Shown here in pieces: positions 1 through 64,000 of a stretch of DNA of 64,000 nt. The notes below the pieces were generated by a model. That model was not told where the DNA came from. It saw only the letters and a program-made list of their open reading frames with translations, and made no database searches. Source of the DNA: a virus (Duplodnaviria > Caudoviricetes); the IMG/VR virus record IMGVR_UViG_3300025961_000012, positions 13,109-77,108 of that record. The stretch is one strand, 5' to 3'. Within the stretch, counting starts at the first letter, position 1, and each line of letters starts with the position of its first letter. The position numbers and the translations under genes were made by a program.

Positions 1-107
1 GAGCCCTGCAATCGGGTCATCCAGTTTGTTTTCATTGGTTCCATTGGTTAAGAGAGGCGTGATTGCCCCTCACCTTCCGGCCCGCATTGCAGGCCGGAAC
101 GTGAGAG

Positions 108-308
108 TCAGGCGCGGCCAATGGATCGCATATGATGCTCCAAAAGGATGTTCTGCGCGTGTTGTTTCATCTCCGGAGTAAACGAATCCGGCGCGTTTTC
201 CTCCACCCACTCAACGTTGGACATCTCGTCCAATTCATCGGCTGATTCGGCGCCAGACGCCAAACCATCGGCGAAACGAAACGCTTCGAGGGCTTGTTGT
301 GCGTTCAT
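108..308 (-). CDS. Hypothetical protein (66 aa)
   Basis: ATG start overlaps the stop of the upstream gene (ATGA at 305-308); protein-like composition. Confidence 0.7.
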   Translation of the reverse strand: MNAQQALEAFRFADGLASGAESADELDEMSNVEWVEENAPDSFTPEMKQHAQNILLEHHMRSIGRA

Positions 309-997
309 CGTCCGCCCTCCGCGTTGTTGCCTTCGATTGTTTCGACGACCAATTGAGCAAGCTCACCAATCGGCGAGCGCTCGGACGTGCCTGCAAACTC
401 TTCGCCAGCCCCGTCAATCACCTTTCCGTCCTTGCCCATCATCTGCCACCCAAGAGTCCCGTTGGTGAATCCAAAAGCCAGATCCACTTCACTCAATCCA
501 CCGAACAGGATATAGCCGGGATACTCCACGCTCACAGCGTAACCGCGCGCGCGAATCGCATCGGCCAATTGCTGCTCGATCATTGTCGTCATTTTCTCGT
601 CGTAGCGCGTTACGTGTAGAAAGCCCGGTCCGCCTTCAGAGTAAGCCTCTGACTGGATCCACGCGCACTCGCCAGAGTTCAATTTCAATCCGTAGATCCC
701 GTCTCCAAGCGGATCCTTCACAATCGCGACGATAGTTTTTCCAACCAAACCAGCGTAGTGAGGCGGAACTTGATCAACTGAACCTTTCAATTGCGCCAGC
801 GTCTCACGCGCTTCCTGTGCCGAAAATTCGTGATCCGTCAGGATGCAGAACGTGTTCGCATCGATTCGCCGTATCTCTTCCAACACGGGCATCAAAGCAT
901 ATTCATCGGGATATTTGTGCCAATCCCCCGCCGTCAACCGCTCACCCTCACACAGGTCAACGTAAAGACCCGTCTTCGCGTTTCGATAGATGTTCAT
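305..997 (-). CDS. Hypothetical protein (~230 aa), possibly two fused small phage domains
   Basis: Likely start MNIYRNAK at 997, coupled by ATGA to the stop at 994; internal LVGKTI...EGGPGFL block followed by a second Met-rich start-like segment (KMTTMIEQQ). Confidence 0.7.
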   Translation of the reverse strand: MNIYRNAKTGLYVDLCEGERLTAGDWHKYPDEYALMPVLEEIRRIDANTFCILTDHEFSAQEARETLAQLKGSVDQVPPHYAGLVGKTIVAIVKDPLGDGIYGLKLNSGECAWIQSEAYSEGGPGFLHVTRYDEKMTTMIEQQLADAIRARGYAVSVEYPGYILFGGLSEVDLAFGFTNGTLGWQMMGKDGKVIDGAGEEFAGTSERSPIGELAQLVVETIEGNNAEGGR

Positions 998-1446
998 CGC
1001 GCACCTGCCTTCCGTTGCGCCGCGCGCGCCTGCTCCAGATACCGAACCGCAGTCTGAACGATGCAATGATCCTCGGGATACTCACGCCGAAATCCTTCCA
1101 GCTTTAGTTCCAGATACGATTCAAAATCGCGCGCCAATGTCAGCAACTCAGGAACAATGGCCTCGATCGCACGGGCTTCCAAGATGGCCAAGCGGGCTTG
1201 CATTTTCGCGTTGGCAACGGTGGCGCTACGCTGCGAAGCTGTGTAGCACGTTCCGAATTCATCGGGCACAGGAGCGGGTAATTCAAGAGTATCAAGACAT
1301 GTCTGCAATGCCTGACGCACGGATGATGGGTTCATTTTGTTCCTTTCAAATCCGACTGCGCGGCTCGGCCGAAACGAGGGAGATGAAGCGACGTTCGAGC
1401 CAATGCCCGCGCAATCGGAAAGTGTGTTTGTGTTCGGTCGCTTCAT
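994..1446 (-). CDS. Hypothetical protein
   Basis: Helical protein-like C-terminal two thirds; start taken at MKRPN (1446), uncertain. Confidence 0.6.
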   Translation of the reverse strand: MKRPNTNTLSDCAGIGSNVASSPSFRPSRAVGFERNKMNPSSVRQALQTCLDTLELPAPVPDEFGTCYTASQRSATVANAKMQARLAILEARAIEAIVPELLTLARDFESYLELKLEGFRREYPEDHCIVQTAVRYLEQARAAQRKAGAR

Positions 1447-1456
1447 CGAAATAAAA

Positions 1457-1810
1457 TCAGTTACCGCACCCACACCAATAAGCCAGACGGCCGCACGTCA
1501 TGACCGTCCAGTTGGTTTCGGTGCCGCATTTCTCGCAAGTGTCGCGCCTATCTAGTCGTCGCGCAGTGTGTGTGAATTGATAGGTTGTCGCGTTGCGAGG
1601 CATGGAATAATCACGCTCAACCTTCACCCATGAAACAGAGCTTGCAGCGTGCGCGTGTCGGATTACTCCGCGCGGTGGCGTCGTTCCATACTGACTGCCA
1701 AGATATGAAATCTGCGTTCCATGTACGCGGTGAATCTTGTAGATGCGCGACGGCCATTGAGGCATGAAAAACAAGTCGCCAGCCCGCCATTTCGGATAGG
1801 TAACTTTCAT
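1457..1810 (-). CDS. Hypothetical protein with C-terminal Cys cluster (CEKC...C...CGC)
   Basis: ATGA coupling with the 1807 stop; Cys motif suggests a Zn ribbon. Confidence 0.65.
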   Translation of the reverse strand: MKVTYPKWRAGDLFFMPQWPSRIYKIHRVHGTQISYLGSQYGTTPPRGVIRHAHAASSVSWVKVERDYSMPRNATTYQFTHTARRLDRRDTCEKCGTETNWTVMTCGRLAYWCGCGN

Positions 1811-1995
1811 GGCCGCGCCTCACACGTTCGCAAGTGTCGATTCATTCCACCATGTTTGTTGCTACGCGAAACCTTGCACCAAGGGCAGACGCCGGACTCT
1901 TTCAGGGCCCTCCATTTCGAAGCTTTTTCGACGGAACACGCAATGCCGTGAAAACTCCATTCCTGTTGGGTGGAATCGTTGTTCGGTCGCTTCAT
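1807..1995 (-). CDS. Small Zn-finger-like protein (CPWC...HGGMNRHLRTC)
   Basis: GGAGAG SD-like element upstream of ATG at 1995; first gene downstream of tandem TTGACA motifs. Confidence 0.6.
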   Translation of the reverse strand: MKRPNNDSTQQEWSFHGIACSVEKASKWRALKESGVCPWCKVSRSNKHGGMNRHLRTCEARP

Positions 1996-2025
1996 CGCGG
2001 TCACTCTCCCACACCTGCCCAAAGA

Positions 2026-2050
2026 TTGTCAAGCGGTATTTGTCAAGCGG
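2026..2050 (-). promoter_or_regulatory. Tandem CCGCTTGACAA (-35-like) motifs for the leftward operon
   Basis: TTGTCAAGCGG at 2026-2036 and 2040-2050, the same 11-mer found upstream of other genes; no clean -10 at 17 bp. Confidence 0.6.
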
Positions 2051-2335
2051 TCCGCAGTCACGCAAATTCGCCTGAATCTTCCTCCGCACTTTTCATCGGT
2101 TATTCCTCCCACTTTCCAGATCCGCGCCGAAAGTCGCCACCGCGGATCCACTCTCCGCCATCTTGGCACGCATCCTGAAGTTCCAGCGTCGGAAGTCAGG
2201 ATGACCAACGACTCGATCCCCGGCCCGAACCAATCGAGGCGACGGACGGCCGAACGAGGCAACGGTCGGACATTCCATGTCCAATGAGGCGAACGGGGAC
2301 ACGTTGCGTCTTCGTACCTATATGCTCCCTGGCGG

Positions 2336-2389
2336 ATACCAATACGCTGCCTGGCGCCTATTGGTATGCTCCATATCCGCTATTGGTAC
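2336..2389. repeat. 9-bp inverted repeat ATACCAATA/TATTGGTAT plus a third TATTGGTA copy
   Basis: ATACCAATA 2336-2344, TATTGGTAT 2359-2367, TATTGGTAC 2381-2389. Confidence 0.7.
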
Positions 2390-3143
2390 GGGTCCAGTCG
2401 GCTGCCTATCGGTCCCATACGCAACAATCGTTGCGGTTGCAGCGGTTTCCGTCGATTCCGGCCCGATTTCGGCTTGGCGGCTCGGTTTCCAGGACCATGC
2501 CACCCCATAGCGGGGTTACCCCGGGGGTGTCGCAGACGGATACGTATGTCCCCGTGCGACCCTCAGCATGTTTGGCAAAAGGGAGGGGTGGAATGTTTTT
2601 TGTGGAACATTGCTGTGGGGAGAGGAGTGGGGTGAGTTGATTGAGGGAGAGGGTGGAGGAGAGGGTGTGGAAAGCCTTGCCGGGCGTGGGCTCGGCGGTT
2701 TGTACGATTCTTGAGGTAGTCGGAGGCGCTGGTAAGTGGGTGGGCCTGGCTGCTGGTGAGGCTCCGGACGGGCTGCGTGGGTCATCCGGTGCAGGTGGCG
2801 CGGCGAAAGTGCTTGGCGTATGGCTGCGGTCAGGGCACCTGCAGGGGTTTTTAAGGCCCTCGCAGCGGCGTGTGACACGGCCTTTTGGGTCGGGTCTCGT
2901 CACAGTTGGTGGGGTTCTCCCCTTCCCATGACTGGTGCGCGATCCTGGGTATGCCCGTTTCTCAGGGCACCAGGACTGTTTTACGACATCTCAATGAACG
3001 CGCCGTTCTTCGGGAGAGCGGCGAAAAGTCAGGTGTAAATCCGGTGAAATTGTAGGCTGTATTTCTGACAAAATTGGACGGAGGCCCGGCGGCCGCGGCT
3101 GCCAGGTAGTTCGACGCCTCAGAACTTCGACCGGGGATCAAAT

Positions 3144-3467
3144 TCACAGATGCCTCCAGTATTGGAACGTGCGGTATTTCAGCCGATCACGCGTGGCATC
3201 CTTAATAAATCGCTTCGTGAAAAACCTTGCCGATCTTGCATCCGAACAGGGTTTTGCAGTGGTTCCGTTGTAAACTAAGACGGTTCCAGATGGCAAATTC
3301 ACGAGGGAAAACCAGCCGTCCTTTGCATGGCGAACCATGAATTGCACGCCACGGAAGGTTTCCGAAGGAAGCTCCGTCCGCGGGAAAGAGTTTTCGGAGG
3401 ATTGTGCGTCGCCCTGGATCTTTTCAGATCCTCCGCGGACGGAAAGTGTACTCACAAGGGAACGCAC
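3144..3467 (-). CDS. Hypothetical protein
   Basis: Last ORF of the leftward operon before the non-coding gap; start uncertain. Confidence 0.5.
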   Translation of the reverse strand: MRSLVSTLSVRGGSEKIQGDAQSSENSFPRTELPSETFRGVQFMVRHAKDGWFSLVNLPSGTVLVYNGTTAKPCSDARSARFFTKRFIKDATRDRLKYRTFQYWRHL

Positions 3468-3476
3468 GCGGGACGA

Positions 3477-3689
3477 TTACTCCACGATCCCGCCGTCCGT
3501 CAAGGGATTTTCTTGGGGATTTAGGACGCGGGCCAGATTTTCCTCCTCGGGCGACCGGCCATAATTCTTCCGTCCGTCGCACGGACAGGTGCATTTGGAG
3601 CCGCCGTATTCGCCTGGGCGCGCTGGGATCGTGCGCTCGCAGTTATGGTGCTGGTCGTTCTGGCAGTGGACGCAGAGGTAGAGTCTCAT
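3477..3689 (-). CDS. Small Cys-rich protein (CVHC...HHNC...CTCPC)
   Basis: ATG at 3689 coupled (ATGA) to the stop of the MmcB-like gene. Confidence 0.65.
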   Translation of the reverse strand: MRLYLCVHCQNDQHHNCERTIPARPGEYGGSKCTCPCDGRKNYGRSPEEENLARVLNPQENPLTDGGIVE

Positions 3690-4123
3690 GGGTTGGTAAT
3701 CCTCCTTGCCAGCGAGGCGACGAAATCCCAGCGCGGCGGCATAGCTTCGCGGACTCGAGGCGCCTTCGTGATTTTCATGCACCCGTCGCGGAACTCGATG
3801 AGCCCGTCGTCGCGCGCGAGCATCTTTGGGCGAACTAGGTTCCAGGGCGTGACGAAATAGAACTCGTTGGAGACAGCGTAGGCCATCCAGCGTTTGTCCG
3901 GATTCCTCAGTTCGTTCATCAGATCCTCGGTCGAGACTTTGATCTCAAACGAACGTCGCAGGTTTTGCACCTTTCCACCCCATGCGTTGATCGCCCAGGC
4001 GTCCAATCGCTGTTCCTTAAGCGTGCCCCACCCGGTGCCCAACCGCAGTTCGGGAATGAAGATCCAACCGTCGGAGGCATGCATCTTGCGCAGTTCGGAG
4101 AGTAACAGAGAGGAGTCCATCAT
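3686..4123 (-). CDS. MmcB-family (PD-(D/E)xK) DNA repair endonuclease-like protein
   Basis: FIPELRLG...RLDAWAI...FEIKVS.EDL..EL..PDK......SNEFYFVTP...GLI pattern typical of the MmcB/DUF1052 family. Confidence 0.75.
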   Translation of the reverse strand: MMDSSLLLSELRKMHASDGWIFIPELRLGTGWGTLKEQRLDAWAINAWGGKVQNLRRSFEIKVSTEDLMNELRNPDKRWMAYAVSNEFYFVTPWNLVRPKMLARDDGLIEFRDGCMKITKAPRVREAMPPRWDFVASLARRITNP

Positions 4124-4374
4124 CTGAACTTTTTGGCGTGCCGGCCGTTGTTACAGGCGCGGCAGGCGATTCGACAGTTGGCCGCATTGGACTTTCCACC
4201 GTCAGCGCGCCGGATGACATGCTCGATCGTGCAATAATTGTTCTGAGACGGCAAACCCTTCAGCGTGGTTGTCACTCCGCACCAACAGCAACTCATGCCG
4301 AACAGTGCGATGAGGCGGTCGCGCAATGGCGCCTTTGCCGGCCGACGCCGGCGAACCGGAACTTGAAAGGTCAT
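4120..4374 (-). CDS. HNH endonuclease
   Basis: CCWCG...TIEHVIRRADGGKSNAANCRIACRACNN: HNH with two CxxC pairs; ATG at 4374 coupled to the upstream stop. Confidence 0.85.
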   Translation of the reverse strand: MTFQVPVRRRRPAKAPLRDRLIALFGMSCCWCGVTTTLKGLPSQNNYCTIEHVIRRADGGKSNAANCRIACRACNNGRHAKKFR

Positions 4375-4556
4375 TGGCGTTTCTGTCGTTTGAGCCACGC
4401 GAGCGCTGCAGGGACGTCGGTCTCGTAGATGTCGAGGAGCTTGATGCAGTTGTCGCTGATCGTGTTCGAGTCGCCAAGCAACCTCATTCCTTGGCCTTCG
4501 TCCAGGCCGAGACGTTTGAACTGCGCCATGAGCGCCTCCATGTCGGCGTTGGTCAT
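4371..4556 (-). CDS. Hypothetical protein (61 aa)
   Basis: MTNADMEALMAQF...; start and stop both overlap neighbouring genes. Confidence 0.65.
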   Translation of the reverse strand: MTNADMEALMAQFKRLGLDEGQGMRLLGDSNTISDNCIKLLDIYETDVPAALAWLKRQKRQ

Positions 4557-4936
4557 CACAGAAGATCTGGCCGCCGCCGGCGGGCATCGACCTCGATGTC
4601 GGGGGAAATGGGCGTTATTCGGAACTCCCAATGCGGGATCGTGAGATTGGTCACGGTGAAACCCGTCATGTTCGTCATGATGATGTTGTTGGTCGGATCC
4701 CATGCGGGCAACCCGATGAACAGATGGAACACCTCGTTGGACGTACGCGCACGGGCGTCGCGCTCGGCCTTGGCGTGGCCGATGTCGGCAAGCTTTTGAA
4801 CCAGGGCACCGACGCCGAGCAGGAAGATGGTGATCGCAGCCACGGAGCAGGCAAATAATATCGCCTTGACCCACCAAAGTTCATCGGGCTCCGGTTTCTG
4901 CACAGGGTCCGGGTAGTCAAGGCTTCGGTGGTTCAT
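4556..4936 (-). CDS. Hypothetical single-pass membrane protein
   Basis: Hydrophobic stretch WWVKAILFACSVAAITIFLLGVGALV; likely start MNHRSL at 4936. Confidence 0.65.
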   Translation of the reverse strand: MNHRSLDYPDPVQKPEPDELWWVKAILFACSVAAITIFLLGVGALVQKLADIGHAKAERDARARTSNEVFHLFIGLPAWDPTNNIIMTNMTGFTVTNLTIPHWEFRITPISPDIEVDARRRRPDLL

Positions 4937-5396
4937 GTTTGAGAAGTTTGGCCGCCTCGCGGATGGCGCTGCCGGCAGCGCAGGCTGACGGTGATTCGAC
5001 GATTCGCTGAAGCGCGTTTTCAAGTGCGACAGTGCGGGCACCGCGATCTCTGAGGAGGAGCGCGGCTAATTCCGGCACCTTCGCACACAGAACGTCTTGC
5101 TGAATGCTGCCATCGTCGGAAGTGTAAGCTGGCTCCCCGAACATTTCTCCGATTTTAACCAGCAACCCGCGATAGTAAGATTCGTTGCGGCAGAAGCGTT
5201 CGGCATCTTCTTTCCAGCAAACTCGCTCTCGTTCGCAATTGGATAACTGCGCCTGCAGGTCGTTCCTCACGCCCAGCATGAGCGCGTCGCGGGCTTCAAG
5301 CGTTTTGATCGCCTCCTTATTCATGGCAAGGGCGCCGCGAAGATCAGAGATCTCCGCCAACAACTGTTCGACATCGGCTGTCTCTTGCTGGGTCAC
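4917..5396 (-). CDS. Coiled-coil hypothetical protein
   Basis: Heptad-rich helical sequence; chained in the operon. Confidence 0.7.
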   Translation of the reverse strand: MTQQETADVEQLLAEISDLRGALAMNKEAIKTLEARDALMLGVRNDLQAQLSNCERERVCWKEDAERFCRNESYYRGLLVKIGEMFGEPAYTSDDGSIQQDVLCAKVPELAALLLRDRGARTVALENALQRIVESPSACAAGSAIREAAKLLKHEPPKP

Positions 5397-5692
5397 AGGT
5401 TGTTGAGCCCTTTCGGTTTGCTGAATTCGACGTTCACGGCGTCGTTTGAGTAGCCCACGCGGGGCATTGGAACATAGGCTGCGTATTCATCGACCATCAC
5501 AATAAGCGAGTGGCCCGACATCTTGGCCTGTTCACCCAGGCCGATTTTCAGTTCCGTGATTTTGGCCTCGTTCTCCTCGAATGCTTCCTTTGCAGCATCA
5601 CGTTTTTCGATAAGAGCATCACGGGAACGCAATCGTTCCATGAGGTGTTTTACTTCGCTGTGAAGGCCAAGCCCGTTGAGTTGAGTGCTCAT
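5393..5692 (-). CDS. Hypothetical protein (99 aa)
   Basis: ATGA coupling with the upstream stop; protein-like. Confidence 0.75.
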   Translation of the reverse strand: MSTQLNGLGLHSEVKHLMERLRSRDALIEKRDAAKEAFEENEAKITELKIGLGEQAKMSGHSLIVMVDEYAAYVPMPRVGYSNDAVNVEFSKPKGLNNL

Positions 5693-5967
5693 GCTGCCGT
5701 CTCCTTCGCTTTCGCAAGAATCGAAGCGACCTTATGTCCGAATCTTGGCAATGGACCGTACGGCGACGTATCGGCCAAAATTGTTTCGAGCGCCGCCCTG
5801 GATATTGCGTCAACAGATGCTGTCGGTATTGACTCGATGATCTTCACGTCGTCAAACGAATTGACGCCGATAGTCAAGTATCCAGCAATATTCAGCTTTT
5901 TGAGCGCCGCGCTGTCAGGCGCGCTGGTTTTTAGATACAGGAAAATAGGTTGGTGAAGTTTACTCAT
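5689..5967 (-). CDS. Hypothetical protein (92 aa)
   Basis: ATG start, coupled to the next gene. Confidence 0.7.
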   Translation of the reverse strand: MSKLHQPIFLYLKTSAPDSAALKKLNIAGYLTIGVNSFDDVKIIESIPTASVDAISRAALETILADTSPYGPLPRFGHKVASILAKAKETAA

Positions 5968-6133
5968 AAAGAGAGCGGCCCGGTGACTTGGCTGGAAATC
6001 CGTTCGTCAGCAAAGCCACAGAAACGTCCGTGGCCGCGTCCGCGTTAAGGATCACGGCGTCCTTGCTAGCAGAACCCCGTCTCGCCGCACGCGCATCATT
6101 CCAGTTGCTCACCGGGCCTTTGGTTTTGGGGCA

Positions 6134-6739
6134 TCAGTTCGCCGGGACCATGTCCTTGGCGATATTCGTAAATCGACGACTCGGCTGTTTGGCCTGCTCC
6201 TGTTCCTCGTTCTTAACGCAGAGCCCGGGAAAATAAAATTGCCCGAAGGCGTCAATGATCTGCTTGGCCTGGATGCGCTCGCAACTGTGGATGCCGTGAC
6301 GGGCGGCGACATTGTTGAACCAGCCAAACTCCACGTCATGAATCCTGAGCTTCAATACCGGGCGCCCCAGATCGTCCACCAGATGTCCGCGTTCATCCTC
6401 CTTCACCTCGATGTGTGTCAGCTCATGGTCGAGAATGGCCTTGCGCTCTGCGTCCCCAACCTCTTTCCAATGATCGCCATCGAGAACAATCTCGGCGTCC
6501 CCGCGGCCCACGGACCTGTCCTTGAGCGAAATCTTCTTGCATTGACCCAGCGCGCGGCGCCCGCGGACAGTGATGGCGTTGTTGATCGGCTCGCCGCTCT
6601 TCTCGTCGAGATCCGCATGGGCAAAGATGAAATCGATCTTGACGCCCGCCTTCAGGACCGGCGCGTGATCTTCAAACTCCTCGAGGATGGCATTGGCCAT
6701 GTCTTCGACGTTTTTCGGGGCTCTTTGGTAGGTGGGCAT
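6134..6739 (-). CDS. Putative phage metallopeptidase (HExxH zincin)
   Basis: DFIFA...GQCKKIS...DAEIVLDGDHW...RKAILDHELTHI...HDVEFGWF pattern of the small phage metallopeptidase family. Confidence 0.8.
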   Translation of the reverse strand: MPTYQRAPKNVEDMANAILEEFEDHAPVLKAGVKIDFIFAHADLDEKSGEPINNAITVRGRRALGQCKKISLKDRSVGRGDAEIVLDGDHWKEVGDAERKAILDHELTHIEVKEDERGHLVDDLGRPVLKLRIHDVEFGWFNNVAARHGIHSCERIQAKQIIDAFGQFYFPGLCVKNEEQEQAKQPSRRFTNIAKDMVPAN

Positions 6740-6768
6740 AGTGGTGTTGAGGTTCGTTACGCATTGCG

Positions 6769-6801
6769 AGCGTCAGCGTGCCCACACTATTTGTCAAGCG
6801 G
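6769..6801 (-). promoter_or_regulatory. CCGCTTGACAA-type promoter (TTGACA-N17-GACGCT)
   Basis: TTGTCAAGCGG at 6791-6801; nAnnnT hexamer at 17 bp; upstream of the metallopeptidase operon. Confidence 0.6.
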
Positions 6802-7008
6802 TCTTTTGGCTTCGCGGTATGGCTTGAGTGCGTCACGCAATTTATTCAGGCGAGCGCACATCTCCTGGCCGTCTCTTTCGTTGTCAGCACTGATGTCCAC
6901 AGGCCAATCGGCTGTCGTGCCCGAGTTGTCGTGAAGGAATTCTTCAAGCTCGTCGGCAGCGACGACGATCTTGATAAGTTTGGCGAGATCGAACGAATCC
7001 AGGTTCAT
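6787..7008 (-). CDS. Hypothetical protein (73 aa)
   Basis: MNLDSFDLAKLIK... start at 7008 coupled (ATGA) to the stop of 7005-7184. Confidence 0.65.
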   Translation of the reverse strand: MNLDSFDLAKLIKIVVAADELEEFLHDNSGTTADWPVDISADNERDGQEMCARLNKLRDALKPYREAKRPLDK

Positions 7009-7184
7009 GCCGCCCTTCGCCGCGGGTAGCAATGCGTGCAGAGATAGCGGCCGGTGTACCGGCGCCCGCACCGCTGGCATTTGCCCTTGCGCTTGTTGCG
7101 GATTTGAGCAAGGCGTTGGCGCGAGATTTTGATCCTGGGATTGTCAGGATGAGGGTAGAGGTAAACACCGTTGACGTTTGGCAT
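7005..7184 (-). CDS. Small basic Zn-finger protein, 59 aa (below the ORF-track cutoff)
   Basis: Hand translation: MPNVNGVYLYPHPDNPRIKISRQRLAQIRNKRKGKCQRCGRRYTGRYLCTHCYPRRRAA; two CxxC pairs; first gene after the leftward promoter. Confidence 0.7.
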   Translation of the reverse strand: MPNVNGVYLYPHPDNPRIKISRQRLAQIRNKRKGKCQRCGRRYTGRYLCTHCYPRRRAA

Positions 7185-7224
7185 AATGACCGCCGTCCGT
7201 CGTGAAGACCAGCGAAGTTGCCCG

Positions 7225-7298
7225 ACACTACCGATGCCTGTCGCATTTTGTCAAGATGCTGAAACACCGCTTGACATCTTTTCGGAAGGTCCTATCTT
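7225..7298. promoter_or_regulatory. Back-to-back divergent sigma70-like promoters
   Basis: Leftward TTGACA (7254-7249)-N18-TAGTGT; rightward CCGCTTGACA (7267-7276)-N16-TATCTT (7293-7298); the -35 boxes form a TGTCAAG...CTTGACA inverted repeat at the strand switch. Confidence 0.75.
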
Positions 7299-7364
7299 GC
7301 GCACGTCAATCGTGTACCTATCGTGTAGGGCGCGGGGTTGTCGTGACCTCGCGCCCGTTTTCTT

Positions 7365-8396
7365 ATGCCTGGCCCGGACTGCTACGTCTTCCATGGTCCC
7401 AACTGGAGCCTTCCAGCGTGGGTGTATCAGGGCGAACTCAGGTCCGTGCGTCCACACCGCTCCCTGACGCGGCTCATGCGGCAGGCCCTGGATAAACGCT
7501 TGTCGGAACTCGGCACCAGCAACGGCCAGGATTGGTTCATCACCAAGACAGCGCTCAAAGACAACGCAGACAGATTGGAAGAAGGACTCCTTCCCGAAGA
7601 CGCGATTTCCTGGGTAAGCAATGTCGGCCGCGTCACGCTGACCGAACAGCCCAGGGACATGGAAGGCTTGTACGAGGAACTGGTCCGGGCAGGCTTCGCG
7701 AAAACAGTCCCCAAGGCGCAACTGCTCTACGGGATACTGTGCCAGCAGTTCCTTCACCGCATCGTCGTCGAGAACAAACCCGTGGATCTCGGGTTCGCCA
7801 AAATTCAGGCCACCCCATTGCGTTCAGATTTCATGAGGCTCTTTTCCGCGCATACAATGCGCCGCATCCTGTACGCATCTTCGAAGGAAAAGATCGTACG
7901 CCAGGCGCTCCGCGATGGGCGTCTCATGTTCCTTAACAAGACCAGGAAAATCGTTCTCTGGAACATTGCCGTGCGCCACAGTCACGCGTGGTGGCAGGGC
8001 ATCCGAAAATCTGAACTGGCCTTGTTGGCCCGACAGGGCAGAGTCCATTACCTGCTCAACGTGAAGGATCGGTTGCGTGCCGCGGAACCCATTCTCTATG
8101 AGATTTTCACGGATTACATTGCGCAAGCGCATCGGCCGGCTCTTTACATTCCTGCGCGCACTGGCAAACGCGATCACAAGAAACGCTTCGTCAAACCGTC
8201 CCTCAGAGCGGTTAAAAGACTTTTTAGCCTCCGCAAGAAACCTCGCACTGTGGCTGTTCCTGGGGAAACGGGCGCCACGTCACCTGTGGAGCAGCCGAAT
8301 GCGATCGTGCATGAGGTGCCAGGTGTACAATCGCCGCTTGCAGACGTGTGGCACTCCGGGGGAGACGTGGACAAACCCGCTGACAAAGAACACTGA
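7365..8396 (+). CDS. Hypothetical protein (343 aa)
   Basis: First ORF after the rightward promoter; globular-looking for ~250 aa; its last ~100 codons overlap the 8098-8562 ORF. Confidence 0.7.
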   Translation: MPGPDCYVFHGPNWSLPAWVYQGELRSVRPHRSLTRLMRQALDKRLSELGTSNGQDWFITKTALKDNADRLEEGLLPEDAISWVSNVGRVTLTEQPRDMEGLYEELVRAGFAKTVPKAQLLYGILCQQFLHRIVVENKPVDLGFAKIQATPLRSDFMRLFSAHTMRRILYASSKEKIVRQALRDGRLMFLNKTRKIVLWNIAVRHSHAWWQGIRKSELALLARQGRVHYLLNVKDRLRAAEPILYEIFTDYIAQAHRPALYIPARTGKRDHKKRFVKPSLRAVKRLFSLRKKPRTVAVPGETGATSPVEQPNAIVHEVPGVQSPLADVWHSGGDVDKPADKEH

Positions 8397-8562
8397 GCAG
8401 CTCGGCTGCTTGTGCTGGGCGCCGGCGAAAAGTTCGCTGAAGGATTCTGACTGCTGGCTATTCCAGAAAACGGGCGGTCAGGTGGAAGGGAGCGGGTGGA
8501 AGCCTGGCAAGAACGGTTCAGAGTTTGCGGGCTCCCACTTGGCGCGTAATCGCTTGCCCTGA
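8098..8562 (+). CDS. Cys-rich Zn-binding phage protein (DUF6171-like), overlapping the 3' end of 7365-8396 in the +1 frame
   Basis: RMRSCMRCQVYNRRLQTCG...LGCLCWAPAKSSLKDSDCW resembles the R..C..C....C...GC....K......C..W motif of small phage Cys proteins; ends 8 bp before the next gene. Confidence 0.6.
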   Translation: MRFSRITLRKRIGRLFTFLRALANAITRNASSNRPSERLKDFLASARNLALWLFLGKRAPRHLWSSRMRSCMRCQVYNRRLQTCGTPGETWTNPLTKNTEQLGCLCWAPAKSSLKDSDCWLFQKTGGQVEGSGWKPGKNGSEFAGSHLARNRLP

Positions 8563-8570
8563 CCGACTTT

Positions 8571-9038
8571 TTGGCGCATAGAGGCGTCGTGTCCACGGTC
8601 AAAGACAAGCCAATCGTTCTAAAGGTCGAGGTGCCTGGCAGCGGGAAGCCACTCAACGGCGCCGAAGGAGACGAGGCCGCCGCAGAACTCGGGCTGGCCC
8701 GCGTTTCAAACAAGCTCGTCAAAACCATGGCCCGGCTGGGCGTTGACATTGAACTGGCCGGCATCGTTCACACCGACCGCGGGTTCGCCTTCGCCACGAA
8801 GGAAGGGCTGTGGGAATGCGCCGATGCGCTCAAAGGGAAAATCAACAAGACCGCCAAGCTGGAGGATCTTTGCGAAATCGCGACGGCCCTCGGGAAGATC
8901 GCCAAAGGGATCTCCGTCCTGTCCGGTAAAAACATCGGCGGCGAGGACGCCCCCAAACCGCCCGACAAACCGCGGCAGTCTTTCGTCCCAGGCCAGACGG
9001 TCGAATTTCATCAACACACCCACCTCCACAAATCATGA
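8571..9038 (+). CDS. Hypothetical protein, possible terminase small subunit
   Basis: Helical core and a C-terminal QTVEFHQHTHLH tail like those of many small terminase subunits; near terL; start uncertain (TTG 8571 or GTG 8589). Confidence 0.4.
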   Translation: MAHRGVVSTVKDKPIVLKVEVPGSGKPLNGAEGDEAAAELGLARVSNKLVKTMARLGVDIELAGIVHTDRGFAFATKEGLWECADALKGKINKTAKLEDLCEIATALGKIAKGISVLSGKNIGGEDAPKPPDKPRQSFVPGQTVEFHQHTHLHKS

Positions 9039-9217
9039 AAACCTACGAATTGCGCCGAAACAAGCAACGCAAGTGGTATTACCACGTCAAACGCAAAGGC
9101 CGCATCCTCTACCACAGCGAAGCCTACAGCTCATTCTCCAAGGCGCACAAATCCGTGATCGCCGACACCAGGGATCGCGCGTACAAGATCGTGAAAGAGG
9201 GCAAAGTGATCGGATGA
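9035..9217 (+). CDS. YegP/DUF1508-like small protein
   Basis: YELRRNKQRKWYYHVKRKGRILYHSEAYSS..KA matches the DUF1508 F/YE....G.W.F.......I..SE.Y pattern. Confidence 0.65.
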   Translation: MKTYELRRNKQRKWYYHVKRKGRILYHSEAYSSFSKAHKSVIADTRDRAYKIVKEGKVIG

Positions 9218-9537
9218 GGTTGCTGGAGAAAATCAATCGCTTCCCGCCGCGTATCGTTCGGTTGATCGCCGCCGATCTCACGACGCGCCAGATCGCGCTG
9301 CGTTCCGGCATCCCGCGTTCGACCGTCCACCAGGTGTTTTTGAAGGATGACTGGAACCAGGTCACGAACGAAGTCACAGACCGGATCACCATGGCCTGTG
9401 GCGTCAACTTACTCACGCATAAGCGTCACAGGCAGAACCTGAAGAACCGGCTGCGATCGATTGGTAAGCTCGCCAAGAGGATCAAGCCGACCCAGCGGAA
9501 GATGTTGAACCGGTTGATGTCGGTCAAAGCCGCATAG
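9214..9537 (+). CDS. Helix-turn-helix DNA-binding protein
   Basis: LTTRQIALRSGIPRSTVHQV HTH; ATG at 9214 coupled to the upstream TGA. Confidence 0.7.
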   Translation: MRLLEKINRFPPRIVRLIAADLTTRQIALRSGIPRSTVHQVFLKDDWNQVTNEVTDRITMACGVNLLTHKRHRQNLKNRLRSIGKLAKRIKPTQRKMLNRLMSVKAA

Positions 9538-11107
9538 ACACGAGTCTTGGTTTCCCGTCTCCGACCGTTGGCTTGAACGCGGTCTCCGCAAGTTCCTGGC
9601 TGCCCTCCATCAACAGAATGTAGGTCAACGCATCCAGAATGTGCCGATGTGTCCCAGTCACTTCTCCGTCCTTGCCGGTCGCCGCGTTCTCGATGGCGGC
9701 AATGATACGCGGGCATTGGCTGCTGACGAAAAATCTCTTCTCCTTGATGAGCCGCCGCAAAATGCGCTGGCGCGTGCGCACTGAGCCCTTGGGCTTATGG
9801 ACGCCCTGCATACGGATCTTGCCGTTTGTCGCTGCGAGCACCTCGAGGTAGTCGTACCCAAGCCCGGTCGTGCGATAGGTGTTGAGCGCCGTGTCGTCTG
9901 CGTAATGGGTCCAGCCGAACTTGCGTCCATAGACTTTCTGCAAATCGTCTTCCATCAGGCGCAGCATCTCGACGCCGAGGTCGGAAATCTTGATCCGCTC
10001 GTTGATGGATTCGATCTCCCGAAGGGCCACCCACACAGGCCATTCGATGTCGTCAATGGTCACGAAGCGCTTTTCGACTATGGCAAACCCGTGGTTCACT
10101 GAGCTACCCAGGTCTGAACCTGTGAACAGATCTGTCGTCGTCGGTGACAATTCGATGCTCTCGCCATTTTCCGGGTCCTCCTCGATGACGTGAATGTCGC
10201 GGCTGAACACGTCGGCGAAGATTCGGTTGGCGCCGCCGCTGCCGGCCACCCATTTGCCCTCGACGTCTCGCGCGTACTCGCCCGGGTCGCCTGAGTGCAG
10301 GGCCTTGCGATCCTCGATTTGATCCGTAGTCAGCCCCTCGTTGTCCTCGAGGAAAAATTCCATGAGACGAAGCGATTTCTCGAATTTTTCCCGGCAACGT
10401 TTGATCTCCTCGCCCTGCGCCCTGTTGTTGTCGGCGCCGGTCAGCGTCACGGCGGACCAGTCTCGCTTATACCAGAACTTGTATATCCACGATTCCTCGC
10501 CTTCGACGGCCGGGTTTGTATCCGCCAGCCACAGATGCTGCCACGGCTTCAGGTGCGGCATACGCAATTGTTCCCAGGAAACGGTGAAGATCCGCGGGTC
10601 CTTAAAGTTGCCCAGCTCGATCAGCCGGATCCCGCTCCAAAATGAATCCTTGAGCTTGGTCTCGATCTCGCAGTCATGTTCAACGGACAGAATGCGTATC
10701 TCGCTTTCCCCGCCCCACGCGTTGCTAAACCGACAAAACGGCGTGCGCGTCCGACCGTCAGTCTTGAACCCCGGGATCCCGTCGCCGTCGCGCGTCGTGT
10801 ATTCGAACCCGATGCCGGCATCGATCCACCGCGGCAGCACGTATTCCGTGAGCCGTTGTTGCGTCCCTGAGTCCGTGGTGTTGCGCAGTGTCTTGTTGAT
10901 GATGGCAAACCGGCCATTTGGTGTCTCCCAGAGGTGGCGGATCATCCTGTCGTCGCACCCAAAGCTCTTGGCGCTGTAACGCGGCCCGCTCACCAGGACT
11001 GCCGTTGGCGAGTTCGGGTGGTTTTTGCCGGCGTCCTGCTCTGTCCCGATGTTGAACAGGATTCGCTGCTTTGTGTAGAGCCAGTCCGGGCTCCATGGCT
11101 GTGACAT
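9524..11107 (-). CDS. terL: Terminase large subunit
   Basis: Walker A-like VLVSGPRYSAKS, Walker B-like IRLIE, coupling motif LADTNP, RNase H-fold nuclease motifs GSDLG, YADD, HILDALTY; start 11107 or 11128. Confidence 0.85.
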   Translation of the reverse strand: MSQPWSPDWLYTKQRILFNIGTEQDAGKNHPNSPTAVLVSGPRYSAKSFGCDDRMIRHLWETPNGRFAIINKTLRNTTDSGTQQRLTEYVLPRWIDAGIGFEYTTRDGDGIPGFKTDGRTRTPFCRFSNAWGGESEIRILSVEHDCEIETKLKDSFWSGIRLIELGNFKDPRIFTVSWEQLRMPHLKPWQHLWLADTNPAVEGEESWIYKFWYKRDWSAVTLTGADNNRAQGEEIKRCREKFEKSLRLMEFFLEDNEGLTTDQIEDRKALHSGDPGEYARDVEGKWVAGSGGANRIFADVFSRDIHVIEEDPENGESIELSPTTTDLFTGSDLGSSVNHGFAIVEKRFVTIDDIEWPVWVALREIESINERIKISDLGVEMLRLMEDDLQKVYGRKFGWTHYADDTALNTYRTTGLGYDYLEVLAATNGKIRMQGVHKPKGSVRTRQRILRRLIKEKRFFVSSQCPRIIAAIENAATGKDGEVTGTHRHILDALTYILLMEGSQELAETAFKPTVGDGKPRLVSMRL

Positions 11108-11121
11108 GCCGGAAATCTGCC

Positions 11122-11151
11122 TTGCCATCGGTGCCGTGGCGAGCCTACGTT
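11122..11151 (+). promoter_or_regulatory. Putative leaderless promoter for the head operon (TTGCCA-N18-TACGTT-N7-ATG)
   Basis: Hexamers read directly; ATG at 11159; divergent from terL. Confidence 0.5.
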
Positions 11152-11158
11152 GGCGACC

Positions 11159-11437
11159 ATGAACGCACTCGTGATTTCCCAAGAGACTCTGGACGACCAA
11201 CTGCCCCAATGCAAAGACGGTGAGACGGGCGATTTCACGATAAAAGGCGGCACGCTCACAATGGTCCCGGGCGTCGGCGCCGTCGTGTCTGGCGATAACA
11301 TCACCAAATCCGGCTACGAGAACGAGGGCGGCGCCGAGACCGAGGCCGAAGGAGGCATCGAGGAACCCAAGATGTCGCCGGCGGCGATGGCGGTCGTGGG
11401 GCGCAAAGGCGCAGTCGTGGCACGCAGGGGCTACTGA
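11159..11437 (+). CDS. Small acidic hypothetical protein
   Basis: MNALVISQETL...; directly upstream of the portal candidate. Confidence 0.7.
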   Translation: MNALVISQETLDDQLPQCKDGETGDFTIKGGTLTMVPGVGAVVSGDNITKSGYENEGGAETEAEGGIEEPKMSPAAMAVVGRKGAVVARRGY

Positions 11438-11445
11438 ACGATTCC

Positions 11446-13845
11446 ATGATCGATGTCCGGATCCTAAAGAAACACGGCTGTTCCGCGGAGGCGTGGAGAA
11501 AAATCTTCGAAGGGCGTATTCGCGAGCGCCCGCAGCGAAAGAACGGCATCGTCGAGAAAACTGCCGCGCAAAAGGACAAGATTGACGCCCTGATGGAGCG
11601 TATCTGGGATCGAATTGTTTGCGGCCGGGACTGGAATTTCGCCAACTTCACCACGATCCACGCGATGGACCTGATCTGGGACGCCCCGTTCCGGCAGGTG
11701 AGTCCGACGCTGATTTCGTCCGTGTGCGCCAAGCACGGGAAGAACACTGAGGAGGTAAAGAGCGCCCTCAAGGGGCTGGGGTTGGATCTTGATTCGGTGC
11801 TCGTGCCGACAGACAAGCGCGACCCGAAGACGGGCGAATTGATCCAGGCCGTCAACGTCCCGAGCTTCTTTTCCGTCATGGTCCCGCTGGCGCGCGCCAT
11901 GGCAACGTCCCGCCGGGCGCGCATGATCAACGATCGGAACCGAGATCCGTTCTTCGAATTCAAGGCGGCCACTCAGAGCAAGCTGAACCGCGTGCGTTGC
12001 GAGGTGCTCACCAGCCGCATCCAGGAGACGTCCAAGGCGTACGACTATCTCGGCATCGTCAACCAGGCCGTGCTCCAGATGTTCCTTTACCCGACGGGCT
12101 GCCTGCTGTTCACGAAGGAGGAATATGATTCCTGCGAGCAAATGCGGCTCGACAAGGACGGCAAGGAGGAGAAATACATCGTCCGCGAGGGCCTCCGCTA
12201 CCACACGCCGCACCCGGCCCGGACGTATTGCGACATGGCGCACCCGATGCGCACGTTCAACACGGACACGGGTTGCGAGTTTGCCGGCCACTGGCAGGTC
12301 CTTCGCTATGGCGATATTTACGACAACGACGGGTTTTACAACAAGGACAAGATCAACATCGGCGGGCTGGGCTGGTTCAATTCATTCCCGTCCTTCTGGC
12401 AAACCGTCTACACGGGCTGCGCGCTGAAGATTCCAAGCGTCGATTTCACGGGGAAACCCGAGGATCGCGAGGAGTTCATCTCGAATTCGTTCTATAGCGG
12501 CGACATGCGCGATCATTCCGTGATGCTGTGCGAGCACCGCGAGAAACTGATCCCGAAGGATTGGGGGCTTGGCGATTACCAGTACCCGATCTGGTGCCGA
12601 TTCGTCGTGGCCGGCGACGGAACGATCGTTTACGCGGCGCCCATGGGCTACACGCCCGTGTGCGTGTTCAAGGACAACGGCGACGACAAGCGCGTGGCTG
12701 ATGCCTCGCTGGTGCTGCAGCTCGCTCCCTATCAGGACCAGCTCTCCAACCTGTTCACCCAGTTCCTGCTGGCTGTGAAACAGAATCTGGCGAATTTCAC
12801 GATGGTGGACGGGGCCATCGTCGACGACGCGACGATCAAGAAGCTCACCAACGACGGGGAAACCTATTTCCGCGGGCTGAACATTTTCCGTTACGACAGC
12901 AAGACCTTGTTCCGATTGCAGACCGACGCGCGGCAGGCCGTGATCTCACATCGTTTCGCGCCGATGGATATAAATGGCATTGTTTTGGCAATGAAATTGA
13001 CCATCGACATGGCCGAGCGCGTGTTGCAGTTCAGCGCCCAGGAAGTCGCCCAGGCGGCGAGCCACGAGCAGACCAAGGCCGAAATCGATCACGTTGCCGC
13101 CTCGACAACGAACATCGTTGAATACACCGGGATCCCGCTCGACGCCGGCATGAACGCGATGGCGCATCAGAATTACGAGGCGCTGATGAACTACGGCCAG
13201 GATGAGTTTTACGCGCAGATCCCCAGCGACCACGAACTGACCGAGGAACAGCTCACGGCTCTGGGCATCACCCAGGACGAGGACGACAAGGAAGAGACGC
13301 GCGACAAAAAGGTCCGCGTGAAGATCAAAAAGAAATCGGCGATGCAATTGGACAGCTTCGCCACCGTGCCACCGACCAACAAGCGGCAGACCAACTGGGA
13401 AGCTGCCCAGGCGATTTCGCAGTTCTACGCGACAATCCTCAACAATCCGGTCGTGCAGATGGCGCTCGGCCCGAAGCAAATGGTCGAGATCGCCAATCAA
13501 ATTGCCAAACTGGCCGGGTTACACTTGGACGCCGACCTGCGCGATATGACTGCCGAGAACCAGAAGAAACAGGCCAACGACCTGCTCAAGCAGGCTGTCG
13601 ATGCCGTTTTGGGCATTGTCCGAACCGAAACCAAGCAGGGTTTGGAGGTGATCATGTCCGAGATAAAAGACGTGACAATGAAGGTCGACGCGCTTACCAA
13701 GGCGTTCGCACAGCATGTTGCTTCAACTTCAAACCCGCTCGCTGGACCCGACGGAGGCGGCATCCCTCCAGTCATGGCTCCAGTCGCCCCAGTCGCTCCT
13801 GTTCCGGCAGTTGCTCCAAACCCAATGCTTGCTGGCGCAGTTTGA
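11446..13845 (+). CDS. Putative portal protein (799 aa)
   Basis: Size, position at the head of the portal-scaffold-capsid block, helical C-terminal region and Pro/Ala tail; no family-defining motif confirmed. Confidence 0.65.
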   Translation: MIDVRILKKHGCSAEAWRKIFEGRIRERPQRKNGIVEKTAAQKDKIDALMERIWDRIVCGRDWNFANFTTIHAMDLIWDAPFRQVSPTLISSVCAKHGKNTEEVKSALKGLGLDLDSVLVPTDKRDPKTGELIQAVNVPSFFSVMVPLARAMATSRRARMINDRNRDPFFEFKAATQSKLNRVRCEVLTSRIQETSKAYDYLGIVNQAVLQMFLYPTGCLLFTKEEYDSCEQMRLDKDGKEEKYIVREGLRYHTPHPARTYCDMAHPMRTFNTDTGCEFAGHWQVLRYGDIYDNDGFYNKDKINIGGLGWFNSFPSFWQTVYTGCALKIPSVDFTGKPEDREEFISNSFYSGDMRDHSVMLCEHREKLIPKDWGLGDYQYPIWCRFVVAGDGTIVYAAPMGYTPVCVFKDNGDDKRVADASLVLQLAPYQDQLSNLFTQFLLAVKQNLANFTMVDGAIVDDATIKKLTNDGETYFRGLNIFRYDSKTLFRLQTDARQAVISHRFAPMDINGIVLAMKLTIDMAERVLQFSAQEVAQAASHEQTKAEIDHVAASTTNIVEYTGIPLDAGMNAMAHQNYEALMNYGQDEFYAQIPSDHELTEEQLTALGITQDEDDKEETRDKKVRVKIKKKSAMQLDSFATVPPTNKRQTNWEAAQAISQFYATILNNPVVQMALGPKQMVEIANQIAKLAGLHLDADLRDMTAENQKKQANDLLKQAVDAVLGIVRTETKQGLEVIMSEIKDVTMKVDALTKAFAQHVASTSNPLAGPDGGGIPPVMAPVAPVAPVPAVAPNPMLAGAV

Positions 13846-14029
13846 GGCAGGCCAGGAGGCCACGAAGTGCGCCAACCTGCCGGCCGAGGTCATGGCCGCG
13901 GCGCTCAAGGAACACGTCGAGGCGGCGGATCGATTTGAGCGGATGCTCGACTACATGGATTCGCTGAAGTCCGGAAAGGTCGAGCCGAAGCTTTTGGTCA
14001 ACGCAACCCCTGAATCCCTACCGACATGA
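13715..14029 (+). CDS. Hypothetical helical protein overlapping the portal 3' end by 131 bp (+1 frame)
   Basis: Across the overlap this frame has G/C-ending codons (ctg gac ccg acg gag gcg) while the portal frame has A/T-ending Pro/Ala/Val codons; ATGA-coupled to 14026. Confidence 0.7.
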   Translation: MLLQLQTRSLDPTEAASLQSWLQSPQSLLFRQLLQTQCLLAQFEAGQEATKCANLPAEVMAAALKEHVEAADRFERMLDYMDSLKSGKVEPKLLVNATPESLPT

Positions 14030-14223
14030 AACCGCATCAGGAACGAGTAATCGAAGAAAAGGCACAACTGGACGAAAGACTCGCAAAGCTCAACGAGTTT
14101 GGGCGCGGGACCATCTTTCCGAATTTACCCGCAGCCGAACAGGAGCGACTTCAGCGCCAGTCCAAAATCATGGACCAGTATTCGGTCGTGCTCGGTGAGC
14201 GCATCGCCGCTTTTACGCCATGA
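14026..14223 (+). CDS. crAss001_48-like small protein
   Basis: PHQERVIEEKAQLDERLAKL..F.....F..L...EQ.RL..Q...M..Y..VL.ERI pattern. Confidence 0.8.
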   Translation: MKPHQERVIEEKAQLDERLAKLNEFGRGTIFPNLPAAEQERLQRQSKIMDQYSVVLGERIAAFTP

Positions 14224-15036
14224 GCAAAATCACCGTCATCCACCATTCCGCCGATTTTGACGGACTATTCTGCCGCGAGATAGCGCGCAAGTTTCTGCCG
14301 GATGCAGAACTGATTGGTTGGGATTTTAGGGACGAGCCGATCAACCCGTTCAAAATCGGTGAGATTCTTTACGTGATGGATCTCCCGCTGGATCGACCGT
14401 TCGGATTCAAGTTTGAAGAGCTGATAAAAGATCCAGCAGATTACATCGGCAAAAACAGAATTGGAAACGCAGAGCAGATCATCTGGATCGATCATCACAA
14501 ATCATCCATCGAATCACACCCAGAGGATATCGACGGCATTAGGATTGACGGCGTGGCGGCGTGCCGATTGGCGTGGCAGTGGTTTGCGAACCCAAACATG
14601 AAGTATAGGTTTTTCCCAGAAAAACAAGGCTTCATTGACCGCAAGGTGTCCGAACCGTGGGCCGTACGCCTCGCCGGGGAATATGACATCTGGGACAAGC
14701 GCGACGCGGACGCCGAACTATTCCAGCACGGACTGCGAAGCGAGGAACTTTACCCGGGAATTTGGGAGGCTCTGCTCGATGAACAGAACCGATTCGATAA
14801 TAATGTCGTGCGATTGCTCAATCAAGGTCGCGGCCGGACTGACGCCGGAACACGACGCCTGTTTCGGCTTCAACTGGACCGGCAAGGAATGGAACGTGAG
14901 TCTTTATCATGCGCCCGGGAAGGAACATCACGACCTTTCGCTCATAGCTGTGAAGCATGGGGGCGGCGGCCACCGTGGGGCGTGCGGGTTCAAAACCAAC
15001 AAGCTCCCATTCCTTCCACTCAACGCACCCGAATAA
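14220..15036 (+). pseudogene. DHH/DHHA1 phosphoesterase, frameshifted (probable internal deletion near 14828)
   Basis: HHSADFDG, MDL, IDHHKS, AACRLAW, YDIW in the 14220 frame; C-terminal DHHA1 (WNVSLY...DLSLIAVKHGGGGHRGACGF) in the +1 frame after ...LLNQG. Confidence 0.8.
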
Positions 15037-15039
15037 TCT

Positions 15040-16521
15040 ATGCCACGCGAATTTGCCGACGACAAAAAGAAGAAACCCGCCGAGGCCCCGCCGGCCAAAG
15101 AGGATCAGACTCCGCCGCCGGTCAAAGCGGACGAGAAACCGCCCGACGAGAAGAAGCCCGCAACGCCGACAGCCGAGGAACTTGCCGCGCGCGCAGAAGA
15201 GATCTCAGCGTCGATGTTCCCGGTGCCTGGCAAAAAGACCAAGCCGCCAGAGGCGAAGCCCGAAGACAAGCCGAAAGAGCCAGATGCCAAAGAGCCTGAA
15301 GCCAAGCCACCTGAACCAGAGCCCGAGAAAAAGCCGGCCGCCAAGAAACCGCTCCCGCCACCAATCTCCGAGGCCGTAAAACCTGAGTCACTTCAGGCTC
15401 CAGCAGCACAGCCGGAAGCCAAACCTCCGGTTACGACCGATCTCAACGAGGACGACGAGGAAACGCTCGCCGCCCTGGCCCGAATGGAGCGCGACGGCAA
15501 AGCCCCCCGCGGAATTGTTGATCGCACGAAACGCTTTTGGGCCGATGAAGCCGATTACATCGCCGCATGGGAAAAAGCCAATCCTGGCGCCGCCTTCGAT
15601 CTCAATGACGAAGCTCACGCCGAGTTCTACGATAAGAACGAGCCCCGGTACGACGAGCAGGAATTCAAGCGCGCGGCCAAACTGAACCTGAAGGAACAGA
15701 GCAAACGCGAGATCAAGGAGGAACTCAAAAAGGAGACCGAAGCCGAGACGTACGAGCGCGAGATGCGCGAGCACGTCCCCAAGAACGCCGCAGCAGTCAG
15801 CACCGCCCTCACAGAGATGGTTGCCGATGCCGGCTTCAAGGATTTGCTCAAGGACGGCAAACTCACGAAGGAAGTCGAAGCGGAGATCGACAAGGCCAGC
15901 CCTCACGCGCGCGCGATCCTGCATGAAGAAGCGCAGTTGCTCGCCGCGCAGATTTCCGAGGTCGACAAGCTCGAGCGCTTCGCCGGGAAGTACCAAATGG
16001 ATCCGAATTTTTCCGTGAAGGTCGCCAGCGGTGCCTACGTGCAACCGCACCGGATGCTCGCCGATTTCGTTCAAAACCTGGAACGCGAGATCGCCGCGCT
16101 GCCACCGGAGGAGACCGCCCGCGACGGGAAACGCTTCGTCACCCAGGAGGAATTCATGCGCGAAGTCGACAAGATCAGGGCGTCGCCCGCGCCGCCCGCG
16201 GCCAAGTCGAAAGCGTTCGATGCGCTCTCCGCCGGCTACTACACGATCGGCTGGGAAGACATACGCGTGGCCCTCATTTCCCAGCACTCGACGCGCGCAC
16301 GGGCCAAAATCGACACTTTTGGCGGAATCAAAAAGTCAGATCCAGTGTCTCAACCGGCAAAAACAAGTGCCGCAGCGACACCAGCGGCCACGCCCGAAAC
16401 CAGAGCCGCTTTCAGGCCTCCGTCGGTCTCGTCGGCGTCCGATAACACGGACACGACAAAAAAGGCGCCGCATCAAAGCGGAAAAACTGCCGACGACGTT
16501 GCCAGAAGCATGTGGGGCTAA
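15040..16521 (+). CDS. Putative capsid scaffolding protein
   Basis: Acidic, P/E/K-rich disordered N-terminus and helical core immediately upstream of the capsid candidate. Confidence 0.6.
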   Translation: MPREFADDKKKKPAEAPPAKEDQTPPPVKADEKPPDEKKPATPTAEELAARAEEISASMFPVPGKKTKPPEAKPEDKPKEPDAKEPEAKPPEPEPEKKPAAKKPLPPPISEAVKPESLQAPAAQPEAKPPVTTDLNEDDEETLAALARMERDGKAPRGIVDRTKRFWADEADYIAAWEKANPGAAFDLNDEAHAEFYDKNEPRYDEQEFKRAAKLNLKEQSKREIKEELKKETEAETYEREMREHVPKNAAAVSTALTEMVADAGFKDLLKDGKLTKEVEAEIDKASPHARAILHEEAQLLAAQISEVDKLERFAGKYQMDPNFSVKVASGAYVQPHRMLADFVQNLEREIAALPPEETARDGKRFVTQEEFMREVDKIRASPAPPAAKSKAFDALSAGYYTIGWEDIRVALISQHSTRARAKIDTFGGIKKSDPVSQPAKTSAAATPAATPETRAAFRPPSVSSASDNTDTTKKAPHQSGKTADDVARSMWG

Positions 16522-16575
16522 GAGAGTTGATGCGAAAGCGCGAGGCAATTACGCCCGCCATTTCGCACAACTCTT

Positions 16576-18459
16576 ATGGCCTTGCCTGACAACGTAGTCA
16601 TCTCGGAGCGGTTCACAAAGCAGTGTTCCCCGGTCATCTCGACCAATTACGACACCTGCGGAACCGTCACCCGCGCGACCGTCGCGCATCTCACACCATC
16701 CGACCTGGACGCCATCTTCTCCCCAGGCGGCCTGTTCGCCGATCTCGACGCATGGTTCAAGCACTCCATCGAAATGAAGGCGTGCGGCGTACGCATCAAC
16801 ACGATGTACGACTGGATCATGGCCAACGCCGATCGCACCGAATATCGCGGGGCCGTGTCCGGCACGAAGGGCGTCAAAACCGAATCTCTCCTGCACCCGT
16901 TCATACTCGGGTCACAGGAAACCGTCCTCAACCCGTCGTACTGGAAGGTTGTCGCTGGCGCCGCCGGCACGACCATTGAAGCCTCTGCCGGCATTCCGAC
17001 CACCCTGGCCACCCAGTCTGGCGCCGGTACCACGACGTTCCTGAAACAAGGAGCTGTCGATGGGGGAACGAATCCGGACTCGCAGACTACCGAGGACGGA
17101 TCCACGGTCATCGCCTACAACACGACTGGCGTGCGCTGGATCCGGCTCACGAACCGTTTTGGCATCCCAGCCGACCCGGGCCTGTTCCTCCCGCGTAACA
17201 CCATCCATCTGTTCACGCGCAGCGCGGCCGGTGTATCGCAGCACGGCCAATGGCGCATCCTAAACTCCGTCGCCGGCACAACGGCCGACGGCAACGCCGC
17301 GATCGACGTCGCCATTTACAACGAGAACGGCGGCAGCGCCGAAGCCTACGACACCACGCCCAGCTCGACGCTCGGCGGCGTCGTCGTGCCAGGCGTCAAC
17401 AACGTCGATGACTACGAGAAATGGTGCCACAACCGCACCACGCTCGACCCGCGCAAGCGCGTGCTGTTCTGGGTGCAAACGTTCCGTAACTCGCGCTGCG
17501 TCGATTCCGAGTATCAGGCCGTGTTCAAAAAGCTCCTGATGACGAACCCGGCCTTCAAGGAATTCGGTGACCTCGATCTGGCCGAGCGCAATCGCCAGGA
17601 CGAAGCCGCTGCCCAACGTGAGTTCGTCAACTCGTTCTTCTTCAACAAGCCGATCTCCGCCAACCAGACGCAGGCGCTCTGGCAGAACCTCGAGCCCATT
17701 TATTCCACGGAGGCCTCCGGGCTCACCCTTGGCCTGGGCGGCAAGCTCATGGGCCGGCGCGCGAACTTCGTCGGCGTCAAGGAACAGCTCAGGGAGTGCG
17801 GTCGCGTGTTCGATCTCCAGAACCAGGCGCTGCGCATCGAGGAATGGCTGGACCTCAACTACAACATCAAACGCGCCCGCGAGACCGGCATGAACGGCAA
17901 GAAGGTCACGGACATCGACTGGTGGACCAATTCCCAGTTCCGCGCCCTGTTCCAACAGGCGTATGTCGAATACGCTGCGGCCAAGTGGGGTGCGCAGGCG
18001 CGCTGGGATTTCGAGTACAACAAGGTCAGCGAAGCCGGCATTCTGTTCGATTCCTACACGTTCCAGTATCCGAGCGGCATCCGCATCAACCTCCTGTCGA
18101 ACGATTTCTTCGACGATTTCCTGGACCAGTTCTACGACCAATCCATGACCAGCCGCGGCAATCTCCTGCTCGCCCTGGACATCGGCAAGCCCGGCCCCAA
18201 CGGCGGCACGATCTTTTACTCGCAGATCGCCGCCAACCGCATGACGACCCAGACCGCCACGATCGAACAAGCCGCGCGCCTGGACTCGACGCTGCGCTGC
18301 GTCATGAAGATGCCGTCGCTCGAGCAGACGCTCATGTCTGAGAGCGGCACAGTCGTTGTGAGCTGTCCGTTACATTCTGCATGGATCGAAGGAATTTCTC
18401 TGGCGAAACCCACCGCAACGGGCAAATCCGCTGCGCCCACCTACACGGATCTCTACTGA
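16576..18459 (+). CDS. Putative major capsid protein (627 aa)
   Basis: Follows the scaffold-like gene, strongly biased (high-expression) codon usage, followed by a strong intrinsic terminator. Confidence 0.7.
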   Translation: MALPDNVVISERFTKQCSPVISTNYDTCGTVTRATVAHLTPSDLDAIFSPGGLFADLDAWFKHSIEMKACGVRINTMYDWIMANADRTEYRGAVSGTKGVKTESLLHPFILGSQETVLNPSYWKVVAGAAGTTIEASAGIPTTLATQSGAGTTTFLKQGAVDGGTNPDSQTTEDGSTVIAYNTTGVRWIRLTNRFGIPADPGLFLPRNTIHLFTRSAAGVSQHGQWRILNSVAGTTADGNAAIDVAIYNENGGSAEAYDTTPSSTLGGVVVPGVNNVDDYEKWCHNRTTLDPRKRVLFWVQTFRNSRCVDSEYQAVFKKLLMTNPAFKEFGDLDLAERNRQDEAAAQREFVNSFFFNKPISANQTQALWQNLEPIYSTEASGLTLGLGGKLMGRRANFVGVKEQLRECGRVFDLQNQALRIEEWLDLNYNIKRARETGMNGKKVTDIDWWTNSQFRALFQQAYVEYAAAKWGAQARWDFEYNKVSEAGILFDSYTFQYPSGIRINLLSNDFFDDFLDQFYDQSMTSRGNLLLALDIGKPGPNGGTIFYSQIAANRMTTQTATIEQAARLDSTLRCVMKMPSLEQTLMSESGTVVVSCPLHSAWIEGISLAKPTATGKSAAPTYTDLY

Positions 18460-18477
18460 TCCCGAACGACATTTCAC

Positions 18478-18510
18478 AGCCCGCTGGCGAACCCGGCGGG
18501 CTTTTTGTTT
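18478..18510 (+). terminator. Rho-independent terminator after the capsid gene
   Basis: AGCCCGCTGG-CGAAC-CCGGCGGGCT stem-loop followed by TTTTGTTT. Confidence 0.9.
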
Positions 18511-18511
18511 G

Positions 18512-18544
18512 CCGCTTGACAATTCGATCAGTGATCCGCAGCGT
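18512..18544 (+). promoter_or_regulatory. CCGCTTGACAA-N16-CAGCGT promoter, leaderless to GTG 18553
   Basis: TTGACA 18516-18521, 17-bp spacer, CAGCGT 18539-18544, start codon 8 nt later. Confidence 0.75.
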
Positions 18545-18552
18545 CGTCTCGC

Positions 18553-19452
18553 GTGAATTATTACAACGAGAACGATCCCAGGGCCGCTGCGTGGCTTCGG
18601 GAATTGATTCGCGCCGGGGAGATTTCAATGGGGGAAGTGGACGAGCGCAGTATAGTCGAAGTCAAAACTCATGAACTCAAAGGATATGCCCAATGCCATT
18701 GGTTTGCCGGAATTGGCGGTTGGTCTCTTGCCCTTCGACTTGCCAGATGGCCCGACGACAAGCCCGTCTGGACAGCCTCGCTCCCATGCCAACCATTCAG
18801 CACAGCCGGGGATCAGCGAGCGGAAGCGGACGAGCGCCACCTCTGGCCAGTGTTCGCCGAGCTTGTTCGGCACGGGCAGCCTTAAATCGCGTTTGGAGAG
18901 CAGGTTGCGAGCAAACTTGGACGTGAATGGCTCGCTGGAGTTCGAGATGATTTGGAAGGAATGGGGTATGAAGTCGGGGCTTCCGATCTGTGCGCTGCGA
19001 GCGTCGGAGCGCCGCACAGACGACAACGGCTCTACTGGGTGGCCCACTCCATCCGCGATCGACTCAGTTCGCGGGGTGGAGTCCAAGGAGGCGCGAAAGG
19101 CACGGGGATCACACACGGGCACGACGTTGAACGATGCGGCAGCAATGGCGCCCTGGCCGACGTGCAGCGCACGGGATTGGAAGGACACGCCGGGAATGGC
19201 GACAACGGGCACGAACCCGGACGGAACGGAGCGAACTCGCCTGGATCAATTGCCGCGAGTCGCAACCCTTGGGATTCCTACGACCTGCTCCCCTGCATCG
19301 ACGGAAAAGCGCGGCGCGTTGAACCCGGAACATTCCCGCTGGCTCATGGGGTACCCGGCCGCGTGGGGCTCCTGCGGGGATACGGGAATAGCATCGTGCC
19401 GCAAATCGCGGAAGTCTTCATCCGTTCCTGTGTCGAAGCCATAGGCATCTGA
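18553..19452 (+). pseudogene. dcm: C5-cytosine DNA methyltransferase (alpha chain) interrupted by an in-frame TAA at 18883-18885
   Basis: FAGIGG (motif I), LPCQPFS (IV), then QP*IAFGEQV (VI) in the same frame, APHRRQRLYWVA (VIII), LRGYGNSIVPQ (X). Confidence 0.85.
18671..19444 (+). CDS. Nested alternative-frame MTase subunit (EcoHK31I beta-like; TRD/motif IX)
   Basis: Intact 257-codon +1 frame with repeated WPTP/WPTC..RDWK boxes and LNPEHSRWLMGYP (motif IX-like, absent from the alpha frame); start may be later. Confidence 0.75.
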   Translation: MNSKDMPNAIGLPELAVGLLPFDLPDGPTTSPSGQPRSHANHSAQPGISERKRTSATSGQCSPSLFGTGSLKSRLESRLRANLDVNGSLEFEMIWKEWGMKSGLPICALRASERRTDDNGSTGWPTPSAIDSVRGVESKEARKARGSHTGTTLNDAAAMAPWPTCSARDWKDTPGMATTGTNPDGTERTRLDQLPRVATLGIPTTCSPASTEKRGALNPEHSRWLMGYPAAWGSCGDTGIASCRKSRKSSSVPVSKP

Positions 19453-19459
19453 ATCCGCC

Positions 19460-19489
19460 TTGCGTTCCCTCGTCTGTCGCGGTTACGGT
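19460..19489 (+). promoter_or_regulatory. Putative leaderless promoter (TTGCGT-N18-TACGGT-N6-ATG)
   Basis: Hexamers read directly; ATG at 19496. Confidence 0.5.
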
Positions 19490-19495
19490 GCGGCC

Positions 19496-19894
19496 ATGAT
19501 TCAGTACTTCAAGAAGTATTCGCCACAGCAGGCAATCATCTTCTCCGACGGCAGCGGTTTCAGGGGGTTCCAGCTTGTGAACAACGAGGTCGGGATCCTG
19601 GCTACCGAGGATCCTCGAATCATCCGTGAGATCGAAGCGTGCATCGCCGGCCAACGCGGCGGCGCCGAGAAGATCACATCCGAGGAGTTTCTTTCGTTGC
19701 AGAGTCAAAAAAAAAGCAATTTGCAGCCTCCTTGGAGAGAGGAGTGGCAACCGCGCAAGCTGCCCCCAACAGCGTCAGGCGGCTCCCTCAGCCAGCCAAG
19801 TGCTGCGGTCACTGAGGCGCCGGCGCCGCGGGCTGTGCCGCCGGCGGATGCGGAGAAAAGTTTCAAGCCGAAGACGAGCAAAAGCAAAACGTGA
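19496..19894 (+). CDS. Hypothetical (probably virion/head-associated) protein
   Basis: MIQYFKKYSP...; globular N-terminus and P/A/K-rich tail; coupled to the next gene. Confidence 0.7.
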   Translation: MIQYFKKYSPQQAIIFSDGSGFRGFQLVNNEVGILATEDPRIIREIEACIAGQRGGAEKITSEEFLSLQSQKKSNLQPPWREEWQPRKLPPTASGGSLSQPSAAVTEAPAPRAVPPADAEKSFKPKTSKSKT

Positions 19895-21501
19895 TCACGT
19901 ATGCCTCATTCAGAACGGCGATAAGGCAGGAACTTTGGCCATTCCCCGGCGAGGCAAAGAGCCTCCGGCCAGCGCACGACAAGGCGTTTCTCGAGGCGAT
20001 GATCGCGCTTCAGCGTTGGGTGCCAGAACTGCGCGTCAATCATACGAGCGTGTTTCCGGCCTGTTCGACATACGTGCAGTGCGCGCTGTCGGTTGTTGAG
20101 GCGCCGGTCGGCGAGATCAAGCGGGTTTACACGATCGCGAATGGTGAGTGGTGCGATCGCGTGTTCTACAGCAGCAGAGCACACATGGAGGTGCTCAAGT
20201 GGCAGCGGTGCCTGTTGACGCGGTTCACGTCCCCGGAGAACGTCGGAATGCCGGCGCTCCAGCAGGGATTCAGATTTTCGGAGGCTTCCACGGATTCCCC
20301 CGCGGGACGCGCGCGTGCGGGCATCTGGTCGATCAACCGCAAGCGGTTCCACCTGGCGCCTTGGCTTCAAAGCAATGAATCGCTGGTGATAGAGTGGGAC
20401 GGCGAAAAGAAGGAATGGCTCGACGACGATGTTCTGGACCAGAACTACTTCGACGCCGAAGCGGCGGCCGTCGTGAAGCTTTACGTGCAGAAGTCGCACG
20501 AGCGGGATTTCGGGTGCGACATGGCCAAGATACGGATGCTGGAGCAGGACTACGGGCAGAAGCTCGGCGAACTCATGCACGGCTGGCGGGAGAAGACGCG
20601 CAACCAGGAGAACACGGACGCCGAGGAATTGAACGTGTGCTCGCCGACGAGTGCGGATCTCGCGGACGATGCACCTATGGTTCCCACTGATCAGACGATT
20701 GTCGCCTACATAGCGGACATTGACGGCGGCGCCGCCACTGTCGAAGTGGCGAACTTGGTGAAGTCGTGGGGCCCGGCTTATATCGTGAGCGGCGGCGACA
20801 ATTGGTACGGCAGCGCGATTACGAAGGAAGCTTTGGACGCCTCAGTCGGTCCCAGTTACGGAGATTACATTTTCCCCTACTTGGGCACGCTGGCCACCGG
20901 GGCAGAACGGACGAACGCATTCTTTCCGGCTGTAGGTGACCATGACCGGGATCCCGTCGGCCGGCTGCCGGTGTTCCTGAACTATTTCAACCTGCACAAG
21001 CCGTATTACGATTTCGTCCAGGGGCACGTTCACTGGTTCATCGTGGACAACGGGCTGAACCAGGCTGACGTGCTCGTCCAGGCGGACGGGAACACGTCCA
21101 CCAGCGTGCAGGGCGAGGCGTTTAGGCTGAAAATGGCTCTTTCGACGGCGCGCTGGAAGATTGTCGTCATTGGGGCGCCACCGCACTCTTCCATCAAGGA
21201 GAGCAACACGGCATACGCTGCGCTGCGCTGGCCCTACAAGGCGTGGGGCGCGGATTTGGTGCTGACCGGCGACGATCACCTTTACGAGCGCCTACTGGCA
21301 CCTGAGGGCTATCCGCTCATCGTAGCCGGCTGGAGCGGCCGGGCGCTGGTAGCCAGCGGTTCACCGATCGCCTACAGCCTCGTTCAGTATGACGCGGATT
21401 TCGGGGCGCTGAAGATCACCGTGTCGTGCGACGAGTTCAAGGTCGAGGCGATCAACCGGGTTGGAGTGCTCATCGACACTCTGACGCTGACGAAACCATG
21501 A
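19891..21501 (+). CDS. Fusion of an N-terminal putative head-tail adaptor region and a C-terminal calcineurin-like/purple-acid-phosphatase domain
   Basis: C-terminal motifs IADIDG, GGDNWY, AVGDHD, WKIVVIG, LVLTGDDHLYER follow the PAP layout; N-terminal ~245 aa assigned by position only. Confidence 0.7.
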   Translation: MITYASFRTAIRQELWPFPGEAKSLRPAHDKAFLEAMIALQRWVPELRVNHTSVFPACSTYVQCALSVVEAPVGEIKRVYTIANGEWCDRVFYSSRAHMEVLKWQRCLLTRFTSPENVGMPALQQGFRFSEASTDSPAGRARAGIWSINRKRFHLAPWLQSNESLVIEWDGEKKEWLDDDVLDQNYFDAEAAAVVKLYVQKSHERDFGCDMAKIRMLEQDYGQKLGELMHGWREKTRNQENTDAEELNVCSPTSADLADDAPMVPTDQTIVAYIADIDGGAATVEVANLVKSWGPAYIVSGGDNWYGSAITKEALDASVGPSYGDYIFPYLGTLATGAERTNAFFPAVGDHDRDPVGRLPVFLNYFNLHKPYYDFVQGHVHWFIVDNGLNQADVLVQADGNTSTSVQGEAFRLKMALSTARWKIVVIGAPPHSSIKESNTAYAALRWPYKAWGADLVLTGDDHLYERLLAPEGYPLIVAGWSGRALVASGSPIAYSLVQYDADFGALKITVSCDEFKVEAINRVGVLIDTLTLTKP

Positions 21502-21812
21502 GGTTCATCGATCTCAAACCGGAGTTCGTGCAAAGCTCAAAGAGCGGCGAGAATCGCAAGGGCACAGCAGTGTGGTCATTGTGCCCGTGCGGTTGCGGGT
21601 CTGGTCTGCTTATCGCGCTTCGGAACCCGCTCGACGGAGGGCCTCCGGACGGTCCTGAAGTGTGGGGCGAAGGTCTGACGGATCGCTGGCAAAGAACCGG
21701 CGAAGACTTCAATACGATCAGCTTTGAACCGTCTGTGCTGATGTGGGAGGACAAAAAGGCCGGAAAACAGCACTGGCATGGATGGATCAGAAATGGTGAG
21801 GTGACAGCGTGA
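21498..21812 (+). CDS. DUF6527-like protein
   Basis: LCPCGCG...PLDGG...WQRTG..F..ISFEPSV......HWHGWIRNGEV pattern; ATG at 21498. Confidence 0.7.
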   Translation: MRFIDLKPEFVQSSKSGENRKGTAVWSLCPCGCGSGLLIALRNPLDGGPPDGPEVWGEGLTDRWQRTGEDFNTISFEPSVLMWEDKKAGKQHWHGWIRNGEVTA

Positions 21813-22033
21813 GACGCCGGTCATTCTTCAGCCGGATTGCAGGGTTCGTCGCCGCTGTGGAGCATCTGGAATTAAAATCTGTCCAAGTGGCATTTTGGAC
21901 ACAGAACACTCGCTCGTCGAGATGCGTGGATCCTGAATACGAGAAACTTCTCTGTAATCTGGAGAGCCGACCAACATCAGCCCTTAACGTGCCGAATATG
22001 TTCGATTTTCTGAAGGAGCACACCAAGGCATGA
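21809..22033 (+). CDS. Small protein with twin-arginine-like N-terminus and a capsid-derived 18-aa segment
   Basis: MRRRSFFSRIAGFVAAV; VAFWTQNTRSSRCVDPEY vs capsid VLFWVQTFRNSRCVDSEY; coupled at both ends. Confidence 0.7.
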   Translation: MRRRSFFSRIAGFVAAVEHLELKSVQVAFWTQNTRSSRCVDPEYEKLLCNLESRPTSALNVPNMFDFLKEHTKA

Positions 22034-24465
22034 AGTTCGACCAACTCGACAACCAGCCGTGCCTGCTCCCCCAGGTGAACGAGGAATCGTGTGAAAGCAC
22101 GAGGCTACCGGTCCAGGAGGGGCGCCTCGAGCTGCGTCCCGAGGTTGCCGTCGTGGCAGTTCTGGGCACGGTCCAGTATCGAACCTTCCTGATCGCCAAC
22201 GGCGTCGAGCGCGAGGTTACATCCGGGCTCAGCTATCGCTCTGGCAGCACCGTAATCGCAGTCATCGGCGCCATCGGCGGCAATGCGACGGGCATCTCCG
22301 TCGGTATCGTCACGATTTCCGTCGAATGGCAGGGCCTCGAGGCGTTCGGCCAGCTTCAGGTCGTTGACTCCTGCGACAACATTTCGAACGGGCTGGAGAT
22401 CGTCATCGACAACTCGGAGTCGATGAATCAGGCGTTTGGCGCGCCATACGGCACCAAGCTTGATTTCGCGAAGTTCCTCGCCAAACAGTTCGCCGGAGAG
22501 GTCGACGTGCGCAAGGACATCGTTGGGCTGACCACGTTCGCCGTGTCGGGCCAGGTTGTGGCGCCTTTGACGGCCGATAACATCGCCGTCGGGACCGCCA
22601 TCATGGGTGTCGGCTTCGTTCCGGAGCAGACAGACATCCATGCGGGGCTCGAAACGGCCATCGCGGAACTCGCCGCGGCGAACGTCGACCGCCGCGTTAT
22701 CCTGCTGATCACGGACGGCCAGCATAACGACGACATCGAGCCGCTGCAGACGGCACTCCAATTCCGGTCTGGTGGCGGCGTTCTCATTGTCATTGGCCTG
22801 CGCGCCGGCCTGGAGGCTTTCATGCGCCTCGAGAAGCTCGCCAATGGCGGATTCTTTATCTCCGCCTACGACGGCCCGACCGCCGAGGACGCCAAACGTT
22901 ACGTGAGCGGGCTAAAGGGCTATCTGTGCGCCGGCAACTGCTGCCCGGAAGGTGACATCATCGTCGGCCAGGGCAAACTCAACTACGAGGATTGGCTCAA
23001 CTGGGATAACATCGGCAACGTCGATCTGATTGGAAACGGTTTTTACGACCTTATCCCCGGGCACGGTCTGTTCGTGGATCTCGTGGGAAGCTCGGCGCCA
23101 TGGCAGGGCGGGTTAATCAGCAAGAAATCGTTCACGTTCCAAAACGGCGTCAACTACAAGCTGAGTTACAAACTGGCCGGCAATCAGCGCGCGGACGCCA
23201 CGGGCTACTCGGTCAAGGTCAATGCCGGCAGCGTCGCGACCGCCACGCACGCGATGAACGATTGGCGCCAGGACTTTACGACCTACGACTTGAGTTTCTT
23301 GGGCGATGGCACTTCCGGCCAACTGATCTTCATCCAGGAAACGGTCTCGCCTGCGCCGGCGGCTCAAGCCTTCGGGGTTTTGCTTGATGACGTCACGCTC
23401 ATCAACGATGACACGGACGAAATTCTGTTCACCGAAAGTTTCGACAACGAGAATCTGACTTACGTGCCGCCCGCTTGCGGCATGGGCACAGTCTACGGAC
23501 AGGGTTACGGTGGCGGTTACGCCTACGGGACGTGCTGCTACGGTTACGGGTGCCTGGCTGAACCGGTCAAACAGCAGAACCCGGATCCCATGCCGCCAAC
23601 GGATCCCGAGACGGAGCCCGATCCGTTCTGGATCAGCACGCAGTCCTACACGGCAAGCTGCCCCGTTGGAACCACGGGCGCCGACGTGACACGCTCGGCG
23701 AGCTACAAGAGTTTCATCAGCGCGGCCGATGCCAACGCAAAAGCCCTGGCGCTGGCTCAGACCGCAGCCGAGGCGGCGCTGAACTGTGTGAGCCCGCCCG
23801 TCAACGGCGATCTCATCAACATGCACGCCATCCGCGGCAGGCATACGACAAAGATAGGCTTTGCCGCATTCGGAAAGACGTCCGGCGACGTCTGGAACGC
23901 ATGGAGCGCCTCCGATTACAACAACGATACCCTGTTGAAATCGGACGGGACCGCCTCCTTCGTCACCATCCGAAAGTGTGAAGTCGGCGATTTCACGCAA
24001 ACGGACCTTGTCGCCGTCAATTTCGATGTGTCGCTCGACCATCCGGACGCCATGTACAAGATGGGCCAGGCGTTCTATCGCAACGATTCGATCACGCCGA
24101 AAGACGAGGCGCTGTTCTTCGACGGATTACCCGAAGGCAATTATGAGGTCTACGTTTACGGCCACGGCGCTGACAACGCGCTGCAGGTCGGCCATTACCA
24201 GGTTCGCACCGGTAAACTCACAGGAGATCTGGCATCTGGATTCGTGCTCGATCCTTTCACCAACACCGTTTACCCAACGCTCGACACGTCGAACACGGAC
24301 AGCTACCTCGACACCGCCTGGGCTGAAAACGTCCAGTTCGTGAAATACTCAGTCACGATCGGCGCAGGGCAGACCGGCATCTGCATCATTTCCGCCAGCG
24401 CATCCGGCGTGGATCCCGGGCGAATCAGCGTGCTCATGGGCGTGCAGATTCACAGAGTGCCATAA
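22030..24465 (+). CDS. vWA (MIDAS) domain virion/adhesin protein with Ig-like and carbohydrate-binding-like modules
   Basis: IVIDNSESM (DxSxS), TDIHAGL, VILLITDG; flanking beta-rich and Cys-rich modules. Confidence 0.8.
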   Translation: MKFDQLDNQPCLLPQVNEESCESTRLPVQEGRLELRPEVAVVAVLGTVQYRTFLIANGVEREVTSGLSYRSGSTVIAVIGAIGGNATGISVGIVTISVEWQGLEAFGQLQVVDSCDNISNGLEIVIDNSESMNQAFGAPYGTKLDFAKFLAKQFAGEVDVRKDIVGLTTFAVSGQVVAPLTADNIAVGTAIMGVGFVPEQTDIHAGLETAIAELAAANVDRRVILLITDGQHNDDIEPLQTALQFRSGGGVLIVIGLRAGLEAFMRLEKLANGGFFISAYDGPTAEDAKRYVSGLKGYLCAGNCCPEGDIIVGQGKLNYEDWLNWDNIGNVDLIGNGFYDLIPGHGLFVDLVGSSAPWQGGLISKKSFTFQNGVNYKLSYKLAGNQRADATGYSVKVNAGSVATATHAMNDWRQDFTTYDLSFLGDGTSGQLIFIQETVSPAPAAQAFGVLLDDVTLINDDTDEILFTESFDNENLTYVPPACGMGTVYGQGYGGGYAYGTCCYGYGCLAEPVKQQNPDPMPPTDPETEPDPFWISTQSYTASCPVGTTGADVTRSASYKSFISAADANAKALALAQTAAEAALNCVSPPVNGDLINMHAIRGRHTTKIGFAAFGKTSGDVWNAWSASDYNNDTLLKSDGTASFVTIRKCEVGDFTQTDLVAVNFDVSLDHPDAMYKMGQAFYRNDSITPKDEALFFDGLPEGNYEVYVYGHGADNALQVGHYQVRTGKLTGDLASGFVLDPFTNTVYPTLDTSNTDSYLDTAWAENVQFVKYSVTIGAGQTGICIISASASGVDPGRISVLMGVQIHRVP

Positions 24466-24468
24466 ACG

Positions 24469-24501
24469 CCGCTTGACAATGCCAGTTGGGTTTCACAGCA
24501 T
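24469..24501 (+). promoter_or_regulatory. CCGCTTGACAA-N16-CAGCAT promoter for the glycan cassette
   Basis: TTGACA 24473-24478, 17-bp spacer, CAGCAT 24496-24501, GTG 9 nt later. Confidence 0.75.
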
Positions 24502-24510
24502 CCGCCCCCA

Positions 24511-25254
24511 GTGACTTCATTCAGACATGCTGGCGACCTCGGCGACATCATTTATTCCCTTCCGGCCGTGCGCCATTTTGGCGGCGGCGATTTCCATATC
24601 GAGGCGGCGGAGTTCACGCGCGTTTGCCTGACTCCGAACAGATGGTGTGGCATCGACAGGCTTCTGGCCGTACAGCCATACATCACCAGCGTGCGCTCCT
24701 ATCGCGTCGGCGAGTATTGCACGTTCAATTTGAACTCGTTCAGGGCGCCGCTGAACGCCGCACTTCGCAAGCATGAACAAACGGACAAGAGCCTTTGCGA
24801 TTGGGTTTTGGAAACGCACAACGTTCCTCTGACCGCGAAGGAAACTCCATGGCTCACCGTCGTTCCGAAGACTGTTGCGCCGGTCGTCATCAATCGCACG
24901 GGCGCCGGACGAACGCGCAACGCCTGCTATCACAATTTCAAATTTCCGTGGCACAAAGTCTGGAAGAAATACGGACGTGACGCGGTGTTCATCGGGACGT
25001 GGGCAGAGTACGAGATGTTTTGCGGATCGTGCGGCGAGGTGCCGTATCACGAGACGAAGGATCTGCTCGAGGCCGCGCAGGTGATTGCCGGCGCCAAACT
25101 GTTCGTAGGGAACCAGAGCGTCTGCCACGCGATTGCCCAGGGCTTGTTTCAGCGTGTCCTGCTCGAAGTCTGGGTTGAGGGCGCCAATTCGACGTTCCTG
25201 CGTGAAGGCGTGACGAATGGTTTCGATGAGAAGGTGGAGTTGCCTGAAATATGA
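24511..25254 (+). CDS. GT9/ADP-heptose:LPS heptosyltransferase-like glycosyltransferase
   Basis: HAGDLGDIIYSLPAVR N-terminal motif and LLEAAQVIAGAKLFVGNQS..HAIAQGL C-terminal motif of the GT9 (WaaC/WaaF) type. Confidence 0.7.
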   Translation: MTSFRHAGDLGDIIYSLPAVRHFGGGDFHIEAAEFTRVCLTPNRWCGIDRLLAVQPYITSVRSYRVGEYCTFNLNSFRAPLNAALRKHEQTDKSLCDWVLETHNVPLTAKETPWLTVVPKTVAPVVINRTGAGRTRNACYHNFKFPWHKVWKKYGRDAVFIGTWAEYEMFCGSCGEVPYHETKDLLEAAQVIAGAKLFVGNQSVCHAIAQGLFQRVLLEVWVEGANSTFLREGVTNGFDEKVELPEI

Positions 25255-25667
25255 AGGAGAAAACCGTTCTCGTTACTGGTTGCTTCGACGTGCTCCACCG
25301 CGGGCATATTGAGCTTTTGTATATCGCCGCCGAACACGGAAAAGTCGTTGTGGGCATCAATGACGACGAGAGTGTTCAAAAACTCAAGGGACCGAAAAGG
25401 CCCGTGAATAATGAGGAGGACAGGCTGTTTCTGATAGAAGCACTTGGCAGCGTGACCTACGGGTTCATCATTTTCGACGTGAAAGTGGACAAGGCGATCA
25501 TGGACATCAAGCCGGACATTTGGATGAAAGGCGGCGATTACACGATGGAAACTCTGAACAAGGACGAGGTTGAGGCTGCGCGGAATGTTGGAGCGGAGAT
25601 CATCATTATTCCAACGTGCAAGGGCTATTCGACAACCGAGACACTCAAGAAACTGGAGGCAGAATGA
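25251..25667 (+). CDS. RfaE/HldE domain II-like sugar-phosphate nucleotidyltransferase
   Basis: TGCFDVLHRGH (HxGH), VVGINDDESVQKLKGPKRPVN, IKPDIWMKGGDY, GYSTT. Confidence 0.85.
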   Translation: MKEKTVLVTGCFDVLHRGHIELLYIAAEHGKVVVGINDDESVQKLKGPKRPVNNEEDRLFLIEALGSVTYGFIIFDVKVDKAIMDIKPDIWMKGGDYTMETLNKDEVEAARNVGAEIIIIPTCKGYSTTETLKKLEAE

Positions 25668-26173
25668 GCGAAACAGCCAAACACCGCGATCAGGTCGCGG
25701 AATTCACTGTGGGCAACGGCGTGGACCTTGGATCTTCCGGCGACGGGATCGTGCCATGGGCCATCCAGGTTGACCTGCCGAGCGACGAATATCTCCGCTA
25801 CAACCCGAAGCGCCCGCAGGATGCGATACACTGGCGCGGCAGCGCGCTTCACCTGCCGTTTCAGGATCGGGTGCTCGACTTCGTGCATAGCTCTCATCTC
25901 CTCGAGGACTTTGAGGACTGGGGACCGATACTCAAGGAATGGGATCGGGTGCTGAAGGTCGGCGGTTACATGATCATCGCCGTGCCGGACCACGCCCGGT
26001 TCCGCGCGGCCGTTGCCCTCGGGCAAGGTGACAATCTCAATCACAAGCACGAGTCCCACGTCGGCGAGCTGCCAAAGTATCTTCACACCTACAGGACTCT
26101 CGTTGACCGGTTTGTGAGCAGCGACCCAAACGAGTATTCGATCCTCTATGTCGGCGTCAAAAATCCCGTATGA
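25664..26173 (+). CDS. Class I SAM-dependent methyltransferase (Methyltransf_11-like)
   Basis: VDLGSSG motif I, LPFQDRVLDFVHSSHLLED, EWDRVLKVGG; ATG at 25664. Confidence 0.8.
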   Translation: MSETAKHRDQVAEFTVGNGVDLGSSGDGIVPWAIQVDLPSDEYLRYNPKRPQDAIHWRGSALHLPFQDRVLDFVHSSHLLEDFEDWGPILKEWDRVLKVGGYMIIAVPDHARFRAAVALGQGDNLNHKHESHVGELPKYLHTYRTLVDRFVSSDPNEYSILYVGVKNPV

Positions 26174-26892
26174 AAGCACAAGTCATCACCGTCTCCAGCC
26201 ACGATCCCGTCCAGTCCTATTATCACTTCGGCGCCTTCAAAAAGAGCCTGGCGCGCTTCGGCGTTGAACCGACCATCCTTGGCCCGGGGGAACCATGGCG
26301 CGGCCTGATGACCAAACCGCGGCTTCTGCAAAAGTTTTTGAGCGAGAGCCGGCATAAAAGCGACAACATCATCGTGACTGACGCATGGGACATCATCTTC
26401 ACCGCGCATCCCGACGAGGTGTGGGCGGCGAAGGAGTTCGATGCACCGGACGCCGTCATGTTCAACGCCGAGATGGGTTGCTTCCCGCGGGCTGATCTGG
26501 CTGATCGATTCCCGGATCCGGGCACCCCTTACCGATTCCCGAACTCCGGGTTCATGGCGGGCACGGCGAGTCAAATCCTCGCAATCCTCGACAGCATGAA
26601 TCTGAATGCCATTCGGGACGACACGCAGGAGCCCGACGGATCATGGTTCAATCCGAACGATCAGGAGTATTACACGCTGGCGTTCCTCCAGCAGCCGGTG
26701 AAGATGGTTCTGGATACGCACGCGCGCGTTTGTCAGTCATTCTCTGGAAGTGCGCTCAGCGATTACGTCCTAGTCGATGAGGGTCGCGTCACAAACAAGC
26801 GTACGGGTTGCAAACCACTCGTTTGGCATTTCAACGGGAACTCGAAGAACGACATTTTGCCTGAACTCCTGAAGCACAACCACCTTGCATGA
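26170..26892 (+). CDS. GT-A glycosyltransferase resembling the procollagen lysyl hydroxylase (PLOD/LH3) GT domain
   Basis: IVTDAWDIIF, MFNAE.GCFP, RFPNSGFMAG, DQEYY, LD...CQ, HFNG motif series. Confidence 0.75.
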   Translation: MKAQVITVSSHDPVQSYYHFGAFKKSLARFGVEPTILGPGEPWRGLMTKPRLLQKFLSESRHKSDNIIVTDAWDIIFTAHPDEVWAAKEFDAPDAVMFNAEMGCFPRADLADRFPDPGTPYRFPNSGFMAGTASQILAILDSMNLNAIRDDTQEPDGSWFNPNDQEYYTLAFLQQPVKMVLDTHARVCQSFSGSALSDYVLVDEGRVTNKRTGCKPLVWHFNGNSKNDILPELLKHNHLA

Positions 26893-27428
26893 ACCTCCTC
26901 ACGCTCACTGGTAAAATCAACGTCCAGGGCTTCCTCCACGAAGCCGAGATGGAAAAGCTTGTCGAGCTGGGCATCAACAAGGACGTGCTCGAGGTGGGCA
27001 GCTTCATGGGCCTGTCGGCCTACTGCTTTGCCATCGCCGCCAAGAGCGTCATGTGCGTGGACACGTTTTCCGCCAACACAGCCGGCCAGCAGCAGATGGA
27101 GACACTTCAGACGCTCGCCGCGTTCGACGAAGCCGTCGCCAGGTTCGCCAACGTGAAACGCTTCGTCGGGACGTCCGAACGGGCGGCAGGGTTTTACGGC
27201 ATCCCGGGTCAGTTCGATCTCGTGTTCCTCGACGCCATGCACACCTATGAGGACGTCAAAGCAGACATCGATCGCTGGTGGCCGCGGGTTCGTAACGGCG
27301 GGACGATGGCCTTTCACGACTATCGGCACGACCATTTCCCAGGCGTCGAAAAGGCGGTCGACGAGAAGTTTGGACCGGCGCCCGACGGCACGACGATTGG
27401 AACCTTGAGGTGGATCGAGAAAAAGTGA
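26889..27428 (+). CDS. Class I SAM-dependent methyltransferase (Methyltransf_24-like)
   Basis: VLEVGSFMGLS, FDLVFLDAMHTYEDVKAD...W..V..GG..AFHDY. Confidence 0.85.
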   Translation: MNLLTLTGKINVQGFLHEAEMEKLVELGINKDVLEVGSFMGLSAYCFAIAAKSVMCVDTFSANTAGQQQMETLQTLAAFDEAVARFANVKRFVGTSERAAGFYGIPGQFDLVFLDAMHTYEDVKADIDRWWPRVRNGGTMAFHDYRHDHFPGVEKAVDEKFGPAPDGTTIGTLRWIEKK

Positions 27429-27440
27429 CAGTGTGGCAGG

Positions 27441-28919
27441 GTGAAAGCGCCGATTTGCCTGATCACGCCACCGTCTTGCTTCCTCATGGATGAGCGGGTT
27501 TTCGTGTCGCTGGGTATACTGAAAGTGGCCGCCTGTCTGGAACAGGCCGGGCATCCCGTTGAGATGGTGGACCTGTCCGGCATCCAGAATTTCGAAGATT
27601 GCATGCGCGATCACGCCGGCCAAAGCCCTTGTTCAACGTTTGGGATCACCGCCACCACGCCCCAGATGCCCGCGGTAATGAAGATCGCGACGGCAATTCG
27701 AGCGACTCGCCCGGACGTTCGAATCATCCTCGGAGGCCCCCATGTCACGCTCGTCAACGCTGCGCTCAAGCGCGAGCGCAAGATTGGCGCCCAAGGCAGG
27801 GCGACGCGCGCGTTCGCGAAGTTGCTCGAGGCGTTCGACGTGCTGGTTTGCGGGGACGGCGAGGACGCCATTTTCGCCGCAATTGTTCCCGAGCCAGAAA
27901 AGGTCATCGACGCGGACGATCCGAAATCGGCGCTCTGGATGACAAACGACCGGCTCAACGAGCTTCCGTTCCCGGCCCGGCATCTGGTGGACATGAGCAG
28001 TTATCACTACACCATCGAAGGAGAGCGTAGCTTGAGCCTTATCGCGCAATTAGGGTGTCCGTTTTGCTGCACGTTCTGCGGCGGCCGCGAATCGCCGATG
28101 CTGCGCAGGATCCGCACGCGCACCACGGAGAACATCATCAAAGAGGTTTTGCACCTGCACCAAGACTACGGCGCCCGCGGGTTCATGTTCTATGACGACG
28201 AATTGAACGTGAACCCCAGCATGATCGAACTCATGCACGGGCTGCGGTTCGCCCAGGACCTGGCTCAAGGAGAGTTCAAGATGCGCGGGTTCATCAAATC
28301 CCAGCTTTTCACGGACGAACAGGCGGATGCGATGTATGGCGCCGGGTTCCGCTGGATCCTCGTCGGGTTCGAGAGCGGGTCCGAGCGCATCCTGACGAAC
28401 ATCAAAAAGAAGGCGAACCGGGCGGAGAACACCCGCTGCATGGAAATCGCCAAACGGCACGGGCTGAAGGTCAAGGCGCTGATGTCAGTCGGGCACGCTG
28501 GCGAGAGCGAAGAGACGATCGAGGAAACCCGGCAGTGGTTGCTCGAGGTGAAGCCCGACGACTTCGACGCGACGGTCATCTCGGTTTATGCTGGCACCCC
28601 GTACCATGACTTCGCGCGAGAGACCAAGCCGAACATCTGGACCTACACGAGCGAGAACGGGGACCGCTTGCACAGCTTCGAGATGGATTACTCCGAGGAC
28701 GCCGGTTACTACAAAGGCAAAATCGGAGAGTATCAGTCCTACGTGTTCACCGATTTTCTGAGCCCGGAGCGGCTCGTCGAGCTGCGAGACAATCTGGAGA
28801 CGAGCGTGCGCGAGAAGCTCGGGATTCCATTCAACCAGTCGGCGGCGTCGATACAATACGAACATTCGATGGGTCAGCCCGGCAACCTTCCCCGCCACAT
28901 TCTCAGACGTAGCGCATGA
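27441..28919 (+). CDS. Cobalamin (B12)-binding radical SAM enzyme (class B methyltransferase-like)
   Basis: N-terminal B12-binding domain (SLGILKVAA, GITATT, IILGGPHVT, GDGE), GCPFCCTFC CxxxCxxC, FYDDELN, VGFESGSERIL. Confidence 0.9.
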   Translation: MKAPICLITPPSCFLMDERVFVSLGILKVAACLEQAGHPVEMVDLSGIQNFEDCMRDHAGQSPCSTFGITATTPQMPAVMKIATAIRATRPDVRIILGGPHVTLVNAALKRERKIGAQGRATRAFAKLLEAFDVLVCGDGEDAIFAAIVPEPEKVIDADDPKSALWMTNDRLNELPFPARHLVDMSSYHYTIEGERSLSLIAQLGCPFCCTFCGGRESPMLRRIRTRTTENIIKEVLHLHQDYGARGFMFYDDELNVNPSMIELMHGLRFAQDLAQGEFKMRGFIKSQLFTDEQADAMYGAGFRWILVGFESGSERILTNIKKKANRAENTRCMEIAKRHGLKVKALMSVGHAGESEETIEETRQWLLEVKPDDFDATVISVYAGTPYHDFARETKPNIWTYTSENGDRLHSFEMDYSEDAGYYKGKIGEYQSYVFTDFLSPERLVELRDNLETSVREKLGIPFNQSAASIQYEHSMGQPGNLPRHILRRSA

Positions 28920-29908
28920 AAATCGGAATCTTTCTATCAAGCCTAGGCGGAAGCCCCCTGCAGGCCGGGCTGGAGCGTGGGTTTGTCCAGTTGGGGCATG
29001 AATTGGTGGACGGCGGGAAGCCGTGCGATCTGCTCGTTGTTTTCAATCAAACAGCTCATGATCCGTCGTATTGCTACCCCGGCTTTCCGGACCATACCGG
29101 GCCGATGGCGTTCATCGACTGCGCGGAGTATGGGTATTTCAGGCGACTGCCAGGCATCGTTGGCCATTATTGGAACGCATTCGCCGCGGGCTCAATGGTT
29201 CACGACACGAAGAACGTCGTGCAGCAGACACGGTTGAAGAACTGGCTCGAGGGAAGGAGCTTCCCTTACTTCATTCGCGAGTTCAGCAAGCACGTCGTTT
29301 TCCCGATCAACTATCACCCGATCGATTACCCGCTTTATTACCACAGCGAATGCCACCAGAAGCCGGACCGCGAGGAGTATTTGAAGCGCGAACTCGACCT
29401 GTTCGTGAGCTGGGGGGCGAGTCATCCCTGGCGGATGCAGATCACGCAGGCGCTGCGGGATTGCCACACGCGCTGCGAAATCTTGGTCCTCGAGGAGAAC
29501 GGGACGCCGCGGATGCGGCAGCGTGATTTCTTCCAGCGCACGCGCGCGGCGAAGTGCTCGGTGTCGTTCGACGGTTACGGGTCGTCGTCCTTCCGGCTGC
29601 ACGAGGTGCTTGTGCGATGCCTGCTGTTGGCCGGACCCATGAGCATTGACCGTTACGCCCCGCTGGTGGACGGGGTGCATTTCATGGAATACGCGGTCGA
29701 TGCGGTCGGCGAGGATTTCGTTGGGACGAACGTGTGCAAGGTGCTTCGGCAGGCGCTGGCGGACCCGGAGGGAAGCTTTCGGATGTACGACGCGGGTTAC
29801 AGACATTGCATGGAGCACTACACCGAAAAGGCGACCGCCGAATACGTCCTGCGCACCGTCGAGGCGCACGACTGGACGAAGGTAACGCCGCTTGACAATC
29901 CTGCGTGA
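28916..29908 (+). CDS. GT-B glycosyltransferase-like protein (CgeB/Glyco_trans_1_2-like)
   Basis: RELDLF.SWG.SHPWR, FFQRTRAAKCSVSFDGYG..SFRLHEVL, PLVDGVHFMEY, YRHCMEHYT. Confidence 0.7.
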   Translation: MKIGIFLSSLGGSPLQAGLERGFVQLGHELVDGGKPCDLLVVFNQTAHDPSYCYPGFPDHTGPMAFIDCAEYGYFRRLPGIVGHYWNAFAAGSMVHDTKNVVQQTRLKNWLEGRSFPYFIREFSKHVVFPINYHPIDYPLYYHSECHQKPDREEYLKRELDLFVSWGASHPWRMQITQALRDCHTRCEILVLEENGTPRMRQRDFFQRTRAAKCSVSFDGYGSSSFRLHEVLVRCLLLAGPMSIDRYAPLVDGVHFMEYAVDAVGEDFVGTNVCKVLRQALADPEGSFRMYDAGYRHCMEHYTEKATAEYVLRTVEAHDWTKVTPLDNPA

Positions 29909-29920
29909 GCGCGGCAGCGT
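29888..29920 (+). promoter_or_regulatory. CCGCTTGACAA-N16-CAGCGT promoter, leaderless to ATG 29928
   Basis: TTGACA 29892-29897, 17-bp spacer, CAGCGT 29915-29920, ATG 7 nt later. Confidence 0.75.
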
Positions 29921-29927
29921 CACAGCC

Positions 29928-30206
29928 ATGAACGACGCGACGGACGAAGCTCCGATTCCATCCCTCCCGATTCTTTCCGAAGAAGAAACGTTGAAGCAAC
30001 CTCGTCAATACCTGAGCCGCTATTGCCCGTCGTGTGGATTCAAGGGTTGTTTCCGCGTCCCTGACGGTCTTTATCTCATAGCGGCACAACTCCACTGTGA
30101 GAGATGCGGACGATCCACTCGCGCCAAACTTAAATGGGACACGGGTTTGCTTCGCAGGATCTGGTGGTGGATCCGATGCCGCCATACCCGAATCAATTTA
30201 GGATGA
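29928..30206 (+). CDS. Small Zn-ribbon protein (CPSC...CERC)
   Basis: Start set by the promoter spacing; coupled to the GT4 gene. Confidence 0.65.
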   Translation: MNDATDEAPIPSLPILSEEETLKQPRQYLSRYCPSCGFKGCFRVPDGLYLIAAQLHCERCGRSTRAKLKWDTGLLRRIWWWIRCRHTRINLG

Positions 30207-31255
30207 AACGCCTCACGTTGGTTGCCAGCATCGACAACGCGACCGGCTACGGTCTGCACGCGATCCAGATCGTGCGCGACATCGAGCGGTTGACAGGCGC
30301 GCACGTTGCCATCCGGCCGATCCAGCAGAAGCAGATGTTTGGATCGAACATCCCGACCGACATTCGGCAGCGGTTCGTCAACGGCCCGCAGCCCGAAGAG
30401 TGGGAGCTTGTCCTGTCGCCACCATACTTCCGACCGACGCCCGGGAAGAAAACCGCCTACTTTTCGATGTGGGAAGCGACACGGCTCCCTCCCGGCGGCG
30501 CCGCGGTCCTGAACCTCGCCGAGATCGTCATCGTGCCGACGTCCTGGGGCGCCTCGTGCTTCTCGGCGTCAGGCGTGGATCGTACGATGAGGATCGTGCC
30601 GCTGGGCATCGACGACAAGGTTTTCCACTTTCGCGCGCAGAGCTTGGCCAGCGAGCCTGCGAAGGCTGGAGTGCGCGCCGTGTTCGGGACTGCCGGCCGC
30701 ATGTCCCACGGCGGGATCCGAAAGGGCATCAACGAGGTAATCGACCTGTTCCAGCGTGCGTTCCCGACGGAGGGCGACGTCCTGTTGCGCGTGAAAGTTC
30801 ACCCTGACTGCCCGGTGACGCGACTGTCCGACCCGCGCATCGAGATCAAAGCAGCGCACCTGCCCGACGAGCAGCTCGCCGACTGGTTCTCGGCGCTGAC
30901 GTGCTTCGTATCGGGCGCCCGCGGCGAGGGCTGGGGGCTGTTCCAACAGCAGGCGATGGCCACCGGGCGCCCGGTCGTCGCCGCGCGCTTTGCCGGCCTG
31001 GCCGACTTCCTGACGCCGGATAACGGTTTCTGTGTGCCGTTCGTCCTCGGGGCGGCAGAACAGGCGTACGCGGGCTGCGGGCACTGGGCATGGCCGTCTG
31101 ACCAAGGGTTCATCGAGGCGATGCGCACGATCTATCGCGAGCCGCACCTCGCCGCGGCCAAAGGCGCCCAGGCGTCGAAGGACGTCGCGCACCTGACGTG
31201 GGAGAACTCGAACCTACGGTTGATTGATGTATTACAAGAAGTGGGGGCACTATGA
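30203..31255 (+). CDS. GT4 family glycosyltransferase
   Basis: MWEAT, IVPLGID, RKGINEVI, FVSGARGEGWGL..QQAMATGRPVV; start MKRLTL at 30203. Confidence 0.9.
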   Translation: MKRLTLVASIDNATGYGLHAIQIVRDIERLTGAHVAIRPIQQKQMFGSNIPTDIRQRFVNGPQPEEWELVLSPPYFRPTPGKKTAYFSMWEATRLPPGGAAVLNLAEIVIVPTSWGASCFSASGVDRTMRIVPLGIDDKVFHFRAQSLASEPAKAGVRAVFGTAGRMSHGGIRKGINEVIDLFQRAFPTEGDVLLRVKVHPDCPVTRLSDPRIEIKAAHLPDEQLADWFSALTCFVSGARGEGWGLFQQQAMATGRPVVAARFAGLADFLTPDNGFCVPFVLGAAEQAYAGCGHWAWPSDQGFIEAMRTIYREPHLAAAKGAQASKDVAHLTWENSNLRLIDVLQEVGAL

Positions 31256-31566
31256 CCAGTTTCATTGACGGTCCCGCGAAAGGTCAGCATTTGATGCTGA
31301 AGCGGGCGGCGCGGTTCATTCGCGTCGTCGATGAGGTTGGCAAGTGGGACGCCCTCGATCAGCCGGAAGACACGCCAAAGGCGACGGAGAAGATTTACGC
31401 CTACCAGGTTCACGGCGATGTCAGAGCCTGCCACATCAATAGAGGCGGAGGTCGGGGCGGGTTTTATCCAATCGCGGAGTATCGTTTTATCGTCGATCAG
31501 CCGGACGATGCGACGATGCGCGACGCTGATCGATGGCGGGCTTGGTGTGAAGCCCGAAAACCTTGA
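31252..31566 (+). CDS. Hypothetical protein (104 aa)
   Basis: FIDGPAKG N-terminus; coupled to the GT4 stop. Confidence 0.75.
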   Translation: MTSFIDGPAKGQHLMLKRAARFIRVVDEVGKWDALDQPEDTPKATEKIYAYQVHGDVRACHINRGGGRGGFYPIAEYRFIVDQPDDATMRDADRWRAWCEARKP

Positions 31567-31569
31567 TGC

Positions 31570-31824
31570 TTGCCTCAGAGCCCGTTCGGCGGTAGTACGG
31601 GCGCAATGGCCGCCACCATTCCGCCGAAACCCTCAGAGTTTGCTGCCGTCGTGGTTGAACCCACGGACACGCTCGCCGTGGCGTTCGTCAAAGTCTTCAT
31701 CCGCTTCCCGGTCTTGCTGTTGCGCTGGTACATGGCCTGGTACAATGCCGACGGCTCGTTCACGACCGAGTTCAAGACGAAACTCTGTGCCGGATGGGCT
31801 GATTGCCCGGAGGAAACCGCCTGA
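31570..31824 (+). CDS. Small protein paralogous to the N-terminal domain of the next gene
   Basis: WYMAWYNADGSFTTEFKTKLC vs WYSYVYNEDLSFTDDFKADLC. Confidence 0.7.
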   Translation: MPQSPFGGSTGAMAATIPPKPSEFAAVVVEPTDTLAVAFVKVFIRFPVLLLRWYMAWYNADGSFTTEFKTKLCAGWADCPEETA

Positions 31825-33401
31825 TGCCTACGCCAGTTTCGCCGTCTGAAATTAAATCCACTATCCCGTCCGCGAGCGGCAGCTTTTGCGCGAAGTTCCT
31901 TCAGGTGCTGCAACTCCCGAAACTGTTTTCGACCTGGTACAGCTACGTTTACAACGAGGATCTGTCCTTCACGGATGACTTCAAAGCCGATCTCTGTCTC
32001 GTGCGATGCACATGCAGCGGCGGGGGCAGCACTCCGCCCGACGGTGGCGTCCCTGGCGGACCGATCGCGCCGACCAACGTTCAGGCCACGGACGGCGCAT
32101 TCAGCACGAAGGTCGTCGTCACATGGAATTCGGTGACGGCCGCCACGAGCTACGAGATCTTGCGCGGTACAGTGAACGATTTCTCGATGGCGACCGTCAT
32201 CGGCACGACGACGGGCAATCTGGTGGTGACTTTCGAGGACACGGCCGTCACGGAGGCGCAGGTCTACTACTACTGGGTGCGCGCGTATAACGGCACGCTC
32301 CGCGGGGCGTCCAGTTCTCCGGATACCGGCTACGCTGTCGGCGCTTTGTCAGCGGTCACGGATCTCAAGGCCAGCCGCGGGTTCTACCAGTCGACCGTGA
32401 CTGGGCTCACGACCGGGACAGGCACGATCGCGCTCGTGTTCACGGCCGCTTCTGGCGCCAATGCCTACGACATCTATCGCGGCACTACCAACGTGTTCTC
32501 GGCGGCAACGAAGATCGATTCGAACCGAATGCCGTTCGATACTTCCAGGAAGACAACGCAATGCGTTCCTACCCCATGCACAAGTCCGATTTTCGTGAAT
32601 AACGGCGGGCATTTGTTGTATTACGACAAACCGGCGAGCATCGCCCAAAAGTATTACTACTGGGTCGTCGCCAAGATGGTTTCCGGGTCAATCGTGCAGT
32701 CGGTTTCTGAGGCTTCGAACACTGCGTATGGCTGGATCGTCCTCGACAGCACGGCCGGCACGCAGGTTCTGGGCTACGACATCGTTGCCCATGCCTCGCC
32801 CGTCCCGAACTCGAGGACAAGGGCCTACGTCGTCCTTGTTGGGCCAACGGCCGGCGGCGCCGGCGGCAACGACTCGTTTGGGGGTGGTGGTGGCGGCGGC
32901 GGGGCGATCATCGCTGGCTACTTCAACATGGTGGCGGGCCCCAACCGTCGCTGGAAAATGATCACGAGTTCGGTCGCCGGCGGGGCGTCGGCAGCCAACG
33001 GGACCGATTCGATCGTCGCTGAACTTCAATATGACGACGGCGGCGGCATTTTTGCCACAATCCTGGACACCTCGATTGCCGGCAAAGGTCTGTGGAATGC
33101 CGGTGGCGGCGGCGCCGGCGGCGCCGGGTCAGTCGGCTCTGTAATCGGAGCGGTGACCGATCCCGAGACCGAGCCCGGGTTCGCGGGGGAAGCCGCGTCC
33201 GGAACGTTTGGCGGCCGCGGCGGATGCGATTTCGGGTTCCTGCGGTCAAACCCTCACAACTTCCCGAACGCGTTCAACATCACCACGGAGACGACCAGGT
33301 TAACCCAGGGCGGCGGCGGTTCGGATGCGCTGCCTGGCGCCGGGGCCTCCGCCGATGGCGGCATCGGGTCGACCGGTTACGCAATCATCGTCTATTTCTG
33401 A
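31824..33401 (+). CDS. FN3-domain and glycine-rich tail fibre-like protein
   Basis: Two FN3-like repeats (APTNVQAT...VTWNSV..ATSYEILR...YYYWVRAYN) and a Gly-rich C-terminal domain; ATG at 31824. Confidence 0.75.
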   Translation: MPTPVSPSEIKSTIPSASGSFCAKFLQVLQLPKLFSTWYSYVYNEDLSFTDDFKADLCLVRCTCSGGGSTPPDGGVPGGPIAPTNVQATDGAFSTKVVVTWNSVTAATSYEILRGTVNDFSMATVIGTTTGNLVVTFEDTAVTEAQVYYYWVRAYNGTLRGASSSPDTGYAVGALSAVTDLKASRGFYQSTVTGLTTGTGTIALVFTAASGANAYDIYRGTTNVFSAATKIDSNRMPFDTSRKTTQCVPTPCTSPIFVNNGGHLLYYDKPASIAQKYYYWVVAKMVSGSIVQSVSEASNTAYGWIVLDSTAGTQVLGYDIVAHASPVPNSRTRAYVVLVGPTAGGAGGNDSFGGGGGGGGAIIAGYFNMVAGPNRRWKMITSSVAGGASAANGTDSIVAELQYDDGGGIFATILDTSIAGKGLWNAGGGGAGGAGSVGSVIGAVTDPETEPGFAGEAASGTFGGRGGCDFGFLRSNPHNFPNAFNITTETTRLTQGGGGSDALPGAGASADGGIGSTGYAIIVYF

Positions 33402-35404
33402 TGCCTTGCGATTCGAGCATTCCAATTGTCCCGGTCAGCGGTTTTTTGGATCGCCGCAGCACGGTCGATTTGGTGCCATTCGGGGGCTATCGCCGGGCCG
33501 ACAACGTAGATGTCACCACCAAGCAGCGCCTGTGTCGCGCCCGCGGGTGGACCAAACATCGCGACGCGGACCCTTACAACAATCAGGACCTGCACAATCA
33601 GCTCGTCGTCCCGGGGCTCGAGCAGTCGCCGACCTTGCTCTATCAGGCCCGCACAGGTGCTGGCTTCACGAAACTGTTCGCGGCCACACAGAACCGGATT
33701 TATTCGGAGGTACCAGCCACGGGCAACTGGCGGTTGCTTTCCGACGAGTTTGGCGGTGAACCAGAGGATTGTTCGGAGATCCTGTGGAGCGCTGGGCACG
33801 TCGGCCAAATCGTGGTTTTCAGCAATAACGTGGATCCACCGGTGTCCAGCTTTGTTGACCAGGGGCCAAATGAGCCAAATAACCAGAGTGTAAGCCCAAT
33901 TCGCGACTTGGAGCGGCTCAACGTGACGCGCGTCGGGCTCGTCATCGCGTGGAACAACGTGATGTTCTACATGGACGTGGAACAGGACGGCGTGCGCGTG
34001 CGCAATCGGGTGCTGTGGAGCGATTACAAGCGGCCCCTCTCGATCGTGCCCAACAAGGGCATCAGTCTGGCCGGCACGAGCGATTTGCTGTCAGGCGAGA
34101 TTATCCTCGCGGCGGCGCCGATGGCCGATGCGCTCATGATTTACACGAGCATGAGGATCTGGGAGGTGCGCGTCAGCGGCGATGACAACGTGTTCTCGTT
34201 CAACAAACGGTACACGCACGAAGAGGGCAGCCGATGTCTGGCCTACAAACGCACGCTTGTAACGACTGGCTCAAGTCATTATTACATGGGACGAGACGGG
34301 ATTTACCGCTACTCGTTTTATGTCACTGAACCGGAACTTGTTGAATACATCCACCGGGCGAGTGCCGTCATCTTTGACGACATCAACACGGAGGCGTGCA
34401 ATGCGCATTGTGCGGAGTTTTTCCCAGATCGCCGGCAGGTTTGGTTCTCGTGGGCGCGCGCCGGCGAGGCGTGTCCTGGCAATACGCTGGTTGTCGGGAC
34501 CGAGTTTCCATTTTGCTCTGTCATCGACGAAGGTTTCACCGCGTTCGTCAACACGGAACCGCACAATAACCTGATCCTGCGCGATTGGATCCGGGACCTC
34601 TGCATCTGCACCACGGCGGAGCTTGTCGAGAACGGGTTCGGATTCATCAACGAAGGCGGTTATTGCACCCCTCAAAGTGACCCCGAATGTCCGACGCGGC
34701 CGCACTCGTTTTACACGCAGACGCCGCGCTACGAAGCGGACATCGACGTCACAACCGAGGAATGGACCCAGGCCACGCCCGATGCGGACTCGTTTGCGTC
34801 CCTGTTCCAGACGCTGACAGTTGACCAGCTTTGCAACACGGAATTCCTGGCCGGCGAATGCAACGCCAGCGCGACCTTCGTCATGGCGAGTTCCGTGGAT
34901 AAATGCCTGAAGGACGCCGCAGAAGTGTTTTACCGTGAACACTGCACGTCCACGGTCGGCTGTGGGACCTACTCGAAGGACGGCTACAAGAGCCTGCTGA
35001 CGTCCGGGGCCCTGCATTTCAACGCGCCTGACCGGGAAAAGATTGCGTCCTGCTTCCAGGTCGAGGCGCACCCGGAACCGGCAACGGTTCCTGGGCAGAT
35101 GATCTTTCGAATTGGGGTGGCAACGCAGGCCATCGACCCGATCACGGCGTCCGGGCGCTGCATGATCGCCTGGGAGGAACAGGATCCGTTCGTGCTCGAG
35201 TGCCAAAGTGACCTGACGCTGGCTCAATCTCGCGCTGAAGGCACGTTTCCAGATCAACCGTTTGCCTGGCCGCTGTTTGCCAAGGGATTTTACCTGTATT
35301 ACGAGATCGAGATCGGCAATCCGCGCTCGACGCCGCGCGACACCGGCGCCGCCGTCTGCATTTCGCGCTATGATCTGACAGCTCGGCAGTTGAGCAAGTG
35401 TTGA
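33401..35404 (+). CDS. Putative tail nozzle / DNA-stabilisation protein (P22 gp10/T7 gp12-like)
   Basis: Beta-propeller-like repeats (RVLWSDY, GEIILAAAPMADALMIYTS.RIW, HYYMGRDGIY), size and position; ATG at 33401. Confidence 0.55.
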   Translation: MPCDSSIPIVPVSGFLDRRSTVDLVPFGGYRRADNVDVTTKQRLCRARGWTKHRDADPYNNQDLHNQLVVPGLEQSPTLLYQARTGAGFTKLFAATQNRIYSEVPATGNWRLLSDEFGGEPEDCSEILWSAGHVGQIVVFSNNVDPPVSSFVDQGPNEPNNQSVSPIRDLERLNVTRVGLVIAWNNVMFYMDVEQDGVRVRNRVLWSDYKRPLSIVPNKGISLAGTSDLLSGEIILAAAPMADALMIYTSMRIWEVRVSGDDNVFSFNKRYTHEEGSRCLAYKRTLVTTGSSHYYMGRDGIYRYSFYVTEPELVEYIHRASAVIFDDINTEACNAHCAEFFPDRRQVWFSWARAGEACPGNTLVVGTEFPFCSVIDEGFTAFVNTEPHNNLILRDWIRDLCICTTAELVENGFGFINEGGYCTPQSDPECPTRPHSFYTQTPRYEADIDVTTEEWTQATPDADSFASLFQTLTVDQLCNTEFLAGECNASATFVMASSVDKCLKDAAEVFYREHCTSTVGCGTYSKDGYKSLLTSGALHFNAPDREKIASCFQVEAHPEPATVPGQMIFRIGVATQAIDPITASGRCMIAWEEQDPFVLECQSDLTLAQSRAEGTFPDQPFAWPLFAKGFYLYYEIEIGNPRSTPRDTGAAVCISRYDLTARQLSKC

Positions 35405-35448
35405 ATCGTCTTGCGTGATAGCCGTTTCAGGTATCCACTCAAAACGTT

Positions 35449-35772
35449 ATGCCAGATTTTGATGCCGGAACGTATCGACCTGCTGGGGGGAGTCCTGCGG
35501 CCGACTTGAGTATCACGTTCGGCGGGACCACGGCGGCACCAATACTCGGAGGCCCTATGAGTGATTTTTTTGCTCCAACTTACATTCCGAACGGCGGGCA
35601 TCCGCCTGGCGGGCCGACTTTACCGGCTGGCCTGGGCGGAGGCGGACGCCAGGAGGTTTACATCGATCGCGCCCCTTATCCTCCGGACGACCCTACAAAG
35701 CCTGCCGTGAATTATCCTGCTGGGGGTGGATCAGAGCAGCAGTGGGATGTTGCGAGCCAAAGCTGGACTTAA
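35449..35772 (+). CDS. Pro/Gly-rich small virion protein with internal repeat
   Basis: PDFDAGTYRPAGGSP and SDFFAPTYIPNGGHP repeat units. Confidence 0.65.
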   Translation: MPDFDAGTYRPAGGSPAADLSITFGGTTAAPILGGPMSDFFAPTYIPNGGHPPGGPTLPAGLGGGGRQEVYIDRAPYPPDDPTKPAVNYPAGGGSEQQWDVASQSWT

Positions 35773-35775
35773 TCT

Positions 35776-38700
35776 ATGAAATTTCTTACTTCGCTCCTTC
35801 TTCTCGTCGCTACGACCTGCTTCGGCGCCGTGCCGGACTATAAGGCATTTCGCGGGACCGGTGGCATAACCATCGTGTCCAATCCACCGACTGGCAGCAT
35901 TGTCATCGATGGTTCTGCAATCTTCAGTCCCACAGGCGGCGTGTCGGCTACCGTGGCTTCGAACATCGCCACGTCCTACCACTCTTCCTCAACGAATGCC
36001 CTGACTTGGCCGTTCACCAACATGCTGTGGAGCAAGACGGTATTCGTGGATTCAGGAATTGGCAATGATGCCACTTCGGCACGGGGCGATGCGTCCAAGC
36101 CTTCATTGACGTTGTCGAATGCCGTTGCCAGGTCATCGGCCGGTGACACCATCTACATGCGGCCCGGGACATACAACCTGGGCACCAATCCTGTCACGCT
36201 CAAGGAGGGGCAAACATTAACAGGGGACCGGAATGCGATCGTAGTTTATAGGGGCGGCCTGGTTACAAACGGCGTCGGCATCGTCATGGCGGATAATGCG
36301 AGTGCATTTGGCTTCAGGCTCGACGCAACTAATGGGGTTGGCTTCGCTACAGCCGGCATCGGGACCTACGGCTTCGCTCTAGTGGGTTCTCAGGGTTCTT
36401 TCACAAACGCTACGATTCGGGATATTGAACTCCACGGCGATTCGGACGGCATCATAATCGTTCACAGCAACACCACGTCTTCGGTGATTCATTACAATGA
36501 CATCCACACCGCAGATGACACCATCGTTCTGGCTTCCGCTGGCTCTTCTGGCTGGGGGACCGACTTGAACTTCCATGACGTGCAGCACAACCGCCTTACG
36601 GTCACTCGGCCGAGTTTGTTCAATGCGGCTTCCCCGGTGAAATTCGTTGTGACCGGAAGCGGGCGAACCCTGTTCGCCAACAACTCTTTATTTATATCGA
36701 ATGCGAATTCAGCGGTGTCGATGATCCAGCCGTCGTCGGACACCTCGATCGTGATGGTCGGCAATAACAGCTATTTCGTCGCGACCACCAACGGCAGTTC
36801 GATTCTGGAATACGAGGATGCCAGCCCCTCTGGGAGCGCCACCCTGGTTGACCTCACTGGCACCATTGCTCCGACTTTGGTTACTCTCTCCGCCGGTGCC
36901 GGCACATTCACGCCGATGCACCAATCCACGACGTTATCAAATCTTCAGGCGTTCCCGGCTGGGCTCACGATAACGGCACCCTACCAAGCCGACACAGCTC
37001 CATTGTGGAAAAACAAGTGGGGCGCCAACGGCGGCCTCACAATCGGCATAACGAATCCCGCGCCAATTGGCGGTATCCTAACAACTGGAACAGTGACCAT
37101 GGGTGACCCGGTCACGAACATGGAGGTTAATGCCACCAGCGTCAGGATATTCCCCGGAAACACCGGTGCCACAAAATTCTTTCGCGTTGGTCAACCTGAC
37201 GGGGTTTCAAAGTCGATGACTTATTCAAATGCGCAGCTCAGGATATTGAACGCGTCCAGCATCAGCACTTTTCTTCACGACGGTATCAATGGTTCTGGAA
37301 CCACCACACTTCCGGGCTTTCTGAACGTAAGCAATGTCGCTACCTTCAATGGTCGAAGCGGATCCAGTTCACTTTCCCCGGCACTGATCGTTTCCCCCTA
37401 TCAGGGCGTGGACTGGTCTGCCGACTTCCTTCAGTTCAAGAGCACCAACGGCACCGTGCTGTTTGCAGTCAACAGCAACAACCAAGTCACGGTTTACGCC
37501 CTCATTGGAGCTGGCACAAACCGGTTTCAGGTGCTCGACACCAACGGCAACAAGGTGGTGTTCGTAGATACCAACAACCTGCTTGGCGCAAGCAACCTGA
37601 ACGTGGCTGGTTCCATGGAGATCACCAATAAAATTACGCAGAACGGTGGAGGCATTGGGGCTGACTTCTCTGGGGCCATTGTGGCTCGTGGCGGAAACAT
37701 TCTGGACGCCAATGGCCCCGTGGATGGTGTGACGAGAATCAGCCTGACTGCCGGTGGGAGCGTTGCGGTGAATGGAACAAATGGCTCAGGTGCTCCCGGC
37801 GTCGTCGTCAATAAAAATGGCAATGTTCTGATTCCAAGCGGATCTCCGTCTGCTGGCAAAGTACTCACGGCTGTCGATGGCACTGGCCTTGCAACATGGA
37901 GCGCGGGCGGAGGGGGAGCCACGGCATTCAGCAATCTTGTCGACGTCTCCCTGGGTAGCATTGGCGGCCCGCTTCTGGACGGTGACACGTTGTTCTACAA
38001 TCTGGCTGGGGGCTTCTGGTACAATCAAAATCCGTTCTTCCAGATCAACCTCACCATCACCGTGTTGACCAACATCACCATAAATGTCGGCACCAACATG
38101 GAACAAAGCGTTGCCGTTCAAACGAGCAATTCCTTCGGAGTGGTTTACAGCGGAACACCAATGCCCGGCGAGAGGTACCACATCGCAGTGTTCAACACCA
38201 ACAGGGTCGTGGACATCAACATGACCAACAATTCCTACAATCCGTTGGTGGCCAGCAACGTTACGGTCTACACGATCAAATCGAATTCCATCGCGTCGTT
38301 CACCTTCATCAATCGAACAAACTGGAACGCCGCCGGGACGAATCGCTGGGAATTGGATCGTGAGATTGCGAAAGAGATGGAATTGGTTCCCGGTTCCAAC
38401 ATCACGTTCACCACGAACGCATTCAGCAGCACGGTCACCGTGTCTTCGTCCGCTGGTGGCGGCAATGTAAGCTCCAATTCATCTGGAGGAATTACTGCCA
38501 TTGGAGTGTCTACCAACCTTTCACCGATGTACATAACTATGAACGGTGGATCGGTTAATTATCTTTCCTACACGCCAAGCACCCTGACGTTTGGTTCCAC
38601 GGACACTGGAGTTCAGGACATCTTCTGGACTACGGCCAATGCACAATATCAGCTTGCCTATGGCACCGATTACAACGGGCTGATTCCGCTGGGTGGGGCT

Positions 38701-40137
38701 AATGATTTGGGAAGTTCGACTCATTATTGGGGCACTATATATGGCAGCAATGTTTTCATCAGAACCGGGGCTGGGCAGGCTCCTGCCGCTGGAAAGGTTC
38801 TCGTTGCCACTGATTCCAACGGACAGGTGGCGTGGAGTAATGCGCCTGTAATTGGATTGCAGTGTCCCGTGACCAATGGATTGATTTTGTTCACACATCC
38901 GTTATCTGGTTTCAGCAGGAGCGGGTCAACCGTAACTGGATGGCAAGATGCTTCCGGACAAGGCAATCACTTGACGGCAGTTGGGACAGGGCTGGAGGTG
39001 ATTGGCTCTGATCAAAGTGCATGTCTGTATTTTCCTTATGGTGGACAGCAGTATTTGACCAATCTAACACTGTCCATAAACAGCACAAATTGTTCTATCT
39101 TTATTGTGTTTTCTCCAGATGTGTTCGACGCAGGGCAGGCATCTGGAGTTACAAGTGGAGGATTGTGGGCATCTGCTGGACTCAATCCAAGCCTGCTGAA
39201 CTTTTCACAATCCCACTCTGGAGTTAATAATGATGCTGGCAATTTTGTTCTGTATTACACGGGAGCCGGGGCCACTTTTACATCCCTATATGCAGAGGAT
39301 GGAATTCAGTTTGGAGGATTGGTTAGCAATCCGCAGGGGGCTTATCTTAGATTAGCTGACAAATTATTCCCTGAAGCGGCAATAGACCAAACCACTTCCA
39401 CCGGAGTTACAATAGGAAATTTCAACAACACTTATTATTACAGCGGGAGAATGTTCGCAATTATGGCATACAATAGGCCGCTGCGATCTGAAGAAGTGGC
39501 ATCCATTCGCCGATGGTCTTATTCTGCTTTCCAGATCCAGAACCGGATTGCTCAAGTGGCAATTATAGGGGACTCAATATCTGCCGGATATTTATCCAGT
39601 AATCAATGTTCGTGGGTAAAGCTGACATCGCTTGCTAGCCCGGAGCTTAAGGTGCAAAACTATTCCGTGACGGGAAGCACGATTACCCAATGGACTAACA
39701 AGACCGTTTATCCATATATCAACATCGTAAGCAATGGAATTGGAACAAACTTCGCATCCCGCATTGGCGTGATCGAGTTGGGTTCAAACGAAGCCGCCAA
39801 TACCGTCCCTGACATAATGGGTCCGTTCACTAACCTTTGCACCCTGGCTAGGGCTTCTGGATTCACAAAGTTGATTGGTTCCACAATCCTTCCAAGAAAT
39901 TTAAGCGCGACAAATGAGTGGTGCAGGACAAACTTTAACGCCCTTCTAATTGCAAGTGGAACTACATGGGTAGATGGAATCGCAAACATCGCTGGAGATC
40001 CAATCATGGGCCTGAATGCGACGGCTACTGGTGGAATTTTTTACAATGCGGATGCCGTTCATCCTAATTTGCTAGGCAGCGAATTACTGGAGCCTATTTA
40101 CGAAAAAGAGATCAAAAGATTTCTTACAAGGCCATGA
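35776..40137 (+). CDS. Large tail spike/adhesin with Sec-type signal peptide, beta-helix region, lectin-like domain and C-terminal SGNH/GDSL hydrolase
   Basis: MKFLTSLLLLVATTCFGA; pectin-lyase-like start (SLTLSNAVARSSAGDTIYMRPGTY); IIGDSIS, ELGSNE, DAVHPN SGNH blocks. Confidence 0.8.
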   Translation: MKFLTSLLLLVATTCFGAVPDYKAFRGTGGITIVSNPPTGSIVIDGSAIFSPTGGVSATVASNIATSYHSSSTNALTWPFTNMLWSKTVFVDSGIGNDATSARGDASKPSLTLSNAVARSSAGDTIYMRPGTYNLGTNPVTLKEGQTLTGDRNAIVVYRGGLVTNGVGIVMADNASAFGFRLDATNGVGFATAGIGTYGFALVGSQGSFTNATIRDIELHGDSDGIIIVHSNTTSSVIHYNDIHTADDTIVLASAGSSGWGTDLNFHDVQHNRLTVTRPSLFNAASPVKFVVTGSGRTLFANNSLFISNANSAVSMIQPSSDTSIVMVGNNSYFVATTNGSSILEYEDASPSGSATLVDLTGTIAPTLVTLSAGAGTFTPMHQSTTLSNLQAFPAGLTITAPYQADTAPLWKNKWGANGGLTIGITNPAPIGGILTTGTVTMGDPVTNMEVNATSVRIFPGNTGATKFFRVGQPDGVSKSMTYSNAQLRILNASSISTFLHDGINGSGTTTLPGFLNVSNVATFNGRSGSSSLSPALIVSPYQGVDWSADFLQFKSTNGTVLFAVNSNNQVTVYALIGAGTNRFQVLDTNGNKVVFVDTNNLLGASNLNVAGSMEITNKITQNGGGIGADFSGAIVARGGNILDANGPVDGVTRISLTAGGSVAVNGTNGSGAPGVVVNKNGNVLIPSGSPSAGKVLTAVDGTGLATWSAGGGGATAFSNLVDVSLGSIGGPLLDGDTLFYNLAGGFWYNQNPFFQINLTITVLTNITINVGTNMEQSVAVQTSNSFGVVYSGTPMPGERYHIAVFNTNRVVDINMTNNSYNPLVASNVTVYTIKSNSIASFTFINRTNWNAAGTNRWELDREIAKEMELVPGSNITFTTNAFSSTVTVSSSAGGGNVSSNSSGGITAIGVSTNLSPMYITMNGGSVNYLSYTPSTLTFGSTDTGVQDIFWTTANAQYQLAYGTDYNGLIPLGGANDLGSSTHYWGTIYGSNVFIRTGAGQAPAAGKVLVATDSNGQVAWSNAPVIGLQCPVTNGLILFTHPLSGFSRSGSTVTGWQDASGQGNHLTAVGTGLEVIGSDQSACLYFPYGGQQYLTNLTLSINSTNCSIFIVFSPDVFDAGQASGVTSGGLWASAGLNPSLLNFSQSHSGVNNDAGNFVLYYTGAGATFTSLYAEDGIQFGGLVSNPQGAYLRLADKLFPEAAIDQTTSTGVTIGNFNNTYYYSGRMFAIMAYNRPLRSEEVASIRRWSYSAFQIQNRIAQVAIIGDSISAGYLSSNQCSWVKLTSLASPELKVQNYSVTGSTITQWTNKTVYPYINIVSNGIGTNFASRIGVIELGSNEAANTVPDIMGPFTNLCTLARASGFTKLIGSTILPRNLSATNEWCRTNFNALLIASGTTWVDGIANIAGDPIMGLNATATGGIFYNADAVHPNLLGSELLEPIYEKEIKRFLTRP

Positions 40138-41504
40138 GGGGTTTAATCATTATTACCCTGTTTTGGTATATCGCATTTTGTAATGGTGCAACAATAACTG
40201 CTGTGTCGTGCAGTCTTCTTGATGTCAGTAATTCCGTCGCCAATGCCTCACAAGGCGACACGATTATCGTGCCATCTGGTAACGCGACGTGGACGGACGA
40301 AATTAGAGTCAGCTATAAAAGTATTAGAATTATTTTTGCTGAAATAGGTCAAACAACCATCACTAGGGATACTACTGGGTCCAACTCTAAAAGGGCGCTT
40401 TTCTTTTTAATGGATACCACAAATACATGCTATCTCTCTGGAGCTACTTGGAGGACTGTTAATCCAGCTACATTTGGAATTATTGGATGGGGAACAGCAG
40501 GTCCATTCAAGCAGCAAAGTATCGCAAGATTTACGCGACTAAAGGTTATTTATACCCCAAGCGGAGCAGGAATAAGCGCAAGTGGATCAAGGGGAATTAC
40601 TATATCTGGAGCCTACGGAGTAATAGACCATTGCTGGCTTGAATCCACGAATGCTTCAGGAGGACAGATGATTACGATAGACACGGATAACAATGCCTCA
40701 ACATCAAACACATGGCACACAGTTCAATCGCTCGGTGATACTAACTGCGTCTGTATTGAGGATTGTGTTTTCAGCGGATTTGCTCCGAATGATGGGGCTA
40801 TTGATATGTATGTCGGAATGAAAGCAACCGTTCGTTATTTCATCTCCACCAATACAAATTTCGGAACTCATGGCTACGATTCTTCAATTCGTTCATCTAA
40901 ATCATTGGAATGTTACATGGGACAAATTTACAACACTGGAACACAAGCTGCGCCGGGTTATGCTTTCAAGCTACGCGGCGGCACTGGAGTGTTTTGGAGC
41001 AATACTGTTATAAACATTTCAGGAACCGGAATAGGGAGCGGGCTGACGCATCAATACTATCGAGCGGATACCAACTGCATATCCTTGGATACGTGCCCAA
41101 GCATTTGCAACGGCTCATCTCTTGAGGATGGAAACTTTGACAGCTACGGATACCCCGGTCTGGACCAATCGGGGCGAGGCTCTTTCTCTGTCAGCAGCAC
41201 ATGGAAAAGCGGGGCGGCATCCTACGCAACGAACGATTACGAAGCGTTGGAGCCAGTTTACCAGTGGAACAACACCATTGATGGCACGAACTGGTTGCAA
41301 AGCGTCACGCTTAATCCGGGTCAGGATACGAACTACGTGGTTAATCCAACCCGGCTGATTCAGCCGAATCGGGACTATTATGACAACATTGCAAGACCAG
41401 GTTATGCGCCGCTTTCCTATCCGCATCCATTAGTGGTAGCTCAAGATGGAAACAACACCCCCCGCACCTCCCGCATTCGCGGAATCAGTTTGATGGCAAG
41501 ATGA
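40134..41504 (+). CDS. Secreted right-handed beta-helix (pectin-lyase-like) protein
   Basis: Hydrophobic leader ending CNGA; DVSNSVANASQGDTIIVPSG..TW; GVIDHC; C-terminal PGYAPLSYPHPL; AT-rich codons. Confidence 0.7.
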   Translation: MRGLIIITLFWYIAFCNGATITAVSCSLLDVSNSVANASQGDTIIVPSGNATWTDEIRVSYKSIRIIFAEIGQTTITRDTTGSNSKRALFFLMDTTNTCYLSGATWRTVNPATFGIIGWGTAGPFKQQSIARFTRLKVIYTPSGAGISASGSRGITISGAYGVIDHCWLESTNASGGQMITIDTDNNASTSNTWHTVQSLGDTNCVCIEDCVFSGFAPNDGAIDMYVGMKATVRYFISTNTNFGTHGYDSSIRSSKSLECYMGQIYNTGTQAAPGYAFKLRGGTGVFWSNTVINISGTGIGSGLTHQYYRADTNCISLDTCPSICNGSSLEDGNFDSYGYPGLDQSGRGSFSVSSTWKSGAASYATNDYEALEPVYQWNNTIDGTNWLQSVTLNPGQDTNYVVNPTRLIQPNRDYYDNIARPGYAPLSYPHPLVVAQDGNNTPRTSRIRGISLMAR

Positions 41505-41622
41505 ATTATGAACCTCGGAGTTGACCAGCCGAAGCGTAGCAAAGTTAACCATAACCGATGGCGTACCGAGTTGCAGTAATCTTTGGCTGTTCAACCCGCT
41601 GATCGCACGTTAACTTGAAACC

Positions 41623-42087
41623 ATGAAAAAGATCGCAATCGCAATCGCGCTGGCTGCTGCGCTGGCAAGCTGCCAGGCCCAGCGGGTGGCGCTGAGATTC
41701 GAGACGTTCGTAATCGGCAACGAAACCAACGAGTACGCTCTCGTCTCTTCGGAGCAGCTTTCCAACCATCAATGTTCGATTTACATTCACTCGAGCGAAT
41801 ACCCGACATACATCGCCGCCGGGTTCGCGTGCTACAACCAGCTTCAGTGGGTGGGATATGGCACCGCAGAAACGGATAACGAGTGGATGTTCGGATGGTC
41901 GATCAATACGCCATGCTCGGGCGCGGGCGCCCTGCTGGCAACCCCACAGCTCATGGAGGAGAAAGACATCCCTGGTTCCATCGCCCGATACCGAATGACA
42001 ATTGACGGAATCGAACACAGGATAGTTCCGTTCAAAGATCAAACTGGCTGGAAATCGTTCAGGTTCTTGTGTGTCCCAACCCGCTAA
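41623..42087 (+). CDS. Putative lipoprotein
   Basis: MKKIAIAIALAAALASC lipobox (LASC). Confidence 0.75.
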   Translation: MKKIAIAIALAAALASCQAQRVALRFETFVIGNETNEYALVSSEQLSNHQCSIYIHSSEYPTYIAAGFACYNQLQWVGYGTAETDNEWMFGWSINTPCSGAGALLATPQLMEEKDIPGSIARYRMTIDGIEHRIVPFKDQTGWKSFRFLCVPTR

Positions 42088-42103
42088 ATCAACCATCAAA
42101 TGA

Positions 42104-42334
42104 ATGACCTTCAAGCAATGGGAAGAATGGCAGCGGTGGAGAGGGTCCACTGAAGAACGCATGAAAAGCGCTGAAGAAAAACTTTGTGAGCAGGATGAGA
42201 AGCTGGCCGAACTTCAAAATGCCGTCTCAGCGGTTCTCCAGAAGATTGCTGTCCCGCTGTTTTTCGTGTCCATTGGCGGCGTAGTGCTCGGCGGAATCGT
42301 GGTGGCGCTGGTTGGTAAACTGTTGACCAAATGA
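42104..42334 (+). CDS. Holin-like/XhlA-like membrane protein
   Basis: Coiled coil followed by a C-terminal TM helix (IAVPLFFVSIGGVVLGGIVVALV). Confidence 0.55.
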   Translation: MTFKQWEEWQRWRGSTEERMKSAEEKLCEQDEKLAELQNAVSAVLQKIAVPLFFVSIGGVVLGGIVVALVGKLLTK

Positions 42335-42337
42335 CTT

Positions 42338-42640
42338 ATGGATTTTGAAATGCAGTGGATGGCGATGAAGTTCCAGTTCGGAATGCTGCTGGGCCTGTCA
42401 GCGTGGGCATTGGCGCTCAACGTTACATTCGGCCTTGTAAACACTGGCTTGAAAGAGCTGGCAGAAAAGGTCATCCCTGAAGACAGCGACAGGATCAACG
42501 CGATATTCAAGACGCGCACCTATCGTGTAATTGCATGGCTCCTGGACAAGCTGATGCGGATTAAAATGCCGCAGCAAGGCAGGAAGCCCGGCGACACTCA
42601 GTTCATTCCGAAAGATCCACCACCACCAAACCAAACATGA
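42338..42640 (+). CDS. Holin-like membrane protein
   Basis: N-terminal TM segment plus a second amphipathic/hydrophobic helix; in the lysis cluster. Confidence 0.5.
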   Translation: MDFEMQWMAMKFQFGMLLGLSAWALALNVTFGLVNTGLKELAEKVIPEDSDRINAIFKTRTYRVIAWLLDKLMRIKMPQQGRKPGDTQFIPKDPPPPNQT

Positions 42641-42810
42641 AAAAACTCGTATATCCCGCAATCCTGGCACTGGGCCTCATCGGCTCCGGCTGTGCAGTCA
42701 TGAAGGGCGTCGTCAAAGACGTGGCGGCCGTCATCGAGAAAGCCGTTGACGTGCCGATCGGCGTTTACACCAACAGCGTCGACTCCGCAAAGAGCCTCAT
42801 CGGCAAGTAA
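42637..42810 (+). CDS. Small lipoprotein, 57 aa (below the ORF-track cutoff)
   Basis: Hand translation: MKKLVYPAILALGLIGSGCAVMKGVVKDVAAVIEKAVDVPIGVYTNSVDSAKSLIGK; lipobox GSGC; coupled at both ends. Confidence 0.75.
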   Translation: MKKLVYPAILALGLIGSGCAVMKGVVKDVAAVIEKAVDVPIGVYTNSVDSAKSLIGK

Positions 42811-43031
42811 TGTGGGCGACCGCTGTCAAACTGGCGCTGTCGGTTCTGGGCTTCTTCTTCGAACGTTTCAAGAAGAGGGCTGAGGACACGCCGGAAAATA
42901 AGCGCGATGAAATCGATCAAGCCATCAACGATGGTGACGAGGGCCAGGTTAACAAGCTTCTTGATGACGCTGTGTCTGGCGACGGGGTGCGGCCTGTTGA
43001 CAAAAACCCGCGTCCGAGTGATCCCTGCTGA
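42810..43031 (+). CDS. Putative i-spanin (Rz-like)
   Basis: N-terminal TM anchor, charged helical domain, overlapped by a lipoprotein ORF. Confidence 0.6.
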   Translation: MWATAVKLALSVLGFFFERFKKRAEDTPENKRDEIDQAINDGDEGQVNKLLDDAVSGDGVRPVDKNPRPSDPC

Positions 43032-43158
43032 CAAGGCCGTCGTCAGGATGCCCATGGGCGTGCCGTTCACCCCCACGAACGGCAGCGGTTATTTCGTCCC
43101 CGACGCTCGAATGCAGGACATCCTGAAGCGCGGTTTGATTGGCACCAATGGCAACTGA
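42931..43158 (+). CDS. Putative o-spanin (Rz1-like lipoprotein) overlapping the i-spanin
   Basis: LMTLCLATGC lipobox; begins inside 42810-43031 in another frame, as in overlapped spanin pairs. Confidence 0.65.
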   Translation: MVTRARLTSFLMTLCLATGCGLLTKTRVRVIPADKAVVRMPMGVPFTPTNGSGYFVPDARMQDILKRGLIGTNGN

Positions 43159-43372
43159 ATCCGAAAGAGCTGAACTCGCCCGACTGGCTGGAAGCTCCTC
43201 GCCGCTGGTGCAGGTGGTTCAATTCCCGAAGCTGGCTGATGCCCTCGGACCGTTCCTGCCGCGGGCGGCCATAGCCTTGCGCGATTGGGACGAGAAAGTT
43301 GAAGTGTGGCGCAAGAGCGTGCTGGCACAGCGCGAAACCGGTGGGTCACTGCCGACGCCACCGACACCTTAA
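43148..43372 (+). CDS. Hypothetical protein (74 aa)
   Basis: MATESERAELARL...; protein-like. Confidence 0.65.
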   Translation: MATESERAELARLAGSSSPLVQVVQFPKLADALGPFLPRAAIALRDWDEKVEVWRKSVLAQRETGGSLPTPPTP

Positions 43373-43413
43373 TCATTGCACCTGCATAGATTCGGCGTAA
43401 AGGTTCTACCGAA

Positions 43414-44817
43414 ATGGCCGACTCCATACTTGACCTGACACGACAACCTTGGATCCCAGCCAATGATCGTGGACTTGGCAGCACGGGCGGCTCGGTTCCC
43501 TGGTGGCAAACACCGGTGCGCGGGCTCGGGAATTCATCGCCGCTTCTGACTCCGTTCGCCATTCCGAGCGCGCCAAATCCAAACTCACTTTCTCCGCTGT
43601 CACCCGGCGGCACGACGGCCACCGGCTCATCGGTTGGTCCGTTCACGGCTGAAACGCTGGTCAAAAATCCGGAGCTGGCGAACATCTTAAAGAAGCTCTA
43701 CGGCGACATCGGCAACATTTCGACCGACCCGAACGTCAATCAGACGGTGCTCCAGAAGAACGTGAAGGACCCCGGGGTTGAGGCGGCCGGTCAGGCGGCA
43801 CTCACCCAACAGCAGGCTGACGCTCACAACAATGCCCAATCGATCGCTGACTTTGCCAAGAGCTACATGGCTGCACAACCTGAAGCTCAGGCGCGCGCGG
43901 AACAGGAAGCGGCAAATATCGGCCGCGTACAGTCCGGCGCCCTCGCCGCGGACCTCGCCGCCAACCAACGGTCCAGCGACATCAACAGCACCCAGAATCT
44001 GATGCGCAGGCTGGGCGCTTTAGCTGGCACCCAGAATCTTGGCGATCTTTCCCGCGGCGGCGTGACGAACTCGAACGCCAACGCGAACATCCTTCAGGCT
44101 GCCGCGCAGGCTTCACTGGCGCGTGATGCAGCATCACTGGCTGGCCATCGCCAGAACCTGATGGACGTGCAGAACCTTCAGATCGGAACGGCCGGTCTGC
44201 CACAGAGGATTCTGGACGCCGTGCTGCAGCGGCAACTGACCCCGATTCAGGCCGGCCAGGCATCGAGCGCGGCGGACCTCAACAGGCTGCAGGCCATCTC
44301 CGGACTGCTCGCCGGCAACAGCGTGTTCACGCCGCAATCGCGCAGCGGCATGATTCAGCAGATCCAACAGCTTCTCGGCGCCCAGGCGAATATCGATCCG
44401 TCGGCGTACTACCGATTCGTGCGGGGCGATTTCCCGAACCAATATCCGGGGGCGGTCCGGCAGCAGGATCTCAGTCTGCCGCCAATCTCGGGCGGCGGAT
44501 ACAGCGGGATGAACTTCCAGGACATCCTTGCCGCGCTTCAGGCTGGCGGCGGAGGTGCCCCCGGCGCCTATGGGGTTCCCGGTGCCCAGCCGTTTATCAA
44601 CGCGCCCGGAGATCTCACCCCGGCGATCCGGGCTCGAGCAGCGGCGCCGGCGCCGGTCCCGCGGTTGACGCCCGCGCCCAATCCGATGCGCGACGCGCTT
44701 TTCAACGATTACACGTCGGGCACAGGCAGCAGCAATAACGCCTCGGCGATCATGAACTGGCTTTATCAGCTTTCGCCCGAGCAACTGGCGGGCGTGCCGG
44801 CGGGAGGGTTTGAGTAA
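43414..44817 (+). CDS. Putative internal virion / DNA-ejection protein
   Basis: Q/A/N-rich helical 467 aa protein directly upstream of the giant protein, typical podovirus core-protein position. Confidence 0.55.
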   Translation: MADSILDLTRQPWIPANDRGLGSTGGSVPWWQTPVRGLGNSSPLLTPFAIPSAPNPNSLSPLSPGGTTATGSSVGPFTAETLVKNPELANILKKLYGDIGNISTDPNVNQTVLQKNVKDPGVEAAGQAALTQQQADAHNNAQSIADFAKSYMAAQPEAQARAEQEAANIGRVQSGALAADLAANQRSSDINSTQNLMRRLGALAGTQNLGDLSRGGVTNSNANANILQAAAQASLARDAASLAGHRQNLMDVQNLQIGTAGLPQRILDAVLQRQLTPIQAGQASSAADLNRLQAISGLLAGNSVFTPQSRSGMIQQIQQLLGAQANIDPSAYYRFVRGDFPNQYPGAVRQQDLSLPPISGGGYSGMNFQDILAALQAGGGGAPGAYGVPGAQPFINAPGDLTPAIRARAAAPAPVPRLTPAPNPMRDALFNDYTSGTGSSNNASAIMNWLYQLSPEQLAGVPAGGFE

Positions 44818-45848
44818 TGGCCATCGTTTACGCCGACTCGCCCGGGGCCGCCTTCTCCCAGGCTGCAAACCTAGATCAGCAGCGCGTTCAGAATTATCTG
44901 AACAGCATTGCGGCGAATCGAAACGCGCAGTTGCAGGGCTGGCAGGCGGCCGAGCGGCAGGCTGCGGTCGCCCAGGAATTGCAGCAGCGCGAGCAGCAGC
45001 AAATGATGCAGCTCGCCCAGCAGGCTGCCCAAGCTCAGGAAAGGCAGCGTCAGTTTGCTGAAAACATGGGGTTATCCCGGGCTGTTCTCGCCGAAAATAC
45101 CAGGCACAACATTGCAAGCGAGGAGAAGCCAAACGCCAGCGAGGAGTCGCTCCTGTTCAAAAAACAGAAGGACGAGCAGGCGCAGAACGATCAGGCGGAT
45201 TACGCGGCCAACGTGGCCGATTTGCTCAATCGTCACGCGGGACTTCAGAAATTGCTGGCGCAGGTGCCGACGACGCCGCAGGCGCGCGGCGCGGCCGTTG
45301 GTGGGGCCACCGGTGAAGGGTTCATGCCGAAGACCGAAAACAACCTGTTGCGGGCAGCGGCTTATGTGGTGCCGTTCCTGCCCACGTTCAATCGCGCGCA
45401 GGACACCAAAGCCAGCAAGGAAGCTGAGGTCAAACAGAACATCGCGGCCACAGTTGCGGGATTGCCCGCGGACTTCAGTGGCGCCGATTCGATCGAGGAT
45501 TATGCGAAGATCGCGGCGGCGGCCATCAACGCGCGCATCGCTCAGTTGCCAGAGAAACCGAAGGGCGATCTCGCAGGCATTATTGGGGTGAATGATCAAG
45601 GCGTGCATGTCCCGCTGATCCAGCGCCCGACGCCTGCCCCGTTGGAACTCACGCCAGCCGAACGGCCGGCCAATGAGTCCGTGAGCGCGCCGGCGGCGAA
45701 TCCTGTCCCACCACCACCGATCGCGCAGCCATCGCTTCCTTACTTTCGCAATGACACAGAGATAAAGGCCGCCAGGATTCCGAGTGGAACGAGCATCATG
45801 CTTTGGGATCCATCGCAGAAGAGATACCGGCGCGCGGTGTGGGAGTAA
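44817..45848 (+). CDS. Putative internal virion / DNA-ejection protein
   Basis: Q/A-rich coiled coil; coupled to the previous gene. Confidence 0.55.
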   Translation: MAIVYADSPGAAFSQAANLDQQRVQNYLNSIAANRNAQLQGWQAAERQAAVAQELQQREQQQMMQLAQQAAQAQERQRQFAENMGLSRAVLAENTRHNIASEEKPNASEESLLFKKQKDEQAQNDQADYAANVADLLNRHAGLQKLLAQVPTTPQARGAAVGGATGEGFMPKTENNLLRAAAYVVPFLPTFNRAQDTKASKEAEVKQNIAATVAGLPADFSGADSIEDYAKIAAAAINARIAQLPEKPKGDLAGIIGVNDQGVHVPLIQRPTPAPLELTPAERPANESVSAPAANPVPPPPIAQPSLPYFRNDTEIKAARIPSGTSIMLWDPSQKRYRRAVWE

Positions 45849-45849
45849 C

Positions 45850-48800
45850 ATGCCAGCCGTTTTCGTTGATGAGGAACCGCAGGCCCATTTCGTAGACGAC
45901 GCAGGGCCAGCGGAGGGTCGCGCCAAGTTCCTGGAAGATCTGCCGGCGCCGACGCCTCCACCCATTCCCGCCGAGCAGATAAGGATGACGCTTGAACCTG
46001 GTGTCACGGAGGGTAAAAGCGCCGAACAGGCCGACATTGAAAGGGCCAACAAAATTGGGGCCCCGCAGGTCGAGCTGAACAAACAGTCTGCGCCGTTCAA
46101 TTTGCGGGAACATCTTTCGATGGCCCGGGAGCGGCCGAGTGACAAACTCCAGTACTGGGCGCAACGCATCCCGTGGAGCCCCGCGGGTATCATTCAGCCG
46201 TTGGAGGTGAAATCAGCGGCCGATCGTATCCAGGCCGGGATCGGAGAACCGAAAGACTTTGAGAAGCTTTCAGATTTCATCGTCTCGGCGGAGAGACAGC
46301 AGAACGCGGGAGTGATTAGCAAGGCTGTGGACATCGCCACCGCGCTGCCCGCTTTCGCTGCGGAATTTTCAGCCACAGGCGGTGCATTCACGGGGACCCG
46401 CGCGGCCGCACAAAGGGCGGGTCTCGCCGCTTTGGAAGAGTCCGCAAAGGCAGTTGCTGGAAAGGCCGCGCGCTACGTGGCAACAAAGGCAGCCGAGGCG
46501 CCCGCATTTATTGCCGGTGCGGCTGCGCAAACTCTCGCCAACCCGAAGCTCATTGCTGAGAACTTTGTCCAGAACGAGCTGAATCGCGTGAAGTTTAAGG
46601 AAGGCGATCAGGGCCAGATCGAGACGATCATCAAGGATGACGACGTCGGCTTTGCGGGGAATCTGCGTAACTCTTTCCTGAAGGCTGGCTTTGACATCGG
46701 AACAGAATACGCGGGTGAACTCCTTCATCCACTCAAGGCGGCCATCGCCGCGCGCTGGATGAATGCCGTGCCCGGCCGAACGCCTGGCGCACTTCAGAAG
46801 GCGCTTGATGCGAGCGGATGGCATGGGGTGCTGGGCGAAATGTTCGAGGAACGGTTGAACGAGTTTGCGGCACCGCTCTACGGGGAGAATTATCAACCAC
46901 CGAGCCCTCAGCAGCTCATGGCTGAGGCGCTGGCTTTCAGCGTGCCAGGCACCGCTGAACGGCTTTTGTCTGGCCGCGGGCCAGCTATCGAGAAAGGTAA
47001 AGAAAATGCCACTACGCAAAGGACCGAACAGCCACGGACACAACGTGGAGAAGCTAATGCGGGAATACAACCAGTCGGGGAAAATCGGGTCAACCAACCC
47101 GTCGAGCAGCCACCACGCGCTCCGGATAGCGAACGCAATCGCGTACCGCCTGGAGAAGTCCCCCCGCAAGTCGAAACTCCGCCGGGGACGCCGGTAACGA
47201 CGAAGGCGCCGTTGGCCGTTCGCATCCTGACGGCTCGAGGTGTGGCGCCGGACGTCGCTGAATTTGTGGCCGCGCGCGCAGGCGACAAGCCTGCCAACGA
47301 GACGGCGGAGGATTACCGGACGCGCGTCAATGGACTGCACGACGAGTTTGGATTCAAGGTCCCGACCGAGGTAAACCCGGCGAGTAGTGAGGCGAGCCTC
47401 CGGGCGTCAGCCGCGGCTGAGGGTTTCACGGAGGAGCAGATCCAGAACACGCTCGCGAAGGCAAAGGCTGCCGATACCGCCGTTCATGCGGCGAACACGG
47501 CGCTCATCGGTCGGATTCAGGCGGCGCGGCAGCCAGCGACAGTCACTCCTGAACCCCCAACGGCGCCCCCAACTCTGCCCGATGTCGCAGCGCGATTTCT
47601 TCCAGAAGACGCCCGCAGGCTGCTGCAGGAGCACGCTGGCAACATCGCGAATGCCTCGGCGGCGCTGGGTCAAATTGTTCAGCGTCATCTGGATTCCGGC
47701 GGCCAGGCCATTCTCTACGTTGACGGGAAAGCGGTGCCGATCGTGCAGGCAGAGAATGGAATGCTTCGGGACAAAAAGAATCAGCAGTGGGGAACGATGC
47801 CCCTGTTCACGGGCAGGACCAGTCAGAACAGGCTGGACCTGCTTCCGATTTCTGCAACAAAAGCACCAGTTCCTGCAACGATCCCGCCTGTTGTTGCAAC
47901 AAAACCGCTTGTTGGTGAGACAGAAGCAGATTTGCGCGAGCGAATCTTGGGTCCTCCGAAGGATGCCCCGCAGGAGGTGGTGCTCGAGCGACTCAAAGCG
48001 CGCCTTTTGGAAGCGAAAAATGATGGCGGCGAGGGTGGTGGATTCCATGCGTCCGGCGCCTGGTTTGACATCGGCATTAATTTTCCGACTCCAGGTAAAT
48101 CCTACATCAACGGCAGAGGCATCACGATCAACGTTCCAACCGCAGATCTGAAGCGCGGCGATCTGTCCAATGCTGAGATCCTGATCGGGGGCAAGAAGAC
48201 GCAAATTGAAGACATCGCGGAAAAGCTCCCAAAGGCACCCCTCCCAAAAGAGGAAGGGGTCAAACCGCCGGAAGTGAACTCGGAACAGGCGATCCGTGAT
48301 CTCATAGATTCACCGGAAACCACTGCGCAGAAGTCGGTTAAAATGCGCCAGATGGCGGAGGCTGCTGGCATCGAACTCAAGGCCATGCAGGAGCGCGTCG
48401 AGGCGGTCCTCGTGAAGATGGCCAATGAGATCGCGCGCAACGAAGGGTTACGCCCGACGACTCGGTTTCATGCGCTGGTAAACCTGTACGAACGGCAACC
48501 GCTGTTCTCCGCGCGCACCAGCACCAGCGTTGCAGACCAAGCTTATTCGACACCGGCGCCAATAGCTTTCGCCCTGCGGCACATGACCGGTGTCACCAGT
48601 CAGACGCCGGTTTATGACGCGACCGCCGGCAATGGGATGCTCCTGCTGGGCTCGAAACTCGGTGAATCCGTCGCAAACGAGATCAACCCAAATCGCGCGC
48701 AGGCGCTGCGCGATCTCGGCGTCGGCACGGTCACACAGAATGACGCGACGAAATTCGTGCCGGCGGAGGATTCTCCCGTCGTCCACCTCAACCCGCCGTT

Positions 48801-51800
48801 TGGAAGTATCCCCAATACCAATTACGACGGATATGGAATCCGGAAGCTCGAACATCTGATCTCGCTCAAGGGACTCGAGGCCATGGAGGATGGAGGTAGC
48901 GCAGCCATCATCCTGGGCGCAGCGCTTCACGAGAAGGAACAGGGCAAAGGCGCGCAGTGGATCTTCGAGAACTATCTGTATGGGCACTACAACGTCGTGG
49001 ACAATTTCGAGATCGCTGGCGATCTCTACGCCAAACAGGGCGCAAAGTTTCCGGTGCGGGTGCTCGTCATCGTGGGCCGGAAGGCAACGCCTGTAACCGG
49101 CGAGTTCGCCCCCAAACACGTTGATCGTCTCACAAACTGGGATGACGTTTGGGCGCGCGCAGAAAAGGCACGCAATGAAGCTGAAAGAATCCGATCAAGT
49201 CTGGGCACCGGTGGACCTGGACCAATATCTCCTGGTATTCCCGAAGGCGCACAGAAACCCGCCCCGGGACCAGGACTCGTTCCTGTTCGACCAGGTGAGA
49301 CTGCTGCGCCGGCTGGTGGAGGAGGCCTCCGACGGGGAAATCGAGGAGGGAAATCGACGGCTCCAGGAGGACCTACCGGCGTCGGAGAGCCTGTGGCTCC
49401 CGCCGGACCTGCTGCGCAACCCGGCAACGCCGGGCAACCTGCTCAACAACCCGGCGGAATTGGGCAGCCAACTCCACCAGTGGAAGGAAGGAGTAGCAGC
49501 GGCGCTGAGGATGAAGTCCCTCCCAGTGCTGGAGGCACGGAAGCTGGCGGAGGGACTAAGCCTGGAGTCGTTTCTAAGCCGGGTAATATAAAGGCCGCAG
49601 ACATCGGCGACTTGAGCCTCGATGACCTCGACGCTCTGCTTGCAGGCACGCCAGAAGAACAACCGCCACCGGCGCCCGCGCCTATACCTCCCGCTCCGGA
49701 AGCGCCCTATCACTACCCGCAGCCCCTGGAAGGGCAGCCTTACGAGCAACCGCCACAGGCGCCTTATGGCTATCCTGAACCACTGGAGGGGCAGCCTTAC
49801 GAAACAGAGAGGGCCACCACTCCGCGCCCGCCGCGGCCACCGAGGAAACCTCCGACTCAACCGCCGAAGAAACCGAAGCTTTCGGATGTCGGCAAACATC
49901 TCGTCGAGGGTGCCAAGTCATCGTTTGAAGCACTGGATCAATTGTTCGGCCGCGGGACGCACATGGGCGCCCTTGGTCCTACTTTCGACGAAAATACGTA
50001 TGCTGCGGCAAAGCCCCATTTTGCAAAGGCGTGGAGCGAATATGTGAAGGCTGGGGCGACCCTTCAGGAATACATCCAATACGTCCTGGGCCGATTCGGA
50101 AATGGCGTGAGGATTTATCTGAAACAGTTTTTGGCCGACATGCAGGAGGAGGCAAAGGCCAAAAAGGAAAAACCGAAGGCGACAGAAACGCAGATCCCAT
50201 ACGAGCAACGTGCAGAAGGATACTCGTTCGGGCTCCTGACACCCAGCAACATCGGAAATGGGACTCATGCTGCACTCGATGCGCTTAAAGCTCGCGTCGG
50301 TCCACTTACAGATTTTGTTGCAGACCGGCTGAACCAATCGCCAACGGAACTGCAAAAGGGACTTTCGGGAGAGCAGATTGACGGCGTGGCGCTGGCCATC
50401 GACCAGATCGAGAATGGCGGTGCGCTCATCATCGGCGACGAGACTGGCATCGGTAAAGGGCGCCAGGCGGCGGCCATCATTCGTTACGCGCATCTTCAGG
50501 GGAAGATACCCGTGTTTTTCACGAAGGACCCGAAGCTGTTCACCGACATGTACGGGGATCTCGCCGACATCGGGACAACGATTCGACCGCTCATTTTCGG
50601 CGATCCATCCAAGGCATCCATCGTGAACGAGAACGGTGATGTCATCGTCAAGGCGCCGACGAAGAAACGCCAGGATGCCATCATGCGCGACATCCAAGAG
50701 CGCGGAATACAGGCGGCTGGTTACGACGCCATCTTTTCGACCTATTCGCAGGTCAACGTCGAAAATGAGCGGCAGAGATTCCTTGAGGGGCTGGCCCATA
50801 ACCAGGACACCATCCTGATTCTCGACGAAGCGCACGAGGCGGCCGGCGACGGGGAATCCTCGATGCAGGCGGCATTCATGCAGGGCGGCCAAGTGAGGAG
50901 GGGCAGCGGCGCGGACCGCACGATCGTCAATAAGGTTGGGCTGTTGAACGCGCCGGGCACGGCGGAAGGCCGCGGCGGCGTCACTTACCTGAGTGCGACC
51001 TACGCAAAGCGGCCCGACAACACGCCCCTGTATTTCCGAACGGCACTCCGGAAGGCAGCGCAATCCTTCCAGCAGGTCGTCGATGCGATGAAGAAAGGCG
51101 GCGTGGCGCTCCAGCAGGCCGTCAGCGAAGCCCTTGCGGCAGCCGGCCAGTATGTCCGTCGGGAGCGGGATTTCAGTGGGGTCCGATACGAGCTGAAGAA
51201 AATCGCCGTTGCCGATGAGCCCGCGCTCGTGCAGCAGGTGGACGGAATCACGGATCTACTGGGCCAAATCGTTCAGTTCAGTCATTCCGTCCGTGAGGCT
51301 GCCCAATCCGCGGGCGGCGCAACCTCGACGGCGATGTCTGATAACGCCATCGACGTCGCGGATTTTGCAGCGCTGGTTCACAACCAGGTTGGCCAGCTTT
51401 TGCTTGCGGCGAAGGCTGACGAAGTAGTGAAGGAAGCTGCCGAGGCGCACTCCCGCGGTGAAAAGCCTGTCATCGCGTTGATGAACACGATGGAGAGTTT
51501 CCTCGATCAATATACGACCGAGCACAACATCAAGCCGGGCCAGCCGATTCAACTGCGGTGGCATGAGTTGCTCAGATACGCCTTGTCCCGCACGCTGCGA
51601 GGGAAGGTTCAACAGCCGAACGGCGATACGGTCATCGTTCAACTCACACCTGAGGAGCTGGGATTGAGTCCTCAGTTCGAGGCGATCATGGAGCAGATTG
51701 GAGAACTCGAGACGGAATTTCCTGTCAGCCCGATCGATTACATCGTGCAGCAGCTCGAGGCCAAGGGCGTCAAAACCGGTGAACTCACCGGGCGCACGAG

Positions 51801-54800
51801 CGGGATCAACTATACAGATGTCAAAGCCGGACAGGGCACCTACAAGCGGTTTCCGAAGGCCAACAAAAACACGCTGGTAAACGGATTCAATGGCGGCGTT
51901 CTCAATGGCTTGCTGTTAAATGCGAGCGGTTCAACCGGCCTCTCCATCCATGCGTCCGAAAAGTTCTTCGATAAGAAACCGCGGCACATGGTCATCGCCC
52001 AGCCGGCGCTCGACATCAATGTGTTCGTCCAGACGCTCGGGCGTATCAAACGCACGGGCATGGTGCTCAATGGCGAGAACCCCGACGGTTCGAAATGGGG
52101 CGCGCGCTACACGCATCTCGTGCTGCCGCTCCAGGCGGAGATGCGGCCGGCGGCCGTCACGAATCGGAAGATGAAGTCGCTCAACGCCAACACCACGGCG
52201 GAGAGCAAGAGCGGCGTGAAGATCGAGTCGGCCGATTTCCTTAACAAATACGGGGACGAAATTGTTTCCGAGTTTCTCGACGAGAATCGGGAGTGGCAAC
52301 CGCGGCTCGGGCTGTGGATCGACCATAATCAGGACGGCACGGTGAAGGTCCAGAACGACATCGCGCGCAAGTTCACCGGGCGTATGTCGCTGATGCCAAA
52401 CTCTCAGCAGGAGGAAGCCTACAATCAGATCATCCCAGCCTATAATGAATTGATCGACCGCCTGAAGACGACGGGCGAATACGACCTCGACATCGTTGTC
52501 CACAAGGACTGGGACGGCACGCAGTTAAGCGACGACCAGCTTGCCCCCGGCACCGACGAGTCATCGATCTTCACAGCGAGCGTGCGCGCACAGCGGTGGG
52601 AGATCACCGACAACCGGCACGTCCCGACCGGTGAGGAGATGCTTGAGGAATTCAACCGCCAGACTGGCGGCGTCGAGAAGCTTCGCGAGAACTGGCAGGC
52701 GCAGATCAGGGAAACGGAGAAGCAAATTAGAGATCGCATCGCAGCGGCTGACAAGGCAATCGACGAAGCGGCCAACGAACCGGATCCCACGAAGCGCGCA
52801 CTTCTGGCAGCGCGGGCACAGAATGAGATGACCGCGATGCTTCAGGCTCAGGCCAAATGGTCTGACACGAAGGACACGCTCAATCGCATCCTGTCCATGG
52901 CAGGGGATCCTGTGGAACTCGAGGACTCCGAGACCCACGAGACATTCGACGGGATGCTCGTCGGGTTCAAAATGCCGAACCTTGCCCGCGGGCTGCGCGT
53001 GTCACCGAGCGCCTACCACCTGCGCTATCTGATCGATGCCCCTGGTGGAAAGATGTTTCTGCGCGGGTCGATGTTCCCTTCGAAATGGACACAGAACCGT
53101 AGCGACCGTCCGCTTTCAGATTTCAAGGGCGCCCGGGCAGGCCAACGGTACGCGCGCTGGGTCGTCACTGGCAACCCGATCAAGGCTTACGAGGCAACTG
53201 GCGGCCGCGGGAAGATGGTGAGGTTCCAGTCGCGCGACGGGCAAACCATCACGGGGCTGATCATGCCGGTGAAGTGGGACATCTCGAAGCTGGCGAGTGA
53301 TCCGCGGCTCGAACTGGTGAGCGGCGCCGCCATTGCCAACTTCCTGCGCGCGCAACGCGGAGATCAGAATCATGCCGTGGAGAGCAAGAGCGGCATCGTC
53401 CGGATCAATCGCAGCAGCACAGGGGCCTATGCGATTTCCGTCCCGGCAGCCAGACGCACGGGAGGCGATTACTTCCTGGACCTTGCCCTGCGGAAGATCG
53501 TTGGGGACTTCAACAAGACCGGCGCTCGAATGCTGGCCCAGGTCGCGCCCGACAAACTCGTCGCGGCAGCCGATCGGGTCATGCAGATTGCCGGCGAGCG
53601 ACTTCGGGTGTCAGGCAAGGTCAGTCCGGAGATGATCAGCGTCATCGAGGCAGCCAACAAGCCAGGCGGCACAGCATCTGACGTCGCCAACAGGATTGCC
53701 GAGGCCCTCAACAGGCTGAAGTCCAACCGGCGCCCGGGCGATTTGCAGTTGTTCGGGCTGGTCCCGTTGGTCTGGGACAAGGCCATCGACATTGCCCGCG
53801 GCATCGTGCTCGCCGGCGGCAAGGTGGCTGACGCGGTGGCAAAGGCCATCGAATACATCCGGGCCAACCATAAGGGCGACTGGGATGAGGCCGGCGCGCG
53901 CGCGGCGCTCGAGACTGCCGCCCAGAAGCCTGCCGCCACGGAGGAAGGGCTTACCGAGCCAGCCGAAGGCGAACAACCACCTGTCGTGGACGATCACTGG
54001 GTTCCGACGCAGGTCAAAGGCGTGACGTGGTACGTGCGCGACCGGGACAAACTCTCCCCGGAGAGCACTGCCCGTTCAATCGATGCCGCCGAGGCTGCTT
54101 TTAAGGCAGCCGGGTTCGACTCTGAGCGCCGGACCATGTTCGACCAGGGCGATCACCAGACCAAAAGCATCCTGTTCATTCCGGAAACGGAGAACGCGGA
54201 CGAGAAGGGGCGCAAGCTGGCCGAGGTGCTCGAGCGCGAGATTGCGACCCAGCGCGAGGCCGGCAAGGGCGCCGATCACGTCTCGACCCTGATCAACTCT
54301 GTGCGTGAGGGCTTCGACCAGCCTGGATCCGCCTTCCGCCAGATGTCTCAGCAGGTCCGGAACCGGCTGTTTGCTCTCGCCCAAGAGGAAGCGAGCTGGC
54401 GCGGGCGCGCCCTGCGCGCGCTGGCCAATTCCAAGGCCGACATCATTCGCATCGCGCGCAACGTCGACGTCTACCTGCAGCGCATCTACTCGACGGCGTT
54501 TGCCGACAAGGCCCCAGGCGGCGCTGCGGGCGCCAGCGACATTGCTGACGACCTGCGTGCGTCACTGCGCGAGGTCCTGACCGACGAGGAAATCGACCGG
54601 CTACCGGAACTCATCGCGGATCCAGCCCAGCGTGAGCGCATCAAGGCTGCGCTCAAAAAGGCGCTGGAAAAGGTGGCGCCGAAAGGGGCTAAACGCTTTG
54701 GACGCAGGAACTGGCGCACAATCGAATCGCTCATCCAGGGCGGCATCCTCGACGATACCGAGTGGTTCAAGGATCTGGCGCGCAAACGGGGCTGGAAGGT

Positions 54801-57285
54801 CCCGACCGACGCCGAGATCGAACAGATGCGCAAGCTGGCTGACGAAGAGCAGGCGCTTCGAAAGCCGACCGACGCCGAGCTGGCCAAGGTCGGAGAGGAC
54901 CCGAAGGCGCGCGAACGGCTGTTGGCCGACATCGAGGCGGCCACCAGGGAGACGCGGTTCAAGCTGCAGAAGCGCCTGGCGGTGATGTGGAGCGAGATGA
55001 CGAAACCGGTGTCTCTGCGGAATTATTGGGCGCAAAGGCAGAATACCGCGCGGTTCCTGAACGAGCTGATGACGGCCAACCTGCTGTTTCGGGCGTCGTT
55101 CGTCAGCAAACAGGCTATTGACGTGGCGACGCAATGGTTCTGGAGGATGCCCATGAGGGCCATTGCCCAGGCGTTGACCTTGCGCAAGAACGACTTGGCT
55201 GCGGGCAAACAGGTTCGATTCTGGGATGACGCACAGGCGGCGCTTAAGGACATCTACGGTGATTCCATCAAAAGCCTGAAGGTAGCCACCGCGAAGGCGC
55301 GTGCGGCGCTCGCGGGGCGGGTGGAGATCCGGAACGTGGATCGTCTCATGGGCAGCGTATCCGCGCTCGACAGATTGTGGCTGCGTGCGGACCGCGCCGC
55401 GGAGGACGGGCGCAAGGCTGAGGCGTTTATGTGGCGCGCCGTGGCTGCCATCGGCTTCTCGTACAAGGTCGCCGGCGCGTTCGATTACCTGCATGGGACG
55501 CCAGCCGAGTGGAACGAGCGCCGTTTCCGCGTCATCGAAGCCCTCCGAGAGACCGGCGTGGACCCCGCGGCGGCTCGAGTGCAGGCCGGCTGGGTGATGG
55601 ACGGCGCCCTGGCTGAGTATCCAGAGGCAGTCGCCATGACGCGCTCGATGCTCGAAGCCCGCGGGATTCCGTTCACCGAGCAGCAGTTGCGCGAGGACGC
55701 GTGGAACATGGTCGAGCGCAGGCAATACCAGAGGATCGGCGATCTCGGGCTGCCCGTGGACGCCATTCGGGAACATTCGGAGCTGTATCGCAACACGCTG
55801 GGCTGGAACGAGCGCGAGATGCGCGGGCCTGGCGGGCTCGTCGGCACGCTCGTGCATGGGGTTGGCGCCATTGGGGAAGGCATAGGCATCCCTTTGGCCA
55901 TGGGCCGGTTCGGCAACGCCATCGCGATCGGCATCAACCGGCAGTTGCACAAGACGCCGCTGTACGCGCTGGCCAACATCCGCCTGCCGTTCCTCAGAGG
56001 GGGCCAAGAGCCGTCGCCGTGGTCGCGGACCATGACGGACATCTACGAACGGCGCCTCGAGGCTGTGGCCGGCACGATGCTGGGGAGTACCTTGCTGACA
56101 TTGGCTGCGGCCGGACTGCTCAAGGTCTGGCTCAAACCGCCGCCCGACAAGGAAGAGCGCGAGCTGTGGGAGCGCGAGGGGCACAAGGCGGGCACGGTCG
56201 AGATCCCCCTGGGCGACGGCAAATATCAGGTCTGGAGCCTCACCGCGGGGCCGTTCGCGCTCCTGGCGCCCTATCTGGCGGCCGGCGGGGCAATCAACGA
56301 TCTGACCGTCAAACGGGAGAAACAGCAGGCCAAGCTCAATGCTGAGGCGGCGAAGAAGGGGCTGACACCGGCTCAACTGCCACCACCGGACATCTCGGAC
56401 TGGTTTGGTGTGGCCGCCCAGGCTGCCCAAGCATCTGTCCTCGGAAATCGAACGGCGTCCGGCTGGTTCAACAGCGTCACTGACTACGGCACACCCAACG
56501 TGAAGAAGTTCGTGGCCAGCCAGTTCACGCCCATGGTGCCCGGCTTGCCGGCATTGCAGGAGGTTTCCCGCATGGCCGGCGTCATAATCGACCCGAAAAA
56601 GGCCGATGTCATGGATTTCCTAGTGCCGTTGCCGACCTCCAAAGCGCGCAAATACAACATGCTCGGGGATCCGGTGGGCACCCAGGACGACCTGCAGCGC
56701 GTCGTCCAGACGCTCACGGGCGGCACGTATCCGTCCATCTCGCCGGGCCAGGCGCACGAGGCGGACGCCTACAAGGCGCTCTTCGCCACCGGTTACAGGC
56801 CTCCGAGCATCGACCCGAACGCGGGGCATGCCATCGGCGGGGACTTCAGGCCATTCACCGAGTCCGAACTGGAGCGCTACACGGACGCGCGCAGCCGGAA
56901 TCTGCGTGAAGAACTCGGCCGGCTGGGCCCCACGGCTAGCGCCAAGGACGCCCGGGAGGCGTACCAGCGCGCGAACGACGCGGCGCTGCGGGAGACTGGT
57001 GTCACGGTCGCCACCAGGACGACAACGCCCAGCGGCGCCACGGTCACGAGGGTAGCGTCGTCCCGTGGAGGCGTGGGAGTTCCGACCAGGACGACGGAAG
57101 CCCGAAGTGGGACCGGCGGCAGGGCAGCGCGCGGCAGATTGTCACGCGGGCTGCGTGGAGTGCGATTTGGACGGCGGGGGTTGGCCCGGGCTTCAAGGCT
57201 TCGGCTGCAACCGCGGCTCGGGCGCGGACGCACACGCGGATTGTCGCGCGCACGAGTCAGTTCTGCTCGTTCTGCTCGGGTTTGA
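45850..57285 (+). CDS. Giant DarB-like polyvalent protein: N6-adenine MTase, Strawberry-notch SF2 helicase, LPD38-like C-terminus (~3,811 aa)
   Basis: VYDATAGNGML (motif I) and HLNPPF (motif IV) near 48.6-48.8 kb; GDETGIGKGRQ, LDEAH, YLSAT, NASGSTGLSIHA, QTLGRIKRTG helicase motifs; helical C-terminal third; likely start MPAVFVDE at 45850. Confidence 0.9.
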   Translation: MPAVFVDEEPQAHFVDDAGPAEGRAKFLEDLPAPTPPPIPAEQIRMTLEPGVTEGKSAEQADIERANKIGAPQVELNKQSAPFNLREHLSMARERPSDKLQYWAQRIPWSPAGIIQPLEVKSAADRIQAGIGEPKDFEKLSDFIVSAERQQNAGVISKAVDIATALPAFAAEFSATGGAFTGTRAAAQRAGLAALEESAKAVAGKAARYVATKAAEAPAFIAGAAAQTLANPKLIAENFVQNELNRVKFKEGDQGQIETIIKDDDVGFAGNLRNSFLKAGFDIGTEYAGELLHPLKAAIAARWMNAVPGRTPGALQKALDASGWHGVLGEMFEERLNEFAAPLYGENYQPPSPQQLMAEALAFSVPGTAERLLSGRGPAIEKGKENATTQRTEQPRTQRGEANAGIQPVGENRVNQPVEQPPRAPDSERNRVPPGEVPPQVETPPGTPVTTKAPLAVRILTARGVAPDVAEFVAARAGDKPANETAEDYRTRVNGLHDEFGFKVPTEVNPASSEASLRASAAAEGFTEEQIQNTLAKAKAADTAVHAANTALIGRIQAARQPATVTPEPPTAPPTLPDVAARFLPEDARRLLQEHAGNIANASAALGQIVQRHLDSGGQAILYVDGKAVPIVQAENGMLRDKKNQQWGTMPLFTGRTSQNRLDLLPISATKAPVPATIPPVVATKPLVGETEADLRERILGPPKDAPQEVVLERLKARLLEAKNDGGEGGGFHASGAWFDIGINFPTPGKSYINGRGITINVPTADLKRGDLSNAEILIGGKKTQIEDIAEKLPKAPLPKEEGVKPPEVNSEQAIRDLIDSPETTAQKSVKMRQMAEAAGIELKAMQERVEAVLVKMANEIARNEGLRPTTRFHALVNLYERQPLFSARTSTSVADQAYSTPAPIAFALRHMTGVTSQTPVYDATAGNGMLLLGSKLGESVANEINPNRAQALRDLGVGTVTQNDATKFVPAEDSPVVHLNPPFGSIPNTNYDGYGIRKLEHLISLKGLEAMEDGGSAAIILGAALHEKEQGKGAQWIFENYLYGHYNVVDNFEIAGDLYAKQGAKFPVRVLVIVGRKATPVTGEFAPKHVDRLTNWDDVWARAEKARNEAERIRSSLGTGGPGPISPGIPEGAQKPAPGPGLVPVRPGETAAPAGGGGLRRGNRGGKSTAPGGPTGVGEPVAPAGPAAQPGNAGQPAQQPGGIGQPTPPVEGRSSSGAEDEVPPSAGGTEAGGGTKPGVVSKPGNIKAADIGDLSLDDLDALLAGTPEEQPPPAPAPIPPAPEAPYHYPQPLEGQPYEQPPQAPYGYPEPLEGQPYETERATTPRPPRPPRKPPTQPPKKPKLSDVGKHLVEGAKSSFEALDQLFGRGTHMGALGPTFDENTYAAAKPHFAKAWSEYVKAGATLQEYIQYVLGRFGNGVRIYLKQFLADMQEEAKAKKEKPKATETQIPYEQRAEGYSFGLLTPSNIGNGTHAALDALKARVGPLTDFVADRLNQSPTELQKGLSGEQIDGVALAIDQIENGGALIIGDETGIGKGRQAAAIIRYAHLQGKIPVFFTKDPKLFTDMYGDLADIGTTIRPLIFGDPSKASIVNENGDVIVKAPTKKRQDAIMRDIQERGIQAAGYDAIFSTYSQVNVENERQRFLEGLAHNQDTILILDEAHEAAGDGESSMQAAFMQGGQVRRGSGADRTIVNKVGLLNAPGTAEGRGGVTYLSATYAKRPDNTPLYFRTALRKAAQSFQQVVDAMKKGGVALQQAVSEALAAAGQYVRRERDFSGVRYELKKIAVADEPALVQQVDGITDLLGQIVQFSHSVREAAQSAGGATSTAMSDNAIDVADFAALVHNQVGQLLLAAKADEVVKEAAEAHSRGEKPVIALMNTMESFLDQYTTEHNIKPGQPIQLRWHELLRYALSRTLRGKVQQPNGDTVIVQLTPEELGLSPQFEAIMEQIGELETEFPVSPIDYIVQQLEAKGVKTGELTGRTSGINYTDVKAGQGTYKRFPKANKNTLVNGFNGGVLNGLLLNASGSTGLSIHASEKFFDKKPRHMVIAQPALDINVFVQTLGRIKRTGMVLNGENPDGSKWGARYTHLVLPLQAEMRPAAVTNRKMKSLNANTTAESKSGVKIESADFLNKYGDEIVSEFLDENREWQPRLGLWIDHNQDGTVKVQNDIARKFTGRMSLMPNSQQEEAYNQIIPAYNELIDRLKTTGEYDLDIVVHKDWDGTQLSDDQLAPGTDESSIFTASVRAQRWEITDNRHVPTGEEMLEEFNRQTGGVEKLRENWQAQIRETEKQIRDRIAAADKAIDEAANEPDPTKRALLAARAQNEMTAMLQAQAKWSDTKDTLNRILSMAGDPVELEDSETHETFDGMLVGFKMPNLARGLRVSPSAYHLRYLIDAPGGKMFLRGSMFPSKWTQNRSDRPLSDFKGARAGQRYARWVVTGNPIKAYEATGGRGKMVRFQSRDGQTITGLIMPVKWDISKLASDPRLELVSGAAIANFLRAQRGDQNHAVESKSGIVRINRSSTGAYAISVPAARRTGGDYFLDLALRKIVGDFNKTGARMLAQVAPDKLVAAADRVMQIAGERLRVSGKVSPEMISVIEAANKPGGTASDVANRIAEALNRLKSNRRPGDLQLFGLVPLVWDKAIDIARGIVLAGGKVADAVAKAIEYIRANHKGDWDEAGARAALETAAQKPAATEEGLTEPAEGEQPPVVDDHWVPTQVKGVTWYVRDRDKLSPESTARSIDAAEAAFKAAGFDSERRTMFDQGDHQTKSILFIPETENADEKGRKLAEVLEREIATQREAGKGADHVSTLINSVREGFDQPGSAFRQMSQQVRNRLFALAQEEASWRGRALRALANSKADIIRIARNVDVYLQRIYSTAFADKAPGGAAGASDIADDLRASLREVLTDEEIDRLPELIADPAQRERIKAALKKALEKVAPKGAKRFGRRNWRTIESLIQGGILDDTEWFKDLARKRGWKVPTDAEIEQMRKLADEEQALRKPTDAELAKVGEDPKARERLLADIEAATRETRFKLQKRLAVMWSEMTKPVSLRNYWAQRQNTARFLNELMTANLLFRASFVSKQAIDVATQWFWRMPMRAIAQALTLRKNDLAAGKQVRFWDDAQAALKDIYGDSIKSLKVATAKARAALAGRVEIRNVDRLMGSVSALDRLWLRADRAAEDGRKAEAFMWRAVAAIGFSYKVAGAFDYLHGTPAEWNERRFRVIEALRETGVDPAAARVQAGWVMDGALAEYPEAVAMTRSMLEARGIPFTEQQLREDAWNMVERRQYQRIGDLGLPVDAIREHSELYRNTLGWNEREMRGPGGLVGTLVHGVGAIGEGIGIPLAMGRFGNAIAIGINRQLHKTPLYALANIRLPFLRGGQEPSPWSRTMTDIYERRLEAVAGTMLGSTLLTLAAAGLLKVWLKPPPDKEERELWEREGHKAGTVEIPLGDGKYQVWSLTAGPFALLAPYLAAGGAINDLTVKREKQQAKLNAEAAKKGLTPAQLPPPDISDWFGVAAQAAQASVLGNRTASGWFNSVTDYGTPNVKKFVASQFTPMVPGLPALQEVSRMAGVIIDPKKADVMDFLVPLPTSKARKYNMLGDPVGTQDDLQRVVQTLTGGTYPSISPGQAHEADAYKALFATGYRPPSIDPNAGHAIGGDFRPFTESELERYTDARSRNLREELGRLGPTASAKDAREAYQRANDAALRETGVTVATRTTTPSGATVTRVASSRGGVGVPTRTTEARSGTGGRAARGRLSRGLRGVRFGRRGLARASRLRLQPRLGRGRTRGLSRARVSSARSARV
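47006..47197 (+). CDS. Nested small basic phage protein (MPLRKG... family) in the +1 frame inside the giant gene
   Basis: MPLRKGPNSHGHNVEKLMREYNQSGKIGSTNPSSSHHALRIANAIAYRLEKSPRK resembles the recurrent MPL.KG....N...L...GK......A.AIA phage microprotein; AAGGT upstream of the ATG. Confidence 0.65.
   Translation: MPLRKGPNSHGHNVEKLMREYNQSGKIGSTNPSSSHHALRIANAIAYRLEKSPRKSKLRRGRR
49175..49591 (+). CDS. Nested 138-aa helical protein in the +1 frame inside the giant gene's Gly/Pro linker
   Basis: This frame shows genome-typical G/C-ending codons (gtg gac ctg gac...ctg ctg cgc cgg ctg gtg gag gag) while the host frame switches to GGA/GGT/CCT/CCA; AAAGG upstream of the ATG. Confidence 0.7.
   Translation: MKLKESDQVWAPVDLDQYLLVFPKAHRNPPRDQDSFLFDQVRLLRRLVEEASDGEIEEGNRRLQEDLPASESLWLPPDLLRNPATPGNLLNNPAELGSQLHQWKEGVAAALRMKSLPVLEARKLAEGLSLESFLSRVI
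49699..49803 (+). repeat. Imperfect tandem repeat encoding APYxYPxPLEGQPYE twice
   Basis: EAPYHYPQPLEGQPYE and QAPYGYPEPLEGQPYE, 57-bp period. Confidence 0.8.
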
Positions 57286-57616
57286 TACCCCTTCGAAAGA
57301 TTTTCGGCAGCCAGATGGTGTCAGGCGCCTTCTCCTCGACGGGTTTTCCTTCCTGTTTCGCCTGACGCGCGAGGAGTTCCCCGATCTTCAAATCGACCAG
57401 CGCCTCGGTGTTCTCGACCCAATCAAGGTGCTTGGCCGCCTTCAACTGCGCACGCAGCCTGGTCTTTAGCTTTCGCAGGGCGGCAATGATCTCGGGGTAG
57501 GTCGCCGCGCGCAGGGCTTCGTCGTGGCGAAAGAGGGTGTATTCGCGCTCGATGATCTTGTTGACGGCCGCCTGTTCGATTTCCAGCCGGCGTTCCCTCT
57601 GTTGCTTAGGCGACAT
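57257..57616 (-). CDS. Hypothetical coiled-coil protein
   Basis: MSPKQQRERRL...; convergent 29-bp overlap with the giant gene. Confidence 0.7.
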   Translation of the reverse strand: MSPKQQRERRLEIEQAAVNKIIEREYTLFRHDEALRAATYPEIIAALRKLKTRLRAQLKAAKHLDWVENTEALVDLKIGELLARQAKQEGKPVEEKAPDTIWLPKIFRRGIKPEQNEQN

Positions 57617-57888
57617 TATGCTGATGTGGTTTTGGTTTCGTCGGGTCTTTCCTTCACACGCTTTTCCGCTGCGCATCTGTCCATGGATTCCGCCAGGCCG
57701 ACGGAGATCAGCGTGCCCGCGATGTCCAGAAGCTGCTCGTGCGTCATCGTGCGAAGATGCTTGCGCACCATGTCGAACACCGCAGCGCCCGTACAATCGG
57801 TCGCAGACATCTTCACGAAGTCTGGGCGGATCTTCTTCAGCATGATCTCTTCCCAGGACTTCAGAACAGTGTCGATGTTTCGGCTCAT
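57616..57888 (-). CDS. Hypothetical protein
   Basis: MSRNIDTVLKSW...; coupled at both ends. Confidence 0.7.
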   Translation of the reverse strand: MSRNIDTVLKSWEEIMLKKIRPDFVKMSATDCTGAAVFDMVRKHLRTMTHEQLLDIAGTLISVGLAESMDRCAAEKRVKERPDETKTTSA

Positions 57889-58376
57889 AGATGATAGATG
57901 CCGCGGCAGTAAGGCGTCCACGCGAACCACGCGTAGTCGCAAGAATCGGTTTTCCCATCGTCAGTGAAGCACGGCCGCTTACTCAGCACGAACAGTGCAG
58001 TCGGTTCGTTCGCCTGAAACCACGCACGACGCTTGACAGACGCGAGAAAGTTCAATCGCAGCAGCATGAACACGTTGGGCGACATTTTGACCGCGTGCTG
58101 GCAGAACTCCAGCGCCAAAGAGAACGGAGGGTTGGTGATGATTGTTGCCCTGTCTGTGTGGTCTTTGAGGAAATCGTAGCCATTGATCAAGTCGTCGCCG
58201 TCCGCCTTCCATCCGCCGTGCTGTAGTCGCGCCACGAGACGCCCATCCCCTTGCGCTGGTTCCCATATCGGCGTCGGAATCTGTTTGATGTAATGCAGGA
58301 GCGGCTCGAACGCCGCCATTGGCGTCGGGTAAAAGTCGCTCGCGTTGCGCACGGCGCCGCGGTTGGTGCTGCTCAT
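57885..58376 (-). CDS. Small phage N6-adenine DNA methyltransferase
   Basis: DFYPTP, IWEPAQGDG (motif I), YDFL, IITNPPF (motif IV), LLRLNFLAS..R; start MSSTNRG at 58376. Confidence 0.85.
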   Translation of the reverse strand: MSSTNRGAVRNASDFYPTPMAAFEPLLHYIKQIPTPIWEPAQGDGRLVARLQHGGWKADGDDLINGYDFLKDHTDRATIITNPPFSLALEFCQHAVKMSPNVFMLLRLNFLASVKRRAWFQANEPTALFVLSKRPCFTDDGKTDSCDYAWFAWTPYCRGIYHL

Positions 58377-58600
58377 ATATTTGGAGCACGACGGTTCCAG
58401 CAGCGTTGAAGTTCTGCCATCATTTCCTCCTTCGTCATCGGCTTCACGTCCGAATCGCACAACATCATTTCGGCGTTGCACCCTCCTGAACAGTAGATGG
58501 CAACGCCGCTTTCAATCTCTCCCCGTGCGAGAGAACGGAAAGCTCTATGATGATCGGTCTCTGCCGGGCACCCGCAAAATGGACATGGTAAAAGATTCAT
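58373..58600 (-). CDS. Lar-family restriction alleviation protein
   Basis: LLPCPFCG...AIYC..C.A...WNRR pattern; start at 58600. Confidence 0.75.
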   Translation of the reverse strand: MNLLPCPFCGCPAETDHHRAFRSLARGEIESGVAIYCSGGCNAEMMLCDSDVKPMTKEEMMAELQRCWNRRAPNI

Positions 58601-59166
58601 AGCGCCAGTCGTTTCGCCCGCAGCTCGAGGATCTGCTCCTGCGTGTAGTTGTGGAACCATGCGTCTTCGCGGTTTTTCTCGGTGTTCTCGTAGGTGGCAT
58701 CAATGGTCTGCGACTTCGTATAGTCCAGCAGCAGGAGATCCCAATCGCTGAACCCGAGCCCTTCGAACTCGCTGAAGTCATGCCGCAGAAGTGCGCGCAT
58801 CACGTTCGCTGGCGACTTGTACGTGTAGATGACGCGCCCTCGGGTATCGTAGCTGACGAACGTCGGCGTTGACGGTTTACGAGGAAATGGCGGCATCTGT
58901 TCGGCTCGAATCGCCGGCAGGATCGTCGGCGTGACAAGGAGCATGTCCTCGTGGCCGCGGAGATAATGCGCGTTCCAGCGTGCCCAAATGTGCTCAGGCT
59001 GTTGCGATGCCTTCAGGACGTGCTCGATGTCGAGGGGCTCGGCGCACGATGCGGGCGTCAGGACGAAGGGCTCGAAGCCGGCATCCTTCCAGGAGCGGTG
59101 CCACTGGCAGAGCGCCTGAGTGTGCGGGATGTCGGCGCCAGCGCGCGCAAAGCAGAATACTTTCAT
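58597..59166 (-). CDS. Hypothetical protein, possibly glycosyltransferase-like
   Basis: W..SW..AGFEPFVL N-terminus recalls phage GT-like proteins; no DxD confirmed. Confidence 0.5.
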   Translation of the reverse strand: MKVFCFARAGADIPHTQALCQWHRSWKDAGFEPFVLTPASCAEPLDIEHVLKASQQPEHIWARWNAHYLRGHEDMLLVTPTILPAIRAEQMPPFPRKPSTPTFVSYDTRGRVIYTYKSPANVMRALLRHDFSEFEGLGFSDWDLLLLDYTKSQTIDATYENTEKNREDAWFHNYTQEQILELRAKRLAL

Positions 59167-59339
59167 GGGCGCTGTGTTGCGGCCTGATGCGCTGCGGTAA
59201 TTTTCCCCAAACACTGCGGGCAAACAGCGGCGTCGAGTGTCACAAACTCGGCGTTCGGGACATCAAACTGCCACGCCAGCGGCTTCGACTCCCGCTTACA
59301 GATGTCGCAGACCAACGTGATTGTCGTTCTCTTTGGCAT
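59163..59339 (-). CDS. Small Zn-ribbon protein (CDIC...CPQC)
   Basis: MPKRTTITLVCDICK...; two CxxC pairs. Confidence 0.7.
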   Translation of the reverse strand: MPKRTTITLVCDICKRESKPLAWQFDVPNAEFVTLDAAVCPQCLGKITAAHQAATQRP

Positions 59340-59340
59340 G

Positions 59341-59646
59341 TCAGTTCTCTCTCGCGCGCCAGACCAGCCTTCCATCCTCTGCGACGCCAATCTCAAATTT
59401 GAGCGGCATGCGCGACGGAACGCTCGTTGGTCTTGCGTAGTTCGTTTGCATCTCGCCGTTGGTCCAGCGCACCGTCAGCGGTTTGTGCTCTCGGAAGTGG
59501 GCAAGGGTCTGATCTACGGCGACGCCGACTAGGAACACCAGAAGCCCGCCGAAGACATCCCGCGAATGATGCGCCGTCCAGAACGCGAACGCCGACGGCG
59601 GGCGCAACGGCGAGTTTAGGATTTTCTGCTCAACTTTTCTGCTCAT
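59341..59646 (-). CDS. Hypothetical membrane protein
   Basis: VFGGLLVFLVGVAV hydrophobic segment; start uncertain. Confidence 0.55.
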   Translation of the reverse strand: MSRKVEQKILNSPLRPPSAFAFWTAHHSRDVFGGLLVFLVGVAVDQTLAHFREHKPLTVRWTNGEMQTNYARPTSVPSRMPLKFEIGVAEDGRLVWRAREN

Positions 59647-59878
59647 GGGTCTCGGCAGGTTGATGTTCACCGCACCATTCGTATGATTCGATTTCCGGCC
59701 AATGAGTTTCCACATCTGGCGGAAACACTAAATTAAGAAATCTGCCGACAACGCGTACGACTGGTGGGTGGCGCCGACAAATGCCGCTAATCTGATCGGC
59801 ATCGATCTCTGTGTCGTATGCTTCCCAAAATCTGCAATTCCGGCAGGCTGGTTTGTTTTGGTCGTCCATATTGTTCAT
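59630..59878 (-). CDS. Small Cys-rich protein (CRNCRFW...GICRRHPP...WCGEH)
   Basis: Conserved-looking Cys pattern frequent in phage microproteins. Confidence 0.75.
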   Translation of the reverse strand: MNNMDDQNKPACRNCRFWEAYDTEIDADQISGICRRHPPVVRVVGRFLNLVFPPDVETHWPEIESYEWCGEHQPAETHEQKS

Positions 59879-60711
59879 GCGACAGCGGCCCTCTTCTCGT
59901 CTAGAGACGCGCTGTGACTATATCCCTGGAGCACCTTGAGTGACTGCCCAGTGAGTGAGCGCACGACCGCGATCGGCACGCCCTTGTTGAGCAGGTGCGA
60001 AATCCGGCCGTGCCGAACGCAGTGCAGTGACTTGTTCACGCCCGCCTTCCGCGAGAGCTTGATGAACTGTGCCGAGATGGTCTTGTGGGAGTCGTAAGCG
60101 TGCAACTGCGCCATGTTCGGGCACACGAACGATTGATCGCCCTCAAGACAAGGCGGCGTGTCGCGCATCGCCTGCACAAGTTCGAGACTGATCGGAATCT
60201 CGACAACCTTCCCGAATCGCTGCGTTTTAATCGGCACACGTCGAATCACGCACTCGACGATGCTGACCTCGTGCCAGCGGAGCGTCGCGACATCCCCTAG
60301 ACGCAAGCCGGTTTCCCAGGCGCAAAGTATGGCGTAAACCCAATCACGACGACCGTCGGCACGAGCTTGCGCCAGAAGTTTCGTTATCTCGTCGTCGGTT
60401 ATCGGCTGACGTTCAACGACGGGAATCGCGAAACGCTTCAGCTTCGGGACCGGGTTCGCGTCCACGAGGCCCGCGTCGATGAGCCAGGCGAACAAAGCCT
60501 GCACGGTAGAGTAATACGCGGCAGCGGTTCGCCGGCCGCGGCCACTCTTGAGCAGGTGCCCAAGGAACGACTTACAGACCAGCGCGGTAATCGGTTTCTG
60601 GCTGGCGAACTTCGCGAAGACTTCGAGGCGTTCCCGGTAGGCGCGAATCGTTGACTCGGTGAGCAGCCCGCTCTGCGCTTCAAGGAAAGTTTGGATGCGT
60701 TCGCGGATCAT
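59875..60711 (-). CDS. Tyrosine recombinase/integrase (Xer-like size, no arm-binding domain)
   Basis: TGLRLGD (R), IKT (K), LHCVRH (H..R), LTGQS, LQGYSH (Y); N-terminal core-binding domain. Confidence 0.9.
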   Translation of the reverse strand: MIRERIQTFLEAQSGLLTESTIRAYRERLEVFAKFASQKPITALVCKSFLGHLLKSGRGRRTAAAYYSTVQALFAWLIDAGLVDANPVPKLKRFAIPVVERQPITDDEITKLLAQARADGRRDWVYAILCAWETGLRLGDVATLRWHEVSIVECVIRRVPIKTQRFGKVVEIPISLELVQAMRDTPPCLEGDQSFVCPNMAQLHAYDSHKTISAQFIKLSRKAGVNKSLHCVRHGRISHLLNKGVPIAVVRSLTGQSLKVLQGYSHSASLDEKRAAVA

Positions 60712-60923
60712 AGCTTGTTCAGGAACGCCCTGAATTCAGCGAACGAAGCGAATGCATTGATCTTGTGAATCGTCTCGGCCGGAAGACCCAATGAGGCGCA
60801 CAATCGAAGTACGTCAGCCTCGGCGTGGGGTTGCGGCGCATTGATCCATTGATCGCCGCGCTTCAGTCCTCGATACCTGCGAATCGCGTTACCGAGCTTT
60901 TGGATTTTGGCGGCGCGGGTCAT
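60708..60923 (-). CDS. Hypothetical protein (71 aa)
   Basis: Coupled ORF in the recombinase operon. Confidence 0.7.
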   Translation of the reverse strand: MTRAAKIQKLGNAIRRYRGLKRGDQWINAPQPHAEADVLRLCASLGLPAETIHKINAFASFAEFRAFLNKL

Positions 60924-61219
60924 GCAGTTGCGCGAGTTAGCTGGCTCAAGACTTTATCCCGCTCCTCAACGGAATTGTACATCCAAACGCCTTGAATCTG
61001 AAGCGGCAGGTAACGACGGCTTGGCGGGATTATGCTTTCAATGATGGGGTGACTTTTAAGGATCATTGTCTTTGTGTTGATCGTGCATTTGAAAGCTGCC
61101 CGAAGCTTCATCTTATCTCTCCGGATAATTTTTCTCGCTGCCTCAATCGCTTTTGGCCCGATTATGACTTTCAAGGCCGGGCTTTTCTTGGAGGAGGATA
61201 GTGTCGTCATTTTAGGCAT
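60920..61219 (-). CDS. Hypothetical basic protein (99 aa)
   Basis: First gene after the CCGCTTGACAA promoter at 61232-61264. Confidence 0.65.
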   Translation of the reverse strand: MPKMTTLSSSKKSPALKVIIGPKAIEAARKIIRRDKMKLRAAFKCTINTKTMILKSHPIIESIIPPSRRYLPLQIQGVWMYNSVEERDKVLSQLTRATA

Positions 61220-61231
61220 CGCGTTGGAGTG

Positions 61232-61264
61232 ACAATGTGGGCCTGGCGCGTAATTGTCAAGCGG
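61232..61264 (-). promoter_or_regulatory. CCGCTTGACAA-type promoter (TTGACA-N17-CATTGT) for the recombinase operon
   Basis: TTGTCAAGCGG at 61254-61264; -10-like hexamer at 61237-61232; ATG 12 nt later. Confidence 0.7.
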
Positions 61265-61267
61265 AAT

Positions 61268-61528
61268 TCAGAGCGGAAGTTCTTCCCGCTTGAAAACATA
61301 AACAGTCCCGTCGCGTTCGATAAAAAGGATCGCGGCGTAAGGCTGGCCGGCGTTCAAGCTGGCGCGTAATTGCACGCCAGCCTCAATTTTCACATGCGCC
61401 ATGCCGTCGCAGCACTTGTCTCTGGCGAGGATTGCAATGGTTGGAATATGAAAGCAGGATCCAGTGGTGTCGTGGGCAAACGAACAAAGCCCCCAGAAGT
61501 CGCCGAAGATTTCAGGATTGCCGCTCAT
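61268..61528 (-). CDS. Hypothetical Cys-containing protein (86 aa)
   Basis: Coupled to the GT-like gene stop. Confidence 0.65.
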   Translation of the reverse strand: MSGNPEIFGDFWGLCSFAHDTTGSCFHIPTIAILARDKCCDGMAHVKIEAGVQLRASLNAGQPYAAILFIERDGTVYVFKREELPL

Positions 61529-62421
61529 ATCTCGACGCCGCTTTTACACTGATGGATCAAACGCCTCTCGCCATTCCGAAGCATCGCGATCCGTTCTGCC
61601 TCGGTGGTGATCGACTCCGAGTACCCGCTGAACACGCTGGGCAGGTTCGCGATGACTGCGTACGAGTCCGCGCCGAACTTCTCCCAGATGCGGCAACCGA
61701 TCTCGACGTCCCATGCGCGGGACTCCTTCGCGACGCTCGTGACATGGAACCCGTCGCCGTCTGGAAGCGCGACCTGTGGTTGGCGCGATACGACGCCGAA
61801 CGTGCCGAACTGATGGTCCTGCGGTCCCTTGGCCAGTGGCGCCCGCTCGCCTTCTGTGAACAGCTTGCGATACCAGGCACAGTCGATGACGGTCCCGCTC
61901 CCGTAGCAGAACACGCAGGAATCCTGTCGATCATTCGAGCCCTTGTTGCCGAACGCCAGGACGGGGACGTGCATGTGCGTGGCGACCGGGTAGTTCCGGC
62001 GCGAGTTGTTCGCGACCAGTTCCTCCCAGCGTAGCGCGGCCTCACGGCCGGCCGTGCAAGGGTTGTGGACAGCGACCGACCCGCCGATGATGGCAGGCAT
62101 CGGCTGGCGGAAATACTCGTCAAAGATCGCTCCGTCCCAGTTGTCGCCCATGACGCGCGAGTCGGCCTCGAGGTAGAGAACGTGCGAATAACCGACCCGG
62201 AGTGCCAGCTCCATGCCGGTATAGAACACCAAATTCGACACGCTGAACGATTTCTCGCCTTTCAAGGTCTCGGGATTGCCCGGGATGCGTTTGACGTCCG
62301 GCCAGGCATGGTCGGAGAACAGGAGCAGTTCGTGCGTCGTCCTGAATTTGCGGATGTTGTTCAGGAAAGCCTGAGCGTATGGCAACACCGGCGGAGGCAC
62401 GTAGGCGATGACTGCTTTCAT
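61525..62421 (-). CDS. GT-A-like glycosyltransferase
   Basis: FLNNIRKF...LLFSD...SNLVFYTGMELA...VLYLEADSRV (DxD-like EAD), AWDVEIG; start 62421 or 62439. Confidence 0.55.
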   Translation of the reverse strand: MKAVIAYVPPPVLPYAQAFLNNIRKFRTTHELLLFSDHAWPDVKRIPGNPETLKGEKSFSVSNLVFYTGMELALRVGYSHVLYLEADSRVMGDNWDGAIFDEYFRQPMPAIIGGSVAVHNPCTAGREAALRWEELVANNSRRNYPVATHMHVPVLAFGNKGSNDRQDSCVFCYGSGTVIDCAWYRKLFTEGERAPLAKGPQDHQFGTFGVVSRQPQVALPDGDGFHVTSVAKESRAWDVEIGCRIWEKFGADSYAVIANLPSVFSGYSESITTEAERIAMLRNGERRLIHQCKSGVEI

Positions 62422-62423
62422 GT

Positions 62424-62732
62424 TCACCAGCCCGTCCACAACTGGCAGTGACTGATAGAAACGTTGCTCACCGATCCACCAACAGTCAGGAGCGAGTCCG
62501 GCGCCTTGATGATGTACACGAACAGGCAGTTGCTGATGACGCAGTTGTTGGAAACGTTGAGCGGGGCCAGATAGGCATTCGTGTCAGTGAAACACTTTGC
62601 CGCCCATTCGACACCTTTGTGGAACCCCTCGTCGTAGGTCTTTACCGGTTCGGTCTTGCGGCAAAAGATCAACATGCCCGCCGGAACCAAAAGCAAAGGA
62701 AGCAGTATTAGACGCAGTGTTAGGCGTTTCAC
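62424..62732 (-). CDS. Secreted/membrane-anchored small protein
   Basis: GTG start, KRLTLRLILLPLLLVPAGMLIFC hydrophobic leader. Confidence 0.65.
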   Translation of the reverse strand: MKRLTLRLILLPLLLVPAGMLIFCRKTEPVKTYDEGFHKGVEWAAKCFTDTNAYLAPLNVSNNCVISNCLFVYIIKAPDSLLTVGGSVSNVSISHCQLWTGW

Positions 62733-63007
62733 AGCTTGCCCTCCTGCTTCTCGATCTTCACCTTGACCATCCACGCGTGAAACTCGTTGGTGATTCCACC
62801 GTCAACCCACCGGATGAGATAGCAATCGTTCGTGTGCAGAACGGCTTCGATGCAGTTGGTCATCTTCCATGGGTCAGGGCTGTCGCCGACTGTGACGGTG
62901 TAGAACACGGGCGCTGTCGGCTGTGCCGGATGCTTTTTCACGTACACAAACCAAATGAGGACGCACGGCACGATGATCGCCACCGTTGCTTTCAGGATGT
63001 TTTTCAT
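62729..63007 (-). CDS. Membrane-anchored small protein
   Basis: MKNILKATVAIIVPCVLIWFVYV leader; first gene after the leftward promoter. Confidence 0.75.
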   Translation of the reverse strand: MKNILKATVAIIVPCVLIWFVYVKKHPAQPTAPVFYTVTVGDSPDPWKMTNCIEAVLHTNDCYLIRWVDGGITNEFHAWMVKVKIEKQEGKL

Positions 63008-63016
63008 GGTCCCGGC

Positions 63017-63081
63017 AGCGTTCCGACATCCTGCGCAATTGTCAAGCGGCGAGTTGACAACCCGGCGAAATCGTGGACACT
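63017..63081. promoter_or_regulatory. Divergent promoter pair
   Basis: Leftward CCGCTTGACAA (63049-63039)-AACGCT (63022-63017), ATG 9 nt later; rightward TTGACA (63054-63059)-N16-GACACT, ATG at 63088 6 nt later. Confidence 0.75.
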
Positions 63082-63087
63082 CGCGCC

Positions 63088-63276
63088 ATGAGCCGACGAC
63101 ACAAAGTAAATGTTCAGGTCACGAAAGAGGGCAAGGATTACGAAAAGGATCTGAGCGCGAAGAAACTGACGGACCAGGAGATCCGCGACCATCTCCCGCA
63201 GGTCTGGAAGGACCGCAGCGAAGCCGGCAAACGCGCGGTGTCCGTTCCGATCCCAGGGACGCCGCACTACACGTAG
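63088..63276 (+). CDS. Hypothetical basic protein (62 aa)
   Basis: Leaderless-type start after the rightward promoter. Confidence 0.7.
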   Translation: MSRRHKVNVQVTKEGKDYEKDLSAKKLTDQEIRDHLPQVWKDRSEAGKRAVSVPIPGTPHYT

Positions 63277-63278
63277 GA

Positions 63279-63659
63279 ATGGCGAACTTCTTCAAAGACT
63301 GGACTCCGGAAAAAGTCCGACAGCACAATGAGCGCGTTAAAACTCGTCATCCAGGGAATCGGCAGACCGTCCTCTTTCAAGAACTCGAAGATGATTTGCC
63401 AGCCGAAAGGCTACAGCCGTCCAATTCTGATTACCGACCCGAAGATCCGAAAGTGGATGGACAAGGCAACCCGTCTTATCGAATCGCAATTACGGTCCTG
63501 GTTAGCGACTACAGGGACCTCGACCTCGACGGATGCGGAAGTACGATCCAAGATTGTATCATCGCTGCCACTGGAAGACTCTTACGTTTGGGTCGAGTCG
63601 ATCTCCGTAAACTGGCGAAGAGTCAGGAAAGGCGAAGAGGGCGCCGAGATCGTCATTGA
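63279..63659 (+). CDS. RusA-like resolvase, chain carrying the central catalytic DLD...D segment
   Basis: YRIAITVLVSDYRDLDLDGCGSTIQDCI aligns without gaps to E. coli RusA [28 protein letters not shown] (recalled sequence). Confidence 0.65.
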   Translation: MANFFKDWTPEKVRQHNERVKTRHPGNRQTVLFQELEDDLPAERLQPSNSDYRPEDPKVDGQGNPSYRIAITVLVSDYRDLDLDGCGSTIQDCIIAATGRLLRLGRVDLRKLAKSQERRRGRRDRH

Positions 63660-63681
63660 ACGGATAGCGCCGCAGCCTTAG
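63328..63681 (+). CDS. RusA-like resolvase, chain carrying the N-terminal strand/helix and the C-terminal DD-strand region
   Basis: LKLVIQGIGRPSSFKN...KIRKWMDKATRLI resembles the RusA N-terminus; LEDSYVWV...RRVRKGEEGAEIVIER resembles LDDAQVV...MPVTKGGRLELTITE. Confidence 0.65.
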   Translation: MSALKLVIQGIGRPSSFKNSKMICQPKGYSRPILITDPKIRKWMDKATRLIESQLRSWLATTGTSTSTDAEVRSKIVSSLPLEDSYVWVESISVNWRRVRKGEEGAEIVIERIAPQP

Positions 63682-63751
63682 GTTGCGCGACATGAACGCC
63701 CATCCAGGTTTTCGCTCGGCGGCCCGCTCGATCGCCAGACGAGAAGGTTAC

Positions 63752-64000
63752 TCACTGAGCCGCGCCAACAGGATTCTCGCCGCCGGCGCCCGCGGTGCCA
63801 GCAAGGCTGCCGTTCGGCGCAATCCCAGGCTGTTGCGGGTCCGCCGCGGCCGGCGTTAGGGTGAACTCGACGGGGAACTTGTATTGCTCAGATTTCCCTT
63901 CCCACGCGGTGTAGGTGCCGACGCCGCGGGCGACGAGCGCCTCGACGGTCGTTGTGCCGAACCATTTCGCCCAAGTGAGAACCTTCTTGGCCCAGAACCC
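63752..64000 (-). CDS. 3' end of a truncated leftward gene, possibly an ssDNA-binding-type protein
   Basis: Open frame from the window edge: ...TYTAWEGKSEQYKFPVEF then a flexible G/A/P tail; stop at 63752-63754. Confidence 0.45.
   Translation of the reverse strand, partial: GFWAKKVLTWAKWFGTTTVEALVARGVGTYTAWEGKSEQYKFPVEFTLTPAAADPQQPGIAPNGSLAGTAGAGGENPVGAAQ

Follow-up and report, generated by a model that had tools for sequence, protein, structure and literature searches.

An open reading frame embedded at a methyltransferase-helicase junction

The window analysed here is a 64,000-nucleotide stretch of a 77-kb uncultivated tailed phage. It encodes a giant polyvalent protein from an open reading frame of 3,833 codons, for which ATG 45850 is the probable start (Table 1). 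PHROG 14770, 9133 and 6263 (DNA methyltransferase) match its N6-adenine methyltransferase (MTase)-like region, and Pfam places AAA_34 at aa 1523-1812 and Helicase_C_4 at aa 1984-2237, with ResIII also matched; aa 1-872 and aa 2273-3833, where LPD-type accessory domains were sought, gave no Pfam matches. The adenine MTase is C-terminally fused to an SF2 helicase in a frame that is open throughout, which is the defining domain order of the DarB-type MTase-helicase dyad of polyvalent proteins, a dyad whose Strawberry-notch variant has been described "in a few instances" (Iyer et al. 2017, PMC5512222). Giant injected proteins of this kind, with P1 DarB as the archetype, are thought to protect incoming DNA (PMC5512222). 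Homologous loci from other contigs are given L numbers throughout; in L004-L008, the MTase-like domain is 44-64% identical to that of the window. The further spacer that precedes the helicase is entirely missing in the close relative L001, and its helical domain of about 70 aa is also present in a fusion protein, P0057.

The original prediction, made from the letters of the DNA, had placed a 138-aa gene between the MTase and helicase domains, preceded by an SD-like AAAGG. The open reading frame, P0001, lies at exactly the coordinates predicted, running from an ATG at 49175 to a TAA at 49589-49591, and the motif stands just ahead of its start codon. The first base of P0001 is the second base of a giant-ORF codon, and the whole frame lies within that ORF on the same strand at an offset of +1, an embedded-gene layout of the Rz/Rz1 type. 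The last codons of the MTase (..WARAEKARNEAERIR) extend over both the SD-like motif and the opening codons of the nested frame. Motifs of the AAGG/AAAGGA type occupy the corresponding place in L001, L006, L010, L011 and L009, and weaker ones do so in L004 and L005.

Table 1. Features of the giant ORF and of the nested frame (window positions)
Feature	Position	Strand	Description
Giant ORF, polyvalent protein	45784..57285	+	N6-adenine MTase-like region, then Strawberry-notch-type SF2 helicase
MTase-like domain and C-terminal helix, giant frame	48517..49190	+	PHROG matches at aa 912-1103
SD-like AAAGG	49164..49168	+	6 nt before the nested ATG
Nested ORF P0001, probable gene	49175..49591	+	+1 frame, 138 codons plus TAA
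Gly/Pro/Ala-rich disordered spacer of giant protein	49191..49590	+	Largely shadow frame: GC3 trough, dN/dS at least 1, pLDDT 56
Further giant-frame spacer	49591..50301	+	Pro/Gln/Tyr-rich repeat, basic Pro-rich stretch, ~70-aa helical domain
Strawberry-notch-type helicase core (AAA_34 and Helicase_C_4), giant frame	50350..52494	+	Pfam

Codon usage distinguishes the two frames

Over the nested interval, GC3 of the giant frame falls to 0.33-0.45, compared with 0.72 for the whole giant ORF, the deepest trough in that ORF; taken as a unit, the interval has an observed GC3 of 0.386, where 0.718 would be expected had its peptide been encoded with the codon preferences of the giant gene. The shift is carried by Gly (49% GGA), Pro (36% CCT) and Ala (62% GCT), for which GGC, CCG and GCG/GCC predominate in the giant ORF outside the interval. 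On a CAI-like index, the small frame scores 0.724 and the giant frame 0.541 on the same bases, with real genes at 0.73 +/- 0.07 and a maximum of 0.674 among 83 off-frame windows; within the interval, gene-like codon usage is confined to the small frame. These measurements bear out both compositional claims of the original prediction, namely atypical GGA/GGT/CCT/CCA codons in the giant frame and genome-typical codons in the +1 frame.

The openness of the +1 frame is by itself not significant, with P(no stop) ranging from 0.05 to 0.53 under three nulls. In a Gly/Pro-rich spacer the first two bases of most codons are G or C and +1 stops are rare, and P0001 might on that account be a chance, untranslated by-product. 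Indeed, when the spacer peptide is recoded with the giant gene's codon usage, the +1 frame stays open 53% of the time, and the 164-codon open run ranks only second in length among the 84 found in the +1 frame of the giant ORF, where other runs, spanning 134-258 codons, are comparable or longer. Because length and openness are not significant, the case for a gene rests on codon bias and comparative data, and a chance frame already leaves unexplained a giant-frame GC3 of 0.39 where 0.72 is expected. An antisense ORF of 234 aa (49195-49899), which has wobble positions in common with the small ORF, was considered and rejected: antisense frames are interrupted in relatives, each carrying stops in most of 12 loci.

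The small frame is conserved in nested relatives

An equivalent ORF occurs at the MTase/helicase junction in six further uncultivated relatives (L001, L004, L005, L006/L007, L010 and L011), where it begins inside the C-terminal helix of the MTase and ends just before the N-terminal region of the helicase. Relative to the window, the small proteins of these nested loci are 30-77% identical and their MTases 58-64% identical. In all 7 nested loci, the window included, the start and stop of the small ORF are kept, the former as ATG or GTG, and both frames contain 0 stops. More broadly, the +1 frame is uninterrupted in 12 of the 12 homologous loci examined, such that the broken frames in close homologues that the original prediction had named as counter-evidence were nowhere seen. 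Searches by tblastn among GenBank phages and PLSDB plasmids returned no relatives, and pattern scans of viral and genome contig collections, with patterns that were too strict, gave no match to the family.

The most variable sites in the overlap are third positions of the small frame. NG86 estimates of dN/dS carry a bias where frames overlap and saturate in distant pairs; for the closest pairs they are 0.28 in the small frame against 1.45 in the giant frame for the window and L001, and 0.25 against 1.54 for L004 and L005. Over the overlap, the giant frame evolves like the non-coding third frame. Values of 0.25-0.3 in the +1 frame beside at least 1 in the giant frame, together with a start and a stop conserved in 7 nested loci, are left unexplained by a chance ORF. 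In relatives with lower GC3 (L004, L005 and L011), the giant frame is open beyond chance (P 0.001-0.02 by codon-order shuffle and 0.005-0.06 by synonymous shuffle), and for this reason both frames appear to be used. As judged from these alignments, the small frame is under purifying selection, and over the same interval the giant frame is apparently a neutral-like spacer constrained only to remain open.

Phages use frameshifting to obtain two products from one start, and the nested codons could in principle be reached in this way: a programmed +1 (or -2) shift late in the MTase domain would give, beside the full-length giant, a shortened N-terminus/MTase protein with the small domain at its end. 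Ahead of the ATG, the +1 frame has no stop for 26 codons in the window and for up to 338 in L006, as this model would have it. However, a +1-frame stop stands only those 26 codons upstream in the window; no conserved slippery site precedes the overlap, the window and L001 having GAAAAGG and L004 and L005 GAGCGCA; the SD-like motif is properly spaced before the ATG; and the initiating Met is invariant in 53 family members and is also where free-standing copies begin. We therefore regard frameshifting as very unlikely, and favour a separately encoded gene.

A family with a confidently predicted fold

A profile search recovered 97 clusters (at 50% identity) with E<1e-3, 73 of them with E<1e-10, mostly full-length at 135-140 aa, with about 137 aa typical. 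Across 53 members, M1 is invariant and W10, P12, P30, L37, L47, L75 and L130 are near-invariant; apart from Trp and Pro, the near-invariant residues belong to the hydrophobic core, and none of them points to an active site. Conserved hydrophobic patterns and the motifs HQWKEG and LSLESFLSRLL make a low-complexity alignment artefact unlikely. The family is acidic (median pI 4.65, median net charge -9), P0001 itself less so (pI 5.1, charge -5).

P0001 is predicted to form two short strands and eight helices. AF2 on P0001 alone gave pLDDT 97.2 and pTM 0.90, against 56 and 0.12 for the giant-frame translation of the same DNA, although the confidence for P0001 reflects a deep alignment and the giant-frame control had only 7 rows. 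The globular, helical product anticipated in the original prediction is thus what the model returns, at pLDDT 97 and mostly helical. That pLDDT, 97 homologous clusters of constant length and intact free-standing copies are further observations for which a chance ORF offers no account, and we consider that explanation extremely improbable. Taken with the codon and comparative data, they suggest that 49175-49591 is very probably a real, separately encoded protein-coding gene.

Searches by homology gave no function for P0001. There was no match in Pfam (E<=0.1), PHROG or NCBIfam; a profile search of the PDB gave no match for the family (best E 0.01, partial alignments); Foldseek with the P0001 model against PDB and BFVD returned best E values above 1; a wide VIA-align search peaked at Z 3.0 with no lead; and the ESM Atlas likewise gave no lead. 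We found no solved relative of this modelled fold. TnpV (PF14198) matched 0 of 53 family members at E<=1, and a six-frame search for PF14198 in the window's genome and 4 related records was equally negative at that threshold. Chains of the DNA-mimic anti-restriction proteins Ocr and ArdA, which are marked by a strongly acidic surface, were absent from the Foldseek and VIA-align matches, and no sequence match to them was seen. Two further +1 ORFs, one from L008 and one at record positions 10,032-10,391 of the cultured Bacteroides phage BS-TP4 (PQ571277), were evaluated as remote homologues and rejected, since hhalign against the family gave a probability below 1% for each; the former has no other homologue on record, and the latter has no further match in the phage collection.

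Free-standing copies derive from nested ones

Intact free-standing copies, also under purifying selection, are present in L002, L009, L013 and L015, where the giant gene is gone. The free-standing pair L002/L003 has a dN/dS of 0.27, and in L013 the frame equivalent to the giant frame carries 9 stops. Several retain remnants of the junction in their flanks: 53 codons of the MTase C-terminus lie upstream in L015, a PAERIRN relic lies upstream in L009, and EGTEHQ of the helicase start lies downstream in L003. A tree of nested and free-standing sequences was poorly resolved (137-column alignment, quick search), with the two labels interleaved, so we inferred the direction of descent from these relic flanks instead, and they indicate that the free-standing copies descend from nested ones. 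Their neighbours are heterogeneous and offer no functional lead (RHS, DUF932, YbjN, VWA, Sel1, an HTH protein and a type I R-M system).

These copies also bear on the possibility that the small gene, once functional, has lately fallen silent in this phage and is carried along in the giant ORF only as spacer DNA. By the codon-usage criterion the small frame would be the older and the spacer overprinted on it, and selection holds the spacer frame open in relatives, both as expected of such a relic. Against this, nested copies at 30-77% identity all retain start, stop and length; purifying selection is equal in nested pairs (0.25-0.28) and free-standing ones (0.27); and a three-gene unfused arrangement was not found among the loci examined. 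The one candidate for an unfused MTase/small gene/helicase operon, L011/L012, proved to be split in gene calls only: the giant frame of L011 is open across 1-9123, and L012 differs through assembly frameshifts. A silenced relic is accordingly very improbable, and we retain the interpretation of an active nested gene.

The Gly/Pro/Ala richness of the giant-protein spacer follows from the GC-rich first and third codon positions of the small gene, and in free-standing copies the equivalent frame is likewise rich in Pro, Gly, Ala and Arg. The Gly/Pro linker noted in the original prediction is therefore present as a composition, but as a linker in its own right it appears to be largely a by-product: a gene of high GC1 and GC3 read in its shadow frame. 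The overall reading that accompanied it holds in part: what stands is a genuine nested gene with a globular, mostly helical product.

Relation to known overlapping genes

In lambda and its relatives, the spanin gene Rz1 is a complete +1-frame gene within Rz, expressed from one late transcript. P0001 resembles it as a same-strand +1 gene wholly inside another in a tailed phage, of the sort that gene callers miss or mishandle. Unlike Rz1, a small outer-membrane lipoprotein that partners the product of its host gene, P0001 would be a 138-aa cytoplasmic-looking, acidic helical protein, and its host frame a neutral disordered spacer.

A second parallel is viral overprinting, in which the bases that encode a folded protein in one frame encode a disordered stretch of a second protein in another, as in the spacer of the hepatitis B virus polymerase over preS/S. 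There, as here, one frame is structured and constrained and the other is of low complexity, with atypical codons, tolerating almost any substitution that leaves it open. In contrast, the present case lies in a dsDNA tailed phage, the folded frame appears by codon usage to be the older, and the family also persists as free-standing genes derived from nested copies.

For the DarB-type dyad itself, PMC5512222 mentions no overlapping or nested gene, Pfam, its LPD domains included, has no entry for the nested family, and we found no published description of a P0001-type nested gene in the literature. Gene calls exist for family members only where a short contig truncates the giant ORF or where the gene is free-standing; the nested gene escapes standard gene callers, which explains why a family of about 100 clusters is unnamed.

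Expression and possible roles

No sigma-70-like promoter was found near P0001, and translation must consequently begin internally on a heavily translated mRNA. In the mechanism that we propose, ribosomes would start internally on the giant protein's own late mRNA, at the conserved ATG/GTG that follows the SD-like AAAGG, and so make the small protein; a common late mRNA would mean that the small and giant proteins appear together.

The original prediction suggested a co-regulated partner, such as an inhibitor or chaperone that would keep the MTase-helicase silent before injection; this is a conjecture, and the free-standing copies weaken it. A role strictly dependent on the giant protein is less favoured, given those copies and the lack of any active-site hint. 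Tentatively, the product could belong to the counter-defence toolkit of polyvalent proteins as a binding module without catalytic activity, acting on the MTase-helicase dyad, in its assembly, packaging or regulation, or else directly on a host defence component. A broader and rather doubtful reading would make the MTase/helicase spacer of DarB-like polyvalent proteins a general harbour for unrelated +1 gene families encoding obligatory partners of the MTase-helicase in counter-defence, co-translated with it from one mRNA, across phages, plasmids and conjugative elements; its candidates are the 137-aa family and possibly the +1 ORFs of L008 and BS-TP4. If true, the "linker" would be no designed tether but a hidden gene read in its shadow frame.

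Among dsDNA phages, the locus would provide a clean and well-replicated example of one strand coding in two frames over a long stretch, with a folded frame paired with a neutral open spacer. A conserved protein co-encoded exactly at the MTase/helicase junction would be an obvious candidate for a cofactor or an extra effector, and the question that P0001 poses is tractable through heterologous expression.

A gene nested out of frame between MTase and helicase domains

The virus record that contains the window (77 kb, rated 98% complete) carries a giant ORF in which an adenine-MTase-like region and a Strawberry-notch-type helicase are separated by a tract rich in Gly, Pro and Ala. This domain pair is the MTase-helicase dyad known from 'polyvalent proteins', with P1 DarB as archetype (PMC5512222). 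The spacer harbors a small ORF in the +1 frame.

Features of the locus, nested copies in other genomes and giant-gene relics beside free-standing copies
Feature	Position	Strand	Details
Giant ORF	45784-57285	+	3,833 residues
Adenine-MTase-like region	aa 912-1103 of giant protein		PHROG 9133 and 6263
Strawberry-notch-type SF2 helicase	AAA_34 aa 1523-1812, Helicase_C_4 aa 1984-2237 of giant protein		also ResIII
AAAGG	6 nt before ATG 49175	+	upstream of small ORF
Nested small ORF (product P0001)	ATG 49175 to TAA 49591	+	+1 relative to giant frame, 138 residues
Nested copy, L001			77% identity to P0001
Nested copies, L006/L007			47% identity to P0001
Nested copy, L010			47% identity to P0001
Nested copy, L004			38% identity to P0001
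Nested copy, L005			39% identity to P0001
Nested copy, L011			30% identity to P0001; giant protein also has RadC
Relic, L015			53 codons, MTase C-terminus (WPVRVLIVAGRR...VDRLNTWDEVWERSQKAR)
Relic, L003			'EGTEHQ', helicase start
Relic, L009			'PAERIRN'

The length of the small ORF is not, by itself, beyond chance. When the spacer peptide was recoded with the giant gene's codon usage, the +1 frame stayed free of stops in 53% of the recodings; shuffling the codons actually present gave P = 0.05-0.25, and the longest +1 run in the giant ORF (47375-48148, 258 codons) exceeds that of the small ORF. Its composition is beyond chance. Giant-frame GC3 falls from 0.72 to 0.33-0.45 exactly over the small ORF, the deepest trough across 11.5 kb (0.386 observed, 0.718 expected). 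On a CAI-like index derived from the phage's long late genes, the small frame scores 0.724, within the range of real genes (0.73 +/- 0.07), with all 83 off-frame windows at or below 0.674 and the giant frame over the same bases at 0.541. The original prediction of a linker with atypical codons overlying a +1 frame with genome-typical ones is thus borne out, and the SD-like AAAGG that it described is present.

Elsewhere in the giant ORF, the 258-codon run contains a GTG-initiated ORF (47387-48151, 254 aa), and milder giant-frame GC3 dips (0.45-0.52) occur at 46873-47169 and 47387-48151. The ~180 giant-frame residues after the nested stop (49591-50301) comprise a Pro/Gln/Tyr-rich repeat with two copies of PLEGQPYE, a Pro-rich basic tract and a ~70-aa helical domain. 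L001, a close relative, lacks this insert and passes directly into the helicase N-terminal region; by eye, the insert's helical domain seems to be present upstream of the MTase in phage BS-TP4. The giant protein ends in an extremely Arg-rich tail (RGRLSRGLRGVRFGRRGLARASRLRLQPRLGRGRTRGLSRARVSSARSARV; 57000-57285).

Conservation and selection in both frames

Searching with P0001 returned three called proteins, and more loci were gathered through MTase-based retrieval and further look-ups. In all the nested loci listed in the table, a small ORF of 137-140 codons lies at the same junction of an uninterrupted giant frame, with start and stop aligned. Several more database members bear an N-terminal extension, 'MFGxxxxxxxM', matching the conserved MTase C-terminus read in +1, from which we infer that they are likewise nested. 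L011 and L012 are one sequence in two assemblies, with frameshifts breaking the giant frame in L012 only; the pair illustrates how a locus of this kind ends up annotated as separate small genes.

The most variable small-frame codon position is the third. Among the least saturated pairs, small-frame dN/dS was 0.28 (window/L001), 0.25 (L004/L005) and 0.27 (L002/L003), against 1.45, 1.54 and 2.1 in the giant frame, which resembles the third, non-coding frame; by these estimates the two frames are under sharply different selection. Codon usage, low small-frame dN/dS and the conserved start and stop all support the predicted nested gene at 49175-49591, which we regard as very probably real. A 234-aa antisense ORF (49195-49899, minus strand), whose wobble positions coincide with those of the nested gene, was rejected as a GC-rich shadow ORF; all antisense frames have stops in most loci.

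In the nested loci with lower GC3 (L004, L005 and L011), 2-5 giant-frame stops are expected from the small gene's codons and none is present (P(open) = 0.001-0.02 by codon-order shuffle, 0.005-0.06 by synonymous shuffle), yet the free-standing copy L013, of similar GC3, has nine in the equivalent frame. Selection therefore appears to act on the openness of the spacer and not on its sequence. The abundance of Gly, Pro, Ala and Arg in the spacer is an arithmetical consequence of high GC at the first and third codon positions of the small gene (GC1 0.71, GC3 0.78), and the giant-equivalent frame of free-standing copies gives the same reading. Together, these results show that both frames code: the +1 product is constrained and confidently predicted to fold, and the spacer is neutral but stays open. 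Judged by codon usage, as is done for overprinted genes, the small frame predates the spacer reading; no unfused ancestor was found.

No family member was detected in two distant giant relatives, but the MTase-helicase spacer of each contains a long +1 ORF of its own. In L008, whose MTase is 44% identical, this ORF (6764-7150, ~128-129 codons; P(open) = 0.04-0.09) coincides with a giant-frame GC3 trough of 0.38-0.42, as in the window; it had no homologue on record and an hhalign probability below 1% against the family. In the cultured Bacteroides phage BS-TP4 (PQ571277), an ATG-initiated ORF of ~119-121 codons (L019 5597-5956, record ~10,032-10,391) is the longest of 200 +1 runs (P(open) = 0.002-0.03), with no significant similarity to the family. 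It is unannotated, and its product looks acidic and helical. The Acinetobacter phage MD-2021a spacer contains no long +1 ORF of this kind. The L008 and BS-TP4 ORFs hint at a wider pattern of +1 ORFs in such spacers.

A protein family with a predicted helical fold

At the 50% identity level, an exhaustive profile search recovered 97 clusters with E<1e-3, including 73 with E<1e-10; the majority have 135-140 aa and match over their full length. In an alignment of 53 members, M1 never varies and W10, P12, P30, L37, L47, L75 and L130 hardly do; conservation falls on hydrophobic core positions together with Trp and Pro, and no enzyme-like motif was found. The family is acidic (median pI 4.65, median net charge -9; P0001 pI 5.1). 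AlphaFold2 on this alignment predicted a fold that opens with two short strands and continues with eight helices (pLDDT 97.2, pTM 0.90), consistent with the globular helical protein first proposed. The control, the peptide that the giant frame encodes across the nested gene, modeled from a shallower alignment of seven nested loci, which tempers the comparison, was predicted to be unstructured past the MTase's last helix (pLDDT 56, pTM 0.12).

The family had no match in Pfam, PHROG, NCBIfam, PDB sequences or the ESM Atlas, and tblastn against GenBank phages and PLSDB plasmids returned no homologue. Foldseek matched the P0001 fold to nothing in PDB or BFVD, the best VIA-align Z among 48,161 chains was only 3.0, and the family fell outside TnpV.

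Free-standing and fused copies

The gene also occurs outside any giant ORF (L002, L003, L009, L013/L014 and L015/L016), in heterogeneous, mobile-looking contexts whose neighbors include Sel1-repeat, integrase, DUF932, YbjN, VWA, RHS and HTH-protein genes. Because the flanks of the L015, L003 and L009 copies retain giant-gene relics in the giant-equivalent frame, at least these copies derive from nested ones. Their small ORF is intact and under purifying selection, except in L003, which is missing the first 30 codons. A Sel1-repeat gene precedes the copies in L003 (1-801) and L009 (1-294), fused in L003 to a tyrosine-integrase C-terminal region; this context suggests a single relocation event followed by spread. 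Nested members are scattered throughout the family tree, whose resolution is too poor for counting transitions.

Two proteins, P0053 and P0057, carry the family domain in frame at the C terminus. The P0057 gene adjoins an HTH gene and an operon for type I R-M, and its product shares a ~74-aa helical domain (E 1e-8) with the giant frame of the window, where this domain belongs to the insert that follows the nested stop.

Expression and possible role

No promoter-like site was found near the small ORF. To make the small protein, ribosomes would start internally on the late mRNA of the giant gene, at the conserved ATG/GTG. Frameshifting from the giant frame could also feed a +1 product, but is less likely because M1 is invariant, free-standing copies begin at the same Met and no upstream slippery sequence is conserved. 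The protein may tentatively be viewed as a non-catalytic binding module of a counter-defence toolkit, which would either assist the MTase-helicase dyad or work as an effector on its own. The inhibitor or chaperone of the MTase-helicase originally suggested is a possible role, although autonomous free-standing copies weaken it somewhat.

The layout matches that of lambda Rz/Rz1, an out-of-frame embedded gene, and of viral overprinting. Here, the nested gene sits in a gene of the polyvalent-protein class; the defining paper of that class makes no mention of an overlapping gene (PMC5512222), and we found no description of such an arrangement in the literature. Phage genes embedded out of frame in another gene are a known kind; the protein family and the class of host gene are new here.

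Follow-up and report, generated by a model that had tools for sequence, protein, structure and literature searches.

The window studied here is a stretch of 64,000 nt that closes a phage contig of 77 kb. Although the contig (G000) is listed as linear, its final bases recur at its start, which suggests a circular or terminally redundant genome. Near the end of the window, two open reading frames, B and A, lie almost on top of each other. A preliminary description of this DNA had read them as the parts of a single RusA Holliday-junction resolvase, each frame open from its own ATG, and the coordinates that it gave for the two are those found here. It had also called their overlap complete; the overlap is indeed extensive, but at 332 nt it takes in 94% of A and 87% of B. 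The features of the locus, in order of their first base, are as follows.

63073–63276, plus strand: upstream ORF of 67 aa, ending 2 nt before the ATG of B; no family match
63279–63659, plus strand: ORF B, 126 aa, open from ATG to stop, in the −1 frame relative to A; a short N-terminal helix, a disordered linker over the N-terminal half of A, then RusA strand beta3, the Arg loop and helix alpha2, and a basic helical tail
63279–63327, plus strand: N-terminus of B, upstream of the ATG of A, with a conserved W-T-x-E/Q motif
63328–63681, plus strand: ORF A, 117 aa, open from ATG to stop; RusA strand beta1, the motif P-S-x-F-K-N-x-K, a beta hairpin, helix alpha1, a filler, an E-D acidic pair and the C-terminal strands
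63367–63390, plus strand: motif of A with K18, N19 and K21, 95–98% conserved
63439–63513, plus strand: helix alpha1 of A (residues 38–62); its conserved end, I-E-S-Q-L, and the start of beta3 in B draw on the same codons
63477–63560, plus strand: catalytic strand-loop-helix of B (residues 67–94), over the Thr/Ser-rich filler of A; L81 = R69 of RusA, D82 (63522–63524) = D70, D84 (63528–63530) = D72, G85 = N73, S88 = K76, D92 = D80
63508–63566, plus strand: filler of A, stop-free, with the lowest pLDDT (55–69) and a short helix at its end
63561–63659, plus strand: tail of B, in which the helix runs on beyond the D80 equivalent; Ala and Arg are conserved where it overlies the P-x-D-D of A
63574–63579, plus strand: E83-D84 of A, equivalent to D90-D91 of RusA; D84 is invariant

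The 67-aa ORF probably belongs to the same small operon as B and A; no sigma-70 promoter passed in our scan. A is followed by a 55-aa Arg/Ala-rich ORF (63692–63859) without a PHROG match that is kept in a near relative (L001). That relative also has a 199-aa ORF inserted directly before B (L001:788–1387), absent from the window, which we take to resemble an HNH homing endonuclease.

Neither A nor B alone matches any model in Pfam, PHROG or NCBIfam, and the curated cut-off of PF05866 is reached by neither, nor by any of 150 A members or 43 B members. Identity with RusA was found for the two proteins by separate routes. A profile built from 43 B proteins had a sole PDB match at E ≤ 10, E. coli RusA (1q8r; E = 0.067), covering the catalytic segment, and in a profile–profile comparison B aligned with RusA over 30 ungapped columns (probability 95.8, with a small RusA set partly chosen by a similar motif). 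The ungapped alignment to E. coli RusA given in the preliminary description thus holds against the real protein, and the register taken from 1q8r (D82, D84, S88 and D92 of B for D70, D72, K76 and D80; D84 of A for D91) bears out the three aspartates said to be kept and the exchange of K76 for Ser. That residue account overlooked two further changes, R69 to Leu and N73 to Gly. The profile of A was uninformative against PDB sequences, a feature search of the ESM Atlas returned nothing above 0.76, no A relative was found among annotated GenBank phages, and the genome contains no second RusA match.

For A, recognition came through structure. The AlphaFold model of A alone (pLDDT 81), compared with 48,161 PDB chains, places 1q8r first (Z = 4.9, a middling score taken alone; rmsd 3.5; 82 residues aligned over residues 1–114), and the extent of the match is approximately RusA minus the missing catalytic segment. 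The same model reaches a TM of 0.62 to a RusA cluster in the Atlas, and its top matches in BFVD are RusA; Foldseek against PDB, with RusA at rank 3 (E = 1.4), was uninformative. A is thus predicted to fold like RusA without its catalytic strand and helix. B modelled alone consists of helices, a disordered linker and an unpaired beta3 strand. The RusA fold, a four-stranded sheet with two helices, would accordingly be present in the pair, with the scaffold coming from A by predicted structure and the remaining strand and helix from B by sequence; the earlier proposal that the RusA parts are divided between the frames is in this way supported from each side. A joint prediction of A and B lent assembly weak support, scoring 0.50 against 0.01 for the best control, a score that may reflect memory of solved RusA, with contact agreement between runs of at least 85% and partner pLDDT of at least 58. 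Of 80 solved pairs, 58 attained the mark used for such predictions, as did 2 of 110 mismatched ones, but at scores no higher than 0.60 it was attained by only 7 of the solved pairs and by both of those mismatches.

The catalytic residues of RusA are D70, D72, K76 and D90/D91, with K76 termed critical and R69 binding DNA; D80 is absent from the list (PMC1636454). Across A and B together the acidic set D70, D72 and D90/D91 is present, the D70 equivalent in 68 of 68 loci and the D72 equivalent in 65 of 68, both in B, and the D91 equivalent invariantly in A. K76 has been lost family-wide (Ser, Ala, Thr, Asn or Glu in 68/68 loci), the N73 position is Gly in all 68, and R69, Arg in 66 of the 68 loci, is lost from the window and its near relatives, the window alone among the 68 having Leu. 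These losses, together with a locus strand opposite to that of this genome's replication and recombination genes, are what one would expect if two chains formed a RusA fold that is no classical Holliday-junction resolvase, especially in this lineage, and that acts by binding only, with another specificity or with weak activity. We consider such a product unlikely, though the least improbable of the alternatives discussed here, given how strictly the acidic residues are kept. K18, N19 and K21 of A are near-invariant, and the lysines of this K-N-x-K motif may replace K76; moreover, the relatives are located in replication modules, with DnaB (26 loci), a gp2.5-like SSB (19), an exonuclease (19) and replication-initiator genes as neighbours.

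The family is large. A has 22 near homologues and at least 462 clusters at 50% identity, and in an alignment of 171 A proteins the Thr-rich filler is the consensus over the catalytic position, an in-frame catalytic motif being absent among the sequences listed. DNA of more than 60 loci was fetched by C-terminal A patterns only, and in the full-length loci the −1 frame over the filler encodes a strand followed by S-D-x-R-x-R-D-x-D-G and T-x-x-D. Each of the 45 non-redundant relatives, whose A proteins are on average 43% and at the least 27% identical, retains both frames, with the conserved residues of B kept at 91–100%. Reversing the ascertainment, we picked 56 loci by a DNA pattern for the B motif alone, and A was open across the motif in every one: 52 had the layout of the window, four had one junction between the frames (see below) and none was single-frame. 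The metagenome search suggested earlier has therefore returned homologues with both frames open, and the contiguous single-frame relatives that would have spoken against a split number 0 of 56. Searches with read-through chimeras likewise found no full-length single-frame close relative, and in place of the single ~120-aa chain of the RusA homodimer, every locus examined has two frames. In a collection of 15 billion proteins, the A sequence of this genome is present and its B sequence absent. For two relatives the contig comes from a MAG, labelled Methylomirabilota in one case and Binatia in the other, and two A-family proteins (P0142, P0115) continue into an SSB or HTH_3 domain, through either a true fusion or a lost stop. 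An apparent fusion of A with B (P0213) was rejected; it is false, the result of two indels in homopolymers of a polished long-read assembly (L071:2501–2863).

That case, and that of SPP1, in which a sequence error made one RusA look like two genes, 44 and 45 (PMC3485210), show why sequencing or assembly indels, or else a decayed pseudogene, have to be considered. The conservation of the layout refutes this reading, to which we attach next to no probability: over 100 loci share the arrangement, at identities as low as 27%, as the earlier argument from open frames against chance indels had anticipated. Four contigs, drawn from three sources, carry the exact A protein. In two near relatives, each from a separate assembly, the 332-nt overlap is free of indels and has only 3 and 5 mismatches, compared with 9 and 6 mismatches in the 48-nt stretch belonging to B only and flanks that are 83–93% identical. 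Codon changes in the B-only N-terminus relative to these two are synonymous in 5 of 7 and 4 of 6 cases, and a third-position test on this segment over a wider set gave p = 0.10.

Whether the overlapping frames are held open by selection was assessed with 1000 synonymous shuffles, the expected counts treating related loci as independent. Under the N-terminal half of A, frame B has 7 stops where ~87 are expected, and 42 of 45 loci are open against ~5 expected; the tail of B has 0 against ~49, remaining open with conserved residues for at least 13 codons past the junction; and the filler of A has 0 against 76–82. None of the shuffles approached the observed depletion. In 3 of the 45 loci a stop far upstream closes B, which could then begin only at an internal ATG 23–36 codons before D70; a subclade (L023, L046, L048, L081, L098) has such an upstream-closed B, for which an internal ATG start gives a minimal B of ~60–75 aa. 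Start codons are kept as well, with ATG at the start of A in 54 of 62 loci and at that of B in 45 of 62, against 4 of 62 in the third frame and ~28% in the control. Shine-Dalgarno sequences are weakly enriched at the two starts, and those at the starts in the window are poor, while in some loci the two starts lie 4–13 nt apart behind one strong Shine-Dalgarno sequence. In six loci (L020, L040, L089, L092, L117, L122) the GTG of B and the ATG of A are 4 nt apart (GTGAATG), and there one ribosome-binding site may serve both frames. Both frames are real, conserved and under selection.

How the two frames give rise to protein is the question on which the preliminary description had left two models standing, a two-chain enzyme and a double (−1 then +1) ribosomal frameshift yielding one RusA chain from the start of A. 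The second is attractive in that the motifs run along the DNA in the order of RusA, an in-silico read-through matches PHROG 34 RusA weakly (E = 0.076), and a CCCAAA(A/G) heptamer occurs in 9 of 45 loci, albeit before helix alpha1. Frameshifting of this kind would, however, leave the unused portions of each frame free to gain stops, and predicts no selection on B upstream, on the tail of B or on the filler of A; all three flanking portions are stop-depleted. In the junction zone a canonical slippery heptamer was found in one of the 45 loci and none in the window, and RNA structure at the junctions is nothing unusual (z = −0.04). At both junctions, where one frame leaves a position degenerate the other fixes it, and the end of alpha1 in A and the start of beta3 in B use the same codons, so that the two elements cannot sit in one chain. 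In addition, D80 and D91 lie too close together for a single chain (25 or 22 nt apart, against 33 nt in RusA), and a frameshift-like chimera aligns to RusA worse than one that retains the overlap. Stop depletion, start codons, shared junction codons and the lack of a conserved slippery site thus favour two chains over a double frameshift, which we regard as very improbable, and over sequencing error.

Six further loci (L067:2501–2932, L069:633–989, L093, L102, L121, L133) divide RusA between two frames at a single junction. Here B runs in frame from the catalytic helix through the D-D pair to the C-terminal strands, with the 33-nt spacing kept, and by itself it matches PHROG 34 (E = 3e-9), scoring 16.5 bits against PF05866 (cut-off 22.8). 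In the DNA, the N-terminal motif and helix of A occupy the +1 frame and give way to a tail that is not conserved; although functionless-looking, this tail is also open over the catalytic segment, which hints that the filler of A has a structural role. These one-junction relatives have exactly the product that a single +1 recoding event after alpha2 would give in the two-junction form, namely a B-A protein, with A made separately for its N-terminal half, and B does start first. Yet B stays open and conserved for at least 13 codons past the junction (the 0 stops against ~49 noted above), the spacing is 8–11 nt short, and neither a common shift motif nor an unusual RNA fold was found, and we therefore give this route little credence, if slightly more than the double frameshift.

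The spacing suggests how the two-junction form is likely to have arisen. From a single-frame RusA, a first split would have left the N-terminal half in A and the catalytic and C-terminal parts in B, as in the one-junction loci; a net deletion of 8 nt after alpha2 would then have shifted the C-terminus into frame A, which was open already. Such a deletion would be survivable without a new signal only if the fragments already complemented each other in trans. In a tree with the single-frame RusAs sampled, the one- and two-junction forms join on one strongly supported branch against these, and the two-junction form lies on one side of a branch with support 95/86, in a tree of few columns, junction columns included, and with a long outgroup branch. 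The tree, though weak, is compatible with a single origin of the two-junction form.

The explanation that we favour, and hold to be fairly probable, is that A and B are separate chains that assemble into one RusA-like enzyme. One stretch of mRNA would be initiated twice, at 63279 for B and at 63328 for A, to give two polypeptides. A would contribute the scaffold (beta1, the Lys-Asn motif, the hairpin, helix alpha1, the D91 equivalent and the C-terminal strands), into which B would insert the absent beta3 and helix alpha2 bearing D70 and D72. The complex, probably A2B2 because RusA is a dimer, would be a Mg-dependent nuclease of branched DNA that serves the phage in recombination and replication. 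An active site shared between chains is plausible, since in canonical RusA residue 70 and the D91 of the partner subunit are already in contact (PMC1636454). The layout, the selection on both frames, the likeness of each part to RusA and the start codons can be read from the data; that both frames are translated, assemble and are active is inferred. The pair most likely works as RusA does. Formally it falls outside PF05866, from which it departs in profile score, in K76 and in the single chain.

Compared with E. coli RusA (1q8r, 2h8c, 2h8e; PF05866; PHROG 34), the two-frame family shares the fold elements and their order, the D70, D72 and D90/D91 equivalents, the Arg-rich loop and, in relatives, a replication and recombination neighbourhood. 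It differs in having two overlapping ORFs rather than one and in the absence of K76 and N73 (and, in the window, of R69), and neither ORF of the window reaches a Pfam, PHROG or NCBIfam RusA model. The SPP1 RusA-like resolvase G44P (PMC3485210) was also a phage RusA first seen as two ORFs; its split was a sequencing error, whereas the one described here is conserved. A precedent in design is the C5 methyltransferase M.EcoHK31I, in which the beta chain is encoded in another frame within alpha, the two are active only on association, and the nested chain can do without its N-terminal extension (PMC2836561). As there, complementary motifs lie in overlapping frames, both of which are kept open in the RusA-like case. 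The enzyme class is different, however, and the nested chain of M.EcoHK31I carries the accessory motif IX, whereas the RusA-like ORFs, of similar size, split between them the acidic residues of the active site itself. The same genome encodes a two-frame C5 methyltransferase resembling M.EcoHK31I (18553–19452), whose alpha frame is interrupted by a stop (18883–18885) and whose overlapping 257-aa ORF (18671–19444) matches PHROGs 1008 and 31772. The preliminary description knew of no two-frame RusA, and our literature search, with most subscription journals outside its coverage, found no paper on one; the one-junction two-frame loci are unpublished and were found in the present analysis.

In its broadest form the proposal is that a widespread phage lineage has an active junction nuclease with its active site split between chains in interleaved frames and a lysine from the other frame in place of K76, and that the one-junction relatives record the transfer of the C-terminal third by a single indel without loss of function; on this we are evenly balanced. 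The finding would extend the design of one enzyme from two frames from methyltransferases to a nuclease with divided catalytic residues, and it accounts for many phage 'hypothetical proteins', a large family for which gene callers annotate a single frame. The natural series of single-frame, one-junction and two-junction forms offers a test of how overlapping genes originate and of frameshift rescue by complementation in trans, and a resolvase that is split by nature could find use as a nuclease that assembles conditionally.
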